Source: Macrostomum lignano
Lineage: Eukaryota
DNA: 64,000 nt
Direction of reading: 5' to 3'
NCBI GenBank assembly: GCA_002269645.1
Contig: NIVC01001686.1
Span: forward strand, 147,660-211,659
Shown: positions 1 through 64,000 of the stretch, in pieces
How positions within the stretch are numbered: the first letter of the stretch is position 1
Layout: the number at the start of each line of letters is the position of its first letter
The notes under the pieces: model-generated
Databases searched by the model: none
What the model was told of the DNA's origin: nothing
The model's input: only the letters and a program-made list of their open reading frames with translations
Translations under genes and position numbers: made by a program

Positions 1-70
1 AGTTGGATAAGTAGATAAGCAGTTAGACATGTAGTTAAATAAGTGTCAGCCAATCGCTCAATGGACTTAC

Positions 71-139
71 CGGATCTACATAGCTGCCATAGAGCACAGT
101 CTTCGGTGGTAGACCAGGATGGTACTGAGACCTGCCCTG

Positions 140-177
<38 letters not shown>

Positions 178-214
178 CCTGAGTCATGTAGTTCTGCGGA
201 GGCTGTAGGATCAA
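71..214 (-). CDS. Possible poly-Q coding exon of a minus-strand gene that continues left of the window
   Basis: CAG/CAA tracts read as ...MLILQPPQNYMTQEQ(n)GRSQYHPGLPPKTVLYGSYVDP, ending at a consensus donor CCG|GTAAGT (plus-strand acttac at 65-70). The start position is approximate and no domain is recognisable. Confidence 0.35.
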
Positions 215-594
215 CATGTCCGACTGCTGCTGCTGTTGCTGCTGCTGCGATAGAAAAATTTTGTCATTCAATTCAATCTTTCAGTTGGGGCATTTTCAGC
301 GTTTTGGTCTTTAAAAGTTTTGCGCATTCGGCTTGCTGGCTACAGGCAGAGAGCCTTGTCGCCGGATAAATTTAAAGATTTGCATCGCTTGTTCTGCGAA
401 CACAGTGCCGAAACTGACTGACCAGATTGCAGTTTATACCGCAGATTTGGTGTAGAGATGGAATAGAGGCAGTTACTGTAGGTGCACACGTTGTGGATAG
501 GAAAATTTTAATAATAGAGTCAGATAGATGCTCTATAGGATTTCGCTATAAATCCCAATCCTACTGTGTAGGTCTTTTCATTACTTTATATGTA

Positions 595-1380
595 TTCCAG
601 ATCCCAATAAGCGTTCGCAATATCCCAGATCCCAGAACTCATGAATTATCCCTATCTGAGACCACAAAATCCCAATTTATGATCCGAAATCCAGATGCGA
701 ACATCCCAGATCTCATTATCTCAGTCCCAATTTCTAAAAATTCCAATATTCCAGATCCCAAAAGCACAGATCCCAAGATCCCAGATTCGAATCCCAGATC
801 CCAATATCCCAGATTTCAATCCCAGATCCCAATACTCCAGATCCCAATATTCCCGCTTTTAATCCCAGATACTAATATCCCAGATTTCAATCTCGGATCC
901 CAATATCCCAGATCCCAATGCAATATCCCAGACACCAATATCCCGGATTCCAATCCCAGAACCCAACATCCAAGATTTCAATCCCAGATCCCAATATCCC
1001 AGGTTCAATCCCAACTCCCAATATCCCAGCTCCCAATCCCAGATATCATTATCCCATATCCCAATATCCGAGATTTCAATCCCAGATCCCAAAACTCCAG
1101 ATCCCAATATCCCAGATTCCAATCCCTGATCCCAATATCCCCAGATCCTAAATATCCCAAGCTAAATCCCAGTCGGTTCCCGGAACCCAATATCTCAGAT
1201 CCTAAATATCCCAATCTAAATCCCAGTCAATTCTCGGATCCCAATATCCCCATATCCTAAATATCCCAAGCTAAATCCCAGTCAATTCTCGGATCCCAAT
1301 ATCCCCATATCCTAAATATCCCAAGCTAAATCCCAGTCGATTCCTGGATCCTAATACCATCAGATCCTAAATATTCCAAT
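595..1380. repeat. Degenerate ATCCCAG/ATATCCC-rich minisatellite
   Basis: Dense tandem atcccagat/ccaatatccc motifs; the IP/NP-rich ORFs here are repeat artefacts. Confidence 0.85.
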
Positions 1381-1889
1381 AATGGTCTGAAACCAAATCA
1401 GATGTTTTTCATCAATGAAGTCGCTGCAGACCAATTGCCTTCTCCCCTCGCAGCAGTCCAGCCACTGGTGTAGGTGTGAGCAGCTATGGGCAGTATGCCT
1501 ACTATACTTGCATACTTGCATACTTGCGGAATAAAAAAATGCAGTTCTAACCACCCCCTGTCCAAGTAATCTCTACTAATCTTTTTACTTTAAGAGTGGC
1601 TTCAGATAGAAGAGTAAAAGAGTCATGAGGAGATAAACTGACTGCTGCCGTGAGTCCAGCTGACACCAAAAAAATGCTGTCCCCCCACACAGTCAACTGG
1701 GGATTTAAAAAAAAAGAAATCCCATTTCTGCTTTAGAAATCTCAGTTCCCAAACACACATACACACAGTTTGGGCTCAGAGTATATAGTGTAGACATAAT
1801 TATGGGATTTGCTGCATAGAATATGGGGAGGACAGATCGTATATATCCTCTCTCAGTTTAGCTATAAGGGCTTTGCAGAAAAAGAATGG

Positions 1890-1894
<5 letters not shown>

Positions 1895-1941
<47 letters not shown>
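1895..1941. repeat. (GA)n microsatellite
   Basis: Direct reading. Confidence 0.95.
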
Positions 1942-1948
<7 letters not shown>

Positions 1949-2587
1949 ATTTCTTGGAGTTGCACAGCTGTTGCCTCAACAATCGTGTTTGTTCCTCTCG
2001 CTGCTTGGAGCCCTGCGCATTCTGCAAGGAGCCGCGCTTCCAAAATCCCAAGCGGAAATTTGTGCTCAACTGGGATTTTGGCGATTTTGGCTTCGGCTTT
2101 GGCTATTAAAGACTGAGGAGGAGGGGGTAAATAAAGGTAGAGGCATTATAGGCATAGGCATAGAGTGCCAAATGATTGATGGCTAGGTGGCTGGTAGATA
2201 GATAAAGTAGGTAATGGTAGTTACTTAGGTAACCAGATTGGTAGGTAGGTAGACAGCAAGTAGATAAGGTAAGTTGATTTGGATGAGTTTATGCGCAGTT
2301 TAACATAACTAAGCGTGCATAGATACTCAAAAATGCCGCCCAGGACTAATAAGGCTTGGATGCGCTCCGACTGCGCAATTGAAACTCGCGGCGATACGTT
2401 TGCTAAGGACGAACGCTTATGCTAATGCATCGGAGCTATGCTGAATGCATCGTCAGAGGCCAGGCATGGACAAGCACCAAATCAGCTCTTCTGACCGAAA
2501 AGGGCGTATTCACTCTAGCCAATTAACATATCTGCATGTGTGTTGTGTGTTTCAGTTTAAATACTGCCAGTCTAGCTGGTTTATAAA

Positions 2588-2632
2588 ATAGATAGATAGA
2601 TACCTGTAGATAGATTGATAGATAGATAGATG

Positions 2633-2678
<46 letters not shown>

Positions 2679-2679
2679 C

Positions 2680-2777
<98 letters not shown>

Positions 2778-2778
2778 G

Positions 2779-2851
<73 letters not shown>
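2588..2851. repeat. (GATA)n microsatellite
   Basis: Direct reading. Confidence 0.95.
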
Positions 2852-2852
<1 letters not shown>

Positions 2853-3414
2853 CGAGTAGATAGGTTTTGGCAGACACCAATGCAGAGAAAGCAACCCCAT
2901 CGATGAAAAATGGATGATGGCGCAGAGAAGCTGACACGCTGAGGCGAGGAAACAGTGCAGAGAAGCGACCAATCGAGCTGCTCAGTCAGTCAGGCGGCCC
3001 CAGCCACTCCAGAAACTAATCAATCTTCGCTGGCTAACTATGGCCTCTCGCTGAGTCAAGCTCCCCTTTTTCTTATTCTGAGGGGGATTTTCGCCCTGGC
3101 GCTGCAGCCGCGCATCGAAATCCGCCGGAGCACTTTCGCCTAGTCTAAGACGGCTGGATAATCTCGGGGCTCTTAATCCCCCCCCACCACTGCCTCTGCC
3201 TGCCTGCTTGCTCAGTTGTGGGCCTCGGATACTGGGGGGGGGGGGGGGGGGTTGGAAACGGCCAGGCCAGGGAGACTCGGATGGAACGAGAAGCTAAAAA
3301 ACCACTTGACTGATTGATGGTCTGGGCTTGAGTGGCTTCTGCTGGGCCAATGCGAGTCTTCCGCACTTTGAAGGCCTGTCTGTCTAATCATTATTTATAC
3401 GCATATCCGCCTAT

Positions 3415-3829
<415 letters not shown>

Positions 3830-4448
3830 CATCGTTCCAGCACAGTCTATTCATCCAACATCGATTTGTGAGCACTTCCCCAGCCGAACACACTAACACG
3901 CGACACACAGGCACACCAGAGCACGCAGCTCAGGCTGCGGCAGCTGACAATCAGCATACTCAATACAGCAGAAGCCCGCAGAGGCCGGCCGGCACCCAAA
4001 CCAGGGAAATTGCCGCCCCGTCTCTTAACGGGGCCAATCGACAGCCCCCCCCAAACCCTTCAGCCACTTCAATGCCGGCCGGGCGAGAGAACCGCGGCGC
4101 AAGTCGACGCGGCCGCCGCCAGTTTGCCGGGCTCGGGCAGGATGGAGAAGTGTCGGGGAAATTGCTTCAGGGGATGTGGGGTGGCCGCTTATTCCCACCC
4201 GCATGTATAGCGAGTTCTGGAGGGGGAGAATTTGGTCGGATTAATGGGTGCGGGGCGTTAAGGATGGGCCGAGGGCGACAAGGCAGTTACTGGGAATGGG
4301 AGAAAAAAGGCTGAAGAGGGAAAGAAGGGGAGACGGACTCGAGAGATCTCATAGTGCTGCGGGTGGGAGAGAACGGGTAGAAAGAGGGAGAGAATGGTTC
4401 AATGAGTTGAGAAAAGATAGAGGAAAGAGTGAAGTCATCTGAGCATGC

Positions 4449-4844
<396 letters not shown>

Positions 4845-5679
4845 AAGAGACCAGAGACAGACACACGAAGAAGACACACGATCACTCTACACTCAAAGCC
4901 GATCATAACTCATCCCCAATGGGAGCAACACGCGAGTCCAGTTCAGAGCGGAGCAGCGAGCTGCACATAAAGCATTAGCGGTATCGGTGTATCGGGTCGG
5001 GGCCGATCAAGCTATACTTGTGCCGAAACTACTGCATATTATGTGATGCGCTGGCTGCTTGAGATAACAGTTTAGCATATTTATATTTGCCCTCGTTCCC
5101 ATCTCTCCCCGAGAAGTGTTCGAACTTCGAATTCGAACGGGCGCTTGCGGCCGCGCAGGGAAGGGAAGGCGGAGCAAACATCTGAGCGGCTGGCAATTCG
5201 AACTGATGGAAATGTCGAAGGCTTAGATTAGCATAAAGCCTGACTATCTGTGCTCCGTTGGGAATTTTCTCGACCAAAATGTTCCGAAGCCTTTGCCTAT
5301 CGGATGTACAATTTCCATTTCTGTCTATCCGGCGAATGAGGGAGGGCATCGCATTGTGCCGGACTCAACTTCTGGAACTGATTTATTCATTCATGCATCC
5401 CAATATTGAGCGGCCATGCCCAGATACAAGCTGCAACTCAATCAAGCTGTTTGCTCACAGCTTCTGTTCTGCAGCCGAAATTGCATGCCTGCTCATTCAA
5501 TCCCGAAAGTCCAGCATTACGGGGGGAGGCATTAAGCTAAATTCGATATTTCGGATTTGGAGTTCTAGTTCGTTCCGCTGCACGAGTCAGTGACTTTGAC
5601 AGGACTGTGGGAAGGAAATGATTGGCATGTAGTGACACTGTTGTGCCATTCAGAATTCATGTCCGCGGTGTTCGTGGAT

Positions 5680-6165
5680 CAGAATTGGATATCCGGGAAC
5701 TCCGGGATCTCGGTTGGCGAATTCCGATATCAGAATTGAGGGATTCTGAGATCATGGTTAAAGAATTTTGGGATCGGGAATTCTGGGATCAGGGGATTTC
5801 GGGTTCGGGGGATTCCGGGTTCGGGGGATTCCGGGTTCGGGGAATTCTGGGATCTTAGTTTGGGAATTTAATTCCGGGATCAGGATTGGGGGATTCTTAA
5901 ATCATAGTTAGGGAATTCCGGGATTGGGGAATTCCGGGATGTTGGTTGGGGAATTCCAGAATCAGGATTGGGGGGTTCTGAGATCATGGTTAGGGAATTC
6001 CGGGATCGGGGAATTCCGGCATGTTAGTTGGGGAATTCCAGAATCAGGATTGGGGGATTCTGAGATCATGGTTAGGGAATTCCGGGATCGGGGAATTCCG
6101 GCATGTTGGTTGGCGAATTCCGATATCAGGATTGGGGAATTCCAAGATCGGAATTGGGGAATTTT
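5680..6165. repeat. GGGAT/GGGAATTCC-rich minisatellite
   Basis: Repeated gggaattccgggat and tgagatcatggttagggaattccgggatcggggaattccggcatgtt units. Confidence 0.8.
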
Positions 6166-6724
6166 GTTTTACGGATTGAGGGTCTACCCAATTTAGAATT
6201 AGAGGGAATAAAAAAATCGTAGAATGAAAATTACTCAATACAAAAGAATAAAGAGTAAATCTGAATTCATATGGAATTCTGAGTGGCAAAAAAGCGAACC
6301 GATTTCACTGAATAAAAGCAGACTGCCAGACCGCAGGCAAAAGGATAAAAAAGATACATTCCATTCGTGGAAACGCAAGTCATTAAAGGATGGGAGATGA
6401 CTGTACAGCCTGAATATTGCAACCTTTTTATCCCTAGGGGGAGAAAATTTCTGTGATTGTGAGAATCTAGACTTTCATTTACTCATGACCCCGTGTTCTA
6501 GGAAGGTTGCCCAAGGCAAAGAAACTGAAACTGAAAAGCAATCTTTAGCGACGAACGTGCCATTGCATGGATGAGTGCATGCGTTGTACACGGACTGACA
6601 AACCTTGAAGCAGCTGGCGCAATAATTAATATCAAAAAATTGAAATGAGGAACTGGAACATTTCTCCCGCTGGCTAAAAGTTACATACATGTACATCAGC
6701 TTGTGTGTATCGGTTAAAACATGG

Positions 6725-7148
6725 CACTCTGGAATCAGCACTCGCTTAAATCCATGACAAATGAAGTTAGCACTCTGGAATCAGCACTCGCTTAAATCCA
6801 TGATAAATGAAGTTAGCACTCTGGAATCAGCACTCACTTAAATCCATGATAAATGAAGTTAGCGCTCTGGAATCAGCACTCACTTACATCCATGATAAAT
6901 GAAGTTAGCGCTCTGGAATCAGCACTCACTTAAATCCATGATAAATGAAGTTAGCACTCTGGAATCAGCACTCACTTAAATCCATGATAAATGAAGTTAG
7001 CACTCTGGAATCAGCACTCACTTAAATCCATGATAAATGAAGTTAGCACTCTGGAATCAGCATTCGCTTAAATCTATGGCAAATCAACATGGGACTCTGG
7101 AATCAGCACTCGCTTAAATCCATGATAAATAAACATGGCACTCTGGAA
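6725..7148. repeat. 46-bp tandem repeat, ~9 copies
   Basis: Unit cactctggaatcagcactcgcttaaatccatgataaatgaagttag starts at 6725, 6771, 6817... Confidence 0.95.
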
Positions 7149-7834
7149 CGCCATCAACCTTGCATTTCTCGACAATCTTGCCCAAGCAAAAAAGAAACAT
7201 GACAAGAAAGAAACATGATTATGAAATCCCATCCGGAGCACGGCTTCAGGGCATGTTGGGCTGCTTCTCCTCGAAAAAGAAGCCTTAAATTCGAAGCAAT
7301 GTACAAGTATATTCGGATTAACAGTCTGAAGCTGCGGCAGTTTTCAGTTCTCTCTGCAACACTGCACATGGGATGGGAGCCATTCAACACAAAAATAAGA
7401 CAGGATCTGGATGGGATGCAGGATTCAAATTCAGAGGGAAGACGGCCTCTTGGGAAATCGAAGTTAAAGCATCCATATATCTCTAATCTATAGGTCTATC
7501 GATAGCCTAGGGCAGCGATTGAAATGGGATTTGGGAAGTGGATTTAATGACGGAGTATGGACTGAAATATAAGTTTCCCAATAAAGTATTTAGAATCCTT
7601 AAAAAGATCGATTTAAAAAAACTAATATGCTAAGGTTCATAGAGTCACTGCAGATACAACCTTACAGAGGATTCACATCGCTCTAAAGTTTTCAAGTATT
7701 AATTTTCATAACGCCTAAACATTATACATTGCCTAATTTCTTCACGATAGCAATCTGGCCCGCTAAATGTTTGTATCTCTTCTTTTCAGATTTCTTTTCT
7801 TTTGTCTCTCCTCCCATCTCTAATCTCCTTTTTC

Positions 7835-8095
7835 TTTGCTCCTCTCTCTTCTCCCCTCTCCTCATGCTCCTCTCTCTTCTCCCCTCTCCTCATGCTCCTC
7901 TCTCTTCTCCCCTCTCCTCATGCTCCTCTCTCTTCTCCCCTCTCCTCATGCTCCTCTCTCATCTCCCCTCTCCTCATGCTCCTCTCTCATCTCCCCTCTC
8001 CTCATGCTCCTCTCTCTTCTCCCCTCTCCTCATGCTCCTCTCTCTTCTCCCCTCTCTCCTCTCCCCTCTCTCCTCTCTCCCTCTCTTCTCTCTTC
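7835..8095. repeat. 28-bp polypyrimidine tandem repeat
   Basis: Unit ctcatgctcctctctcttctcccctctc. Confidence 0.9.
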
Positions 8096-10149
8096 TCTCT
8101 CTGGCCCGCAATCATGCGCTAGATTTTATATGATCTGGGCCCTTAAGTAAAAAAAAGTTTTCCGAACCCTGCATGGCTTATGGGCAATTAAACATCAAAA
8201 AACGGGTTGTTCAAGCCAATGCCTTGCGTGCTCTACAGGCGATGTGAAAGTACTCTACGGGATACAATTATACAATTATATAATGTCTGTTTTGCGGGCT
8301 CGCTTACCTCACCTGCGTTACCCTGCGTCCCAGAAAGGAAATTCTGTTTATCCTAAAAAGAAGCAATCTGAGTAGACAAACAAAACAGGGGAAGATGGAA
8401 CTTTGCGAAGGTGCTGGTGCTGCTGTGCAACTAAAGCCTGTGTTGAACGAATCCTGTTGAGCTCCACTGCTCTGTGTTAACAGGCCTCCAATTCAAGCCT
8501 AGAGAGACAGAGTCGAAGCCCTTTCCATCGCGTTCATCCATGTTCTGCCCGGCTACCCGCCCCTGCTCCCTACCGCAGTTCGCTCGTTGAGTAGCCATTG
8601 GCAGAGCCGATAGGGAGAGAGGAGGAACCACAGGGCAGAACGGGTGTGGAGTGTGCGGAGCGTATGAGGCCAAAATAAGGCCAAAATAAGATAGGAAAGA
8701 AACTAAGGGGGAGAACGAACGGTAATAGAGGGGTGTGGAAATGGAACGAGTGGAGGAGAAACAGAGGGAGGGGAGAGAAGAGCCAAGGCAAAAGAGAGAG
8801 AGAGTAAAAATGGGATTAAAAAAGGGGAGACCAGCGCGATTCAGGATTCATCAAGAAGAGGAGACAGAATGACGATATAGAAGTCGAGACTCGAAAGAAA
8901 AAGAGCTTTGGGTGGAGTTCGGTCATTTGTCGTTCGGTTCCGATCGAGTCTGAGTCTGGGTGTCTCAGAGGTTTGTCTGACTGTCCCACCACTGTCCCAC
9001 CCGCTCTGGAGTCTGTGGGGTGTCTGTAGCCGTCTCTGGGGAGTGATGAGGGACGAGACTGGGAAAGAACTGAGTGACACTGACAGTAACCGACAGACAG
9101 ACTGAACAAAATATATCGAGGGAAGAACATTTTATAAGGTAATAAGGATTCTCTATCCGTCGTTTCGTTAACCAAGCCTCTTTATTATATATTAAAATTC
9201 TTCTAATTAGCATCGGATGGTAGGTTTTCCTAGGAACAACCCGAGGAAAGATGGGAGAAGTTCAGGAGAGGGGAAAGTAGGGGATGAGAGAAGGGGAGGA
9301 AAGGAGAGAGAGATTATTATACAATAACACTTTCATATTGTGCCTTGTGGTATTAACAAATCAAACTTACAATATTTCCATTGCCGACGTAAGTTAGTAG
9401 CGATTGAAGTGTTGGCTTGCAAACCTCGGTACCCATTTTAGAATGTCGAGTTAAATATTCAGTTTGTTAGTTTCTGTTAAAAGATGGTAACCTATAAGTA
9501 TAGGAACGCTTCCAATGTTTCACGATGGCTTATGCTGGTTTGAACTTATTAAACCACCGTCCCTGGTCCACATCACTGATGATGCCCAAAATTATAACCG
9601 GGGTGCCACTCTGTGTGAGGGGGGGGGGAATGACGAAGCCCTATTCAACCAACCCCTTGCCGCCGGTTCCTCAGTTTGGGGTCCCCGTTGCAATGTACAT
9701 TCTATATTCTTGTGCTGGCCTATTTAGTCATGGCCCAGCCGGCCTCGGTCGGGACTTGGGCCCTCCTCCTTTGCTCTGAATCAACCGCCTCCTCCCCTCC
9801 CCTACCCTCCCCTCCCATCTGCAAGTGGTGAATCACTCACCCAAGTCCAAAAAACCCCCTCCTCTCATCCCTGCCACTCCCCCACCCCCAGTTTTGGTCT
9901 GAGGATTCGAATTCTATTTTTAGAACGGACACTGAACATTCCGGGAGTCACGTGAAAGCTGGCTGGCTCGTGAGGCTAAATAATTGGATGGAAGCGTCAG
10001 TGAAGCGCCTGCAAGATACGACAAGTTATTACAATTTTTGGTTTTGGTTTTTGGACTAAGTCACTACATGGAACATGCAGATGCAGTGCAGATAATTTTT
10101 TTCTTCCCAAAAGAGCAAAATGAAAATCACTTTTTGAGCATTAAAGTAC

Positions 10150-10718
10150 GGGTACCTCTCATTTCGACGATTCTCGTTTCGCCGATTCTCGTTTCGCCGA
10201 ATCTCATTTCGCCGATTCTCATTTCGCTGACATTCTCATTTCGCCGATTCTCGGTTCGCCGAAATTAGTTTCATAACCATCTGGACATTAGACCATAGAC
10301 AACTACACTAATGCAAGTGTGATTTAGATGCCTATGGCTTGAAAAATAAAGTGTTATTTTTTTATTAAATATTAAAAGTATATTATAAGTATATTAAAAG
10401 CATATTAAAAGTATTAAATTAAAAGTAGTTTAATACTTTATTTTTCAAGCCATAGACATCTAAATCACACTTGCATTAGTGTAGTTGTCTATGGTCTAAT
10501 GTCCAGATGGTTATGAAACTAATTTCGGCGAACCGAGAATCGGCGAAATGAGAATGTCAGCGAAATGAGAATCGGCGAAATGAGAATGTCGGCGAAATGA
10601 GAATCGGCGAAATGAGAATGTCGGCGAACCGAGAATCGGCGAAATGAGAATGTCGGCGAACCGAGAATCGGCGAAATGAGAATCGGCGAAACGAGAATCG
10701 GCGAAATGAGAGGTACCC
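10150..10718. mobile_element. Non-autonomous foldback/MULE-type element with a 9-bp TSD
   Basis: Arms GGGTACCTCTCATTTCG...CGAAATGAGAGGTACCC are reverse complements. Each has tandem subterminal units, a ~100-bp unique inverted segment and an AT-rich spacer between them. Identical TTAAAGTAC flanks both sides (10141-10149, 10719-10727). Confidence 0.9.
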
Positions 10719-11148
10719 TTAAAGTACAAAAGGGTAAACTACGCTTGTAGCATTCTATATTACTTTGCGTTTTGTTTTTCAATATACTGTTTTGTGATTC
10801 GTGATTCTACTTATTCGTGATTAAATAAATGAGAGCAATTACGGTGTGTCGTTTTATTTCTTCGGATGAGCTCAGTTCTGAGCTGAAGTTTATAGAAATG
10901 AGAAAAATGGGCTTGACGAAATTTGTCAACAAACTGAATATAATGTGGGAAGGAAATTTCTAGAAAATCATGAAACTTCGCAATAAAGTAAATGACAAAG
11001 AACTTTCGAAAGGGTCACTTCAATCGCCAATCGAGCTGAAAACCGAGTTTAAATAGGCGAGAGAGTCGAGATAATATTTATTAAATATTCACCACACAAA
11101 CTTAAACAACAAAAATCACTGGAAAGTCCTGGAAATCCTGGAAAGTAC

Positions 11149-11449
11149 CAGGGGCGTCTCCATGGATTTTATGTTGGGGGGGGGGGGGCAAAGCCAAGAA
11201 TTTAACATGTACATGTACACTACTAAATTCCTACATTTCCATTATTTTGAGAATCGTGTTGTCAGGAATGTCAGCGCTCATTTTGGCGCCGAAGGCGCTT
11301 TATTTTGGCGCCCTGAAGAAAAATTATTGTTTACCACAACGAGTCACAAGGTGGGGTGGGGTGGGGGGACAAAGCATTGGCATGTCCCCCTATAGCTTTT
11401 ACTGGGGGGTGGGCATGTAACCCCTGTCCCCCCGGTGGCAACGCTCCTG
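11149..11449. mobile_element. hAT-type MITE (copy A)
   Basis: TIRs CAGGGGCGT...ACGCTCCTG; 8-bp TSD GAAAGTAC/AAAAGTAC (7/8); homologous to 12741-13715 in the opposite orientation. Confidence 0.8.
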
Positions 11450-12077
11450 AAAAGTACAATAAAATTTTATTTTTATTCATCTTGTTAAGTTCAAATATCC
11501 CTCTAAACTACTCACGTAAGTTAGTAGGATATTAGGAAATATGCTTTATATGAAAGTGAGACTTATGCTGGCTAAAGCAGATTTTTCTCGTAATATACTT
11601 CCTTTATAATATAGTTGATAACTCGTATTATTAAATTGATAAAATTCAAAGATTAAAAAGGATTTTCTCGACGATAACAAACTGCTTACAGATTAATTGT
11701 TCTCATATACATGTCCGCCTTAAGAACCTGGAACAACTCGAATATAAAAAATTGATTAATTTGTTTTTTTTCACCATCTTAACTAAAGAGAGAGCGAGGG
11801 CATGAGAGAATTGATTCCTAAATATGCTCGTATGACTGATAGCAAAAACACCAGCTTGCCTTCGATGGAGTATCACGGAGAGCAATATGTGTGCATGCAT
11901 TCATTTATTCAAAACAAGAATAACCATGCGTAGGGCAGGGGATATGGTAAAGGTAGTCGATACCCATGGAGAAAGTTTGCCTGAACAAAGCTTTCCTGAA
12001 TTTCTCGCCAATAGTTTGCTTTCGAAGTTTTGTTGTCAAGATTTCGCACTTTGCGCATCAGCGATTCAAAATTTCCT

Positions 12078-12350
12078 AAACCTAAACTAAGAATCGCCCC
12101 TAAGCCTAAACTACGAATCGCCCCTAAGCCTAAACTACGAATCGCCCCTAAGCCTAAACTAAGAATCGCCCCTAAGCCTAAACTACGAATCGCCCCTAAG
12201 CCTAAACTACGAATCGCCCCTAAGCCTAAACTAAGAATCGCCCCTAAGCCTAAACTAAGAATTTCGCCCCTAAGCCTAAACTACGAATCGCCCCAAACCC
12301 AAATCGCCCCTAAACCTAAACTTAAAAACCTAAAACTACGAAGCGCCCCT
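12078..12350. repeat. 24-bp tandem repeat
   Basis: Unit cctaaactacgaatcgcccctaag (the PKLRIAPK ORF is an artefact). Confidence 0.9.
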
Positions 12351-12740
12351 TCAACTAAACTAATAACCACCCTAAACCTTAACTTTGTAATTTAAAAGAG
12401 CAGGAAATTACTAGTTTAGTAGCTAATGTAGAGAAAACTATTGTTACTTTTCTTTACTAACAAAAGCGAGTGTACAAGGTCAAAAGCTACAGGTAGTTAG
12501 TTTATTAAAAAAACATTACTTTCTTTGTTTGCCTGTTCAACGGGGCTCAGAATTGCTGTTACACAGCTCGTACTATTAATTCCGTATCGTGAGTTTCGGT
12601 AAATATGAAAACAAGTTGAAAAGTGAAGAGCGCAAAAAGCTACTCTAAGTAGTATGAATAGTAAGGTAAGTCCTATTAAGTCTACCGTGGAGAACGAGCT
12701 AAAAGCAAAATGGACTGAATTAAACAAGTTTCTTCTAGAT

Positions 12741-13715
12741 CAGGGGCGTTGCCACCAGGGAGGGGGACAGGGAAGACATGCCCCCAGTATAAGCTATGGA
12801 CGGGACATGCCAACAATGCTTTCCCCCCACCCCAGCTTGTGACCCGTTGTGGAAATCAAAATTCTCAGGGCGCCAAATTATAGTGCCAGCGGCGCCAAAA
12901 TGAGTGCCTTCGGCGCCAAAAAAATGAGTGCCTGCGGCGCCAAAATGAGTGCATGCGGCGCCAAAATGAGTGCCTGCGGCGCCAAAATGAGTGCATGCGG
13001 CGCCAAAATGAGTGCCGGCGGCGCTAAAATGAGTGCCTACGACGCCAAAATGAGTGCCTGCGGCGCCAAAATGAGTGCCTCTGGCGCCAAAATGAGTGCC
13101 GGCGGCGCTAAAATGAGTGCCTACGACGCCAAAATGAGTGCCTGCGGCGCCAAAATGAGTGCCTCTGGCACCAAAATGAGTGCCTGCGGCGCTAAAATGA
13201 GTGCCTGTGGCGCTAAAATGAGTGCCTGCTGTGGCGCTAAAATGAGTGCATGCTGCGGCGCTAAACTGAGTGCATGCTGCGGCGCTAAAAAGAGTGCCTG
13301 TGGCGCTAAAATGAGTGCATGCTGCGGCGCTAAAATGAGTGCCTGTGGCGCTAAAATGAGTGCATGCTGCGGCGCTAAAATGAGTGCATGCTGCAGCGCT
13401 AAACTGAGTGCATGCTGCGGCGCTAAAAAGAGTGCATGCTGCGGCGCTAAAAAGAGTGCATGCTGCGGCGCTAAAAAGAGTGCATGCTGCGGCGCTAAAA
13501 AGAGTGCATGCTGCGGCGCTAAAAAGAGTGCATGCTGCGGCGCTAAAAAGAGTGCATGCTGCGGCGCTAAAATGAGTGCATGCTGCGGCGCTAAAATGAG
13601 TGCTGAACAACACCGATTCTCGAAATATTAGACAGGTAGGAATTTAGTCATGTACATGCGCATGTAGAATTCTTGACTTTGTCCCCCACCATAAAAATTA
13701 ATGACGACGCCCCTG
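12741..13715. mobile_element. hAT-type MITE (copy B) with an internally expanded 21-24 bp satellite
   Basis: TIRs CAGGGGCGT...ACGCCCCTG; TSD TTCTAGAT/TTCTGGAT (7/8); internal ggcgc(c/t)aaaatgagtgc array at ~12885-13605. Confidence 0.85.
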
Positions 13716-14299
13716 TTCTGGATCGAATACCTGCACGATTCCAACGCAGTAGCTGCTACGTAGCAAATTTTCAGATTCAGATATAAGGAAGCGAACCTCC
13801 GACGTCATCCCAAAATGAACTCTGCTATTGGACAGATAGGCGCACCTCTCTGATGGTCTTTAATTATATGCATGAGATATCATTGCTGTACATACTGTAT
13901 CATTATGTATAGTCTTGCTCCAGTTGCTGCGCATAGGACATATTATGGGACTCTACCCTCCTCTCTACCTCCTCTATAATAGCAATAGATGCAAAGGAAT
14001 TCCTCCTTTCTGCGTTACTATGGTTACCTTAATACAACGGGCTCCAGACCCCTTATCCCGCATATCATTTGTGCTTGATGCCTGCTTGCAAGCAGTGCAG
14101 TATGTATTGAGGCCATTTGGCTTACCATACCCTGCGCCACTGTCGACGACAATAAAGCTTGCCTATCCTTTTTAGTCTCAGCTTGAGCGCTAAAATTTAC
14201 ACTACCACAGAGTTAAATTGAAACTTATAATTGTATTGAATTTAGCCAGCGGGACCTGCGATTTCATGAGGTAAACAATTATAGGATACCGGAAGAATT

Positions 14300-14640
14300 G
14301 CTGAGATGTCAAGGTTCAAGGCTCATGGGGGACAAGGTTCAAGGCTCATGGAGGACATTGCTGAGATGTCAAGGCTCAAGGCTCATGGGGGACATTGCTG
14401 AGATGTCAAGGTTCAAGGCTCATGGGGGACATTGCTGAGATGTCAAGGCTCAAGGCTCATGGGGGACATTGCTGAGATGTCAAGGCTCAAGGCTCATGGG
14501 GGACATTGCTGAGATGTCAAGGCTCAAGGCTCATGGGGGACATTGCTGAGATGTCAAGGCTCAAGGCTCATGGGGGACATTGCTGAGATGTCAAGGCTCA
14601 CGGGGGAATCGCTGAAATGCTTGGCTCATAGGGGGTTGCT
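14300..14640. repeat. 37-bp tandem repeat related to the 30-bp satellite at 40085-41845 (opposite strand)
   Basis: Unit gctgagatgtcaaggctcaaggctcatgggggacatt. Confidence 0.9.
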
Positions 14641-14946
14641 CAGATGCATGAGCCTAAACTCATAGAGGATCCGGTAATCTTAGGCTAGATTTCTGGTTTT
14701 CAGCCTCAGGGCGGATGCTTTTTTGCTTTGAAAATTATTTTCCCTAAGAGCATAACAACAGTGACTGTATCTGGTTAGAAGATACATGCAGTTTATTCAA
14801 AAAATCGTTTAAAAATTTTTTATTCATAATACAAAGAAACGAAATTCCTCGTACCTGTCAAACAGAATACTAGCGTAAAAGAACAATAGGTCAGACTCCA
14901 TTTAATTTATTTGAGGGAAGGAATCGGAATTCGATTCGAGTAGAAG

Positions 14947-16566
14947 GGGTGCACGACAATTGACTGCCACAATTTGACTGCCAAAATTTGACTGCCAAAA
15001 TTTGACTGCCAAAATTTGACTGTGGTCAATTTGACTGCGGAAAATTTGACTGCCGAGCAATTTGACTGCCGACAAAATGACTGCGAACAAAATGACTGCG
15101 GACAAAATGACTGCCGACAATTTGACTGCCGACAAAATGACTGCCGACAAAATGACTGCCGACAATTTGACTGCCGACAAAATGACTGCCGACAAAATGA
15201 CTGCCGACAATTTGACTGCCGACAAAATGACTGCCGACAATTTGACTGCCGACAAAATGACTGCCGACAAAATGACTGCGAACAAAATGACTGCGGACAA
15301 AATGACTGCCGACAATTTGACTGCCGACAAAATGACTGCCGACAAAATGACTGCCGACAATTTGACTGCCGACAAAATGACTGCCGACAATTTGACTGCC
15401 GACAAAATGACTGCCGACAATTTGACTGCCGACAAGATGACTGCCGACAATTTGACTGCCGACAAAATGACTGCCGACAAAATGACTGCGAACAAAATGA
15501 CTGCGGACAAAATGACTGCCGACAATTTGACTGCGGAAATTTGACTGCCGACAATATGACTGCGGCAATTTGACTGCCGACAATATGACTGCGGCAATTT
15601 GACTGCCAGCAAAATGACTGCGGCAATTGACTGCCGACAATATGACTGCGGCAATTTGACTGCCGACAATATGACTGCGGCAATTTGACTGCCAGCAAAA
15701 TGACTGCCGGAAAAATGATGCTCCTAAAGTTTAGCACTCTGTCAACCCTTTTAAGTCTATGCATGTAGTGAAATATTGTATTTACGAGCTAGAATGATGC
15801 AGAACAGAACATAACTTTTATACAACAAGCTGTAACAGCTGTTGAAACCCGCGGATTTTGAACAGTGGGAAATGGGAATTCCAATTTTAGGAACTATTTT
15901 GCATATATTCTAAAATCTGAAGGTAAACTCAAGCAAAAACTTTTATTATTAGAGTTAAACATAACATAGATTACATTCGTGTAAAATTAGGATTGGAGGC
16001 AAACTATTGATATTGTTGGCTGGGGTGCGGCGCAGAATGTCAGAAAAACTCTGGCCTCTACTTCTGCCTCTCGATCCCTATGTTCCTTGCATCCTTTGAA
16101 CCTTCTATCTTCTCTTCTGTTTTCTCTCTTCTCTCTCGTCTCTGCTCTCTCATCTCTGCTCTCTCATCTCCCCTCTCTCATCTGTCATCTTTACTCTCTT
16201 ATACTGGTATGTTCTCTCACCTCTCTCCTCTGTACTCTTCTCTTTCCCCTCTTTTGACTCCTCTCTTTCCTTAGTCCTCTTCTTTTCCCTCTTCTATACT
16301 CCCTCCCCTTTATTCACTTCTCTCGTCTCTCTGCACTCTGCTCTCTCCGCCTTCATCTCTCATCTCTCTCTCCTCTTTTGCATAACGAGAATGCGCCTAG
16401 CAAGTTTTTCAAATTCATTCGTCAATATAAAGCTGTGCACAACTAGGCTGGGCTTTTGATTTGGTGTTTGGGGTTGCCAACTTTGGGGTTTGGAGTCAAA
16501 TAATAAAAGGAGAGGGTGATCAGTGGAGCCCACAAGTTTAGGTGGCGAGCAAACTCATAAAACTCC

Positions 16567-16654
<88 letters not shown>

Positions 16655-16762
16655 ACATTGAGGGACTGGGGGAGAGAGGAGGAGGAGTGGCCTCTTGTTT
16701 TCTATATTGTCAGCAGTCAAATTGACCTCAGTCAAATTGTGGCAGTCAATTGTCGTAGACCC
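14947..16762. mobile_element. Asymmetric foldback-like element with a 15-bp satellite in its left arm
   Basis: Left end GGGTGCACGACAATTGACTGCCACAATTTGACTG; right end CAGTCAAATTGTGGCAGTCAATTGTCGTAGACCC. The left arm has ~50 tgactgccgacaa(a/t) units and the right arm ~3. No TSD found. Confidence 0.65.
16570..16651. repeat. (GA)n microsatellite
   Basis: Direct reading. Confidence 0.95.
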
Positions 16763-16929
16763 TGTCAGGGATAATATGGATGGATTTAATGGGATTATGG
16801 AGGACGTGAAAAATTTTGTCCCAAAAGCCCCCTCATGCCTTCTACTGATTCGAATCGAATTTTCATTCCCCATTTGATGTACACGTACGCTCGGTATAAG
16901 TATCAAGAATGCGTCTCAATAAAAAGTTA

Positions 16930-17445
16930 AATTAATGAGACGCCAAGCTGCGGGTTCCAACATAAGGCCGACTGTTTGCCTTTATATGCTTTTAGCGGGC
17001 ACGAGGCTTCGAAGGCAGCATTGGGTGAGTCCGTCGCAAAGTCATCTGCTTCCTCACGGGTGTTGATGGATACTGCATGGAATGCTAGCCCTTTGATAGG
17101 TTTCCTACGAGGCAATCCTGAAAGTGTTCCAGTCGGTATTCCTGGATAGTATTCCGTTTCCAGTACAGCTGGCTTGCGTTTCGGGCGCTGGCCAGTTTGA
17201 AAGAGATGAACTTTTGATCGGAGAGGGACACTTCAGGAAGCACCCGCCACTCCTTAGTGCTCTGAAAAAGCCTGGGCGTGGCAAGGGTGGTATCCAGCAT
17301 CTCCGATCGGCGTCATTGTTAAACGTACCCAAGTTGCAGAACTCGGGAGTTGCAGTGCGGTAATATCACAACTGCCCCAGTGGGTGTGATGGGCGTTGAT
17401 GTCGCCCGCCACTAACAGCTCGTATTCCTGGTGGAGCAAAGCGAA
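16930..17445 (-). mobile_element. Degenerate non-LTR retrotransposon (LINE) ORF2 fragment, APE endonuclease C-terminal half
   Basis: LVAGDINAHHTHWGS (GDFNAH-WG motif) and WRVLPEVSLSDQKFISF (SDH motif) are split across frames, followed by post-endonuclease linker-like FEASCPLK...WNPQL. Confidence 0.8.
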
Positions 17446-17520
17446 AATCGACGGAAATCAGCCTCCAAAAAAATTACACGATCTTTGACTGTAGCGTCCT
17501 GATATCCTGATCCTGATAAC

Positions 17521-18084
17521 ATGATCAACGGTCCGTGCCAGCTGTTCGTGTTCGACAAGTGCAGCAAGTACGTGAGAGAGTGCGGCCCCTGCGCTCAGTC
17601 TGGCCGCGTGTTTGTGAAGCAGCGGCGCGGGCTGCCTGCTGGCACCCTGTGCCCCTTCGGATTCGCTGACGACCTGTGCAGCACCAAGTACAAGCTGGTG
17701 CAGGGCGCCACCAGTTGGAACTTCTACAAATCCGTAGCCGAATCGCTGCCCGGATTGGTCATCATGTCGGACGTGCTCGATCAAGCTGAACTGGCTCACC
17801 AGTACAAAATTTCGATGACGTACGGCTGGACTGCCATCATGCACGGTGGAATTCAATCTCCGGGTAGCGACGAGCCGACTGGCGGTTTCCGCTGGGTGAG
17901 CTGCGATTTGGAGCTCAGCGGCAGTGGAAGTCTTTGGGTGCCTAACGAGCCCAACAATTATGCTGGAGCTGAACTGGTTGTGACCTCGGAAACTGTCAAG
18001 GCGGCAAACTGCTGGACAATCAGGAGACCAGTTCTGAGTACATTGGAGGTCTGATGGAGTGCGTCTCTTTGTTTGACTGATTCG
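17521..18084 (+). pseudogene. C-type lectin-like domain ORF with an apparent 1-nt frameshift near 17995
   Basis: YGWTA, FRWVSC and LWVPNEPNNYAGAE are CTLD-like. The expected C-terminal part (GGKLLDNQETSSEYIGGLMECVSLFD*) lies in the -1 frame, ending at ~18084. Could be a real pseudogene or an assembly error. Confidence 0.55.
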
Positions 18085-19004
18085 CATCCAACCGGCGCTT
18101 GGAATTGGAAACATGCTGGGGCATTCGACTGAATTTACAATTTGTTTTTTTACGTTGAGTCAAACTTTATGCCTTTTACGTTATCTCTATGCTTACTGGC
18201 AGTAGAGGACATAAATCGTACCAGTCTATAACAGTTTATTTGATATGGCTTACTGGTATTAAGTCAACATATTTCTTGCAATTCTTTGAGCTAGAATGTT
18301 CCTAAGCCTTTACTATAAAACCTCTTTTTTTCTATTAAGGAGATGCAGCGGTTTTTCTAGAATAAAAAGTACGATAGAGTCCGAATTGACAAGTTCATTC
18401 ATTTTGGCTACGACTGTAATTACTGCAAAGCATATATTAGTAGTAGTATTTTACTTTACTATAAAAAACTCATTTGGCTTATAAGTTCATCACGGCTAGA
18501 CAATTTCCTGTCTGAGGGGACTGGGGCTTATAACCGCAGCTGTAGGGATCGGGTCTAAAACCAAACCTGCAGATCGTTGCCTCATCTCTGCTCAGTCTGA
18601 CTGCGCAACAGCATATCAATTGTGGCGTAGAGTGCCTGCTCTTGTGCATGAGCTCTCGCTATCTGACCGGATCGTTACAGACTAATCTAATAGCGTATAG
18701 CTACAATCGTATTCACTGGCGCCACCATACCCGCATCATCAGCCGCAACAACTTGAGCTGAAAGCAACTTTATGGGCATCTGACAATATTCAGACAGGAC
18801 TATATGGTATAGCTGCCTTCCTGAAAAAGCTATATGGCTTTTTTATGCAGATGATTTCATACTGGGTAGTTCTGTCTGTATGATCTGGACATCGCATATG
18901 CATAAAAGCTAGTTGAGACTAATCAAGATTAATCTAGCTAAGCTAGGGTTACATCTATTGCATTTGGGAGTTGTTTTAAAACATTTTCTCGGCCTGCCTC
19001 TCAG

Positions 19005-19366
19005 GGGGCCGTAGCCCAGCGGTAGCGCAGCTGCTCTGGTGTGCCAGCGACCCAGGCTCGATTCCAAGTGCAGTCACATTAATTTGGGGCTGAATTGGAA
19101 TCTCGGCTTGGCTCTGCTCGTGCAATTAACCGCCTTGAGAGCCGACCCCCCAAGGCGCAGTGAAGTGTACATGCCTAACGACAAAATAAAGTTAGGGCCG
19201 CTGTACACTCCTGTGTGAGTGTGTGCCTGCGTACGTATCCGCGCGCTTGTATGCCTGCTCAGGGGAGTCGGTGGAATGGGGAGTAATGCCTCGCTGGTTG
19301 TGTGCCTGTCGCTTGAAGTGCACCAGGGTGCACACAACCCCCTGCCTCTAATAAATAATAATAATA
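19005..19366 (+). mobile_element. tRNA-derived SINE, full length, with an 11-bp TSD
   Basis: Head GGGGCCGTAGCCCAGCGGTAG (A box)...GGCTCGATTCC (B box); 3' stem GGTTGTGTGC/GCACACAACC; (AAT)n tail; identical CTGCCTCTCAG at 18994-19004 and 19367-19377. Confidence 0.9.
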
Positions 19367-19783
19367 CTGCCTCTCAGTACAAGCCTTGGAAAGATGGCCA
19401 GCTCTGGCCTCTGAAAGCACGGTACAAAACGAGATAGAAGTATTAATTTTGTAATGGTTAAATCAAACAGTATTAATAATTATAGTTAATGATCCTCATG
19501 GCGTCCTTCGATTCTCTGTTGGGGGATTAAACAATGGAAAATTAACCAGCAATGGAGATATACGAGCTAGAAGAATCGAGGCAATGAATTTGTGTTTTTT
19601 GAGGCGCATCTTGAGAGTGAGTTTCAGGAAAGTTGATGGCGAACACCGGAGACGACAGGTGAAGTTTTTTGGCCATATTATGATGACAGGGTCAAGGAAC
19701 TGACCAGCTGTCAGTACTGGGAAGATTAAAGGTGTAATGAACGTGCGACCGAGAGAATCGTAAAGTAAGTAAAGTAAAGTATA

Positions 19784-21136
19784 CTGAGCCAACATTGAAA
19801 AGTCGCCACCCTTTGCCCCAGTGAGCATGCAGTCTTTCGGCCAACCATTAATTTTGATATTTAAATGTTTGAAAAAATCAATAAAAACCGGGCGGAAGCT
19901 TCAATCCATCCAGTCTTCGCCCTTCGCTCTTCCCAATACCTCCTCGCCCAGCCCAACTCTGCGTCGTGTGGCGCAAGTTGCGTCACTCAAAAGTCAATAC
20001 TGAGCTAGAATTTACTGCGCACTCAAAGGCGGCGACATTTTAATGTTGTTGAGTATATATTGTATATAGAGTATGCATCAGTCAAAGCGAGGGGCGACGG
20101 GCGCTGAGTAATCGATAGCAACGTACGTGTACATGATTGGGGTGCGGAATTTATTGGGGGTGCGGGTGCAGATCGCGTACAATAAATACAATTGCAAGTA
20201 TCACATGTAAGTACATCACATGCATTGACATACATGTAAGGAAGAAGAGATTGTGGAAGACAGCGAGAATAACCACTCTAAAGAACCGGCTGTCTCAATG
20301 GATGAACATACAGTTTGAAAATACAGCTTCATACATCAATGGTATACCCACTCTAACTCATTCTTCTCTTCCTCTCTCCCTCGAAACCTTTTCTCATTTC
20401 CCTCTTCCTTTCTCCTCGATCTCTTGATCCTTGTTATCTGCTTTCTCTTCCTTTTATCACCTCTAAACCGCATCCTAGCTGTCCACTATTCTTTTCTTTG
20501 TCTCTATACATGTAAATTTTCTTCCCTAGATGACATTCTGTTTCTCAAACTTAGCAGATCTTGTCTCTGCGCCATTCTTAGCAGATCTTCTTAATCTGCT
20601 CGGTTCTTGCAGGATCTTCAAAAAAGGGAGGTACATTTGTTTTGTGCTTCATTTGGCTAAAGCGTTCCAGCTGAACTAATATTTTATTTTATGACAAAAT
20701 GGGACAAAAAATTTAAGAAAATATGCGATTCGAAGCTATATATATAAAAGCTAAGATCTTGTACGATGTAGCAAGTCGCCCAGATCTGGTAAGTTTACCT
20801 AAGTATTTATCATATAATACTCGTAGCGAAGATTTTGCACGTTCTTGCAAGTTTGCGCAGCAACCCAAGAAGATAATTCGATCTGTTAATTAAGAATCAA
20901 CAAATCAATGTCTTGTAGGTTTCTAGTAGGTTTCTCTTGAGGCTTAATCCAAGAATAACTTAAGTATATATATATATATGTAATTTAAGTGTGACGAGCT
21001 TTCCAGTCGCTCGGTTTTGATTGATTTTTCAAGTTTTTTTTAATATCAAAATGTTTGGCCAGCATGGTGCAATAGAAGTTGGTCGAAGGACACTGCTCAC
21101 TGGGGCAAAGGGTGGCGACTTTTCAATGTTGCTGAG
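19784..21136. mobile_element. Non-autonomous TIR element (TA-flanked, Tc1/mariner-like, aged)
   Basis: The ~45-bp terminal segments AACATTGAAAAGTCGCCACCCTTTGCCCCAGTGAGCA are near-perfect inverted copies, with degenerate inverted similarity extending ~130 bp; TA on both sides. Confidence 0.7.
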
Positions 21137-24100
21137 TACATTATTGATGTCATTGAATATATTGGAGGCATTGCCCCGGCCTCCCCCCCCCAACAAAATT
21201 TAATTATTGGGCAGGCAATTTAATTCCCACCACCGCCCCCGGATCCGCCACGCCTATTGTGAGTACCTACCTCTTCCTTAGACAGTGCAGCCACGGACTA
21301 CTCACATGTAATATTCGTTTATACTTAAGTAGTCCGTGAGTGCAGAATAATTTATCCCAGGGGCAAAGTCAAAACGAGGGCATCGCGAGTTTACACCATT
21401 CAAACTTTGTAATACCAAATTGTATCTGTTTTCTAATGAGTATGGCCGGTTAAATCTTGCATTAAACTGTGAATTATAAATAATTTTACTATAATCTAAG
21501 TAAAATTAGTCTTTTTCGCTCCTCTAAAAGACAAAATATGTCCTTTTCAGCGATAATTTTTTTGGCGGAAATTCAACCACGTTGAACACGTGTGAAAAAA
21601 ATTCTATATAATTTACAAATAAGGGCTAAAAATGTATGAATTAATGTAGTTGGTGAAAGTTTTAAGTTAATTTGCATTAAATGCATGCATGAGTAATGCT
21701 TTATTTGTATAAACCTTACTGTAGTTCGAATATTCTTCGTTTTGGTAGTAAACATTGATTATGACATCCCACCTATATGCTCATATGAGAATATGTTAAA
21801 AACTAATCTAAATTGATGTATCCAATTGGATTATTCACTTTTACATTTTAGAAAATAATTTAGCATAAAATCGATGCTTTTTATTGAAAAAGCCTAATAT
21901 ATTACTTATTGTATAACCATTCTATAACAATATAAAAATACTTTTTAATAGTTAGAGAGCACAAAGTGATTTTCTCCAGTAGTCTGTTGCATCAAAATGA
22001 ATAATTTCCAGCTTTTAGAATTGAAATATGTTATTACACACCTATCAAGCTTGAAGCATTTTTTTTCTTTACTAAATGGTACTCTTTGTTGGCTCTTAAA
22101 TGCCATAAATGTTAGTTTTTGTCATGATTTTTTTCTCCGGAAGCCCACTGTGTGGAGCATGTACAATGAAAAGCTTAGATATTTCCTCAAGGCACTGCAA
22201 AGAACCCTATAAAGAAGCATTTTTTTGGCTTTGCAGCAGGGACAACCTAATATAATTTTATTGCCATTTAATGTATATTTTGTAATGAATTAGGCTTTAT
22301 TTATTTTTAATGATAGTTATTCTGCTTATTTCATACTGAATAATTTGAGGTAAATTTTGTAAAAATTACTTTAAACATCTTTTTATTGACCATCACTTAA
22401 AATTTTTTATGACTAGCAATTCTAGTCTAAGATCACCAGATTAATCAGATTTCACTTACTAACACCAAATAATCAGGTCTGATTGACTTTAAATTTACTT
22501 TAAATTCATTGGTCTGCTTAACTGACATCAGATTTACCTAGGATCAATAATTTTGGGGCATCATGAAGGTTATAGCATTGTAACAGACTATGTAATCATG
22601 CTTAAATAACTTGGAACTCATAATTTAATATCTTGAAATCTGCATGGTGCTAGAATCCTATTGGAATAGAAAGAAGACAGCAAAAAATACAGACAAAGTG
22701 TTCACTCATTATCTCTCTAATAATAAAATGTTCATCTCCACAGATGTACCTTTCAGCTGTTTGGAAACGGAATGAAAATAAAAATCGCTACAAATCGCTA
22801 CACGCAGCAACAACTTGTGTCAACATAATTGACAACCATTGTAGAGAACCCCACCTCTTATGTTCGGCGGGTAGTCGATCAGAATCCAGTCTGGCGCATC
22901 GCTGCAAGTTGGACTCTGTCACTCAGCTTTGTTCGACACAAGCAGATTTTGAGCACAGTCTGGCAGTATGCTGCACTTCAGTTTCAGCAGGGCCAATCTG
23001 AGCTGCTCGAGCAGAGTTTGAGAACACGCGCAGTATGTGCTTCCTTATTTTCACTTTTACGTTGCAATTTGGCCTCTTTTGTATCGACTTTTCTGCGTTC
23101 GCTCTGGCATGAGAGTACGAGCCCTCTTCAGCGTGGTAGCGTTGTAATGTTCTAGCTTTGAAAGCTAGGATGCTTTTATTTTTACTATAGCATACTCCTT
23201 ATATAACTAATAAGTGCTTTTTAAGCTCAACCAGCTATGTACCTGTGATGTGTGGCTGCCAGCAGCCACGTATTAGTTTATGGGTATATGCTTGGCTTAC
23301 AGACCCACAATTGATAGACTGCAGGAACAAGCGCGAAACGATTGACGAGCTCTTGCTTAATTTCAACAAATATACGAGTAAACGAGCCTACGATTTAAAA
23401 CACGACTTCCCAAACACATTGATCGGATAATAAAAAGTTTTATTAATAAAGCAGCATCAGCTCAAATATTTTAATCTATGGCCATGGACGTATAGAGCAG
23501 TCTGCACAGACCAGAACAGAAAATCAATATGGCTACCTCAAGAAGGGTAAAAAAGATATCTGGGTGGGGGCATGGTTATGATCCTATCCAAACAGTTTCA
23601 ATACAAATGTGAATCTCACAGAGCTCTAAATGAAGCTCTTAATGCCTCTTGATTTAGTGAAAAAGATGAACAGGCAACAGAAATAGGTTTTAGAATTTTT
23701 AGGCACAAGTAATAAATTCCTGAAGCAGAAGTTTTATTAACTTAAATGCAAAACAAGATTTTTGGTATAGCCACTAGGCCCATACAATAAAACACACTAT
23801 AAAACATAAGGTTCTAAAAAGGTGTGTCTTGTGGTCTGAGAGAAAATGTAGGCCACATAGCCACCAGAATCTTGGGTGCCAGAATCCAAAAGTAGCAGCG
23901 CAGCACCTGAACCAGTTGTGGGCAGAAGTGGCCTGCTAGGTGCAGGAGTCGCCAACATTGCAACAGGTTGCTCAGACAGATCAGGTTGGTTCATGGAGAA
24001 AGCACTAGACTCACTCAACCAAATGTAAAGGTAACATATAGCAAGTCCACCAGTTTCATTGTTTAAGTAAGGCCTCAGGTTTAGAGCTCAGAATGAAAGG

Positions 24101-26825
24101 CATATCATAAAATGCAGCTGAGAAGATCTCCCAAAGAAGTCCTGGCATGGCATGAATTAAAGTGAAAAACATTTAACATATTTTACTTACATTTAAGTCT
24201 AAAAAACTTCTACTAAAGCAAGTTAAGAATTTATTGGTATATTAAATATACAATAGTATAAAAGGAAACACTCCTGCTAGGCATTTAAAGCCAGTTTGTA
24301 AACAATAAAATATATAATAAAATATTGCTATTTTCTAATTTTTTAAAAAGCAAATATATCAGGTTTTGCATTTTTAACTTTTAACATGTTCTAAGTTCTT
24401 AAAGCTCATAATGTGAGTTTTAAATGAAATAAATGTAACAAATAATGCAAATGAAAACATATTGCAATTATACATTTTAAAGAATAGTGCAAGTCACATT
24501 TTATATAGCTTTTTACATTGCAAATTATATGAAACTATAAAGTTAAAGTTTAAAAAAAGTTATTACCTGTTTTACTTGCTACTTGTTAATTATTTAGCAA
24601 TTTAAATTATATATATACTTAAAAGTGCATAGTGATGGCTATAATAAACAGTATCATTATCAGTAATCATAAGGTAGATTATCACTTAGCTAAGGCCTAA
24701 TGGCTTTTATAAAAAAGCATATATCAGTTTCGAAGTAATTCTAAGCTGTAAAGCTGTACAAAAATTTATATTTACATTATATTTTTTATTACTACGTCAT
24801 TAGCAAAAAAATAAAATAGGCCTAAGACACGGACAGTTAAATATAAATAGCAATCTGAACTAGACTACAAATTATGCCTCAGAACAAAAATATAGTTAAA
24901 CAAGAGCGTGGGTGGATAAAGCTATTTTATAAAAAAACTTGATAGACACCTTTATTTGTCATTCTATTCAGTAAAATTATTTAAACCTCAGTCTCATGAG
25001 TCATTTGCCTATTCATAAGCCGTGGCTTATAAAATAAAGCATATATCTAGAATCCTCGATCGATTATTGTTCATGAATTAGATAGATAAGCAGAAAATTG
25101 ATGCTAGACGTTTGCAATGCTTGAAATACAGAAGTCAGTAATCAATATCTAAATCTCATATTTAATTCAATCCAAAAAAGTTTGCTGATATTTCACATCC
25201 GTAAAAAGAACCAGGCCAAACATCAATAATAAATAAAGTACTTATTAACATGAAACTGATAACTAAATTAACGAGAGTATTTCAGAACACAAACAGGCGC
25301 GACGTAAACAAAGTAAGCAGTTTAACAAAATCCAGCCTAATATTTATTTAAAAAATATCTATTGCAATATTTACCTAATTTTTTTCAGATAAAAACTACT
25401 TTTACGGGTTTGTATAAAACATTTATTTTTATAATACTTTATTTAGTTTCTGATTCTGCGTCCGTACAGTTCCGTAAAAGTAAAGATTAACAAATGGGTA
25501 GGAAATTTATTAAGAGGTGTATTTTGTGCTTTAAAAATGTTTTTTTGAGACCACTTAACGGAAATATAAAAAATTGTATAAAAAATTACCAATTGAAACA
25601 ACAAATTTTTTTCTACATTTTCTAACTCCCCAGTTTTGACTTTAACCGCCCACACATACAGTCAATCTGAATCTAAATTTACAATATAAAAACAAACGTT
25701 TCTTAGTCAAGAAGACAGAAATGAAGAAAGGGCTATTAGCAAAGATCAAAAAATTCTAAAACAAGATTTTATGCGATTTTTAAGAAAAATTGTGTCATAG
25801 GCTAAATTCTCAAGCTTTGATTTTTTTAATCCTTGCAAAGGACATTTTTACTACACGCGCCCGGCCCGTGGTGAGTCGGAGATTGCAGTGAGCAAGTGAT
25901 CATGTGCAGCCAGGTCAACAGTGCAGTGTATCATAAAGTGTATCATAAAGTGTATCAATGCGTGCTATAACTATCTCATGTTTTATCACTAACAATCACT
26001 ATGCTTTTCTACTTTTGTTTCCCCCTTTTTATATAATCTACTTTTCCCAAAGCCAAATTAAATTAGGCCTGCCCTGCCAAAGCCTAAAATATTAATTAGC
26101 GTTTTCAGCCTTCACTTTCAATTAGTTAAAGATAAGATACATCTTAGGCCTTCACTACATAAATTATAGGATAGGCTTGAGCCTACAATTCACACTTTCA
26201 CTTCAGATATTGTACCCTAACCCCTATAGGGATCTATATAGATATAGGAATAGGAATAGGCCTATAAGAAATCATTTGAAAGTTTTTTTATTGAAAATTA
26301 CTTATGACTTGTTATATGTCATATAAATTATATGCTGTTAAACTGATTTTGAAGTCTTAAACCAAGACTAACTTGGAGTTCTTAGGCCTATAAAATATAA
26401 ATATAATGAAGTTTTTTTTTATATTTATTATCTTATGCTCATTGACATTTGTTATTAGGCTATCCTAAAAAGCCTAAGCTGATAGAATGATAGGCGGATA
26501 GGCCTAGCTTAGGCCCAAGCCTATAGGCCTATGCTACGCTGTTTAGGCTATATTATACTATGCCTATAGCCTTTTGTTATAGAACTTTTGTTGGCTATAT
26601 TTTAATCAAGAACCATCTGGCCAATTTTTTAAAAATTAGACTTAGCTTTAGTTAGGCCTAAAATAATTGTATTTTTTGGCAGTCATACATAACTTTTTAG
26701 GAAAAAATACAAAATGGCAGTGGGTCAAATATTCAAAAAATTTAATGCTTGCAATAGGCACTTTGTTTCTAAATTTAATTGTTTAGTTCAACCATTTAGG
26801 CCTTTTTTGACCAATATATAATATA

Positions 26826-29259
26826 CATGCGCAACTGCTGGCCGACCTGGCCAATCCGGCCACCGTAAATCGTGGCTGACCAGGGGTAAGTCGCAAAATT
26901 GAGTCAACCAAAAACAAAAAAACACAAGAACCAAGAAAGGCAAGAGGAAAGCAAAAGAAAGAGCAGTTCAGGGAAAATGGTGAAGCAAAAGAAAAACAAT
27001 TCGCAAAAGAAGCAAACTAAGTCGCAAAAAGGATCAGGTAAGTCACAAAAGGGTTAGGTAAGTCGCAAAAAGGATTAGGTAAGTGGCAAAAAGGATTAGG
27101 TAAGTCGCAAAAAGGATCAGGTAAGTTGCAAAAAGGATTAGGTAAGTGGCAAAAAGGATCAGGTAAGTTGCAAAAAGAATCAGGTAAGTCGCTAAAAGGA
27201 TTAGGTAAGTGGCAAAAAGGATCAGGTAAGTTGCAAAAAGAATCAGGTAAGTCGCAAAAGGATCAGCTAAGTCGCAAAAGGATTAGGTAAGTCGCAAAAG
27301 GATTAGGTAAGTCGCAAAAAGGATTAGGTAAGTCGCAAAAAGGATTAGGTAAGTTGCAAAAAGAATCAGGTAAGTCGCAAAAGGATCAGCTAAGTCGCCA
27401 AAAGAATCAGGTAAGTCGCAAAAGGATCAGCTAAGTCGCAAAAAGGTTTAGGTAAGTCGCAAAAAGGATTAGGTAAGTCGCAAAAAGAATCAGGTAAGTC
27501 GCAAAAGGATCAGCTAAGTCACAAAAGGATTAGGTAAGTCGCAAAAAGGATTAGGTAAGTTGCAAAAAGGATTAGGTAAGTTGCAAAAAGGATTAGGTAA
27601 GTCGCAAAAGGATCAGCTAAGTCGCAAAAGGATTAGGTAAGTCGCAAAAGGGTTAGGTAAGTCGCAAAAAGGATTAAGTAAGTCGCAAAAAGGATTAAGT
27701 AAGTCGCAAAAAGGATTAAGTAAGTCGCAAAAAGAAGCAACTAAGTCGCAATAAGAGGGAAGTAAGTCACAATCAGAGGCAATCAGGGGGTAGTAGGTGC
27801 AAGTGTGGCAGGAGAGCAAAAACAGAATAGAAGCCTTCAACCACAGACAAGATCTTTGAAATCAGAAGCCTGCGTCAACAGTTTCCCATTGATTTCTTAA
27901 ACTCTGGAGCAGGGGTTGGCAAACTCCGGCTCGCGAAGCCCCTCTATCTGGCCCTCGCCCCTCGGGTTCTTTGAAACTTCCTAACTAGCAAGGTTGGTGT
28001 CTCTTCAACTCTCATCTCTCTCTTCTTCTCTACCTTGCCTCCCCTCTTCTCTCTCTCCTCCCTTTTCCCTCTTCTCTCTCCTCTCATTTTTACTCTCCTC
28101 TCTTCTCCCCCTTTCTCTCTACCCTTTCTCCTCAATGCCCTCTTCTCTCCTCTTATCTTCAGCAAAAATATGTGCATATTTTCTTACTTCAAAGTAGAGG
28201 GAATAGAAGATTAGAGATAAGCAAACAGAGGAGAGGCGAGCGATGCGATGGGAGAAAAGATAGAAGAGGAGAGAAAAGCTGAGGGAGGAAAAAGAGATGA
28301 GAGAGAAGAGGAGATTAGAGGAAAGAGGAAAGAAAAGATGATGGATGAGATCAGAAGAGAGGAAAGAGGAAAGAGGAGAGAGTAGATGAGAGAAGAGAGG
28401 ATAAAGAGGAGATGAGAGGAGAGTGAAGAGAGGAGAGATGAGAGAGTAGATAAGAGAGGAGAGATAAGATGAGAGAGTAGAGTGGAGAGAGACGAGAGGG
28501 AAGATAAGATGAGAGAGTAGAGTGGAATGGAGAGAGACGAGAGGAGAGATAAGAATGTAGAGAGGAGACAGAAGAGATAGGAGAGGAGAGGAAAGAGAGG
28601 AGAGAGGAGAGGAAAGAGAGAAGGGATAAGGGATGATAGAGAAAAGAAAAAGAGGATGAGAAGATTGAGGAATGGAGAGAATTTGCAAAGGCCTCAAATC
28701 TTAGTTTAACATGCATTACTCCCATCTTTGCCTTTTTCCTAACTGTTAACAAGTTTTTGTTTGAGCATGACTTCAAATTTAGAATCTATGCAAAAATAGT
28801 TCCGGGAATTAGAATTCAGTGGTTTAAAAATCTGTGGGTTTTCACAGCTTGTATCTCTACTGGATTCGTATTCTGCATCTGATGAGCCATCTGAATCAGG
28901 GCTCTTATCTTCCATGCCAAATCGTCTAGCAAATCGTTCTTGAGCTATAGGTCACACTGTATTCACTTCACTTACTTCTGGACATTCATGAATCATGACT
29001 TTTGTAGTATGCTCACTACACTGTACTGACAATTTACTAATTGCTTCATGCCACCACTAGATGACACTGATTAGCTATTATAAAAACGCGGAATCTGCAC
29101 GCAGCACTAATTAGCTGGCGAGGCATTTAGCTTTAAAAATATGGTCATAGTTACTCCTGCCGTTTACCTAAAGTTTTTGCTTGGCTTTTTCATAGGTAAG
29201 TCGCATTTTTTATCGAAAACTAAGTCGCACGGCCAGTGTAATTTCAGAAGTTGCGCATG
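26826..29259. mobile_element. TA-flanked non-autonomous TIR element containing a TAAGTCGC satellite
   Basis: TA|CATGCGCAACT...AGTTGCGCATG|TA; internal ~22-bp aaaaggattaggtaagtcgc array (~27010-27760); TAAGTCGC motifs also near the right end. Confidence 0.65.
27990..28680. repeat. Low-complexity pyrimidine-rich then purine-rich tracts
   Basis: CT-rich at 27990-28160, GA-rich at 28200-28680. Confidence 0.8.
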
Positions 29260-29814
29260 TATGAATACAATATAGTATAGAATATATATTCATTATAAAG
29301 CTAAGGAGTTTTATGGCCCTTTGCATGATGGGCTTATAATTTAAAGGATTGATTGAATTTTATTATTGTTTGCCAACTATACTCTGGATCATATAATATA
29401 TGCGCAAAAATTTAGGCATGCATTGGCCTTGTATGCCAAAAGTTGGCATGTGTAGTTAGCATGCAAGACTCCTAAGAAAATAGTATGCATACACATCTAG
29501 TGTGCATTTTATAGAATCATATAGAAGAGTTAGTGTTAAATAGAAAAAATCGTTTCAAAAAGTTCATTTTAAACATAAATTTCAAGCTTTCTAGTTTTTA
29601 AGCTTGTAACAGTATTTAAACAAATGTTTGTACATATTTTATTTTCTACTAAACATAGTATAGACAAGAAAGATAATAAAGTGACCAAATGATTTGCCAA
29701 AATGATTCTTTATACAATATAAAAAGGTCATTTATTGTCATAATGCAAAAAGATCATTTATTATCATAACATTGGCATCATACATGCCCAACACCTGTCC
29801 AAACCAAATGGGTG

Positions 29815-30090
29815 AAGTGGCCACTGGCCAAGGTAAGTCGCGAAATTGAAAATGCAAAAAACAAAAAAATAAGAGAAGAAAGAAAGGAGAGGAAGAGAAA
29901 AGGAAAAGAAAGGAAAGAGAAAGAAGAAAAGAAAAAAAGAAAAATGCAAGAAAAGTTATATACAAAGTGAGAATTAAGTTGCAATTAGGAAAACTAGATT
30001 GCAATCGAGGGAACTAAGTTGCAATTGGGAGAAACTAAGTCACAATTGGGAGGAACTAAATCGCAAATCTAGACAAAACTAAGTTGTACC
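29815..30090. mobile_element. Diverged partial copy of the left part of the 26826-29259 element
   Basis: ggccaaggtaagtcgcgaaattgaaaatgcaaaaaac matches gaccaggggtaagtcgcaaaattgagtcaaccaaaaac, followed by taagttgc/taagtcac units. Confidence 0.5.
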
Positions 30091-31440
30091 GAATGGATAA
30101 AATTTTGAAATTGGGCATATATGACTAGTATATATTTGAGTGTAGGTGTGCATTAAATTTTTTTGGCATGCATTTGTAACTATTTTAATTTTTGTTTGAA
30201 CATATACCAAGCATGATTCAAACTATGGTTTGCCAACTAGTCTGATTGATAATTGATAAAAAGAAGGAAAGGGTTAAAAGGGGGATATATAATATATATG
30301 ATGTGATATATGATATATGAAGTAAATAAAAAAACCCTTTTTCATCAACCTGTAAAATGCTTTGATCTTATAATATTTTACAATTTAGAAAGGATAGCAT
30401 AGTTGCAAAACTTGCTAATGGGGGCAGTAGTTAATGGGCCTAATTATAACTCATTCATTATTTCTAAATAAATAAATTCTAAATGATATATAAAATATTT
30501 GAAAAACAATTTTTAGAATGCTTTTAATGCTTGATTTTGAATTTGAATGGCCACCATAGGGGGCTTTTGTATGCCTCTATGAAAGTTCCAATGATAAAAA
30601 ATTCCATTTTGGAAGTGGGTCAAATATTGAAAAAACATTGTTTTTTAATGCGTTCAATGTTTTCACACTTGAACTTTGAAGTTTGGACTCTGAGTCTGAA
30701 TGCCTACTATGGAGGCTTGTTAGTGTGTTTCTATAATTTTAAATAATAAAGTTTGATTTTGAAGTAGGCCAAATATTAAAAAACATTTTTAAATGCTCTT
30801 AATGTTTGAATTTTGAACTCAAATGCCCCCATGGAGGACTTAATATGCTAGAATATAAAGCTAGCTTGAAATTCAATATGCCTTTTTTATTAACCCTCTA
30901 AACTACTCTGATCTTGTTTGTATTATTTTACAACATGAGAGATTGGTGCAGTTGCAGATAGAGGCAATAGCTAATGGGCCCAATTAATTAATAAGACATA
31001 ACATTTATACCAATTGGAAATAGGTCAAATATATGCTTTCAATGTTTTTAATTTAGATTTTTAATGCCTTTGATTTTGATCTTGAATGAATAAGATAGAG
31101 ATGTTGGTATGTGCATTTGATTTTTTAAACTTTTTACTGATGTTGGCTGGCATTCTGGTTTATAGTTTGGCATCTATAGGGCACCCAGTTTTATACAGAA
31201 TATACAGGTATAGATATGGTTACAGAAATGCATATTTCCCATATCCAATATAGCTAGAGATATAGATATGGGAAAATTTGGTTATATCTAAACTCTGTAA
31301 AAACAATCCACTTCAGAGTCCAGCAAGCATAACAATTGCCTTCAGCTCGCTTGCTTTCAACAGTATCAGAGGCTCTGCTTTTTATCCAATATAATTAGTA
31401 GAAGTGTTGCTCAACAAGAGGCTAAGCTTGTCTTTAATAG

Positions 31441-33141
31441 ATGCTGCCACTGCCCAACAGTGGTAGCAGCGGTGGAGACTGCGGCACCTCTAAAATAGTG
31501 GACGACAAAGTCAGCTGTCAGCTGCGCCTGCTGCCTTCTCAGCCAGTGACGGCGGCAGAGCAGCATTCGCCAATCAAATCTGAGGCCCTGGCCGCACCAC
31601 CTTCAGCTATTCAGTCAGCTCCGTCCTATGCCACCTGCAAGGTGTGCGGAGACAAAGCCAGCGGCTATCACTACGGCGTTGTGTCTTGCGAAGGCTGCAA
31701 AGGATTCTTTCGCAGGAGTATACAGAAACAGATTCAGTATAGGTGTCTGCGAGATGGAGCTTGCCAGGTTAGTTGTTTTAGAGAACTGGGGACACAGATA
31801 CTAGAATAACTAGATGAGGCAGTCATCACATTTGGGTGCAAGCTACTTTCAGTTAAGTAGTAAGTTAAACAGAAGCATTTTAATGTATTTTTAAAGCCAA
31901 GGCTCATTTACTGGCTCTTACTCTCACAACTTAAACCCTCCAACCGCGCCTTTCCACACTACCCCCACCTCTCCACCCGCCCCAATTTTTATTGCCTTTC
32001 TCGGAATTCCAGCCTAAAGCAGCCATGTACATTTCAGTGGACTGGCCAATGTACATTGTGGCTGAACCAATTAGCAAGTTGTTTACGCCTGCAAGCTTTT
32101 GGGCTTCTAAACTTATCAAATTGATTTCAGCTGCCTTTATTTTTATAAAATAGCTTATGTATTCTTCTGTTTCACTGTTTTAGCTGTTTCACTAAGTATA
32201 TATGCCTGAGTGGGCCCATCTAGTTATTTTAGAATCTGAGCTAAATCTAACCAACGATCCAATGTTATGTAGCTTTCTAAGGATCTCCACCGTTCAATGG
32301 TTTTATTAAATCTTGATGATCTCGCTTACACAGGATGTCTCTCTCGTACACTCTCTGTGCCTTTGGGGTTGGCCTACGTGGTTGTGAAACGCAGGAAAAT
32401 CGCAGTGGAGGGGGGGGACCAATTTTTTCTTCCACACCAATATGCCCAATATGAATATGTCTGAGTACAGAATCCAATAACTAATTCGAACCTAGGATGT
32501 GGCGTTAGTGTCAGACCTCTACACTACATAAAGCATATCTAATATCGTGTTTATAATGCCTAACTATCTATAAGGTGGCCCGGATAAATCGCAACCGGTG
32601 TCAGCACTGCCGATTTCGAAAATGCCTCGCCGCCGGCATGTCGAAGGACTCCGTACGCTACGGTCGGGCTTCGTCCAGCACCGCCGTCACTGCCGCTGCC
32701 GCCGCCGCCGCTGCTGCTGCAGTTGCTGTTGCAGTTCCTGTTGCATCGTCTGCTTCTACGCCGACTGCCGTAGCCTCAATCGGAGCCAGTGCCGTGGCTG
32801 CTCCCGCTGCTACGGCGTCGTCTTCAGCGACTTCGCCGTCTCCGACGACGCCGAGCGGCGGTTCAGCATCGGCGTCGACTTCGTCAGCTATGGAGAAGCT
32901 CGACTGCAGCTTCTGGGGCGACGGCCAGATGCAGCAGCAACTGGACCAGCTGGCTGCGACTGTTCATCAAGCATTCGGCTCCGCTAGCGGCTACAGCCAC
33001 TGCCGCGCTGGGGGCCTGATGGTGGGCCAGGCCCGCCACGCCACTCTGGTGAGCCTTTGTCTGTCTGTCTGTCTGCCTGTCTGCCTGTCTGTGTGTCTGT
33101 CTGTCTGTCTGCCTGTCTGTATGTCTGTCTGTCTGTCTGCC

Positions 33142-33178
<37 letters not shown>

Positions 33179-35995
33179 TCCTGTCTGTCTGTCTGTCTGT
33201 CTGCCTGCCTGTCTGTCTGTCTGCCTGTCTGTCTGTCTGTCTGTCTGTCTGTCTGCCTGCCTGCCTGTCTGTCTGTCTGTCTGTCCGTCTCTCTGTCTGT
33301 CCGTCTGCATGTCTATCAGTCTATCTATCTGATTATGCACTGTGCTAAAATTGTCGATCCTTTCTATTTCATATTTTTTGTTGAAACGAAATTGTGGTGG
33401 ATTTCAAACACTGAATAATTTTGTCAGCACCAGCTGGTACTTGTTTCGAAAATCGGCAGTTCGGTTCTCCTCAATAGTTCGGTAGCAAAATAAGCTTCAG
33501 TCAGCGATTCGCGGTACTCGGCTGGCGGCTGGCCACTTTGAAGATCAAAGAGAGTGAGAGAGGAAGAGAGAGAGAGAGAGATAGGGGTCAATGCAATAAA
33601 AGTTATGTTTGGTAGGCTTGTAGGTGGGGTTTGAATTAGATTATGCACCTACCCAGTGCGCTCTTGGCAATTGGCCAGCAGTATTATTAGAAAGTGGCTA
33701 GCAACAAGTTTTAGCCTAGCTGCGGTGCATTCGAAAGAGGCCTTTATTGCGGGGATGGGGCGCCAGAGGCTGGAGCTGTGATTTATAACCCGTGTATCTA
33801 TTGGTATCCTGTCCCTTACTGCCGTCACTTGTGTTAGCTTATCTCTACCAACCTAGCGTTTTCTGTTTCTGATATATTGCTGTTGTCTCGTAATGCAGCA
33901 AAAGTTGGTTTTTAATTACACAACAGTTAATGTGGCTACTAAGTTGTAATTTATTCCCATGCTAAAATAATAGTTATTAGTAGTGGTAGTACTTATCTTA
34001 AAGTGTATAACGCAACATATCGGCAATAAAAGTCATAGCTACTAGTGGTTGTCATCTGCAAAGTGTATTACGCGGCTTTACGCCACATATCGGAATTAAA
34101 ATTCATAGTTACTAGTGGTGGTTATCTGGAAAGTGTTTTACGCAACATGTCGGTGCTAATGTCATACCTATTAGTAGTGATATACCTACAAATTATAGAA
34201 CGCTACATATCGTCAGTAACGTAAGTCAATCCTGAGCTGCACTATTCCGCCATTCATGATTATTACGCCTATTATTTCCATTCGCTCACCCAGGTGCCGG
34301 AGGGCCGCGGCCTGAGACCGGACGCCCTAGACGAGCACCGGTTGTGCATGCACCAATCGCTGGCTCACCTGTTGCTGCCCTGCATCGAGCAGACTGTCGA
34401 TTTTGCCAAACGCGTGCCCGGCTTTGCCAAATTCACCCAAGACGATCAGCTGACGCTCATCAAGTCGGCATTTTTTGAACTATGGCTGCTACAGGTGTCG
34501 CCGCATCAGATTGCGGCCGTGGATCAGGGCCACCTGCAGGGCATAGTCAGCAAGATTCTGTTTCCAAGCGGGCAGCTTGTCAATCAACAGGAGTTGGATT
34601 TTGTCTGGTCGCCGCCGCTTGTTGCTAAAATTGCTGAATTGATGCAAATTTTGAGCAGTCTGCAACTAACCGAGTGTCAACTGGCCCTGCTCTGCTCTGT
34701 TGTGCTCACTAGGCCTGGTGAGTCCGCTTCTTCTTTTATCTTTAATAGCTCAACAAGTTTTGCCATGCAGTTGGTCTAACTAAAACCCGACCTCATCAAG
34801 CTCACCCATCCCACCTCCGGTTCACCCACCCCACCTCCGGTCCACCCACCACACCTCCGGTTCACCCACCCCACCTCCGGTCCACCCATCACACCGGTTC
34901 ACCCACCCCACCTCCGGTCCACCACCCCACCTCCGGTTCACCCACCCCACCTCCAGTTCACCCATCACACCGGTTCACCCACCCCACCTCCGGTCCACCC
35001 ATCACACCGGTTCACCCACCCCACCTCCGGTCCACCCATCACACCGGTTCACCCACCCCACCTCCGGTCCACCCATCACACCGGTTCACCCACTCCACCT
35101 CCGGTCCACCACCCCACCTCCGGTTCACCCACCCCACCTCCGGTCCACCCATCACACCGGTTCACCCACCCCACCTCCGGTCCACCCATCACACCGGTTC
35201 ACCCACCCCACCTCCGGTCCACCACCCCACCTCCGGTTCACCCACCCCACCTCCAGTTCACCCATCACACCGGTTCACCCACCCCACCTCCGGTCCACCC
35301 ATCACACCGGTTCACCCACCCCACCTCCGGTCCACCCATCACACCGGTTCACCCACCCCACCTCCGGTCCACCCATCACACCGGTTCACCCACCCCACCT
35401 CCGGTCCACCCATCACACCTCCGGTTCACCCACCCCGCCTCCAGCTCACCCACCTCGTCTCCAGCTCACCCACCCCGCCTCCAGCTCACCCACCTCGTCT
35501 CCAGCTTACCCACCCCACCTCCAGTTCACCAACCCCACCTCCGGTTCACCCCCCCCACCAGTTCACCCAGCCCACCTCCAGCTCACCCACCCCGCCTCCA
35601 GCTCACCCACCTCGTCTCCAGCTTACCCACCCCGCCTCCAGCTCACTCACCCCACCTCCAGCTCACCCATCCCACCTCCAGCTCACCCACCCCACCCCGC
35701 AGACCGAGCCGGCCTGTCCAACCCAGACGACGTGTCAGCCAATCACAGCCGCCTTCTAGCGGCGCTGCACCAGCAGCTGGACATTTCGAAAGCCTCAACA
35801 CCAGCCGAATCATCGTTGAAGCAGCAACAGCAGCTGACTGCGGGCCTGCAGACGGCTATCCGACAGGCCAGCAGCATAGGCCTATCAATGCAGCACTGCA
35901 TGCAGTGGTACAGGGACAACTGGCATCGAACTTATCTGCCTCCTTTGTACGCTGAAATTTTTGATATCCGAAAAAATTCCGAGCACACCACGTGA
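31441..35995 (+). CDS. Eip78C: Nuclear receptor, E78/NR1E-type (DBD + LBD), ~505 aa from 4 exons: 31441-31767, 32575-33048, 34294-34717, 35703-35995
   Basis: The spliced [47 protein letters not shown]|[31 protein letters not shown] closely matches insect E78. The LBD signature is [21 protein letters not shown], followed by RP|DRAGL across the phase-1 intron and an AF-2 of [11 protein letters not shown]. All introns are GT-AG with consistent phases (0,0,1). An AG directly before the ATG suggests an upstream exon or trans-splicing. Confidence 0.93.
31793..32240. mobile_element. MITE with CACAG termini (copy 1, in E78 intron 1)
   Basis: CACAGATACTAGAATAACTAGATG...CATCTAGTTATTTTAGAATCTGAG; near-identical to 38030-38486; no TSD visible. 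Confidence 0.8.
33058..33325. repeat. (CTGT)n microsatellite at the start of E78 intron 2
   Basis: Direct reading. Confidence 0.95.
34795..35700. repeat. C-rich CACCCACCCCACCTCCGGT minisatellite filling E78 intron 3
   Basis: Tandem ~20-bp ccacctccggttcaccca units running up to the acceptor AG at 35701-35702. Confidence 0.95.
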
Positions 35996-36689
35996 CGACG
36001 GACTTGTTCGCATTGTTCATTATGAAATCTGTAAACATTATCAGGGATTTTTTGATGCGCAAGGCAGCAAAGCATTATCATTTCCCTATATTAGTGTACT
36101 ATACATACTACTGTCTTAGTTTCAATTTTGTTAGTAGTACAAGTTGAATAAAGATAATATGAAGACGGATTTATTGGCGATTACAGGCTCTATATTATAT
36201 GTGTATTTCTAAATCATTTATTTATACAATAAAAAAGCACACATTATTGTGGCTTTAATTTTTTTTAAATTATTATCGATTCATTGTGTACACATTATTG
36301 TGGATTGTTAATTCGACACTTATATAGCTTTTATCCTCATTATTGTTTTTTTTTTCAAAAGTTCGCTTACTGCTACACACACAGCATCGTGGATTATTTG
36401 AAAGATAAAGAGAGAGCTAAACAAATTCGAATGGTACTGTCTACTAGTAGTAGTACGTTACGCGTCTTTTTGCAATTTTCCAGAAAACGCTGAAAATTTT
36501 CTACTTATTTTATTGGCTTCCGTGTTGCTTGATATCTTAATAAGCACTTAATTTCATTTTGCCTTGCCATTGTTCACATTCGCATGCCTGTCTGCTTACA
36601 ATTACCTCTTATTGCAACTCGCATTAAACATACCTTATATCTTTGTCCTGTCCCTAAAACTCCCGCAATACACCTTTCTCGTTCTTCTC

Positions 36690-37340
36690 CTTCCCATATC
36701 CCCTTGTTTTTCCCATATCCCCTTTTGTTCCCATATCCTTTTGTCCATATCCCTTTTCTCCCCATATCCCTTTTCTCCCCATATCCCTTTTCTCCCCATA
36801 TCCCTTTTCTCCCCATATCCCTTTTCTCCCCATATCCTTTTGTCCATATCCCTTTTCTCCCCATATCCCTTTTCTCCCCATATCCCTTTTCTCCCCATAT
36901 CCCTTTTTTCCCCATATCCCTTTTCTCCCCATATCCCTTTTCTCCCCATATCCCTTTTCTCCCCATATCCTTTTGTCCATATCCCTTTTCTCCCCATATC
37001 CCTTTTCTCCCCATATCCCTTTTCTCCCCATATCCTTTTTTCCATATCCCTTTTCTCCCCATATCCCTTTTCTCCCCATATCCCTTTTCTCCCCATATCC
37101 TTTTTTCCATATCCCTTTTCTCCCCATATCCATTTTCTCCCCATATCCCTTTTCTCCCCATATCCTCTTTTGTTCCCCATATTTCTTTCTCCCCATATCC
37201 CTTTTCTCCCCATATCCCTTTTCTCCCCATATCCTCTTTTGTTCCCCATATTTCTTTCTCCCCATATCCCTTTTCTCCCCATATCCCTTTTCTCCCCATA
37301 TCCCTTTTCTCCCCATATCCCTTTTCTCCCCATATCCCCT
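36690..37340. repeat. 17-bp tandem repeat
   Basis: Unit atatcccttttctcccc; the long ORFs here are artefacts. Confidence 0.95.
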
Positions 37341-38029
37341 TTCTGTATCTTGCATTCTCTTCAACTCACTTCTCATTTAATCTTCCCATTTCCCAATCCG
37401 TCTCTGCTCGCTACCTCTGCGCGTTGGACAAAACTCTCAGGGGTGCTCGTGTTATTATCTAATTTATCCTCATTTGGATTTGATCGCACGTGTTTTTTGG
37501 GAATAATTATCCCCATAAATCTATTGTTAGTGCTTGTAACTGTCTGCGCCGCACTCTCTCTACACGGATTTAGCTTTAATATCTATGAATGCAAAGCAGG
37601 AAAACACGAATTTTTTCCCTCATCGATTTTTTCAATCATTAATCTTTTTTGCGCGCTTGTCTGTGTTTTTAAAATTTATGAAGCCGCAACAAGTTTTTTT
37701 ATATAACAAATTCGGCACCTCAAGCAAACGTTTTGATCAGGTAAAACAAATTTTTTCCTAGTTCTTTTTTCAAGACTTTTACAAACTGACATTAGTGACA
37801 ATATATATATATATTGTGTGTACAGTGTCGCAATAACTTAATTAACAGTTTTTTTGTCATTAAACAGTTTGTTTTAATAAAATTAAATTGTTATTTCTCT
37901 TATTTTTTTTCAACGGGGTAACCTTCCACTGCGCTACCTCAAAGCTTATTAATAAATTAGTAACGTTTAGTATGCAGGCTTATGCATTACTCAGGTACGG
38001 CATTAGTGCTTGTTTAAGCATGGATCGAC

Positions 38030-38486
38030 CACAGATACTAGAATAACCAGATAGGCCACTCAGCACATTTGCGTGTAAGCTACTTTCAGTTCAGTAGTCA
38101 GTTAAACAGAAGCATTTTAATGTATTTTTAAAGCCAAGGCTCATTTATTGGCTCTTAACCCCCCCCCCCGATAGCCTTAACCCTCCAACCGCGCCTTTCC
38201 ACACTACCCCCCCCCCCAATTTTTATTGCCTTTCTCGGAATTCCAGCCTAAAGCTGCCATGTACATTTCAGTGGACTGGCCAATGTACATTATTGCTGAA
38301 CCAATTAGCAAGTTGTTTACGCCTGCAAGCTTGGGCTTCTAAACTTATCAAAGTAATTTCAGCTGCCTTTATTTTTATAAAATAGCTATAGTATTCTTCT
38401 TTGCTACTGAACTGAAAGTAGGTAGAAAGCTGTTTTACTGAGTATATATGCCTGAGTGGGCCCATCTAGTTATTTTAGAATCTGTG
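38030..38486. mobile_element. MITE with CACAG termini (copy 2), 8-bp TSD
   Basis: CACAGATAC...GAATCTGTG; flanks GGATCGAC/GGATAGAC (7/8). Confidence 0.8.
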
Positions 38487-38959
38487 GGATAGACAGACAG
38501 ACAGCAATATGCCACAACAGCTATTATACTTATCAATATTTATAGCAATTTCATTCATGAAATTAATTTTGTCTAAAATTCTGATAAAATTGCGTTTTGT
38601 TAATTTTGTTTTGATTTAACGAGTGCCTCTGCACTAGTCTGTATTTATTGATTTATTAATATTTTATTGATACTAATTTACTACTGTTGCTCACTACTGC
38701 CGCTAAGGTCTATTATTAATATTGATTTGTATTATACCTTCTGTATAATCTGTACACAATTTATTTTTGCTCACTTGGCTGTCAAAATTGATTTTCTTGT
38801 ATTTTGCCTTTTTAAAGCTTTGTTAGTGCAACAATATTCTCATTTATCAGTAAGATTCATGACTAATCATAGTTTGATCTTATGACTCATGATGAGGCTC
38901 ATGATCGGTCATAAACAATAGCTTTTTGGTCATTTGGAGTTCGTGATAGGTCTTAGATA

Positions 38960-39510
38960 ATCTTATCGGTCATAGTCGAGTTCTCTATAGGTCATAGTTG
39001 ATCTTATTGGTCATAGTCGAGTTCTCTATAGGTCATAGTTGATCTTATCGGTCAAAGTCGAGTTCTCTATAGGTCATAGTTGATCTTATTGGTCAAAGTC
39101 GAGTTCTCTATAGGTCATAGTTGATCTTATTGGTCATTGTCGAGTTCTCTATAGGTCATAGTTGATCTTATTGGTCATAGTCGAGTTCTCTATAGGTCAT
39201 AGTTGATCTTATTGGTCATAGTCGAGTTCTCTATAGGTCATAGTTGATCTTATCGGTCATAGTCGAGTTCTCTATAGGTCATAGTTGATCTTATTGGTCA
39301 TAGTCGAGTTCTCTATAGGTCATAGTTGATCTTATTATTGGTCATAGTTGATCTTATTGGTCATAGTCGAGTTCTCTATAGGTCATAGTTGATCTTATTA
39401 TTGGTCATAGTTGATCTTATCGGTCATAGTCGAGTTCTCTATAGGTCATAGTTGATCTTATTGGTCATTGTCGAGTTCTCTGTAAGTCATAGTTGATCTT
39501 ATCGGTCATA
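38960..39510. repeat. 41-bp tandem repeat
   Basis: Unit ggtcatagtcgagttctctataggtcatagttgatcttat(t/c), itself made of two ggtcatagt halves. Confidence 0.95.
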
Positions 39511-40084
39511 ATAAGATTTTAAATTTATCATTAGGTAGCTAATCTTATTGCTCCTACCAAGGGTCATGAGTCCAATCGATAATCCAATAAGTAATCTTAA
39601 TCCAATCTATCAGTCTGTGCATTGTTGATCCACTGAAGGCTTTTAAGTAATTGAATTTCTACACTTCTAATACTGACTACTCTAAGCAATAAATTGTGCG
39701 CCTCTTTATTCATTATATAATATAACTCTATTATTGGCTGCCATTATAATAATGAAAAATTTGATTTTCACCTGTTTCTGATTTTGCTTGCTCACTGGAG
39801 TCAGTAAGTGCTTTTTTCTTAGTTCCAATGTAAATCCATCTTACTTGATTGACAGCTTGCGTATGATGCTACTTTGTCAGTTTAACAAAAACAATAAACT
39901 CAAATATATCGCCGTACAGCTTGTTTGTCTCCTTAATTGGCGTATTAAGCATGTGTGCGTTTCTGGTGACATTCTTGATCTTCTTCTCGTGTGCTAAATT
40001 AAAAACTTTAACAACTCAGTGTTCTCAGTTTGTTTTCTGTTATTTTACAGAGGGCTGTTGGGAGAAAGCGGAGCAGGGAGATCC

Positions 40085-41845
40085 CCCCCGTGAGCCTTGA
40101 CATCTCAGCGATTCCCCCCGTGAGCCTTGACATCTCAGCAATTTCCCCAATAAGCCTTGACATCTCAGCAATTTCCCCAATGAGCCTTGACATCTCAGCA
40201 ATTTCCCCAATAAGCCTTGACATCTCAGCAATTTCCCCAATAAGCCTTGACATCTCAGCAATTTCCCCAATAAGCCTTGACATCTCAGCAATTTCCCCAA
40301 TGAGCCTTGACATCTCAGCAATTTCCCCAATAAGCCTTGACATCTCAGCGATTCCCCAATGAGCCTTGACATCTCAGCAATTTCCCCAATGAGCCTTGAC
40401 ATCTCAGCGATTCCCCCCGTGAGCCTTGACATCTCAGCAATTTCCCCAATAAGCCTTGACATCTCAGCGATTCCCCCAATAAGCCTTGACATCTCAGCAA
40501 TTTCCCCAATAAGCCTTGACATCTCAGCAATTCCCCCAATGAGCCTTGACATCTCAGCAATCTCCCTATGATCCTTGACATCTCAGCAATTTCCCCAATG
40601 AGCCTTGACATCTCAGCGATTCCCCCCGTGAGCCTTGACATCTCAGCAATACCCCCAATGAGCCTTGACATCTCAGCGATTCCCCGAATGAGCCTTGACA
40701 TCTCAGCAATTCTCCCTATGATCCTTGACATCTCAGCAAACCCCCAATGATCCTTGACATCTCAGCAATCCCCCTATGATCCTTGACATCTCAGCAATTC
40801 TCCCTATGATCCTTGACATCTCAGAAATTCTCCCTATGAGCCTTGACATCTCAGCAATTCTCCCTATGATCCTTGACATCTCAGCAATCCCCCAATGATC
40901 CTTGACATCTCAGCAATCCCCCTATGATCCTTGACATCTCAGCAATTCTCCCTATGATCCTTGACATCTCAGAAATTCTCCCTATGAGCCTTGACATCTC
41001 AGCAATACCCCCAATGAGCCTTGACATCTCAGCAATTCTCCCTATGAGCCTTGACATCTCAGCAATTCTCCCTATGAGCCTTGACATCTCAGAAATTCTC
41101 CCTATGAGCCTTGACATCTCAGCAATACCCCCAATGAGCCTTGACATCTCAGCGATTCCCCCAATGAGCCTTGACATCTCAGCAAACCCCCTATGATCCT
41201 TGACATCTCAGCAATTCTCCCTATGATCCTTGACATCTCAGCAAACCCTCTATGATCCTTGACATCTCAGCAATTTTCCCTATGATCCTTGACATCTCAG
41301 CAATCCCCCAATGATCCTTGACATCTCAGCAATCCCCCTATGATCCTTGACATCTCAGCAATTCTCCCTATGATCCTTGACATCTCAGAAATTCTCCCTA
41401 TGAGCCTTGGCATCTCAGCAATTCTCCCTATGATCCTTGACATCTCAGAAATTCTCCCTATGATCCTTGACATCTCAGCAATCCCCCAATGATCCTTGAC
41501 ATCTCAGCAATACCCCCAATGATCCTTGACATCTCAGCGATTCCCCCAATGAGCCTTGACATCTCAGCAATTCTCCCTATGATCCTTGACATCTCAGCAA
41601 ACCCCCAATGATCCTTGACATCTCAGCAATCCCCCTATGATCCTTGACATCTCAGCAATTCTCCCTATGAGCCTTGACATCTCAGCAATACCCCCAATGA
41701 GCCTTGACATCTCAGCAATTCTCCCTATGAGCCTTGACATCTCAGCAATTCTCCCTATGAGCCTTGACATCTCAACAATTCTTCCTATGAGCCTTGACAT
41801 CTCAACAATTCTTCCTATGAGCCTTGGCATCTCAGCGATTTCCCC
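40085..41845. repeat. 30-bp satellite, ~58 copies
   Basis: Unit gagccttgacatctcagcaatttccccaat and variants. Confidence 0.95.
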
Positions 41846-41938
41846 TACGGCCCTATGCGAAGCCTCTATCCGGCCCTATGGGGGGTTCCTTTCAAATTTT
41901 AAAATACTTCGCAATCCGGCTTGCTAAAGATTGGTATC

Positions 41939-41940
41939 TC

Positions 41941-42007
<67 letters not shown>
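41939..42007. repeat. (CT)n microsatellite
   Basis: Direct reading. Confidence 0.95.
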
Positions 42008-42011
<4 letters not shown>

Positions 42012-42097
42012 ATAACTATTAACTATTATTAGCACAAAATTCGAGCGATCTAGCTTCTTGATGCCAGAACAAGCTCTCCCAATGTTATATTTGCCTC

Positions 42098-42600
42098 TTT
42101 CCCACACCCCTGCGATCCCGGTATTCAGATTTCAGCCTTCTTGGATGTGCCGCACATGTTGAAGCTGATTCGAAACCAGTGGCAGTCCCTGGGAGCATTT
42201 TTTGGCCGGACAGAGTAAATATTGATTGGAAATATGTGTGCACGTTGCAGCAAGTGCAGGAAAGCCACGGACTCAGACTGGGCAATAAGCTGAGCAGGCA
42301 TCACATTACGAATAAAATGGCTCTAAGAGCTGTCAACGTACTATAATGCAGGCGCAGGTGTGCGAAGAATGTTGAAAGTTGTTGAATGTGAGCTCAGTGC
42401 AGGTCAGCTTTGACTGCCAGCTCGGAGATGTCACCAGTTTTTTGTGTCCCTTGCTCCCTTGTTGCCTTGAAAAATGTTTTGAACGAGAAAGGAACTGGCG
42501 GCTTGATTTTTCCCAGCAGCGATGTCTTTCATGTCTGATGTCTGAAAGAATTTTCACGTACAGGAAGGAGACAACTTTCGATCAGCGATATTTCCTAATT
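42098..42600 (+). pseudogene. P-element/THAP9-like transposase relic (internally deleted, frameshifted)
   Basis: FPHPCDPGIQISAFLDVPHMLKLIRN (D-x2-H-x2-K-x2-RN), IDWKYVCTLQQVQESHGLRLGNKLSRHHI, then CEEC and NEKGTGGLIFPSSDV, all typical P-transposase segments broken by stops and frameshifts. Confidence 0.75.
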
Positions 42601-42663
42601 TTTAAGTCCATTCGGAACCAGGTGGGCTGTTTTAAGCTCTTATTATTGTTTCTATTATATCTG

Positions 42664-43630
42664 TGTTGTATCCCCCTTCCTCGCTGGCACGGCCGGGTTG
42701 GGCGACGGGTAGCGGTGTCGGGGTTCGGGTACTAGACTGCCCAGGGCTTACGAGCTCGATCGGCGACCCCGAGGCGTACGGACACTTCGGGGGGAGGTCA
42801 AGGTTGAGAAGTCGAGAGAGAGGGGAGGGGCGGCTGTGGGCGGGCGGCCACTCGACAGCCTGGTGAGTCAAGGAAGAGAGAGAGGGCTGCGGGCGGTCGG
42901 CCACTCGACAGCCTGGTGAGTCAAGGAAAAGAGAGAGGGCTGTGGGCGGGCGGCCACTCGACAGCCTGGTGAGTCAAGGAAGAGAGAGAGGGCTGCGGGC
43001 GGTCGGCCACTCGACAGCCTGGTGAGTCAAGGAAAAGAGAGAGTGAGAGAGAGAGAGATCAGGAGAGCGACCCCGAGGAACACAGGCAATTGTCTCGACA
43101 GCTTACCGGGCCGGGTCGATTATAGCACTCATACACGGGAAGGCCGATCGATTGCAATAAATTGAGTCTTCGCAGTAAGAGACCGTCTCTACGGTTGATC
43201 GCTGGTCACGTTCGTTTATTTATCGCGGTGGGCGCAAATGGGCGCAGGCACGGTGAGAAAAGGGGCGGGGTCTGAGCGTCGCCTTAAATAACGAGTAAAA
43301 AGGGGCAGGGGCGCAAACAAGGGGGGGGAGAAAGGGCTTAAACAATGGAGCTGATTGACAGCTGATTGGCTGCGGCGAGGGGAGGGTGGAAGCGCGCACG
43401 GCCAGGGAGAGGGAGAGAGAGCAGAGGCCCAGCCAATCAGCACGGCTAGCCAAAGGGCTAAACAGCCAAGGCGAGAGAGAGAGAGAAAGAGAGCAGAGGC
43501 TCAGCCAAAGGGCTCATAGCTCCAGACTGGCTTGAGCCGGGGGGGGGGGGGTAACAATAATCAACTACCAAAGTCAACAACTATCAAAGTGCACTTGCAC
43601 CAGGGGAGCACTGTGACACAGGTCACAACA
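42664..43630 (-). mobile_element. 3' LTR (~967 bp) of the Gypsy element
   Basis: TGTTGT...ACAACA termini. On the minus strand it is directly preceded by the PPT AGGGGGGAGGG (plus 43631-43641) and contains CCAAT-like boxes, TATTTAA (~43285) and AATAAA (~43215). Confidence 0.85.
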
Positions 43631-43719
43631 CCCTCCCCCCTAAAAAAAAGAAAACGACGCGCTTTGACTGAATGAAAATGAAAAAAAAATGTAATGAAAT
43701 GAAACTGAATGAAAGAGAC

Positions 43720-44140
43720 CAAGAGTGTCAGGCAGCGGCCGAGAGCGCAGGACAGGGGCCGAGGATGTCGGACAGGCCGAGAACACCGGGCACGGCCGAG
43801 AATGCCGGACTGTGGCCGAAAACGCCGGGCATGGCCGAGAATGCCGGACAGCGACCGAGAATGCCGGGCAGCGGCCGAGAACGCCTGGCATGGCCGAGAA
43901 TGCCGGACAGCGGCCGAGAATGCCGGGCAGCGACCGAGAACGCCGGGCATGGCCGAGAACGCCGGGCATGGCCGAGAGTGCCGGACAGCGGCCGAGAATG
44001 CCGGGCAGCGGCCGAGAATGCCGGGCAGCGACCGAGAACGCCGGGCATGGCCGAGAGTGCCGGACAGCGGCCGAGAATGCCGGGCAGCGGCCGAGAATGC
44101 CGGGCAACGACCGAGAGCGCCGGGCATGGCCGAGAGTGTT
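43720..44140. repeat. GC-rich ~20-bp tandem repeat in the Gypsy 3' non-coding region
   Basis: ggccgagaatgccgggcagc-type units. Confidence 0.9.
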
Positions 44141-44268
44141 CCCCGCCCTTCCTTCGGGGCCGCTCCCAGTGCCAAACAGAGGGATCACAACGACGATCAG
44201 AGGAGAGATGGGATGAAATGAAGGAGTGAAGGTCTCTTGCCCGCCCTGGCATCCTGCCCCAGAACCCC

Positions 44269-45150
44269 CTAGACCGCCACCTCCGCCGCCCGGCGCAACA
44301 ACCCCAACACGCGTCCTCCGTCGATTAGTTCAAACTGAGGGATCGCAACACTCATGACGAACCGAGTGCTTCGCTTGAAGGCAGGCCGCCGCCAGACACG
44401 CCGAGCATGACCCCGACACTTGGCGCTGATGTCACGGAGAATGAACTTGACAGTCTGAGCCAAAAGCTCGGCGATTTCGCGTCGATGATCCAGCCGCTCG
44501 CTGCCGCACAGTCCCACCATTTCAGTCAAAAGCCGGAACATCGCAGCTGGACTCCCCGACAACAAAGCGTGCCGAAGCTCCGACCGGATTCGAGCTCTTC
44601 GCTGCGTTGCCTCCCCGCTCCAGGTGTATTCCACCTCGGTACTCGGCTCGCTCCTCATCAGCCACGCTGGCGACTCCCGTTGGTCGATGACGAGCTCCGG
44701 TTCGTCTTCTGACATCGAAGTTTCGCCGTCGGATTCATTCAAGAGCTCTTCTTCCTCTGACTGCGTGATTTCACAGCAGCTCTGAGCAGTCTCCTCGCCG
44801 CCGCAACCACCACGCTCGCTTCCTTCCGACTCCCTGTCCTCGTCTGACTCTTCTGTTTCGTCTTCAATCGTTACGACAAACTCCTCCGGGACGCACATCC
44901 CATCCGGCGGGACAAAATACCGGGCGCACTCGAGCGGGTTGCTAACGGCATCCTGCCCGAACCGGTCGTACAGCGCTCGTCGAAACGGACACAGCAGGAC
45001 CGCACTCGCATGCTGCAGCCTCTGGAAATTCTCCGTTCCACCGGGTCCACACTTGTCGGGGTGCCGTCGCAGGCTCTCACGGCGGTACGCACGTCGCAGC
45101 TCCTCCTCCGTCGCGAAGGGGCTGACACCAAACTCGGCGTAGAGGTCCAT
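44269..45150 (-). CDS. J-domain (DnaJ/Hsp40-type) accessory protein, 293 aa, inside the Gypsy element
   Basis: MDLYAEFGVSPFATEEELRRAYRRESLRRHPDKCGPGGTENFQRLQHASAVLLCPFRRALYDRFG shows all four J-domain helices and the HPD motif, followed by an acidic linker and a helical C-terminal region. Intronless and sense to pol. Confidence 0.88.
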   Translation of the reverse strand: MDLYAEFGVSPFATEEELRRAYRRESLRRHPDKCGPGGTENFQRLQHASAVLLCPFRRALYDRFGQDAVSNPLECARYFVPPDGMCVPEEFVVTIEDETEESDEDRESEGSERGGCGGEETAQSCCEITQSEEEELLNESDGETSMSEDEPELVIDQRESPAWLMRSEPSTEVEYTWSGEATQRRARIRSELRHALLSGSPAAMFRLLTEMVGLCGSERLDHRREIAELLAQTVKFILRDISAKCRGHARRVWRRPAFKRSTRFVMSVAIPQFELIDGGRVLGLLRRAAEVAV

Positions 45151-45359
45151 GCCCGGAAAGCAGTGCCTGCAACAACCACGACTCACTTTTGAGAGCAGGG
45201 CAATGGTTCCTTCGAGCCTCTTTGGGGCGCCGATCCTTCATCCCTGATGGCAGGGTTGGGCAGGTGGGACCTCCACTGACGGGCCTTAAGAGGGGAAATA
45301 TATATTTTTGTTTGTGAAGCAGAGGCAATAACACGAGCCCAGTTTTCAATAACGCGGGT

Positions 45360-45545
45360 GATGACGCAGACGATGCTTCGAACCAAATGTTGATGACGCA
45401 GGTGATGACGCGGATGATGCTTCGAACCAAATGTTGATGACGCAGGTGATGACGCGGATGATGCTTCGAACCAAATGTTGATGACGCAGGTGATGACGCG
45501 GATGATGCTTCGAACCAATTATTTATGACGCAGGAGATGACGCGA
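45360..45545. repeat. 44-bp tandem repeat (~4 copies) rich in TGACG, between the pol stop and the J ORF
   Basis: Unit gatgacgcggatgatgcttcgaaccaaatgttgatgacgcaggt. Confidence 0.9.
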
Positions 45546-45571
45546 CATTGCGCACGCACTCACGTCCGCTC

Positions 45572-48500
45572 TTAATAATAAACGGGCGTTCCATAACGCT
45601 GCGGAACCCTTCGATCCCTCTGGGGTCGACCTTCGATGACTTCAACTGGCGCTTCCGGCTGCGGCTGCACTCCTGGCTGCTGCACATCCATTGGTTCTCC
45701 CTCCTCTCGAACCCGCCCGGAATGTCGCCACCATCGCTCCTCATCCTCATCGTCCGATTCCTGCGAGTCCTCCCTGACGGATTCCGTCTCTTGAGCAGGA
45801 CCTGGGTGGTACCTCCTTGGTGCAGGACGCCGAGGGCCACCGGTGCCGTCGACCGGGTACTTCCGGTACCGAGGCAGGAGGTTGTTAAAGTGCACCACCT
45901 TGATCGGCTTCCGTCGACCTTCCTGTCGAATCCTATAGCGCGTCTCCGACAGCTTCTCGAGAACTACGGCAGGTCCGGTCCAGGGTGAGTGGAGCTTCGC
46001 TTTGGCACCGGCCTTCAACACGGGGTTGTAGACGAACACCTCGTCGCCAGCCACGAATTCTCGACCCTTCACCTTCCGGTCGTACCAGTCTTTCTGCACT
46101 CGTTGATATGACGTTATTCTCTCACGCACCACCCGATGGGCTTCCACGAGCGTCTCCCGCAGGTTCTGGACTTCCTCGCAGTACGGTTCGATGTCCAGTG
46201 GGCGCGCCACTCCCAAGTCAACTGGCAGAGACATCTCGCGACCATGCAGAAGGAAGAAGGGTGAGTAGCCGGTGCCGCGGTGCACACTGGAGCGATACGC
46301 CATGAGCGCCGGGGCAACGAATTCGTCCCACCGCCTCTGATCCGGCTCCTTCACCAGGTGCGCCCGGATCACTGCAGTCAGCGTCTTATTGAAGCTTTCC
46401 ACTTGGCCGTTTCCAGAGGGGTGATAGGCGGTCGTACGCGTCTTTCGGATATTCAGACTTTCGCACAGCTGGCCGATCAATTGCGACTCGAAATTGGCTC
46501 CCTGATCCGAGTGGATTGTTCCTGGGGCTCCGTAGTGACAGACCCACTCCTCGAGCATTGCCCTTGCACAGGTGCTGGCCGTCTGATCTGGCACCGGTAC
46601 TGCCACTGGCCACTTACTGAACGCGTCCTGCATCGTCAGTATGTATTTGTTGCCTCGGACGCTGGTTGGCAGTGGTCCAATCAAATCCACCATCACTCTT
46701 TCAAACACATGGCTGCTGGGAATCGGCTCCAATGGGGCCTTCCGCCGCATCCCGGGCTTGCTCCGGTTACAGTCGTCACACCTTCGCACAAACTCCTCGA
46801 CCTCTCGCTTCAAGCCGGGTCTCCAGAATCGGTTCCTGACTTTCTCCAGAGTCTTTGCTACGCCGAAGTGTCCACCTCCTGGTCCAGAGTGCAGCGTCTG
46901 CAGAGCGTCGGGGATCAATTTCTTCGGGAGAACAGCCCGCGGTGGGTGACGTCCCAGATCCTTGATGACGAGGGTGTTGTCCACAATTTCCAGCCGAGGC
47001 TTTTGTGCCCAGATGGCTCGGGTCGTTGGTGACGCACCCCGAGGTGGCTCTTCGTTTGCTCGGCCGGCGTGCATCGACTGGTAAACTGGAGCGATGTCGT
47101 TGTCCACAGCTTGTGCTGCTGCCAGCTCATCTCGGCTGAGCAACCCGAGCAGCGTCGTTACCCTGACCCCGGGGAGGTCATCAGTCCGGCACGACGGGCA
47201 GTTATCCATTTCGGGATGTCGTCGCGTCGGCTTGCGTGACAGCGCGTCCGCATTCTGATGACGCGCCCCTGGCCGATGCTCCACTGCGAAGTCGAATGGC
47301 GCCAACCTCTCCATCCACCGAGCCAACTGGCCTTCCGGCTGCCTCATACTTCGGAGCCACTGCAGACTTGCGTGGTCGGTGCGCACCCGGAACCTCCGGC
47401 CAAGTAGATAGTACCGGAACCTCTCTGCGAATGTCACCAGCGCCAGGAGCTCGATTCGTGTCGTGCAATAGTTGAATTCGGCCCCTTGCAGACGCCGACT
47501 CCCGTACGCAATAACCCGCTCTGACCCGTCTTCTTGTACCTGCGACAAGACTGCTCCGAGACCCTGTCGGGTACTTCCATCGGTATCCAAGATGAACTCA
47601 CCAGCCGTGGGGTCGAAGTTCGGGTAGGCCATCACGCGGCAACCGGTCAATTCTTCTTTCAGCTTTTTGAAGGCCTCATCGTGTTCCTCTCTCCAACTGA
47701 ACGGCTTGTCTTTCTTTGTCAGATCAAAAAGTGGTGCAGCGACTATCGAGAATTCTGGTATGAAGTTTCGGTAGTAACCAGCCAGACCCAGGAACGACTG
47801 AAGGTCTTTTGCATTTCTTGGAATGCTCCAGTCACGGACTTCCTTGATCTTCTCCGGGTCGACATCGATTCCGTCCTTTGACACGACGTGGCCAAGGAAT
47901 TTGACCTCATCGGCCAGGAATCTGCACTTAGATGGCTTTAGCCTCAAGTTGGCTGCGCGCAGGCGCTGGAATACCGCCTCGAGATTCGTTAGATGCTCGC
48001 TGACAGTTCGGGACCAAATGATGATATCGTCGATGTAGACGAGCGCCATTTTCCACAGAAGGTCGTGTAGTACCATATTCATCAACCTTGTGAATGTCGC
48101 CGGCGCATTGGTCAATCCGAAGGGCAGCACCTTGAACGCGAATTGCCCCCGATGCGGAATGACAAAAGCAGTCTTTTCTTGATCCTCCCTTTTGACCTTA
48201 ACTTGCCAATAGCCGGAGCAAAGGTCGAGCGTCGAAAATACAGCCGCACCTCCGAGCGCTTCAAGTGCGTCATCGACACGCGGGATTGCTATGGCGTCCT
48301 TGACAGTTCGTTGATTCAACTCTCTGTAGTCGACACACAGTCGCAGTTCCCCATTCTTCTTACGGACACAGACCACTGGCGAACTCCACGGCGATTGGGT
48401 CGGTTCAATCATCTTCGTTGCCAAAAGCTCGTCGATTTGTCGGTCGACTTCGCCGCGCCAATGTGGCGGTAGCCGTCGCGGAGGCTGTTTTACGGCTGTT

Positions 48501-49390
48501 CCGGTGGTCTCAATTTCATGCTGCACGATGTCCGTCGTCCCGAGGCGCGCTGTACTCTCTGCGAAAACATCTGCGTATCGATTCACCAATCTTAGGAAAC
48601 TCGCTTTGTCTGCCCCCGTGAGCTGCTTGGAGCCGTGCTGGTTCAGTGCCGCCTCTGGGTCCCATGGATCGCAGCTGGGTCGTAAAACCGACGCTTGCTC
48701 TTCGATGCTGGCTACCAGAACCTCTTGAGCCGGATCTGATGGTCGAAACCAGCCGATGACAGCTCCCTTCCGCAGCCGCAGCTCGGAGTCCGTGACATTC
48801 GCGAAGTGAACTGGTAGGGTGTTGCCCTGCTGGATGAGGCAGACGCTCCTGGCTAGCATTGGTCTCTCATCGCTCTTCAGTTTTTCGTCTGGCTCGGCGA
48901 CGCCGAGCACTCCGGAATTCTGTGTCGCTGTTCTCCGAATCCTGGCTGAGACGGTCCGTTCGTGATTGGCCGGAATGATCAAGTTTTCGTTCAGGTACAA
49001 CCGGCAGACGACTGGTTTGTGCTTGGTCTCTCGGATTGGCACACGTGAACCGTTCACGCGGAAAACTCCTCCGGCGAAATCGATTTGGCACCGGTGGCGG
49101 CGTAAGAAGTCGGTGCCTAGCAACAGTTCGTAGCCGACCCCTTGGACCACCGCAATTGGCGTCTGTAAAGTTTCTGATCCGAACTGTAGGGGAAGCGACG
49201 CGCATCCTAACACATTCATGGGAGTTCCGTTCGCTGAGATCAGGTGGGTTTCCGAAGGGCTGAGTTCAACTCGAACCGACTTGCTCAACTGCCGCCAGGT
49301 CCTCTCGTTCACCAGCGACATGACCGAGCCCGAATCCAACAGACACGGCAACTCAATCTCGCCAATTTTTACCGACACGTAGATTGACAC
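45572..49390 (-). CDS. pol: Gypsy Pol polyprotein (PR-RT-RNaseH-IN), intact, translated via a -1 frameshift from gag
   Basis: PR LLDSGS; RT LDLCSGYWQ, LPFGLTNAPATF, YIDD; RH ILDTDGS, ELLA, TDH; IN HSGPGGGH..CDDC, VDLIGP, HSDQG, NGQVESFN; C-terminal GPY/F-like WTGP. Confidence 0.97.
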   Translation of the reverse strand: MSIYVSVKIGEIELPCLLDSGSVMSLVNERTWRQLSKSVRVELSPSETHLISANGTPMNVLGCASLPLQFGSETLQTPIAVVQGVGYELLLGTDFLRRHRCQIDFAGGVFRVNGSRVPIRETKHKPVVCRLYLNENLIIPANHERTVSARIRRTATQNSGVLGVAEPDEKLKSDERPMLARSVCLIQQGNTLPVHFANVTDSELRLRKGAVIGWFRPSDPAQEVLVASIEEQASVLRPSCDPWDPEAALNQHGSKQLTGADKASFLRLVNRYADVFAESTARLGTTDIVQHEIETTGTAVKQPPRRLPPHWRGEVDRQIDELLATKMIEPTQSPWSSPVVCVRKKNGELRLCVDYRELNQRTVKDAIAIPRVDDALEALGGAAVFSTLDLCSGYWQVKVKREDQEKTAFVIPHRGQFAFKVLPFGLTNAPATFTRLMNMVLHDLLWKMALVYIDDIIIWSRTVSEHLTNLEAVFQRLRAANLRLKPSKCRFLADEVKFLGHVVSKDGIDVDPEKIKEVRDWSIPRNAKDLQSFLGLAGYYRNFIPEFSIVAAPLFDLTKKDKPFSWREEHDEAFKKLKEELTGCRVMAYPNFDPTAGEFILDTDGSTRQGLGAVLSQVQEDGSERVIAYGSRRLQGAEFNYCTTRIELLALVTFAERFRYYLLGRRFRVRTDHASLQWLRSMRQPEGQLARWMERLAPFDFAVEHRPGARHQNADALSRKPTRRHPEMDNCPSCRTDDLPGVRVTTLLGLLSRDELAAAQAVDNDIAPVYQSMHAGRANEEPPRGASPTTRAIWAQKPRLEIVDNTLVIKDLGRHPPRAVLPKKLIPDALQTLHSGPGGGHFGVAKTLEKVRNRFWRPGLKREVEEFVRRCDDCNRSKPGMRRKAPLEPIPSSHVFERVMVDLIGPLPTSVRGNKYILTMQDAFSKWPVAVPVPDQTASTCARAMLEEWVCHYGAPGTIHSDQGANFESQLIGQLCESLNIRKTRTTAYHPSGNGQVESFNKTLTAVIRAHLVKEPDQRRWDEFVAPALMAYRSSVHRGTGYSPFFLLHGREMSLPVDLGVARPLDIEPYCEEVQNLRETLVEAHRVVRERITSYQRVQKDWYDRKVKGREFVAGDEVFVYNPVLKAGAKAKLHSPWTGPAVVLEKLSETRYRIRQEGRRKPIKVVHFNNLLPRYRKYPVDGTGGPRRPAPRRYHPGPAQETESVREDSQESDDEDEERWWRHSGRVREEGEPMDVQQPGVQPQPEAPVEVIEGRPQRDRRVPQRYGTPVYY

Positions 49391-49489
49391 GGGATTAAAA
49401 GCTGTTGCAGGTTGATCTCTATCTCTTGAGCAGTCCGCCGGACATCCTGCTGCACGTCGCTCCGGGGCTGCATCTTCGTCTCGGGTTGG

Positions 49490-49549
49490 GGCCTCTACTG
49501 TCTCGGCGGAACTCCCTCGCCCCTGCGGAAGTTCCCCTTGCCGTTTCCC
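49490..49549 (-). other. -1 ribosomal frameshift signal (G GGA AAC + stem/pseudoknot)
   Basis: Heptamer at plus 49543-49549 in X XXY YYZ phase; the -1 frame stays open into pol; GGAACTTCC/GGGAGTTCC stem begins 7 nt downstream. Confidence 0.75.
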
Positions 49550-49988
49550 TGTTGCTGACGGGTTGGGCAGTTAGTCGCGATGTGCCCTGGCTTGTTGCAG
49601 AAGAAGCAGCGAATTCCTCCCGTTCGTCGAGGCTTCTGATGGTCGCCTTCGTCGGAGTCGGTCGGTCGAGCTGCGGCGCTGCTATGCGGTTCCGCTCTCA
49701 GCGACTCGAGCTGAACCACTTTGCCTTGAAGCTGCCTCACCAGTTTCTTCAACTCCTCGAGCTCTTTGTCCTTTTCTTGGGAGTAGGCTCCATCCTCCCG
49801 AGGCACAGATTCCGCCGCGCCGCTCACCACGAAGACTCCTCGGTGGCCGCTGCCAGTTGCTCCAGCCGATCTCGGTCCCTTCGCCGCCTTGGACGCCGCC
49901 TCGAGCTGCCTCACCGCGCGTTGTGCTGCCACCAGACCTTCGGGCTGCTGCAGGTAGAGCTTCTCTCGCTGGAGGTCGGAGAGTCTCA
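49495..49988 (-). CDS. gag: Gypsy Gag, C-terminal portion (5' part displaced by the transposon insertion)
   Basis: CFFCNKPGHIATNC zinc knuckle preceded by a coiled coil; sequence character changes abruptly at 49989. Confidence 0.85.
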
Positions 49989-50649
49989 CCCGATTGAAAA
50001 TCCGTCGGCACTCCGAGTGCCGATCGGCACTGCCTGTCGGCAGTCAGGGTCGATTTGACTGCCGATCGGCACTCAGTATCGGCACTGAGTGCCGACCGGG
50101 TAGTGCCGACTGTCGGCACTACCCGTCGGTACTGCCCGTCGGCACTGCCCAGTAGTGCCGACATGTCGGCACTACCCGTCGGCACTGCTCGTCGGCACTG
50201 CCCAGTAGTGCCGACATGTCGGCACTACCCGTCGGTACTGCCCGTCGGCACTGCCCAGTAGTGCCGACATGTCGGCACTACCCGTCGGCACTGCCCGTCG
50301 GCACTGCCCAGTAGTGCCGACATGTCGGCACTACCCGTCGGCACTGCTCGTCGGCACTACCCGTCGGCACTGTCGATATGTCTTTATCTGTCCCCATGTT
50401 CTCTTAATTTTCTATGCGTCTAATTTCATGCTATTTTGGCAAGTGTCCCACACAAAATAAATCAGGAACTGCATTGGCTAAAGTATCCAACAAAGCCCAC
50501 GCTTCAATATGCGACGTTTCGATTCATAGCGACCCTTCATTGATTTTGTTGCAAACGTTATACGGCATTGGCGGATAGAAGTCGTACAGAGATGTAGCAG
50601 ATATTGCCATGAATTCAGGTTGTGAGCAAAGGCTACTACCGACATGACT

Positions 50650-50840
50650 TTGTAACAGTTTGTACGACTTTGTGGTAGTTCTGTTTGTAGGATTTTGTAG
50701 CCCCTTGTAGGACTTTGTGTGACTCTTTGTAGGACTTTGTGAGACTCTTTGTAGGACTTTGTGAGACTCTTTGTAGGACTTTGTGAGACTTTGTAGGACT
50801 TTGTGTGACTCTTCGTAGGACTTTGTGAGACTTTGACAGT
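50650..50840. repeat. ~22-bp tandem repeat upstream of the transposase
   Basis: Unit ttgtaggactttgtgagactct. Confidence 0.85.
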
Positions 50841-51121
50841 AAGACTTATGCAATACAGCTTTTACATCATACACTTGGGTCCTGAACGGGACTGGGACTG
50901 TCTCAGTAGAAAGGGTGTTCTAATGGCATGTATAGATCTAGAGCATAGGAGCATGGGGCATAGAGCATGTATTGATGATACGCATGGCTTTAGACAACTT
51001 GAAAGACAATCCAACAACATGGATATTTTTTAAAGCTGTAGTTTCGCAATACCATCTGACATGTCTCCCATGCGCATATCCTCTAGCGCATTTCAGCCAG
51101 CTGCCAAAAGTCTTCGTGGCA

Positions 51122-54100
51122 ATGGACTTTGCCAAACATATCAAAGCGCGCGACCGTAAGAGAAAGCTGGAGGCAGTCTGTCGGTCCGATCGGCGTGCAG
51201 CTGCAGCTGCAAGTAAGTGCATGCGTGTGCTGCAGTTTGGCCAAGCCGCAGCATCTAGTTCGATGCAAGGTGCAGCTAACCATGACGAGGACGATGCCGG
51301 TGGTGTTGCCTCATCTGACGGTCCTGCTGAGCTTTTCAGCTCTAGCTCTGACTGCAGTTCCGACCGCGGCTCCGAACGTGGGTCTGACCGCAGCTCCGAT
51401 AGAGCCCCTGGCTGCGGATCCGACTGCGGCTCCGAACGTGGGTCTGACCGCAGCTCCGATGGAGCCTCTGGCCGCGGATCCGACTGCGGCTCCGAACGTG
51501 GGTCTGACCGCAGCTCCGATAGAGCCCCTGGCCGCGGATCCGACTGCGGCTCCGAACGTGGGTCTGACCGCAGCTCCGATAGAGCCCCTGGCCGCGGATC
51601 CGACTGCGGCTCCGAACGTGGGTCTGACCGCAGCTCCGATGGAGCCTCTGGCCGCGGATCCGACTGCGGCTCCGAACGTGGGTCTGACCGCAGCTCCGAT
51701 GGAGCCTCTGGCCGCGGATCCGACTGCGACTCCGAACGTGGGTCTGACCGCAGCTCCGATGGAGCCTCTGGCCGCGGATCCGACCGCAGTCCTGACCCCA
51801 GCGATGCGACGTCTGATGATGACGGTGATGACGTAAGGCTTGCATTGTACTGTTGAAGGCTGGCACTCGTGCGTATACGTGGCTGATGTGATCCTGCCTG
51901 CAAATATCAGTTAGCACTCAGCAAACTTAAGCACGCAATGTTCATCGGCTGCCTAGAACCAATCTAGTTATGATTCCCTCCTTCCTCCCCTTCCTACCCT
52001 TTCTCTTCCATCCGCCAGGGTGCGCTATGGGACGACGTCATCGAGGAATCCGCTGACAGTGTCAACGGTGATGGCGGTGCTGGCGACGGGGCTGGCGGTG
52101 CTGGCGACGGGGCTGGCGGTGCTAGCGGTGCTGTCGACGAAGGGGCAGCCCATGGCGGCGACGACGGCGTCGTTCACATCGCGCCAGGGTTTCTGCAACC
52201 GGTGCATCGCACAATGCCGCACCTGTCATACGCCACTTTGGCAGTGTACGGAGAGCTCCTAGCCGAGAAGCACAAGTTGTCGCGAAACGCCACGGCGGAC
52301 CTGCTGCTTTACACGAAGCTCGCGCTTCCCCCAGACGCCGTGTTTGCCGACAACCCGTACCGCCTGCGACGGTTTCTGGAGTCCTGCAACTCCCTGCGCT
52401 CCGAACGACTTCTTTTTTGTCCTAGGTGCAGCCGGCCCCTGGTGGAGGAGGCCCTTCCACTGACCTGCGAACCCTGCGGAAAGCAGTTTTCGTCAGTGGA
52501 CCGCGTCGCCAAGGTCTGGCGGATGGATGTGCGAGCCCAGCTACGGCAGCTCATTGAGCGCTGCGGCCTGTTGTCGGTCGTCTCCTTCCCCGCGGACGTC
52601 ACGCGGCGGCCGGGTGGTCTGAGCTTGTGGCAAAGCACGGCATACTCGGCCTTTACGCACCTCATTGACAAGGCCGCTCGCTCAGATCTGACGGTCACGG
52701 TCAACATCGATGCATTTTCCGTGTTCAGCCGGGCGGTGTACAACATCTGCCCCGTGTACCTTACCGTGAATGAGGTCCCCGACCACATGCGAGCGCGCTT
52801 CACGGTGGTCTGCGCTCTGTGGGCCTGCAGGAACAAGGTGAGCGTGGACGCCTTCCTGCCGTGGCTGGTGGCCCAGCTGAACAGCCTTCGCATCGAGGGT
52901 GTTATGTTCCGCACAGGTGGTGGACGAGACGGCACGCGTGGCGGCTGCATCCGCTTCCATCCGCTCCTCTTCGTGCTTGACGCGCCTCAGAGGGTTGAGG
53001 TGACTGGGTTACAGCACTGCTCAGCAGTGTACGGCTGCGATCACTGTTACACCGTGACTCTCCATGATGCCGACCGCGGAGGAAATGCGCGCATTTTCCC
53101 ATGCGAGCTTTCGGCCGACGCGCTGCAAGCAGCATCCGACGCCGGTTGCACACGGCCGCGGTACCGGGCATTGCAGGACACCATCCTCCTGGCGACCACG
53201 ATTCCGGCGGGCGCAGGCCACAACCTCGGCGTCGTCAGGCTGTCTCCTCTTCATCGGCTGCAGGGCTTCGACTTCATCACCTCCTGCCCGCCCTGCTACC
53301 TCCATCAGTGCCTCGTCGGCGTTGTCGGTTGGCTGCTGCGGCAGCACTTTCTGCCCGTCGGCAAGCGACCTGACAAGATGGCCGAGAACCCGGACTTGTC
53401 CCGCCATGTGGCTGAAGTGGACGCCAAGGCGGCCAGTATTCGAGTGCCTGCGTCGCACCAGCGGGGCCCTCGCACCCTGGCGGACCTCGGCCACTTCCGC
53501 GGGCACGAATTTGAGTGCTGGCTGTTGGTGTACGGCCCCATGGTTCTCGGCGACACGCTGGGACCGTTCTATTACAATCAACTGCTGCTCCTGTCCTCTT
53601 CCATCTTCTGGCTGTCTCTGGAGAACTGCCCGCTGACGGAAGTTACTCGTGCAGCGAAGACCCTGCGAGTATTCTACGCCAGCCTGAAGGATGGGTTTTC
53701 GCCGGCCGCCATGACCTACAATGCCCACCAGGTCTGTGAGCACCTCGTTCCCGCAGCCTTTCTCTTCGGACCCGTGTGGCGCACCTCCGCCGGCCTGTTC
53801 GAGTCTCTGCACTACGGCCTCAAAACGCGCGTCAAGGGCGCCAGGTTCGTCGGTGATCAGGTACGCAGAGAGACCCTTTTCTCTAATTAGAAAAATATAG
53901 TATAATGGCATCTACGCCTCTATATTCTACTCACTAGTAGTCAGTACGTATGCAGGATGCCCACTCTTGTATCGCACTAGAAACCCACCCCCTGGGTTAT
54001 CGTGGTATATATAATTACAAAGGTTCCCCCTTGATACCATGTTCCCCTCCGAGGGCTTGCGTTGCTGCATCAGACCGTTACCTAACTTGCAACGGGCGCC

Positions 54101-54686
54101 TCCCACCCTTCATTTCACTCAGGTGCACTCTGCCATCAGACGGCAATTCAGCAGGCGTGCCGTCATGCACCAGTTGGGCCTGGCCTCGCCCTTTGCGGCC
54201 CGTGGATTCCTTCAGGGTGTCCAAGAGACCATGGCCGACGGGACCAGGGTGTACACCAAGCTACATGACGACGAGTTCCGCTGGGCTCTGTTGACCAACG
54301 GATGGCGCATTGAGCGCTACTTGCCCGCGCTACAGCACCAGCGGTCCCTGTGCTGCTTCGTCGCCTTCGCCGCCAGTGACGACGGTGTCCAACTGGCTTT
54401 CGGTCGCGTCGACGCCATCCGCAGGTCCCCCACCCGCGGGACTGCAATCCTGATGGTGCGTCGCCTTCGTACCGTCTGCCTTCTGGACCCGGAATACTAC
54501 ATCTCGGGCGTCGCACAGAACGACGGCTGCCGACTGAGGCACATTCAGCGCGTCGTCGACAACCCATTCGGCGACATCGGCGGCATGCACTTCTGTCTCC
54601 CCGTGGTGGACGTGCTTGGCACATGCTGTGTAACTGACACCCACATAGCTTTCCTCCCGCACGTGCAAACCTCCTTCGCCGCCTAG
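51122..54686 (+). CDS. CMC/EnSpm-type DDE transposase, ~1038 aa; exons 51122-51832, 52019-53860, 54123-54686
   Basis: GT-AG phase-0 junctions join all three exons in frame. Motifs: FCPRC..CEPC zinc finger, TVNIDAFSVFS (D1), FVLDAPQR (D2), GCDHC, PCYLH (C/D-x2-H), RTLADLGHFRGHEFECWLL, and GLFESLHYGLK (E). Confidence 0.88.
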
Positions 54687-55161
54687 TGGGCGGGCGGCAA
54701 GTGCCGAAGATTTGCCGAACAAGTGTGTCAGACAACTGCAATCCATGTCTAGTGTCTCCGACTGTCCGCAGCCCGACTTCTGTCCATCCCGTATTCTCAC
54801 ATTTACTCCGACGAGGACAAGTGTGTAGATCAGTGTGTACACCTCCGCTGCTGCTGTCCCTGATCGGCACTGCTTCTATTCTGTGCATATATTTAGCCAT
54901 GTTTGTCACTTTTCTCGATCTGTATTTCCAATGGCCACCTTCAAGGACGAGTATATATATATGACAACGTAATATGCACGAAGATGTGTAACTTTCATCA
55001 GCTGTCTATCGTACCTCTTTAATCGTACCTCTTTATCGTACTTTATCGTACCTCTTAGTTTACGCCTTTTGTACGTCTGCATATTATATTTACTCAGACA
55101 ATGGCAAGTATCTACCAGTGATCCGTAGCTACATGTCTATAGATATATCTTTCCCCTATAT

Positions 55162-55430
55162 CCCGCTGGGAAATATGACGGATTCCTGGTGCGATTCCTT
55201 GTGGAATCGTCGCGGATTCCATTGAATTTTTTCTGCCTAAAAGGAATCTGCTGTGCAGGGCAGATTCTTGGGTCTGAATCTGCCCTGCAGGGCGGATTCC
55301 GTAGCGTTGAACTGCGTGGAACGCGCACACTGCGCGAGCTGAAGAAGTTCCGTGGGCACGAATCCGAAATATGGCTGATTGCCTATGCGCCCATCGTTCT
55401 GCAGGACTGCTTTCATGACTTGTGTATGAA
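55162..55430 (+). pseudogene. Terminal fragment of a second, related CMC element fused to a transposase remnant
   Basis: CCCGCTGGGAAATA start, GGAATC/GATTCC repeats and a 14-bp hairpin (55254-55289), then RGTRTLRELKKFRGHESEIWLIAYAPIVLQD, which is paralogous to the main transposase segment RGPRTLADLGHFRGHEFECWLLVYGPMVLGD. Confidence 0.65.
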
Positions 55431-55693
55431 GTCGGAACACGGTAGGATTCTAAGGCAGTATCGCCAGAGGGGAAATGGCTTCCCGATGCATGGGCACAAA
55501 CAGAGAGAGACGAACCTTGGGGAGCGAAGGCTCCCAAGGCTAGTATATTTATGGGGTCTCGGCCCCCTCAAGTCCAACAGTGAGTAACGCACTAGAACAG
55601 GCCTCAGCAGGCATGGGGGCTGGGTCTTGGGTCTTGGGGCCGTAGTGGCCGGGTCTGGGTCTGGGGAAGAGCGGCTGGGTCTTGGGATGAAGA

Positions 55694-55696
<3 letters not shown>

Positions 55697-55771
<75 letters not shown>
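55697..55771. repeat. (GA)n microsatellite
   Basis: Direct reading. Confidence 0.95.
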
Positions 55772-55773
<2 letters not shown>

Positions 55774-56708
55774 AAGAGATAAAGAGCAGTCAGGGGTTGC
55801 GGGTAGGAGTTGGAGCTCCTCCAAAGCAGGGGTAGCCCGGGGAGCCGTCCCGCCAGACCCCAGGCCACCACAACTGCCTTCCGGACGACTACTGTCATCA
55901 CCTGCTTCTGCTGTCGGCCTCTCTGCTGTCTCTTCTTAATGCTTTTGTTTGACTTGTTGCATTGTGACATCTGGAAGTACGGGGAAGGCCATGAAAGAGA
56001 CAAGGGAAAAGGAAAAGTCATTAACTGTTCATAATCTGTCCACTGTAGGCCTGTGTGCAGGGGCTTAGCTTTGGTTTTTGTCTGCTTTAGGCCTGCTGGC
56101 TAGATTGCATTTCGAAGGAAAGAATATTGTTAGCATATAACAACGTTGTATATAGTGTGGCATGAATACTGCAGCTAGTATAAGAATGTTATTATTGTGT
56201 ATATAGCGATGTGCTGTATGTAGTGCATAAGTGCCTATACTATTACGTAATATTACTGTCTGTAAACTTTTGTTTGGGTTACTTATACTATTCTTGTACT
56301 GTCTGTTAAATACACCGCTCCCAACCGCTGTTCACTCTACTTCACCTGCTGCACGTCTCGTTATTTTAAGAATTGAAACGACTTCACGGAACTTCCTATT
56401 CCTTGTTTCTCTTGCACGGTATACGGCAGCTGTCCATGTTTTGCATGTCTTCGAATATAGTGTAAAACATATTGTGCAGAAACAACAACAACTACTACTA
56501 CTACAAATTAGTACAGGAATTGCTCCATTTTCTCGTACGACTTCTCCCTAAAAGCAACAACAACAAAAGCTGAACTGCACATGAACCTACCGTACAACTT
56601 ACGGTACTGCATTAATCCATTACTGCAGTACTGCATTAATACAGTAATCAAGTTTATTTGAACCCCGTCCCTCGCATGTGGATTACAGCTCCGCCGAACT
56701 GCCGAGCG

Positions 56709-58855
56709 ATGCAGTCATCGACCGGCCGTGCCCCACCTACCATTGACGTGCTGCCGTCGGAGTTGCTCATGCAGGTGTTGCAGCACCTCACGGTACCCAC
56801 TCGGCTGGTGTGCGCACAAGTATGCCGCCGTTGGGCAGACGTCGTCCGCGCACCAGTGTTGTGGGAGAGACTGCCTGTCACCGCCACTGCACTGGACGAC
56901 TACAGCACAGCGGCACGGCTCATGACCTTGGCGACGGCGGCGAAAGAGTTAGATTTGGGCACCGTGTTCGAGCCGCCTAGCGCGATCGCCATCGACCGCG
57001 CTGCCACGCTCCTTCTGCGCTGCGGCGAGCTGCGTACGCTCCGCCTGCTGGACATGGGCCAGTACACCGGCGGCCCAAACCTCCTCACGGTGGCTGGTCG
57101 CAGTTGCCTACAACTGCGGGAGCTATCATTGGCAGAATGCCCAGGCATCTTCAACCCGGAGGCGCTGGCCAGTCTGAGCGACGGTTGTCCCAGACTGGAG
57201 AAGCTGGAGCTGTTGACAGACGGCGAGGAAATCTTTGGTGGCGACGTCGCACAGTGCGCTGCACCCTTTTGCCGACTGCTGGGCCGCATACAGGTAATAC
57301 GGCATGTATAATTGCTCAAACAGTAAGGTCATATGACCCATGTCACATACGTTCTCATGTCACATGGCACAGTCCTTTTAGTCGAGATGGCTGTCTATGT
57401 ATTAATATTATTAACTTCACCCCCCCCTTCTCCGGCATTCCTACAGGTGTTGCATGTCCGCGCAGACATGCTTGCCACTTCAGCTGGTCCCGTAGCAGCG
57501 GCCATCGCTACAGGCTGGTGCCGCTTCACCCGGCTGCGTGAGGTCACCCTAGACCCGCCGGCATCCCCGTCTCCGGCCAGGGCTACACGAGGCATGTTGT
57601 TACAATCCATTTAAAAATAGTCACTTCGTAGTGGGCTTAGTAATTACGTATAGGCCTTCTCCGGGAATTGTGTGCAACCATTAATTTCTTTCTAAATAAT
57701 GAATGCGTTTTAACGACGAAATGCACCCTTCCTTATCTCTCAGTGCTGCTCGACATCATCAGCGGGCAGGGAGACCAGCTACAGCGCTTGACCGTGCACA
57801 GCCAGGTCGTCACGGATGCCATCGCCGGTCAAATTGCTGCACGAGTCGGCCTCAAGGGCGCCAACCTGCGTCACCTGCATCTGGACGCAGGCGACAAGCT
57901 GACCGTGTGGGGCCTGCGGCAACTGCTGAAGTGCTGGCCTGGGCTCCAAAGCCTAAGCCTCGTCCACTGCCTCAGTCTGGGCGCGGAGGGCTTCCGGTTG
58001 GCCTGCCAGGAGCTGCCCGACTTGACGCGGCTGAGATACCAGATAGCTGCCAGTCCGGACGCGCCAGCCGGGTCTGCCGACGTTTTCCGTGGCACTCGGC
58101 TACCTCCGTCGCTACGAGTGCTGCAGCTTTACGTCACGCCCACCGACGAAGCTTGCGGGATCAGGGTCGGTGAGCCTGCATTCGCGACCGCTCTCGGCGG
58201 ATGTCGTGGTGAGTGTGGTGCATATTACATTTGACGCACAAATGTGCATGCACGTGACGTTAGTCTTAGTCTTTATGAGGCATGCATGTTCATCCTGTAT
58301 GGTGCGCACGCCTCCGCTCTAGACCTACACACTGCACACTGGACGCTACTATGTACACTTCTCCATCCGTACGCAGGCCTGACTCACGTGACTATCTCGT
58401 GGCCCGCCTGCGACGACAGTCTCGTGGCCTGTCTGTTACTCACGCTGCCACAGCTGCAGTGCCTGCACTTGTTGGACTGTCGGCTGGTGACGGGCAAAGC
58501 CTGGGAGACTCTCCCTCCTGCAGGTATTCGTCCAGCCGACCACGCCTCTGCTGCAATGCTCGAACTGACGCTCGCAAACTGCCCCAGCCTCGACGATGGC
58601 AGTCTATCGCGTCTGTGCACCTGTTCCGTCGCGACCAGCCTTAACTGGCTGTGGCTCGATGGCACCGCCGTTACGCCGGACTGTCTGACGCTGCTGGCCA
58701 GGGAATGCCCGAGCCTGTTGGAAGTTTACATCCGTTGGACGGAACTGCCCACGAGTAACATTGAAATGTGGCACCACGCCGCTGCCGTCGTGAACAAAAA
58801 TCGTGACATTCATCTGCGCATTGATTTGCCGGAGCTAGCCAATATGGGGCGGTGA
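56709..58855 (+). CDS. F-box/leucine-rich-repeat (FBXL-like) protein, ~557 aa; exons 56709-57293, 57447-57591, 57744-58208, 58377-58855
   Basis: F-box IDVLPSELLMQVLQHLTVPTRLVCAQVCRRWADVV..LW is followed by cysteine-containing-type LRRs (LRELSLAEC, LEKLEL, LQSLSLVHC, LQCLHLLDCRLVTG, LELTLANCPSLDDGSL, LNWLWLDGTAVT). Intron phases are 0,1,1; intron 2 needs a GC donor. Confidence 0.85.
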
Positions 58856-58872
58856 CAGTGATGACGTGAGCA

Positions 58873-59232
58873 TAAGACAGTAGTGTAATGGATGTACCGA
58901 TCTCCTTCCCCCTATTTACAGTGCCCTCGATGAACTGCATATAAATATCGTGCTACCTTGCATTTATGCATTTACTGTACAGTATGACAGTGCGGTTTTG
59001 GCGTCCTGCCACGTGCGCACAGCAACAGTGCCAGTTTTTCTCCATATATATTACTTTTGACATACCGGTCATCCTTTCTTGTTTCCATGTCTCCCACGCA
59101 CGTCTTATCTTGCACAGCTATACATCTGTCGCATTTCGACGCAGCATTTAAGACAGTAGTGTAATGGATGTACCGATCTCCTTCCCCCTATTTACAGTGC
59201 CCTCGATGAACTGCATATAAATATCGTGCTAC
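58873..59232. repeat. 84-bp identical direct repeat (58873-58956 and 59149-59232)
   Basis: taagacagtagtgtaatggatg...ataaatatcgtgctac occurs twice. Confidence 0.9.
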
Positions 59233-59984
59233 GATGCATTTACTGCACTTTACTAAAAACCGAAGTTTTGGCGTCTCGCCTAGTGCGTACTACAGCACAT
59301 GCGGTGTACTTCCACAAATGCATTTCCACATAAACGTTCGTATGACATGAAAGGGCGAGAGCGGTCGCACGGCTGAGGGACAGCTCACATATTTCTGCTT
59401 CCGTTTCGTGTTGTCCATTATCTTTTCCATGTCTTCCATATGTCTTCCACAGCTACATGGGGTCATTTGGTGCAGCATAAGGCGTGTAGTAGTGGAGGGC
59501 ATGATGACGTGTAATAGCGTAGATCTGAATGTACGTTACTGTATATTAGGTAACAAGTGGCGACATGTAATCTGCGAATGACAACCGATGTAAATAAAAA
59601 AAACTGTAATTACGTTTTTCGCAACTTACATCACGGGTTCAATACGCTGACAGACTCTAAAATAGCGCTGATCGAGGGGAGTGGCGAAAGCCGCCCACAG
59701 ACGTACTACTACAGGTACCCACTAAGAAATTTCAATCGGGGTGTACTTATTACACTTTTGTTTTAGGGTACTTACAACCTTTCCAGGTATGTAGGTAATA
59801 CATGCGGTCGAGAACGTTTATTGCGTATAGGCAGGTGTCTTATTATGTACTCTTAATATAAGCCATAGTATAGGCAAGTCTTATTATATGTTCTCCTAAA
59901 TGATATGCTCAAAAGTCTTAAAATATTATTAATATTAGCAGCAGCTATACACAACTTAATATAATGTGCATACCTACTTACTGA

Positions 59985-60277
59985 CAGTGTTGGGCAAAGT
60001 TAATTGGAAAAGTAACTTCGTTAAAAGTTAAACAGTTAACTTTAACTGGCAAAAAAAGTAACTTAACTTGGATAACTTTTTAACTTTTCAGAAAAAAGTG
60101 ACTTAAGTTAAAAAGTTAACTTTCCGCATATTACTGTAGTAATACAAAGTACTTAGTTCATTTTTCCTCTCCGCATCCTCTCCTCTGTTACTTTTTGTGC
60201 CAATGGCCCAATTTCGGGAGAGACCAAGACAGAGAGAGACAGTGGGAGAGAGCGAGAGAGAGAGAGAGATAGAGAGG

Positions 60278-60327
<50 letters not shown>

Positions 60328-60470
60328 CAGTGGCGCAGCCAGCAATTTTTTAAGGGGGGGCATTAGGTTCGTTGAAAAGAAATTAAGTAACGGAAAACTG
60401 CTAAAAGTTAGTGAAACACTAACTTCGTTAATAACTAGTAAACTATTTAACTAGTTAGTGCCCAACACTG
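59985..60470. mobile_element. hAT-type MITE with a perfect 8-bp TSD, nested in the CMC element
   Basis: TIR CAGTGTTGGGCA...TGCCCAACACTG; CTTACTGA at 59977-59984 and 60471-60478; AAGTAAC/AAGTTAAC subterminal motifs; internal (GA)n. Confidence 0.92.
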
Positions 60471-60590
60471 CTTACTGACAGGCATGAATCTACAAGTGAC
60501 GCCTCAATATCCGATTTTCCAGCACCCGGACCACCACTTTTCGAAGCAGCGTTGATTAGAACAAGCGTCTGCAAGTTACGCCCATAGAAA

Positions 60591-62797
60591 ATGCTGAACG
60601 CCAGACGCAAGCGTACGACGACTAATGACCAACAATTTCCACGCTACTGGGTTGGCAAGATTCTCGCCGGACGCAGCGCCGGCGAAAACGACCTGTTCTC
60701 TGAGGAGTACATCAAGGCCGAAGGTACGTCAGGCAGCGGCCCCTATGCGGAAGGGCAGCACGTAGAGGCCCGTACTAGCCAGCGAAGCAAGGCGCAAGCT
60801 GTCGAACTGGTACACGGACCAATTGCTGGTCCACGGAATACAGCCCTAAAGGAGCTTGGGAAATTCCGGAAGAAGTTCCTGGTGGCCAGTGGCGCTGTTG
60901 ACCTCCCGGACGACGGTTGCAGCATGTGCGCCAGCTACCGGCAGGAGGTTGGCACCCTGAAGACGCGTCTCCGCCAGATGCAGGACCTGCAAGAGTCCCA
61001 GCGGGAGGTCCACAGTGCTGTGGTGGAGGACCTGGAGCGAAAGGTGGAAAAACTGCGTTCGGAGCTGGACGTGGCGAAGAAGGAGCTGGAACAGCTGGGG
61101 GACGCTGAACAGCAAGGTGCTCATGACGTCTTCTACGAGCGCTGGCGTCGATCGGCAGATCAGCTCAAAGCGGTGACGGCGATACAGCAGACGCTGCTGC
61201 AGGCCATGCACAAGACGGCTGTTTGCCTGGGAAGTGCTCAACAGGAGCTCATGGAGCAGACAGCTGCAGCAATCGCGTCCAGTGATGAGTCGTGTGGTAT
61301 GAAGATCGCAGATCACACACTTCAGATGCCATCCATGGCCTCTGTGGGAGGCGGGGACATGGTAGACGTCACGGCCAGTGCCACGGCGCCCGCGGATTCG
61401 CGGCTTGGAAGCTTGAGTGGCGCACTGCGATCGACGGTCGCGGCTAGCATGCGGTGTGCGCTCCCAAGGCTGGACGAAGCATCCCAGACGGCGAGGAACT
61501 CGGATGATGAGTTGGTACCGCTAGTAGGGTCTCACCCGGCTGTCTTTGTTAGGCACAGTTTCTTCGGCCCGATGCGCAGCACCGTAGCAGCGTTCCATAG
61601 GCAAAAAACGCAGACGAGCCAGAAGGCGCTTCTGCGCCTTCTCTGTCGTGAAGTTTTCACGGAGGAGGAGCAGCTGAATTGCTCCTTCACCGGTCGCCAG
61701 TGGGACGGCGGAAGAAACCTGCCGCCCATCCCTGAGGCCAAAAGGGAGGCCATTATTGCCTTCCTAAGCGACGTCAAAGTTCCGACTACGGACCCCAGCA
61801 GTGGAACCTGCCTGCTGGGGCGTGCTTTCGGCGCAGTGAAGGAGGTCACCTTGCGGTAAGGAATACGGTGTTCTATCATAAAAGTGGTAGCACTAGTACA
61901 AAGGGTAGCAGTGGCAATGGTTATATGGGCTGCATAACTACGGTAATATAATACTGTAATAGTGCACTACGTGCCTTATATACTGCTTAAACAACAGTAT
62001 GCCATATGATTGGGAATAAAGGATTCCTGGAATGCTTGTCGATATGTAGTTAATTAGATGCACTTTCCATTTCCTAATCTTCCACGCCCACCGCATGCAG
62101 GAACAAGACCAAACGCGAATCCGCTAACAAGGCCAACAGCAGGCCTGACGATCAGAACCCCACCGCTGCCACCGGAACTGCTGATGATCAGGCTGATGCT
62201 GACGCCGGCAGTGCCAGCCAGCATCAGAAGCGAAGGCGGACCGACAAGGAGGCGCCCACCAGCGGGGACGGCGCTTCCATCCGGAAGAGCAGCAAGCGCA
62301 GCAGGCCCGATGGTGTTGATGAGGACGACAGCCGTCATTCAAAGTCGGCTTTTGGCCACGGCACCCACAACAGCAAAAAACATAAGAGCGATAGCAGCCG
62401 GCCGGCCTCTAGCCATCGCAGCGGCACCGGCCACGGCCGCGGCACTGGCAACGGCAGCGGCACTGGCAACGGCAGCGGCACTGGCCCCAGCAGCGGCACT
62501 GGCAATGGCAGCGGCACTGGCCCCAGCAGCGGCACTGGCAACGGCAGCGGCACTGGCCCCAGCAGCGGCACTGGCAACGGCAGCGGCACTGGCCCCAGCA
62601 ACGGCACTGGCAACGGCAGCGGCACTGGCCCCAGCAGCGGCACTGGCAAGGGCAGCGGCACTGGCAACGGCAGCGGCACTGGCCCCAGCAGCGGCAGTGG
62701 CCCCAGCAGCGGCACTGGCAACGGCAGCGGCACTGGCCCCAGCAGCGACACGGCCCATGTCGACGGCGACAAGGGCGACAGCGATCTAGGGGCCTAA
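60591..62797 (+). CDS. Coiled-coil + BEN-domain protein with a G/S/T-rich tail, ~653 aa; exons 60591-61855, 62101-62797
   Basis: Heptad region LKTRLRQMQDLQE...ELDVAKKELEQL; BEN-like ALLRLLCREVFTEEEQLNCSFTGR...LPPIPEAKREAIIAFL...AVKEVTLR|NKTKRE. The phase-2 GT-AG intron joins to an open exon containing NLS-like KRRR and GTGNGSGTGPSS repeats. Confidence 0.75.
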
Positions 62798-64000
62798 GTC
62801 GGGGTCTAGGACGCGGGGATTGTATGTTTAATTAAAGTATTGAAGTATAATTCCTAGCACAGTTGGGGGACCACGTAACGTCCACGATGCCATTGATAGA
62901 CCCTTGAAGAAAAAAGTATTATATAGCCTTAGTTTCCTTACTCTTCTAGCATTACTCTAAATGCGTATAGCATTATAGCTAAGAAGTTAGTTTTAAGCTT
63001 TTACGTTTAAGTTTTAAGTTTTAAGTTTTGAGCATTAGTTTGCACCTGCTTATACCGTAATGACCACCAAAGACCCGCTTACATTTCCGATGCGAGCATC
63101 CACCTCAAACCCCACCCCACCTCAGACATTTATGGGAGTCGGATGGTATTTGGAGGTCCCGCTATAAGTGATTAGTAATATAAGTAGCAAAGTATAACGT
63201 AGGTCCAGTTACTTCCAGAAGTAGGTAGACGCTAGCTGTAGTAGTAGAAGTAGTAGTTGTAGTAGCAAGCGAAGGGGCAGCATTTTATTAAATTGTGTGT
63301 CATTTCCTTTTAACAGAACACATAGCACGCGTACGTGTGCCCAAAATCCGAGTCTCTCTGCAGGGTTCAGTTTCTGTTTTATTATTTGTTTATTTTTATA
63401 CGTGAATAATTCGTTGCCTACCATCCCACGCAACAGTTGTCGATTGGCACCAATTCCCTTCTGCTTTCGCCTCGGTCAACTGTCGAGCCTTTACAAGGCT
63501 AGTCATCCAAATAAATGGGTAATATTTATACATGTATCTACTTTTGGCCACCATCTATGTGACAATTACACTGTTCTGTCCATATTTCCTGCATTGCCTG
63601 CCACTTCTTTATGGAACGCATGCTCGATAGGGATACATGTACGTGGTACGTGTACGGTGATTCAGTGATGCTGGAGTTAAATTGCTGTCTCACGTCCACA
63701 GGTCTAATTTTATTTTAATATAATTTTGCCATTACACTAATAACGTAATTAACTATTCCATTGATTCACGACACAAAATGCCTCCGATATATGGGAGCCG
63801 ACACGAGGCCAATGAGTGCCAATGTGAGTACCGATATGAGGGTTGACATGAGTGCCGATGGGAGTACCGATATACGGGCCTACGGCCTACGTGCCGACAG
63901 GGGTGCCGATTTAGTGCGATGGGAGTATCGATGAGTGCCGATTTGAGTGCCGATATGAGTGCCGATTTAGTGCCGACGGGAGTGTCGATGAGTGCCGAAT

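What the first reader, a model, noticed from the sequence alone, without database searches (positions are those of the whole stretch)
44269..45150. Gypsy retrotransposon carries an HPD J-domain (Hsp70 co-chaperone) ORF in the env position
Seen: between the pol stop (45572) and the PPT/3' LTR (43631) lies an intact, intronless 293-aa sense ORF with a complete J-domain including HPD, an acidic linker and a helical C-terminal region of unknown family. Established: J-domains stimulate Hsp70 ATPase; polyomavirus T antigens encode J-domains, and cytopathic pestiviruses capture a DNAJC14 fragment. I do not know of J-domain accessory ORFs as a standard Metaviridae feature. Inference: the element may recruit host Hsp70 for Gag/RNP/VLP assembly, RT folding, or interference with chaperone-dependent PIWI loading.
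Basis: partly seen in the sequence, partly recalled or inferred. Interest (0 to 1): 0.85.

Follow-up and report, generated by a model that had tools for sequence, protein, structure and literature searches.

The report
Jumping genes carrying a chaperone recruiter
A whole lineage of virus-like jumping genes in a flatworm genome carries an extra, selectively conserved gene for a J-domain protein, the kind of adaptor that switches on the cell's Hsp70 chaperone, and the modules attached to it suggest that it likely works in the nucleus to undo the host's silencing of the element.

Summary
Confirmed and extended. The 293-aa ORF (45150-44269, minus) lies between pol and the 3' LTR of a Ty3/Gypsy element and has a true J-domain with HPD. 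It is no one-off capture: 22 of 22 family copies found carry ORF sequence, 12 intact, and the same gene sits in the same slot in seven families only 24-36% identical to this protein. dN/dS is 0.08-0.35 in all measurable pairs; the J-domains form one clade; relatives occur in other datasets. Every family shares an unknown five-helix C-terminal domain; most linkers hold a SUMO-binding-like motif; one family inserted an HP1-type chromodomain, two a likely dead TatD domain. Splice signals point to an env-like subgenomic mRNA (predicted). Against an essential role: family G lost HPD yet stays young and selected, and three sub-lineages lost the gene and still transposed. Best reading: a trans-acting, nuclear Hsp70 recruiter against silencing (0.42); particle remodelling or integration targeting are live rivals. 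No report found in ten searches. The LTR also holds a copy of the host spliced leader.

The parts
44269..45150 (-). Accessory ORF3 (293 aa) in the env position: J-domain, post-J segment, acidic linker, helical C-terminal domain
   Evidence: dN/dS 0.20-0.27 against sister A2 copies
44965..45147 (-). J-domain, residues 2-62, four helices, HPD at 45063-45055
   Evidence: Pfam PF00226 E 1.2e-12; pLDDT 90-97; Foldseek prob 1.00, rmsd 0.9-2.0 A over 61-70 columns to isolated solved J-domains
44842..44877 (-). SIM-like motif (V92-V93-T94-I95 followed by an acidic run); weaker and in a different place than the motif of families B, C, D
   Evidence: pattern defined after seeing the sequences; binding untested
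44278..44616 (-). Five-helix C-terminal domain of no known family, with a basic loop (residues 244-260, 8 K/R in 17); the part shared by all seven families
   Evidence: (pLDDT 91, pTM 0.83)
45167..45180 (-). Predicted 3' splice site, AG ending 16 nt before the ORF's ATG
   Evidence: predicted, no joint seen
45572..49570 (-). pol, open frame 1332 aa (1249 from the first ATG at 49321): PR, RT, RNase H, integrase; no chromodomain
49494..49991 (-). 3' half of gag with CCHC knuckle; overlaps the pol frame, with a GGGAAAC heptamer at 49549-49543 (likely -1 frameshift site, inferred); cut off at 49991
43631..43641 (-). Polypurine tract
42664..43630 (-). 3' LTR, 967 bp, TG..CA; TATA-like box near 43291, AATAAA near 43221
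43153..43194 (-). Copy of the host spliced-leader exon inside the LTR (41 of 42 nt match the SL RNA genes; the terminal two bases and the SL intron are absent)
43101..43106 (-). Predicted 5' splice site (GTAAGC) 184 nt after the TATA box; in a 5' LTR it would be the donor for ORF3; an upstream ATG at 43132 is in the matching phase
   Evidence: predicted
43740..44165 (-). Imperfect 19-21-nt tandem repeats of the 3' untranslated region

Best explanation
The ORF is an old, selectively maintained accessory gene of one Ty3/Gypsy clade, and its J-domain protein likely acts in the nucleus, in trans, to bring Hsp70 to silenced chromatin and loosen host repressor complexes on the element. Shown: position, multi-copy and multi-family presence, single origin, purifying selection, J fold with HPD, shared C-terminal domain, swapped-in chromodomain or TatD-like domain. 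Inferred: (1) expression from a spliced subgenomic mRNA, donor in the 5' LTR, acceptor at the start codon; (2) nuclear location through the basic loop; (3) targeting through the SIM-like motif (SUMO-marked complexes) or, in family F, which lacks that motif, the HP1-type chromodomain (methyl-H3K9); (4) the C-terminal domain holds the client and the J-domain triggers Hsp70 ATP hydrolysis to take the complex apart, as polyomavirus T antigen does with Rb-E2F (recalled). Because it acts in trans, sub-lineages can drop HPD or the whole gene and ride on relatives or do without. Odds by step: selected protein-coding accessory gene 0.95; Hsp70 co-chaperone activity in HPD-bearing families 0.8; nuclear chromatin target 0.6; anti-silencing as the outcome 0.42.
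For: Copies: 22 family-A integrase loci all have ORF matches; 12 of 22 keep ATG, HPD and an unbroken frame, 18 of 22 keep HPD codons. Seven families (A-G), RT-RH 57-63% and ORF3 24-36% identical to A, carry it between pol and the 3' LTR. dN/dS 0.08-0.35 in 11 of 12 comparisons (one saturated), bootstrap upper bounds 0.18-0.58 in the 10 with intervals; J-domain 0.10-0.31 in HPD-bearing pairs, C-terminal domain 0.05-0.26. 15 element J-domains form one clade apart from 14 host J-domains, support 0.944; B+C and D+G pair up as in the RT tree. Chromodomain in F (PF00385, E 1.4e-12); best solved relatives are Swi6 and HP1 (E 1.7e-10, 1.1e-9); dN/dS 0.28. SIM-like motif in 13 of 18 linkers against 1.7 expected by shuffling, 7 of 11 more independent lineages against 1.1; B1 and D2 motifs closely resemble the proven IE2 and PML SIM peptides printed in PMC5646861 (IE2 SIM binding in 10.1101/655282). 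A 17-residue stretch with 5-9 K/R lies in all 14 proteins checked, in the C-terminal-domain loop in 8 of them; no 19-residue window reaches hydropathy 1.6. Plant J-proteins act with chromatin readers in both activation and silencing (PMC11694752 passages).
Against: No experiment shows Hsp70 stimulation, expression, location or a client. The SIM pattern was written after seeing the sequences; one of the 13 hits is a chromodomain strand (spurious), E, F, G, P0010 and P0008 lack it, and the window's own protein has it only in a shifted, weaker form. Family F's chromodomain has two of three cage residues. Family G lost HPD and the SIM-like motif but keeps an open, selected frame (dN/dS 0.29-0.34) in 10 of 11 loci examined, so the conserved core may be the C-terminal domain, with a job that needs no Hsp70. 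A3 (2 loci), H (4 of 4 loci examined) and a D deletion form lack all or most of the gene yet have 98.9-100% identical LTR stretches. The C-terminal fold gives no functional clue (best VIA Z 8.6, within the background for helical bundles). No heat-shock element in the LTRs held. The same chromatin modules fit integration targeting equally well.
Confidence: 0.42

Rival explanations
1. Integration helper: the protein joins the pre-integration complex, brings it into the nucleus or to chosen chromatin (chromodomain, SIM, basic loop), and uses Hsp70 to uncoat the particle or strip integrase after strand transfer.
For: Same modules as for the best reading; pol has no chromodomain of its own; chromodomains on Gypsy integrases are reported to steer integration to heterochromatin (passage and reference title in PMC9289625).
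Against: Sub-lineages without the gene still made 4-bp duplications and near-identical LTRs; no contact with integrase was tested; insertion-site chromatin was not analysed.
Confidence: 0.22
2. Cytoplasmic self-chaperone: the protein recruits Hsp70 to fold Gag/Pol or to assemble or remodel the particle or RNP.
For: J fold and HPD kept in six of seven families; the gene has been kept with gag-pol since the root of the clade; the TatD-like domain of D and G could bind nucleic acid.
Against: It does not explain an HP1-type chromodomain under selection or a SIM-like motif; G (no HPD) and H, A3 (no gene) have recent insertions.
Confidence: 0.18
3. Decoy against small-RNA defence: it diverts Hsp70/Hsp90 machinery from PIWI or Argonaute loading, or binds a defence factor through the C-terminal domain.
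For: A trans-acting, droppable gene is what a counter-defence factor would look like; chaperone dependence of PIWI loading is recalled, not checked here.
Against: No sequence or structure link to piRNA factors; chromatin modules are unexplained unless the target is nuclear piRNA-guided silencing, which merges with the best reading.
Confidence: 0.12
4. Passenger: a host DnaJ fragment was captured once and is carried without function.
For: Repeated losses (A3, H, D deletion form), HPD loss in G, and broken frames in many individual copies.
Against: dN/dS 0.08-0.35 across 11 measurable comparisons, several with synonymous sites near saturation; open frames at 24-36% identity; a shared domain with no host counterpart found; conserved splice signals.
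Confidence: 0.03

Closest known systems
[quoted passage not shown]
   Same: Third sense ORF in the env slot; predicted spliced subgenomic mRNA; 4-bp duplication; in family D the start codon would arise at the splice junction.
   Different: No signal or membrane segment and no env family hit; the product is a soluble J-domain protein.
Orchid Gypsy elements with an AlkB m6A demethylase ORF (PMC9289625, passages)
   Same: A host-derived domain fixed as an extra ORF of a Gypsy lineage, read as counter-defence.
   Different: That is a recent capture of an enzyme; this is an old capture (no clear host donor, 29-51% identity over 45 or more residues to five host J-domains) of a chaperone adaptor that then gained and lost further modules.
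Burro giant Gypsy elements of planarians (PMC6431247, passages)
   Same: Flatworm Gypsy elements with captured host-regulatory domains (SUMO-like, BIR, BCL2, MATH).
   Different: Burro are 25-30 kb with domains mostly in a polyprotein; the review has no mention of DnaJ, TatD or chaperone; these elements are 8-9 kb with one 3' gene.
Polyomavirus T antigens (recalled)
   Same: N-terminal J-domain with HPD, acidic linker with a short linear motif, used to aim Hsp70 at a nuclear repressor complex.
   Different: No LxCxE in 13 of 14 proteins checked (only outside protein P0008 has one), no helicase or origin-binding domain; no homology outside the J-domain was found.
Plant chromatin J-proteins SILENZIO and SDJ/DNAJ1-2 with MBD5/6 and SUVH1/3 (PMC11694752, passages)
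   Same: J-domain coupled to a reader of silent chromatin, with effects on silencing or activation.
   Different: Host genes in plants, reader and J-protein are separate chains; here the element encodes it and family F fuses reader and J-domain.
Chromoviruses
   Same: Gypsy element with a chromodomain (family F only).
   Different: The chromodomain is in ORF3, between J-domain and C-terminal domain, not at the end of integrase.

Membership tests
Ty3/Gypsy LTR retrotransposon (Metaviridae) | pol order PR-RT-RH-IN | tested here: met
Ty3/Gypsy LTR retrotransposon (Metaviridae) | Paired TG..CA LTRs, primer site, polypurine tract, target duplication | tested here: met
   (other copies; the window copy has only the 3' LTR)
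Ty3/Gypsy LTR retrotransposon (Metaviridae) | gag with CCHC knuckle upstream of pol | tested here: met
Gmr1/Osvaldo cluster of PMC12801592 | RT groups with Osvaldo references in a tree | not tested
   No reference sequences were held; primer site and 4-bp duplication fit by recall only
env-bearing errantivirus | Third ORF after pol, with splice signals | tested here: met
   position shown; splice signals predicted only
env-bearing errantivirus | ORF3 is a membrane fusion glycoprotein (signal peptide, transmembrane helix) | tested here: not met
   maximum 19-residue hydropathy 0.94-1.56 in 14 proteins; no env family hit
J-domain protein (class C) | Four-helix J fold with HPD between helices II and III | tested here: met
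   not met in family G
J-domain protein (class C) | No G/F region, zinc finger or DnaJ_C domain | tested here: met
   Pfam shows PF00226 only for the window protein above cut-off
J-domain protein (class C) | Stimulates Hsp70 ATPase | not testable with these tools
   needs assay
Polyomavirus T-antigen type J protein | LxCxE Rb-binding motif and viral helicase/origin domains | tested here: not met
Chromovirus | Chromodomain at the C-terminus of integrase | tested here: not met
   none in the window's pol; chromodomain is in ORF3 of family F; RT clade not tested
Phospho-SIM (IE2/PML type) | Three or four hydrophobic residues followed by Ser/acidic run in a disordered linker | tested here: met
   (post hoc pattern; clear in B, C, D, weaker in A, absent in E, F, G)
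Phospho-SIM (IE2/PML type) | Binds the SUMO groove | tested here: inconclusive
   see Tried and rejected
Active TatD nuclease (families D, G) | Metal-binding His/Glu/Asp set | tested here: not met
   PF01026 E 1.1e-7 for D; in G the alignment to 2gzx keeps the Glu of GE but not the His or the Asp of ETD
Known fold family for the C-terminal domain | Significant structural match | tested here: inconclusive

The most novel reading that the evidence does not exclude
A retrotransposon-encoded, SUMO- and heterochromatin-targeted Hsp70 co-chaperone: an animal LTR element has replaced env with a modular 'disassemblase' adaptor (J-domain plus SIM or HP1-type chromodomain plus a new client-binding domain) that strips silencing complexes off its own loci, a T-antigen-like strategy evolved in a transposon, with gene-less relatives exploiting it as cheaters.
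Probability: 0.3. Interest if true: 0.92.

Novelty: new variant of a known kind. Interest (0 to 1): 0.76.

Why it matters
Few animal retrotransposons are known to encode a counter-defence protein with a recognisable biochemistry. Here the biochemistry is testable at once (HPD-dependent Hsp70 ATPase, SUMO and methyl-histone binding), natural variants supply controls (HPD lost in G, chromodomain in F, gene lost in H and A3), and the likely host has transgenesis and heat-stress transcriptomes (PMC12801592). It bears on how transposons escape SUMO- and H3K9me-based silencing, adds an uncharacterised five-helix domain, and warns annotators: about 65 of the 150 best J-domain matches in this genome are element-borne, and some are filed in databases as host 'J domain-containing protein'.

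Tried and rejected
Complex prediction of host SUMO with the family-B1 linker peptide: 'no answer', median 0.32 against a mark of 0.34, controls 0.00-0.02; not used as evidence either way. Expression: no RNA holder listed; four contig sets laid on one full copy covered all 30 bins but are only guessed to be RNA and showed no joint from the LTR donor to the ORF3 acceptor; contigs drop rare forms, so this is no evidence. Three joints from the spliced-leader copy into the element were rejected: two have 21-22 matching letters and loose ends running into unrelated sequence, the third lands at a site with no AG before it. C-terminal domain: no Foldseek match at E<=0.001 in PDB or viral structures, best VIA Z 8.6 and 8.3 to B12-binding cap-type bundles, within background; ESM Atlas gave no usable hit for the domain and only generic DnaJ clusters for the whole protein. 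Word-index protein searches found generic DnaJ proteins plus one same-species entry and nothing for family G. A metagenome scan for the DNA around outside protein P0008 found nothing, so the element context of outside relatives is unverified. P0009 (a helical-repeat protein with no match to the families) and P0011 (E 6e-4, not examined) were dropped's ten hits. Heat-shock link: no canonical HSE in any LTR held. env reading rejected. Host donor of the J-domain not resolved. The integrase tree did not finish and the RT tree is the quick version. A family-C copy on C33 without the ORF is cut off just after pol, with no 3' LTR match in the 10 kb held. Earlier scan notes: none found.

Full report
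Observation. The ORF is real and as described: 45150-44269 on the minus strand, 293 aa, 421 nt after the pol stop and about 630 nt before the polypurine tract. Pfam finds DnaJ over residues 2-62 (E 1.2e-12) and RT, RNase H and integrase domains in Ty3/Gypsy order in pol. The model has a confident J-domain and post-J segment (pLDDT 90-97 over 1-90), a disordered acidic linker and a five-helix C-terminal domain; the J part overlays solved J-domains at 0.9-2.0 A. The window copy itself is 5'-truncated at 49991 and has only its 3' LTR, so it is likely not transcribed from its own promoter.

Host. Proteins identical or near-identical to ORF3 of families C and E are filed under Macrostomum lignano, and a stretch of the LTR matches that species' published spliced leader, so the host is most likely this flatworm.

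Not a one-off. A search of the genome gave 154 matches, from 134 of 233 candidates scored. All 22 family-A integrase loci have ORF3 sequence beside them; 12 keep ATG, HPD and an unbroken frame, 1 lost the ATG, 1 has HPY, 1 a deletion over HPD, 4 are frameshifted, 3 are partial (single-base indels also riddle pol and may be assembly errors). Eight of ten family-A copies fetched have paired LTRs, six of them 98.7-99.9% identical; 9 of 10 elements checked have a 4-bp duplication. The same gene sits in the same slot in families B, C, D, E, F and G, with older sister forms A2, B2, C2, F2. Their RT-RH is 57-63% identical to A, their ORF3 24-36%. About 65 of the 150 best J-domain matches in the genome belong to these families (assigned by coordinates shared, not all checked for context; 150 of 336 candidates scored).

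Selection and origin. Nei-Gojobori dN/dS for ORF3 is 0.08-0.35 in 11 of 12 comparisons, the twelfth being saturated; J-domain 0.10-0.31 in HPD-bearing pairs (0.15 and 0.46 for G's degenerate J), C-terminal domain 0.05-0.26, linker 0.17-0.51; pol controls 0.06-0.42 in five measurable of six. Fifteen element J-domains form one clade against 14 host J-domains (support 0.944, about 80 columns, FastTree), and B+C and D+G pair up as in the RT tree: one old capture, then descent with pol. No host donor stands out. A profile of the C-terminal domain against 1.84 billion proteins gave ten hits: two same-species entries, six unnamed proteins from sequencing-run or metagenome contigs, two dropped. With one cluster member the outside set is 34-76% identical to the nearest family here; the five that include the J-domain all keep HPD; P0005 has no match above 46% in G000. 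They likely come from other genomes; their element context could not be fetched.

A modular gene. All seven families share the post-J segment and the C-terminal domain, which matches no known family or fold convincingly. Family F has a chromodomain in the linker, closest to Swi6 and HP1, with two of three cage residues, three in F2. D and G add a TatD-like domain that lacks most metal ligands. Most linkers hold a run of hydrophobic residues followed by Ser and acidic residues: 13 of 18 against 1.7 by shuffling (the pattern was set after seeing the sequences and one hit is spurious). The B1 and D2 forms closely resemble the IE2 and PML SIM peptides. F, which has the chromodomain, lacks the motif outside that domain; the window's own protein has a weaker, shifted one. 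A basic stretch lies in the C-terminal-domain loop of most families and no membrane segment was found.

How it would be expressed. An AG ends 0-1 nt before the start codon in B, C, E and F, 7 nt before in G and 16 nt before in A; in D it falls inside the first codon, where no ATG is present (background 69 of 312 ATGs in pol regions). A GTAAG donor lies 156-228 nt after the TATA box in A, B, C, E and F (chance 0.02-0.09 per 100-nt window), GTGAG in G; D donors end in A, so splicing would create the start codon, and A has an upstream ATG in the matching phase. This predicts an env-like subgenomic mRNA; trans-splicing at the same acceptor is also possible in this host (30% of genes, PMC8629364 passages). 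Donors also occur in gene-less H and A3, which weakens the argument. No joint was observed (see Tried and rejected).

Results against an essential role. Family G replaced HPD yet keeps a 558-aa frame in 10 of 11 loci examined, with dN/dS 0.29-0.34 and LTRs 99.9% identical in C254. H, sister to G, has no trace of the gene in 4 of 4 loci examined (C1405, C23, C952, C272; C10 is a decayed relative); A3 is a deletion form of A2; a D form keeps only part of the TatD-like domain; their LTR stretches are 98.9-100% identical in C23, C1405, C3200 and C2475. K (2 loci, decayed, nested in F) and outgroup I (2 loci) also lack it. The gene is ancestral, selected and droppable: the pattern of a trans-acting accessory factor.

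Mechanism. I commit to a nuclear Hsp70 recruiter against silencing (0.42): the element makes a small spliced mRNA, the protein is aimed at SUMO-marked or methyl-H3K9 chromatin, holds a client with its C-terminal domain and lets Hsp70 take the repressor complex apart. Presence, selection, fold and modules are shown; expression, location, binding and outcome are inferred. Integration help (0.22), particle chaperoning (0.18), small-RNA decoy (0.12) and passenger (0.03) are the rivals.

What is known. Ten library searches (listings and abstract starts seen) showed no paper on a J-domain ORF in an LTR retrotransposon; 'Macrostomum + retrotransposon + DnaJ' returned none. The recent survey of this species' LTR elements (PMC12801592: parts 1-3 of 6 read, term search, supplement 1 read) has no mention of ORF, Hsp40, J domain, chaperone, splicing or TatD in its main text; its supplements 2-5, its earlier classification paper, Repbase entries and most subscription journals were not seen and could mention the ORF. 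Passages only were seen of PMC8629364, 10.1101/655282, PMC5646861, PMC9289625, PMC11694752, PMC6431247 and PMC7264820. T-antigen, gypsy env and tRNA primer identities are recalled. Verdict: a new variant of a known kind (Gypsy element with an accessory gene in the env slot), with an unreported cargo and a testable mechanism; interest 0.76.

Noticed in passing
window 43194-43153 (-), in both LTRs of family A: A 42-43-nt copy of the host spliced-leader exon sits about 27 nt after the AATAAA. It matches the arrayed SL RNA genes (L162-L168: exon, GTAAG donor, stem-loops) but lacks the last two bases, and so the terminal AUG, in most copies; C3678 keeps them. 86 exact matches of a 32-nt core in the genome, many in LTRs. 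Not found in the other families held. Possibly captured by template switching from a trans-spliced RNA; could mimic a host leader, and will confound SL read mapping.
   Followed up: partly
L057, L073, L128 (families D and G): ORF3 is extended by a TatD-like domain without most catalytic residues; dN/dS 0.14 between D1 and D2, 0.41-0.56 within G.
   Followed up: partly
L061 (family F), L093 (F2), P0010: HP1/Swi6-like chromodomain inserted in ORF3 between J-domain and C-terminal domain.
   Followed up: partly
primer sites after the 5' LTRs: At least three different primer-binding sequences within one clade (A/B/C, D/E/G/H, F), so the tRNA primer switched while ORF3 was kept.
   Followed up: no
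window 49992-55200: The Gypsy copy is cut by a region with 40-odd-nt subterminal repeats (50000-50370) and ORFs at 50975-51856, 52214-53890 and 54039-54686 (+) with no Pfam hit; the 558-aa ORF looks by recall like a CACTA/EnSpm-type transposase.
   Followed up: no
window about 56700-57500 (-): Reading frame that looks by eye like an F-box plus leucine-rich-repeat gene; not tested.
   Followed up: no
L212, L213 (G000:C575, C3488; also C1901, C1744): A 1449-aa open frame with an N-terminal J-domain in five near-identical copies, unrelated to ORF3 beyond the J-domain; nature unknown.
   Followed up: partly
L084 (G000:C506): A deletion fuses RNase H of family E in frame to ORF3; this rearranged copy is filed in a protein database as a 993-aa hypothetical protein.
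   Followed up: yes
L074 and L185 (C525, C2475): RT nearly identical (D1) while the 3' region of C2475 is closer to D2, suggesting recombination between subfamilies.
   Followed up: no
L188-L194: An intronless SUMO gene in seven identical matches on four contigs.
   Followed up: no

What the first reader, a model, noticed from the sequence alone, without database searches (positions are those of the whole stretch)
49989..64000. Giant three-gene CMC/CACTA-like transposon: transposase + F-box/LRR + BEN-domain protein
Seen: a CCC-start terminus with TCGGCACT subterminal repeats, mirror AGTGCCGA repeats ~14 kb away, and three intact, co-oriented, spliced genes between them. Established: plant CACTA elements encode a transposase plus TnpA, which binds subterminal repeats, and BEN domains are DNA-binding modules also found in viruses and mobile elements. 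An SCF-type F-box/LRR gene is not a standard CMC component. Inference: this is an autonomous animal CMC family with its own module of cutting enzyme, end-binding factor and ubiquitin-ligase adaptor, possibly for evading host silencing. Intact ORFs and insertion into a Gypsy with an intact pol argue for recent activity.
Basis: partly seen in the sequence, partly recalled or inferred. Interest (0 to 1): 0.9.

Follow-up and report, generated by a model that had tools for sequence, protein, structure and literature searches.

The report
Flatworm CACTA-type transposon carrying an F-box gene
This is a real, apparently intact 14-kb cut-and-paste DNA transposon of the flatworm Macrostomum lignano whose cutting enzyme and BEN-like DNA-binding partner are shared with related elements, while its F-box/LRR ubiquitin-ligase adaptor gene is an unusual extra found only in this family.

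Summary
The window is Macrostomum lignano DNA. Joining the window's left flank to L001's right flank restores an uninterrupted Gypsy gag reading frame with a 3-bp duplication, TCA.

Gene 1 is a CMC (CACTA/Mirage/Chapaev) transposase. It has the full D..D..C(2)C..H(4)H..E signature and links through intermediate relatives to Pfam Transposase_21.

Gene 3 has a CxxC motif, a coiled coil and a BEN-like C-terminal domain. It is conserved directly downstream of the transposase in four related elements: one M. lignano sister family and three environmental contigs. A third M. lignano family gives a weak match. Gene 3 is therefore a core accessory gene, the likely counterpart of plant TnpA.

The F-box/LRR gene is intact (four exons, 550 aa) but absent from every related element examined. 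It lies in a mosaic 5.9-kb spacer that also holds a fossil of another transposase. I read it as lineage-specific cargo. Its use by the element is possible but untested.

I saw only two nearly identical copies, so copy number and selection remain unmeasured. Verdict: a new variant of a known kind, of moderate interest.

The parts
45572..49390 (-). Host context: intact pol ORF (protease, RT, RNase H, integrase) of the Gypsy LTR retrotransposon that received the insertion
   Evidence: 1272-aa ORF. Pfam RVT_1 1.4e-34, RT_RNaseH, rve, Integrase_H2C2 and aspartyl protease.
49495..49988 (-). C-terminal part of the Gypsy gag (zinc knuckle), cut off by the insertion
   Evidence: zf-CCHC 2.7e-5. Joining it to L001's right flank restores a 326-aa gag ORF.
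49986..49988 (.). Left copy of the 3-bp target-site duplication, TCA
   Evidence: TCA lies directly left of the TIR in the window and directly right of the TIR in L001. With one TCA removed the gag frame stays open. The sister element in L002 has AAG on both sides.
49989..50002 (+). Left terminal inverted repeat, CCCGATTGAAAATC
   Evidence: Homology with copy L001 starts exactly here. It is a perfect 14-bp reverse complement of L001's right end.
50003..50372 (.). Left subterminal array of the 8-bp motif TCGGCACT, in both orientations, including four 24-bp perfect palindromes (GTAGTGCCGACATGTCGGCACTAC). Probable binding sites for the accessory protein.
   Evidence: 25 exact copies here against 1.6 expected in the whole window. 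Palindromes; 53-bp higher-order unit. The array is 159 bp shorter in L001.
50646..50835 (+). Second internal repeat array, 22-bp unit TTTGTAGGACTTTGTGAGACTC, about 8 copies, upstream of gene 1
   Evidence: Tandem Repeats Finder. Function not tested.
51122..54686 (+). Gene 1: CMC-type DDE transposase, 1038 aa. Exons 51122-51832, 52019-53860 and 54123-54686. The N-terminal region holds 60-bp coding repeats.
   Evidence: Gene model mapped from P0001. It is intact with GT-AG introns. Invariant Zn-ribbon cysteines, D, D, C(2)C, H(4)H and E. 3105 relatives were found, and intermediate ones carry PF02992.
54845..55207 (.). 363-bp segment present in the window copy but absent from L001
   Evidence: Alignment of the two copies.
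55315..55407 (+). Fossil fragment (about 31 aa) of a different CMC transposase, covering the conserved FRGHE.E.WL motif region
   Evidence: 53-63% identity to all related families alike, E about 1e-9.
56676..58855 (+). Gene 2: F-box/LRR protein, 550 aa. My model has exons 56676-57293, 57447-57537, 57744-58208 and 58377-58855.
   Evidence: Pfam F-box-like 1.2e-12 and F-box 2.8e-9. PDB FBXL2 1.7e-5 and SKP2 4e-5 over residues 23-180. All introns are GT-AG and there is no internal stop. The splicing is predicted, not transcript-supported.
60591..62797 (+). Gene 3: accessory protein, 653 aa. It has an N-terminal YW..KGP region, a CxxC motif, a coiled coil, a BEN-like domain (about 61488-61856) and a Gly/Ser/Thr-rich 18-bp repeat tail. 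Exons 60591-61855 and 62101-62797.
   Evidence: UniRef names P0002 and P0003 'BEN domain-containing protein'. A profile of the four sister-element proteins hits only this ORF among 547 window ORFs, E 9.5e-11. The intron is confirmed by P0002/P0003.
63795..64000 (.). Start of the right subterminal array (AGTGCCGA, about 12-bp spacing), cut by the window end. By comparison with L001 the array continues and the right TIR would end about 388 bp beyond the window.
   Evidence: In L001 the array runs to 22906, with about 38 motif copies (one mismatch allowed) in the inverted orientation.

Best explanation
An autonomous cut-and-paste DNA transposon of the CMC (CACTA/EnSpm-Mirage-Chapaev) superfamily in Macrostomum lignano. 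It is about 14.4 kb in the window copy and 13.85 kb in L001, and it inserted into the gag gene of a Gypsy retrotransposon.

Shown:
- 14-bp perfect TIRs with the CCC...GGG termini typical of animal CACTA-type elements.
- A 3-bp TSD.
- Dense arrays of an 8-bp subterminal motif, in opposite predominant orientation at the two ends.
- An intact DDE transposase with the CMC motif set.
- A second gene (CxxC, coiled coil, BEN-like domain) conserved directly downstream of the transposase across this lineage.

Inferred mechanism: the transposase recognises and cleaves at the TIRs. The coiled-coil/BEN-like protein binds as a dimer to the TCGGCACT repeats, many of which form palindromes, and brings the two ends together and/or regulates the element, as TnpA does for maize En/Spm.

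The F-box/LRR gene is a lineage-specific addition to this two-gene core. It looks like a competent SCF substrate receptor. I put roughly 35% on the element using it, for example to degrade a host factor or one of its own proteins, and roughly 50% on it being a passenger gene.
For: - Termini and mobility: homology between the two copies starts exactly at 49989, with unrelated left flanks. The right TIR and the TCA duplication are, and the restored gag ORF. The sister element L002 7391-16488 has TIR CCCGCTGGAAAA and AAG on both sides. The marine element L003 has a 27-bp TIR, CCCGCTGAAAAAATCGTCCGG..., and its own subterminal TCCGG repeats.
- Transposase: 3105 relatives. Intermediates at E about 1e-35 reach the Pfam gathering score for Transposase_21. 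The invariant residues D376, D466, C485-x2-C488, H715-x4-H720 and E740 match the CMC definition quoted in PMC12730594. CCC termini of animal CACTA elements are described in PMC1636069.
- Accessory gene: the same architecture in the same position and strand occurs in L002, L003, L004 and L005. The profile test gives E 9.5e-11.
- BEN assignment: Pfam BEN E 0.004 for the L002 homologue. The top three PDB hits of the family profile are all BEN domains. hhalign P 8e-4. UniRef naming.
- F-box gene: absent from L002-L008. It is intact with a good F-box consensus.
Against: - Only two copies were seen, and they differ by 7 substitutions. Copy number, selection on the genes and actual mobility are therefore unmeasured.
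- L001 has no matching TSD (CAG on the left, TCA on the right). It is either a recombinant or a chimeric assembly.
- The window's own right end lies outside the window.
- The window transposase itself gets no direct Pfam hit.
- The window BEN-like domain gets no Pfam or PDB hit on its own, and its single-sequence AlphaFold model was unusable, pLDDT 44.
- Binding of the BEN-like protein to TCGGCACT is an analogy, not a result.
- The marine element L003 shows no matching TSD.
Confidence: 0.8

Rival explanations
1. One reading: the F-box/LRR protein is a working third component of the element. It would act as an SCF adaptor that the transposon uses to degrade a host silencing or repair factor, or to control its own proteins.
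For: The gene lies inside the TIRs in both copies and is co-oriented with the other two genes. It is a 550-aa ORF over four exons with canonical splice sites and LRR periodicity kept through all exons. The F-box motif is well preserved. No close host parent gene was found among 5.8 billion proteins, which argues against a very recent capture of an annotated gene.
Against: It is absent from all four related elements that share the transposase + BEN pair, and from a third M. lignano family. No gene model contains it in the NCBI or UniRef M. lignano protein sets, whereas genes 1 and 3 are annotated. The spacer around it is a mosaic, with a fossil of another transposase and flanking (GA)n tracts. 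With two near-identical copies no selection test is possible.
Confidence: 0.33
2. The F-box/LRR gene is a passenger. It would be a host or foreign gene, or the remains of a recombination with another element, picked up into the spacer of a two-gene CMC transposon and carried along without any role in transposition.
For: The spacer between transposase and accessory gene is 0.17-1.1 kb in relatives but 5.9 kb here. It contains a relic of a different CMC transposase, (GA)n tracts on both sides of the gene, a 276-bp duplication and a 363-bp indel between copies. The gene is not annotated in either public M. lignano protein set.
Against: No donor gene was identified. The gene keeps its introns and a full-length open frame, which is not typical of the fragmentary captures seen in Pack-type elements. 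The missing annotation in L001 can be explained by homopolymer indels in that assembly.
Confidence: 0.5
3. It is not a mobile element. The region would be a host gene cluster that happens to be flanked by repeats, or a single locus seen twice because of assembly redundancy.
For: Only two copies were seen and they are 99.95% identical at the substitution level. L001 shares the Gypsy-type right flank that the window's left flank predicts.
Against: The copies diverge exactly at the TIR boundary into unrelated left flanks. Related elements with homologous TIRs, their own TSD and the same gene pair occur in another M. lignano family and in marine contigs. The transposase family has thousands of members across animals.
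Confidence: 0.03

Closest known systems
Animal CACTA-superfamily ('TRC') elements such as SmTRC1 of Schistosoma mansoni (PMC1636069)
   Same: A flatworm host, a TNP2-type transposase, TIRs that start with CCC, a short TSD, insertion into LTR retrotransposons, and spliced multi-exon genes.
   Different: SmTRC1 is reported with 2-bp direct repeats; here the duplication is 3 bp. The window transposase does not hit Pfam Transposase_21 directly. No BEN-like accessory gene or F-box gene is mentioned in the SmTRC1 passages I read.
Maize En/Spm (plant CACTA) with TnpD transposase and TnpA
   Same: A 3-bp TSD, short TIRs followed by arrays of a short subterminal motif in both orientations, and a transposase plus a second element-encoded protein. 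The CMC catalytic motif set is shared.
   Different: The termini are CCC, not CACTA. The second protein is coiled-coil/BEN-like and shows no similarity to TnpA. The genes appear to be separate units rather than alternative splice forms of one transcript; this was not tested. An extra F-box/LRR gene is present.
Chapaev and Mirage lineages of CMC in animals
   Same: Animal hosts, a CMC transposase and 2-3 bp TSDs. Intermediate relatives hit both Transposase_21 and DUF1258, a family named in Caenorhabditis.
   Different: I made no phylogenetic placement. From my own knowledge, these elements are usually described as a few kb long with a single transposase gene. Here the element is about 14 kb with three genes.
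Cellular FBXL proteins (SKP2, FBXL2/20) and F-box proteins of viruses and bacteria that hijack SCF ligases
   Same: An N-terminal F-box followed by cysteine-containing LRRs. The best solved relatives are FBXL2 and SKP2.
   Different: Similarity is low (E about 1e-5, restricted to residues 23-180). The gene lies inside a DNA transposon. I know of no described animal transposon with its own F-box gene, and the paper library was not searched for one.
BEN-domain DNA-binding proteins (BEND6, NACC1; viral BEN proteins)
   Same: An alpha-helical C-terminal domain with the L..LL..lF..EEL...s.tG core. A coiled coil or other oligomerisation module lies upstream. BEN domains bind short, often palindromic motifs (my own knowledge).
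   Different: It falls below Pfam's threshold. It acts here as a conserved transposon accessory gene. A library search returned no listed paper containing 'BEN domain' together with a CMC/CACTA/Chapaev term.

Membership tests
CMC (CACTA/EnSpm-Mirage-Chapaev) DNA transposon superfamily | [quoted passage not shown] | tested here: met
   In a 30-sequence alignment D376, D466, C485-x2-C488, H715-x4-H720 and E740 are invariant. All are present in the window copy.
CMC (CACTA/EnSpm-Mirage-Chapaev) DNA transposon superfamily | Sequence homology to TNP2-type transposases (Pfam PF02992 Transposase_21) | tested here: inconclusive
   The window protein and P0001 give no direct Pfam hit. Relatives found at E about 1e-35 (P0013, P0017) score 34.4 and 34.6 bits against a cut-off of 28.6. 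Membership is therefore transitive.
CMC (CACTA/EnSpm-Mirage-Chapaev) DNA transposon superfamily | Short TSD of 2-5 bp (3 bp for EnSpm) | tested here: met
   TCA lies on both sides across the window and L001 junctions, and the gag ORF is restored. L002 has AAG on both sides. L003 does not match, and L001's own left flank (CAG) does not match.
CMC (CACTA/EnSpm-Mirage-Chapaev) DNA transposon superfamily | Termini 5'-CA...TG-3' / CACTA core (true 'in most cases') | tested here: not met
   The termini are 5'-CCC...GGG-3'. This is the variant reported for animal CACTA-type elements in PMC1636069, so it does not exclude membership.
CMC (CACTA/EnSpm-Mirage-Chapaev) DNA transposon superfamily | Subterminal repeat arrays and a second element-encoded protein (En/Spm-type organisation) | tested here: met
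   TCGGCACT arrays at both ends. The accessory gene is conserved. Binding between the two was not tested.
BEN domain (Pfam PF10523) | Match to the family profile at its curated threshold | tested here: not met
   The window protein gives no hit even at E 10. The L002 homologue scores 17.8 bits, E 0.004, against a cut-off of 23.2.
BEN domain (Pfam PF10523) | Remote homology to, or fold of, solved BEN domains | tested here: inconclusive
   The profile of five homologues has BEND6 and NACC1 BEN domains as its top three PDB hits, at E 0.4-0.8. hhalign against NACC1 gives P 8e-4, probability 24%. UniRef names the proteins BEN. The AlphaFold model was too poor to use.
F-box/LRR (FBXL) substrate receptors of SCF ubiquitin ligases | N-terminal F-box motif | tested here: met
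   PF12937 at 1.2e-12, 47.8 bits against a cut-off of 24.3; PF00646 at 2.8e-9.
F-box/LRR (FBXL) substrate receptors of SCF ubiquitin ligases | C-terminal leucine-rich repeats of the cysteine-containing type | tested here: inconclusive
   Alignment with SKP2 and FBXL2 extends into the first LRRs, residues 23-180. Pfam LRR models score below threshold. The LRR periodicity through exons 2-4 was seen by eye only.
F-box/LRR (FBXL) substrate receptors of SCF ubiquitin ligases | Binding to Skp1 and assembly into an SCF complex | not testable with these tools
   Needs co-immunoprecipitation or yeast two-hybrid with M. lignano Skp1.

The most novel reading that the evidence does not exclude
An animal DNA transposon encodes its own SCF substrate receptor and uses it to send a host silencing, chromatin or repair factor to the proteasome. 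This is the strategy of viral and bacterial F-box proteins, not previously documented for a eukaryotic transposon to my knowledge. It would work alongside a BEN-domain end-binding protein that defines a previously undescribed two-gene CMC lineage.
Probability: 0.15. Interest if true: 0.85.

Novelty: new variant of a known kind. Interest (0 to 1): 0.5.

Why it matters
There are three points of interest.

1. It defines a CMC lineage in which a coiled-coil/BEN-like protein is the conserved partner of the transposase. The lineage is found in flatworm genomes and in marine and other environmental contigs. This gives a testable animal counterpart of plant TnpA. It also offers a possible origin for some of the many BEN-domain genes in invertebrate genomes.

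2. The element looks intact and very young in M. lignano, a transgenic model flatworm. It could be tested for activity and perhaps used as a large-cargo vector.

3. A transposon-borne F-box/LRR gene is unusual. If the element uses it, that would be a transposon hijacking the ubiquitin system. If not, it is a clean example of whole-gene transduction by an animal DNA transposon.

Tried and rejected
- Direct Pfam scans of the transposase and of gene 3 gave no relevant hit.
- A PDB sequence search with the BEN-like region alone gave nothing.
- The single-sequence AlphaFold model of the BEN-like region had pLDDT 44 and was not used for fold search.
- Word-indexed homologue searches returned only M. 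lignano self-hits for genes 1 and 3, and one weak FBXL2/20-like hit for gene 2.
- Two metagenome scans, one with the transposase alignment and one with the F-box protein, found nothing.
- Look-ups of the UniRef gene 3 models on contigs found nothing. My own gene 2 and gene 3 models are not in the protein collection.
- A search for TIR, LTR or TSD signatures of a nested element around the F-box gene found only (GA)n tracts and a local duplication.
- The more distant transposase loci L007 (hemichordate) and L008 (Cotesia) showed no clear accessory or F-box gene.
- I took the 1-bp indels between copies for frameshifts at first. All lie in homopolymer runs, so I treat them as long-read assembly errors.
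- Lanisha, a recently named EnSpm-like lineage, is mentioned only in the fungal-transposon paper and in moss (Ceratodon) genome papers, so I did not pursue it.
Full report
**Source and observation**

The only close database match to the long ORF at 52202-53890 is a hypothetical protein of the flatworm Macrostomum lignano (P0001). The window is therefore M. lignano DNA.

- The sequence CCCGATTGAAAATC starts at 49989.
- The 8-mer TCGGCACT occurs 34 times in the window against 1.6 expected. Twenty-five copies lie in 50005-50371 and six reverse-complement copies in 63851-63998.
- The left array contains four perfect 24-bp palindromes.
- To the left lie a Gypsy gag fragment with a zinc knuckle and a 1272-aa pol ORF with protease, RT, RNase H and integrase domains.

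**A second copy defines the ends**

The contig that encodes P0001 (L001, NIVC01002297.1 of assembly GCA_002269645.1) carries a complete second copy. Homology with the window begins exactly at window 49989 (L001 9053) and runs to the end of the window.

In L001 the element ends at 22906 with ...CCCGATTTTCAATCGGG. The right flank in L001 starts with TCA and continues as the N-terminal half of a gag gene on the minus strand. The window's left flank ends in TCA.

I joined the two flanks with one TCA removed. This gives an uninterrupted 326-aa gag ORF (...DRFMQGV|RLSDLQREK...) carrying weak capsid-type matches and the zinc knuckle. The element therefore made a 3-bp duplication on inserting into gag. 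By alignment, the window copy should end about 388 bp past the window, for a total of about 14.4 kb.

**The two copies compared**

L001's left flank is unrelated host-like DNA and ends in CAG, so L001 itself has no matching duplication.

The copies differ by only 7 substitutions plus a few structural changes:
- 159 bp of subterminal repeats;
- two 3-bp indels, one of them inside gene 1;
- a 363-bp segment at 54845-55207;
- 15 bp of microsatellite.

All the 1-bp indels lie in homopolymer runs and are probably assembly errors. The real differences cluster in the left 6.6 kb. From 56556 to 63657 there are none.

My inference is that L001 is a recombinant, or a chimeric assembly, of two copies. 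Its right part would match the window's locus and its left part a copy at another site. Either way there are two different left junctions that break exactly at the TIR.

**Gene 1 is a CMC transposase**

The gene model (exons 51122-51832, 52019-53860 and 54123-54686; 1038 aa) is intact with GT-AG introns. An exhaustive HMMER search found 3105 relatives in flatworms, ticks, a hemichordate, a wasp, fish and environmental contigs.

The protein has no direct Pfam hit. Relatives at E about 1e-35 do exceed the gathering score of Transposase_21, the TNP2/En-Spm family, and also hit DUF1258.

In a 30-sequence alignment the following are invariant: zinc-ribbon cysteines, D376, D466, C485-x2-C488, H715-x4-H720 and E740. 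This is the motif set given as diagnostic for EnSpm, Mirage, Chapaev and Transib in PMC12730594.

The CCC termini depart from the usual CA...TG. They match what DeMarco et al. reported for Schistosoma, Aedes and Tribolium CACTA-type elements (PMC1636069).

**Gene 3 is a conserved accessory gene**

Its model (exons 60591-61855 and 62101-62797; 653 aa) agrees across the intron with the UniRef proteins P0002 and P0003, which the source names 'BEN domain-containing protein'.

I fetched the loci of the closest transposase relatives:
- an M. lignano sister family, 41% identical, with at least 12 gene models (L002);
- a Tara Oceans contig (L003);
- two JGI contigs (L004, L005).

Each has a gene of the same build directly downstream on the same strand. 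The build is an N-terminal YW(V/I)..KGP(F/Y)E region, a CxxC motif, a coiled coil and a C-terminal domain with the core L..LlR.lF..EEL...t.tGR.

A profile built from those four proteins alone, searched against all 547 ORFs of the window, hits only the gene 3 ORF. The E-value is 9.5e-11 and the next best is 1.9. A third M. lignano family (L006) has a weak match.

The BEN assignment rests on four weak but agreeing results:
- the UniRef names;
- Pfam BEN at E 0.004 for the L002 homologue;
- the family profile's top three PDB hits, all BEN domains (BEND6 and NACC1 twice), at E 0.4-0.8;
- hhalign P 8e-4 against the NACC1 BEN segment.

The domain fails Pfam's threshold, and the AlphaFold model was unusable. 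I therefore call it BEN-like.

**The related elements share the overall architecture**

L003 is a complete 9.9-kb element with a 27-bp TIR, CCCGCTGAAAAAATCGTCCGG..., and its own subterminal TCCGG repeats. L002 7391-16488 has TIR CCCGCTGGAAAA and AAG on both sides. The lineage thus has a common terminus (CCCG..TGAAAA), short TSDs, family-specific subterminal repeats and a two-gene core.

This is the organisation of En/Spm, in which TnpA binds subterminal repeats. That is why I infer that the coiled-coil/BEN-like protein binds the TCGGCACT arrays. Nothing here tests that inference.

**Gene 2, the F-box/LRR gene**

My model has four exons, all GT-AG, and gives 550 aa with no stop. It scores 1.2e-12 on Pfam F-box-like. 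Its best solved relatives are FBXL2 and SKP2.

The gene is present in both copies. It is absent from L002 through L008. The transposase-to-accessory spacer is 0.17-1.1 kb in the relatives and 5.9 kb here.

That spacer also holds:
- a 31-aa fossil of a different CMC transposase, 53-63% identical to every family alike;
- (GA)n tracts on both sides of the F-box gene;
- a 276-bp duplication.

No protein containing this gene exists in the searched collection, although genes 1 and 3 are annotated. No donor gene was found either.

I conclude that the F-box gene is a lineage-specific gain. Whether the element uses it is open. I put about one third on use and about one half on passenger status.

**Verdict**

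The element is a new variant within a known superfamily.

The most useful new point is that the BEN-like gene is a conserved partner of this transposase lineage. The most unusual point is the intact F-box/LRR gene inside the element. I saw only two nearly identical copies, so activity, copy number and selection could not be assessed with the tools at hand. No step had to be referred.

Noticed in passing
window 55315-55407 (+): A short fossil (about 31 aa) of a CMC transposase lies between gene 1 and the F-box gene. It is equally distant (53-63%) from all related families, so it is not a recent duplicate of the element's own gene. This suggests that the spacer has a composite origin.
   Followed up: partly
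window 55696-55779 and 60227-60326: Two (GA)n microsatellites in the same orientation bracket the 4.4-kb segment that holds the F-box gene. They could mark how the segment was acquired, or they could be coincidence.
   Followed up: no
window 62418-62755: The 18-bp coding repeat at the 3' end of gene 3 (Gly/Ser/Thr-rich tail) contains GCGGCACT, one mismatch from the subterminal motif TCGGCACT. The homologue in L004 also ends in a repetitive tail with a different unit.
   Followed up: no
window 51359-51784: There are 60-bp in-frame tandem repeats (about 7 copies) in the N-terminal region of the transposase gene. The public gene model from L001 (P0001) contains fewer repeat units because it splices out about 300 bp of the array as an intron.
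   Followed up: partly
window 54845-55207; 50111-50269: A 363-bp segment and 159 bp of subterminal repeats are present in the window copy but missing in L001. All real differences between the copies lie in the left 6.6 kb, which suggests that L001 is a recombinant or chimeric assembly of two copies.
   Followed up: partly
L001 9040-9052 versus 22907-22909: Copy L001 has CAG to the left of the TIR and TCA to the right, so it has no matching TSD. Its left flank is host-like DNA with a satellite array rather than Gypsy.
   Followed up: partly
window 50646-50835: A second repeat array (22-bp unit TTTGTAGGACTTTGTGAGACTC, about 8 copies) lies just inside the left subterminal region and upstream of gene 1. 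It may be regulatory.
   Followed up: no
window 58873-59242: A 276-bp tandem duplication (94-nt cores, 98% identical) lies just downstream of the F-box gene's stop codon.
   Followed up: no
L006 12218-12904: A third M. lignano transposase family (33% identical to gene 1) has a weak accessory-like ORF downstream (E 2e-5) and no F-box gene.
   Followed up: partly
window 44269-45186 (-), 43561-44250, 32575-33348 (+): Outside the finding there are three items: a DnaJ-domain ORF next to the Gypsy element, a proline/arginine-rich tandem repeat block that is open in all six frames, and an exon-like ORF with a nuclear-receptor C4 zinc finger.
   Followed up: no
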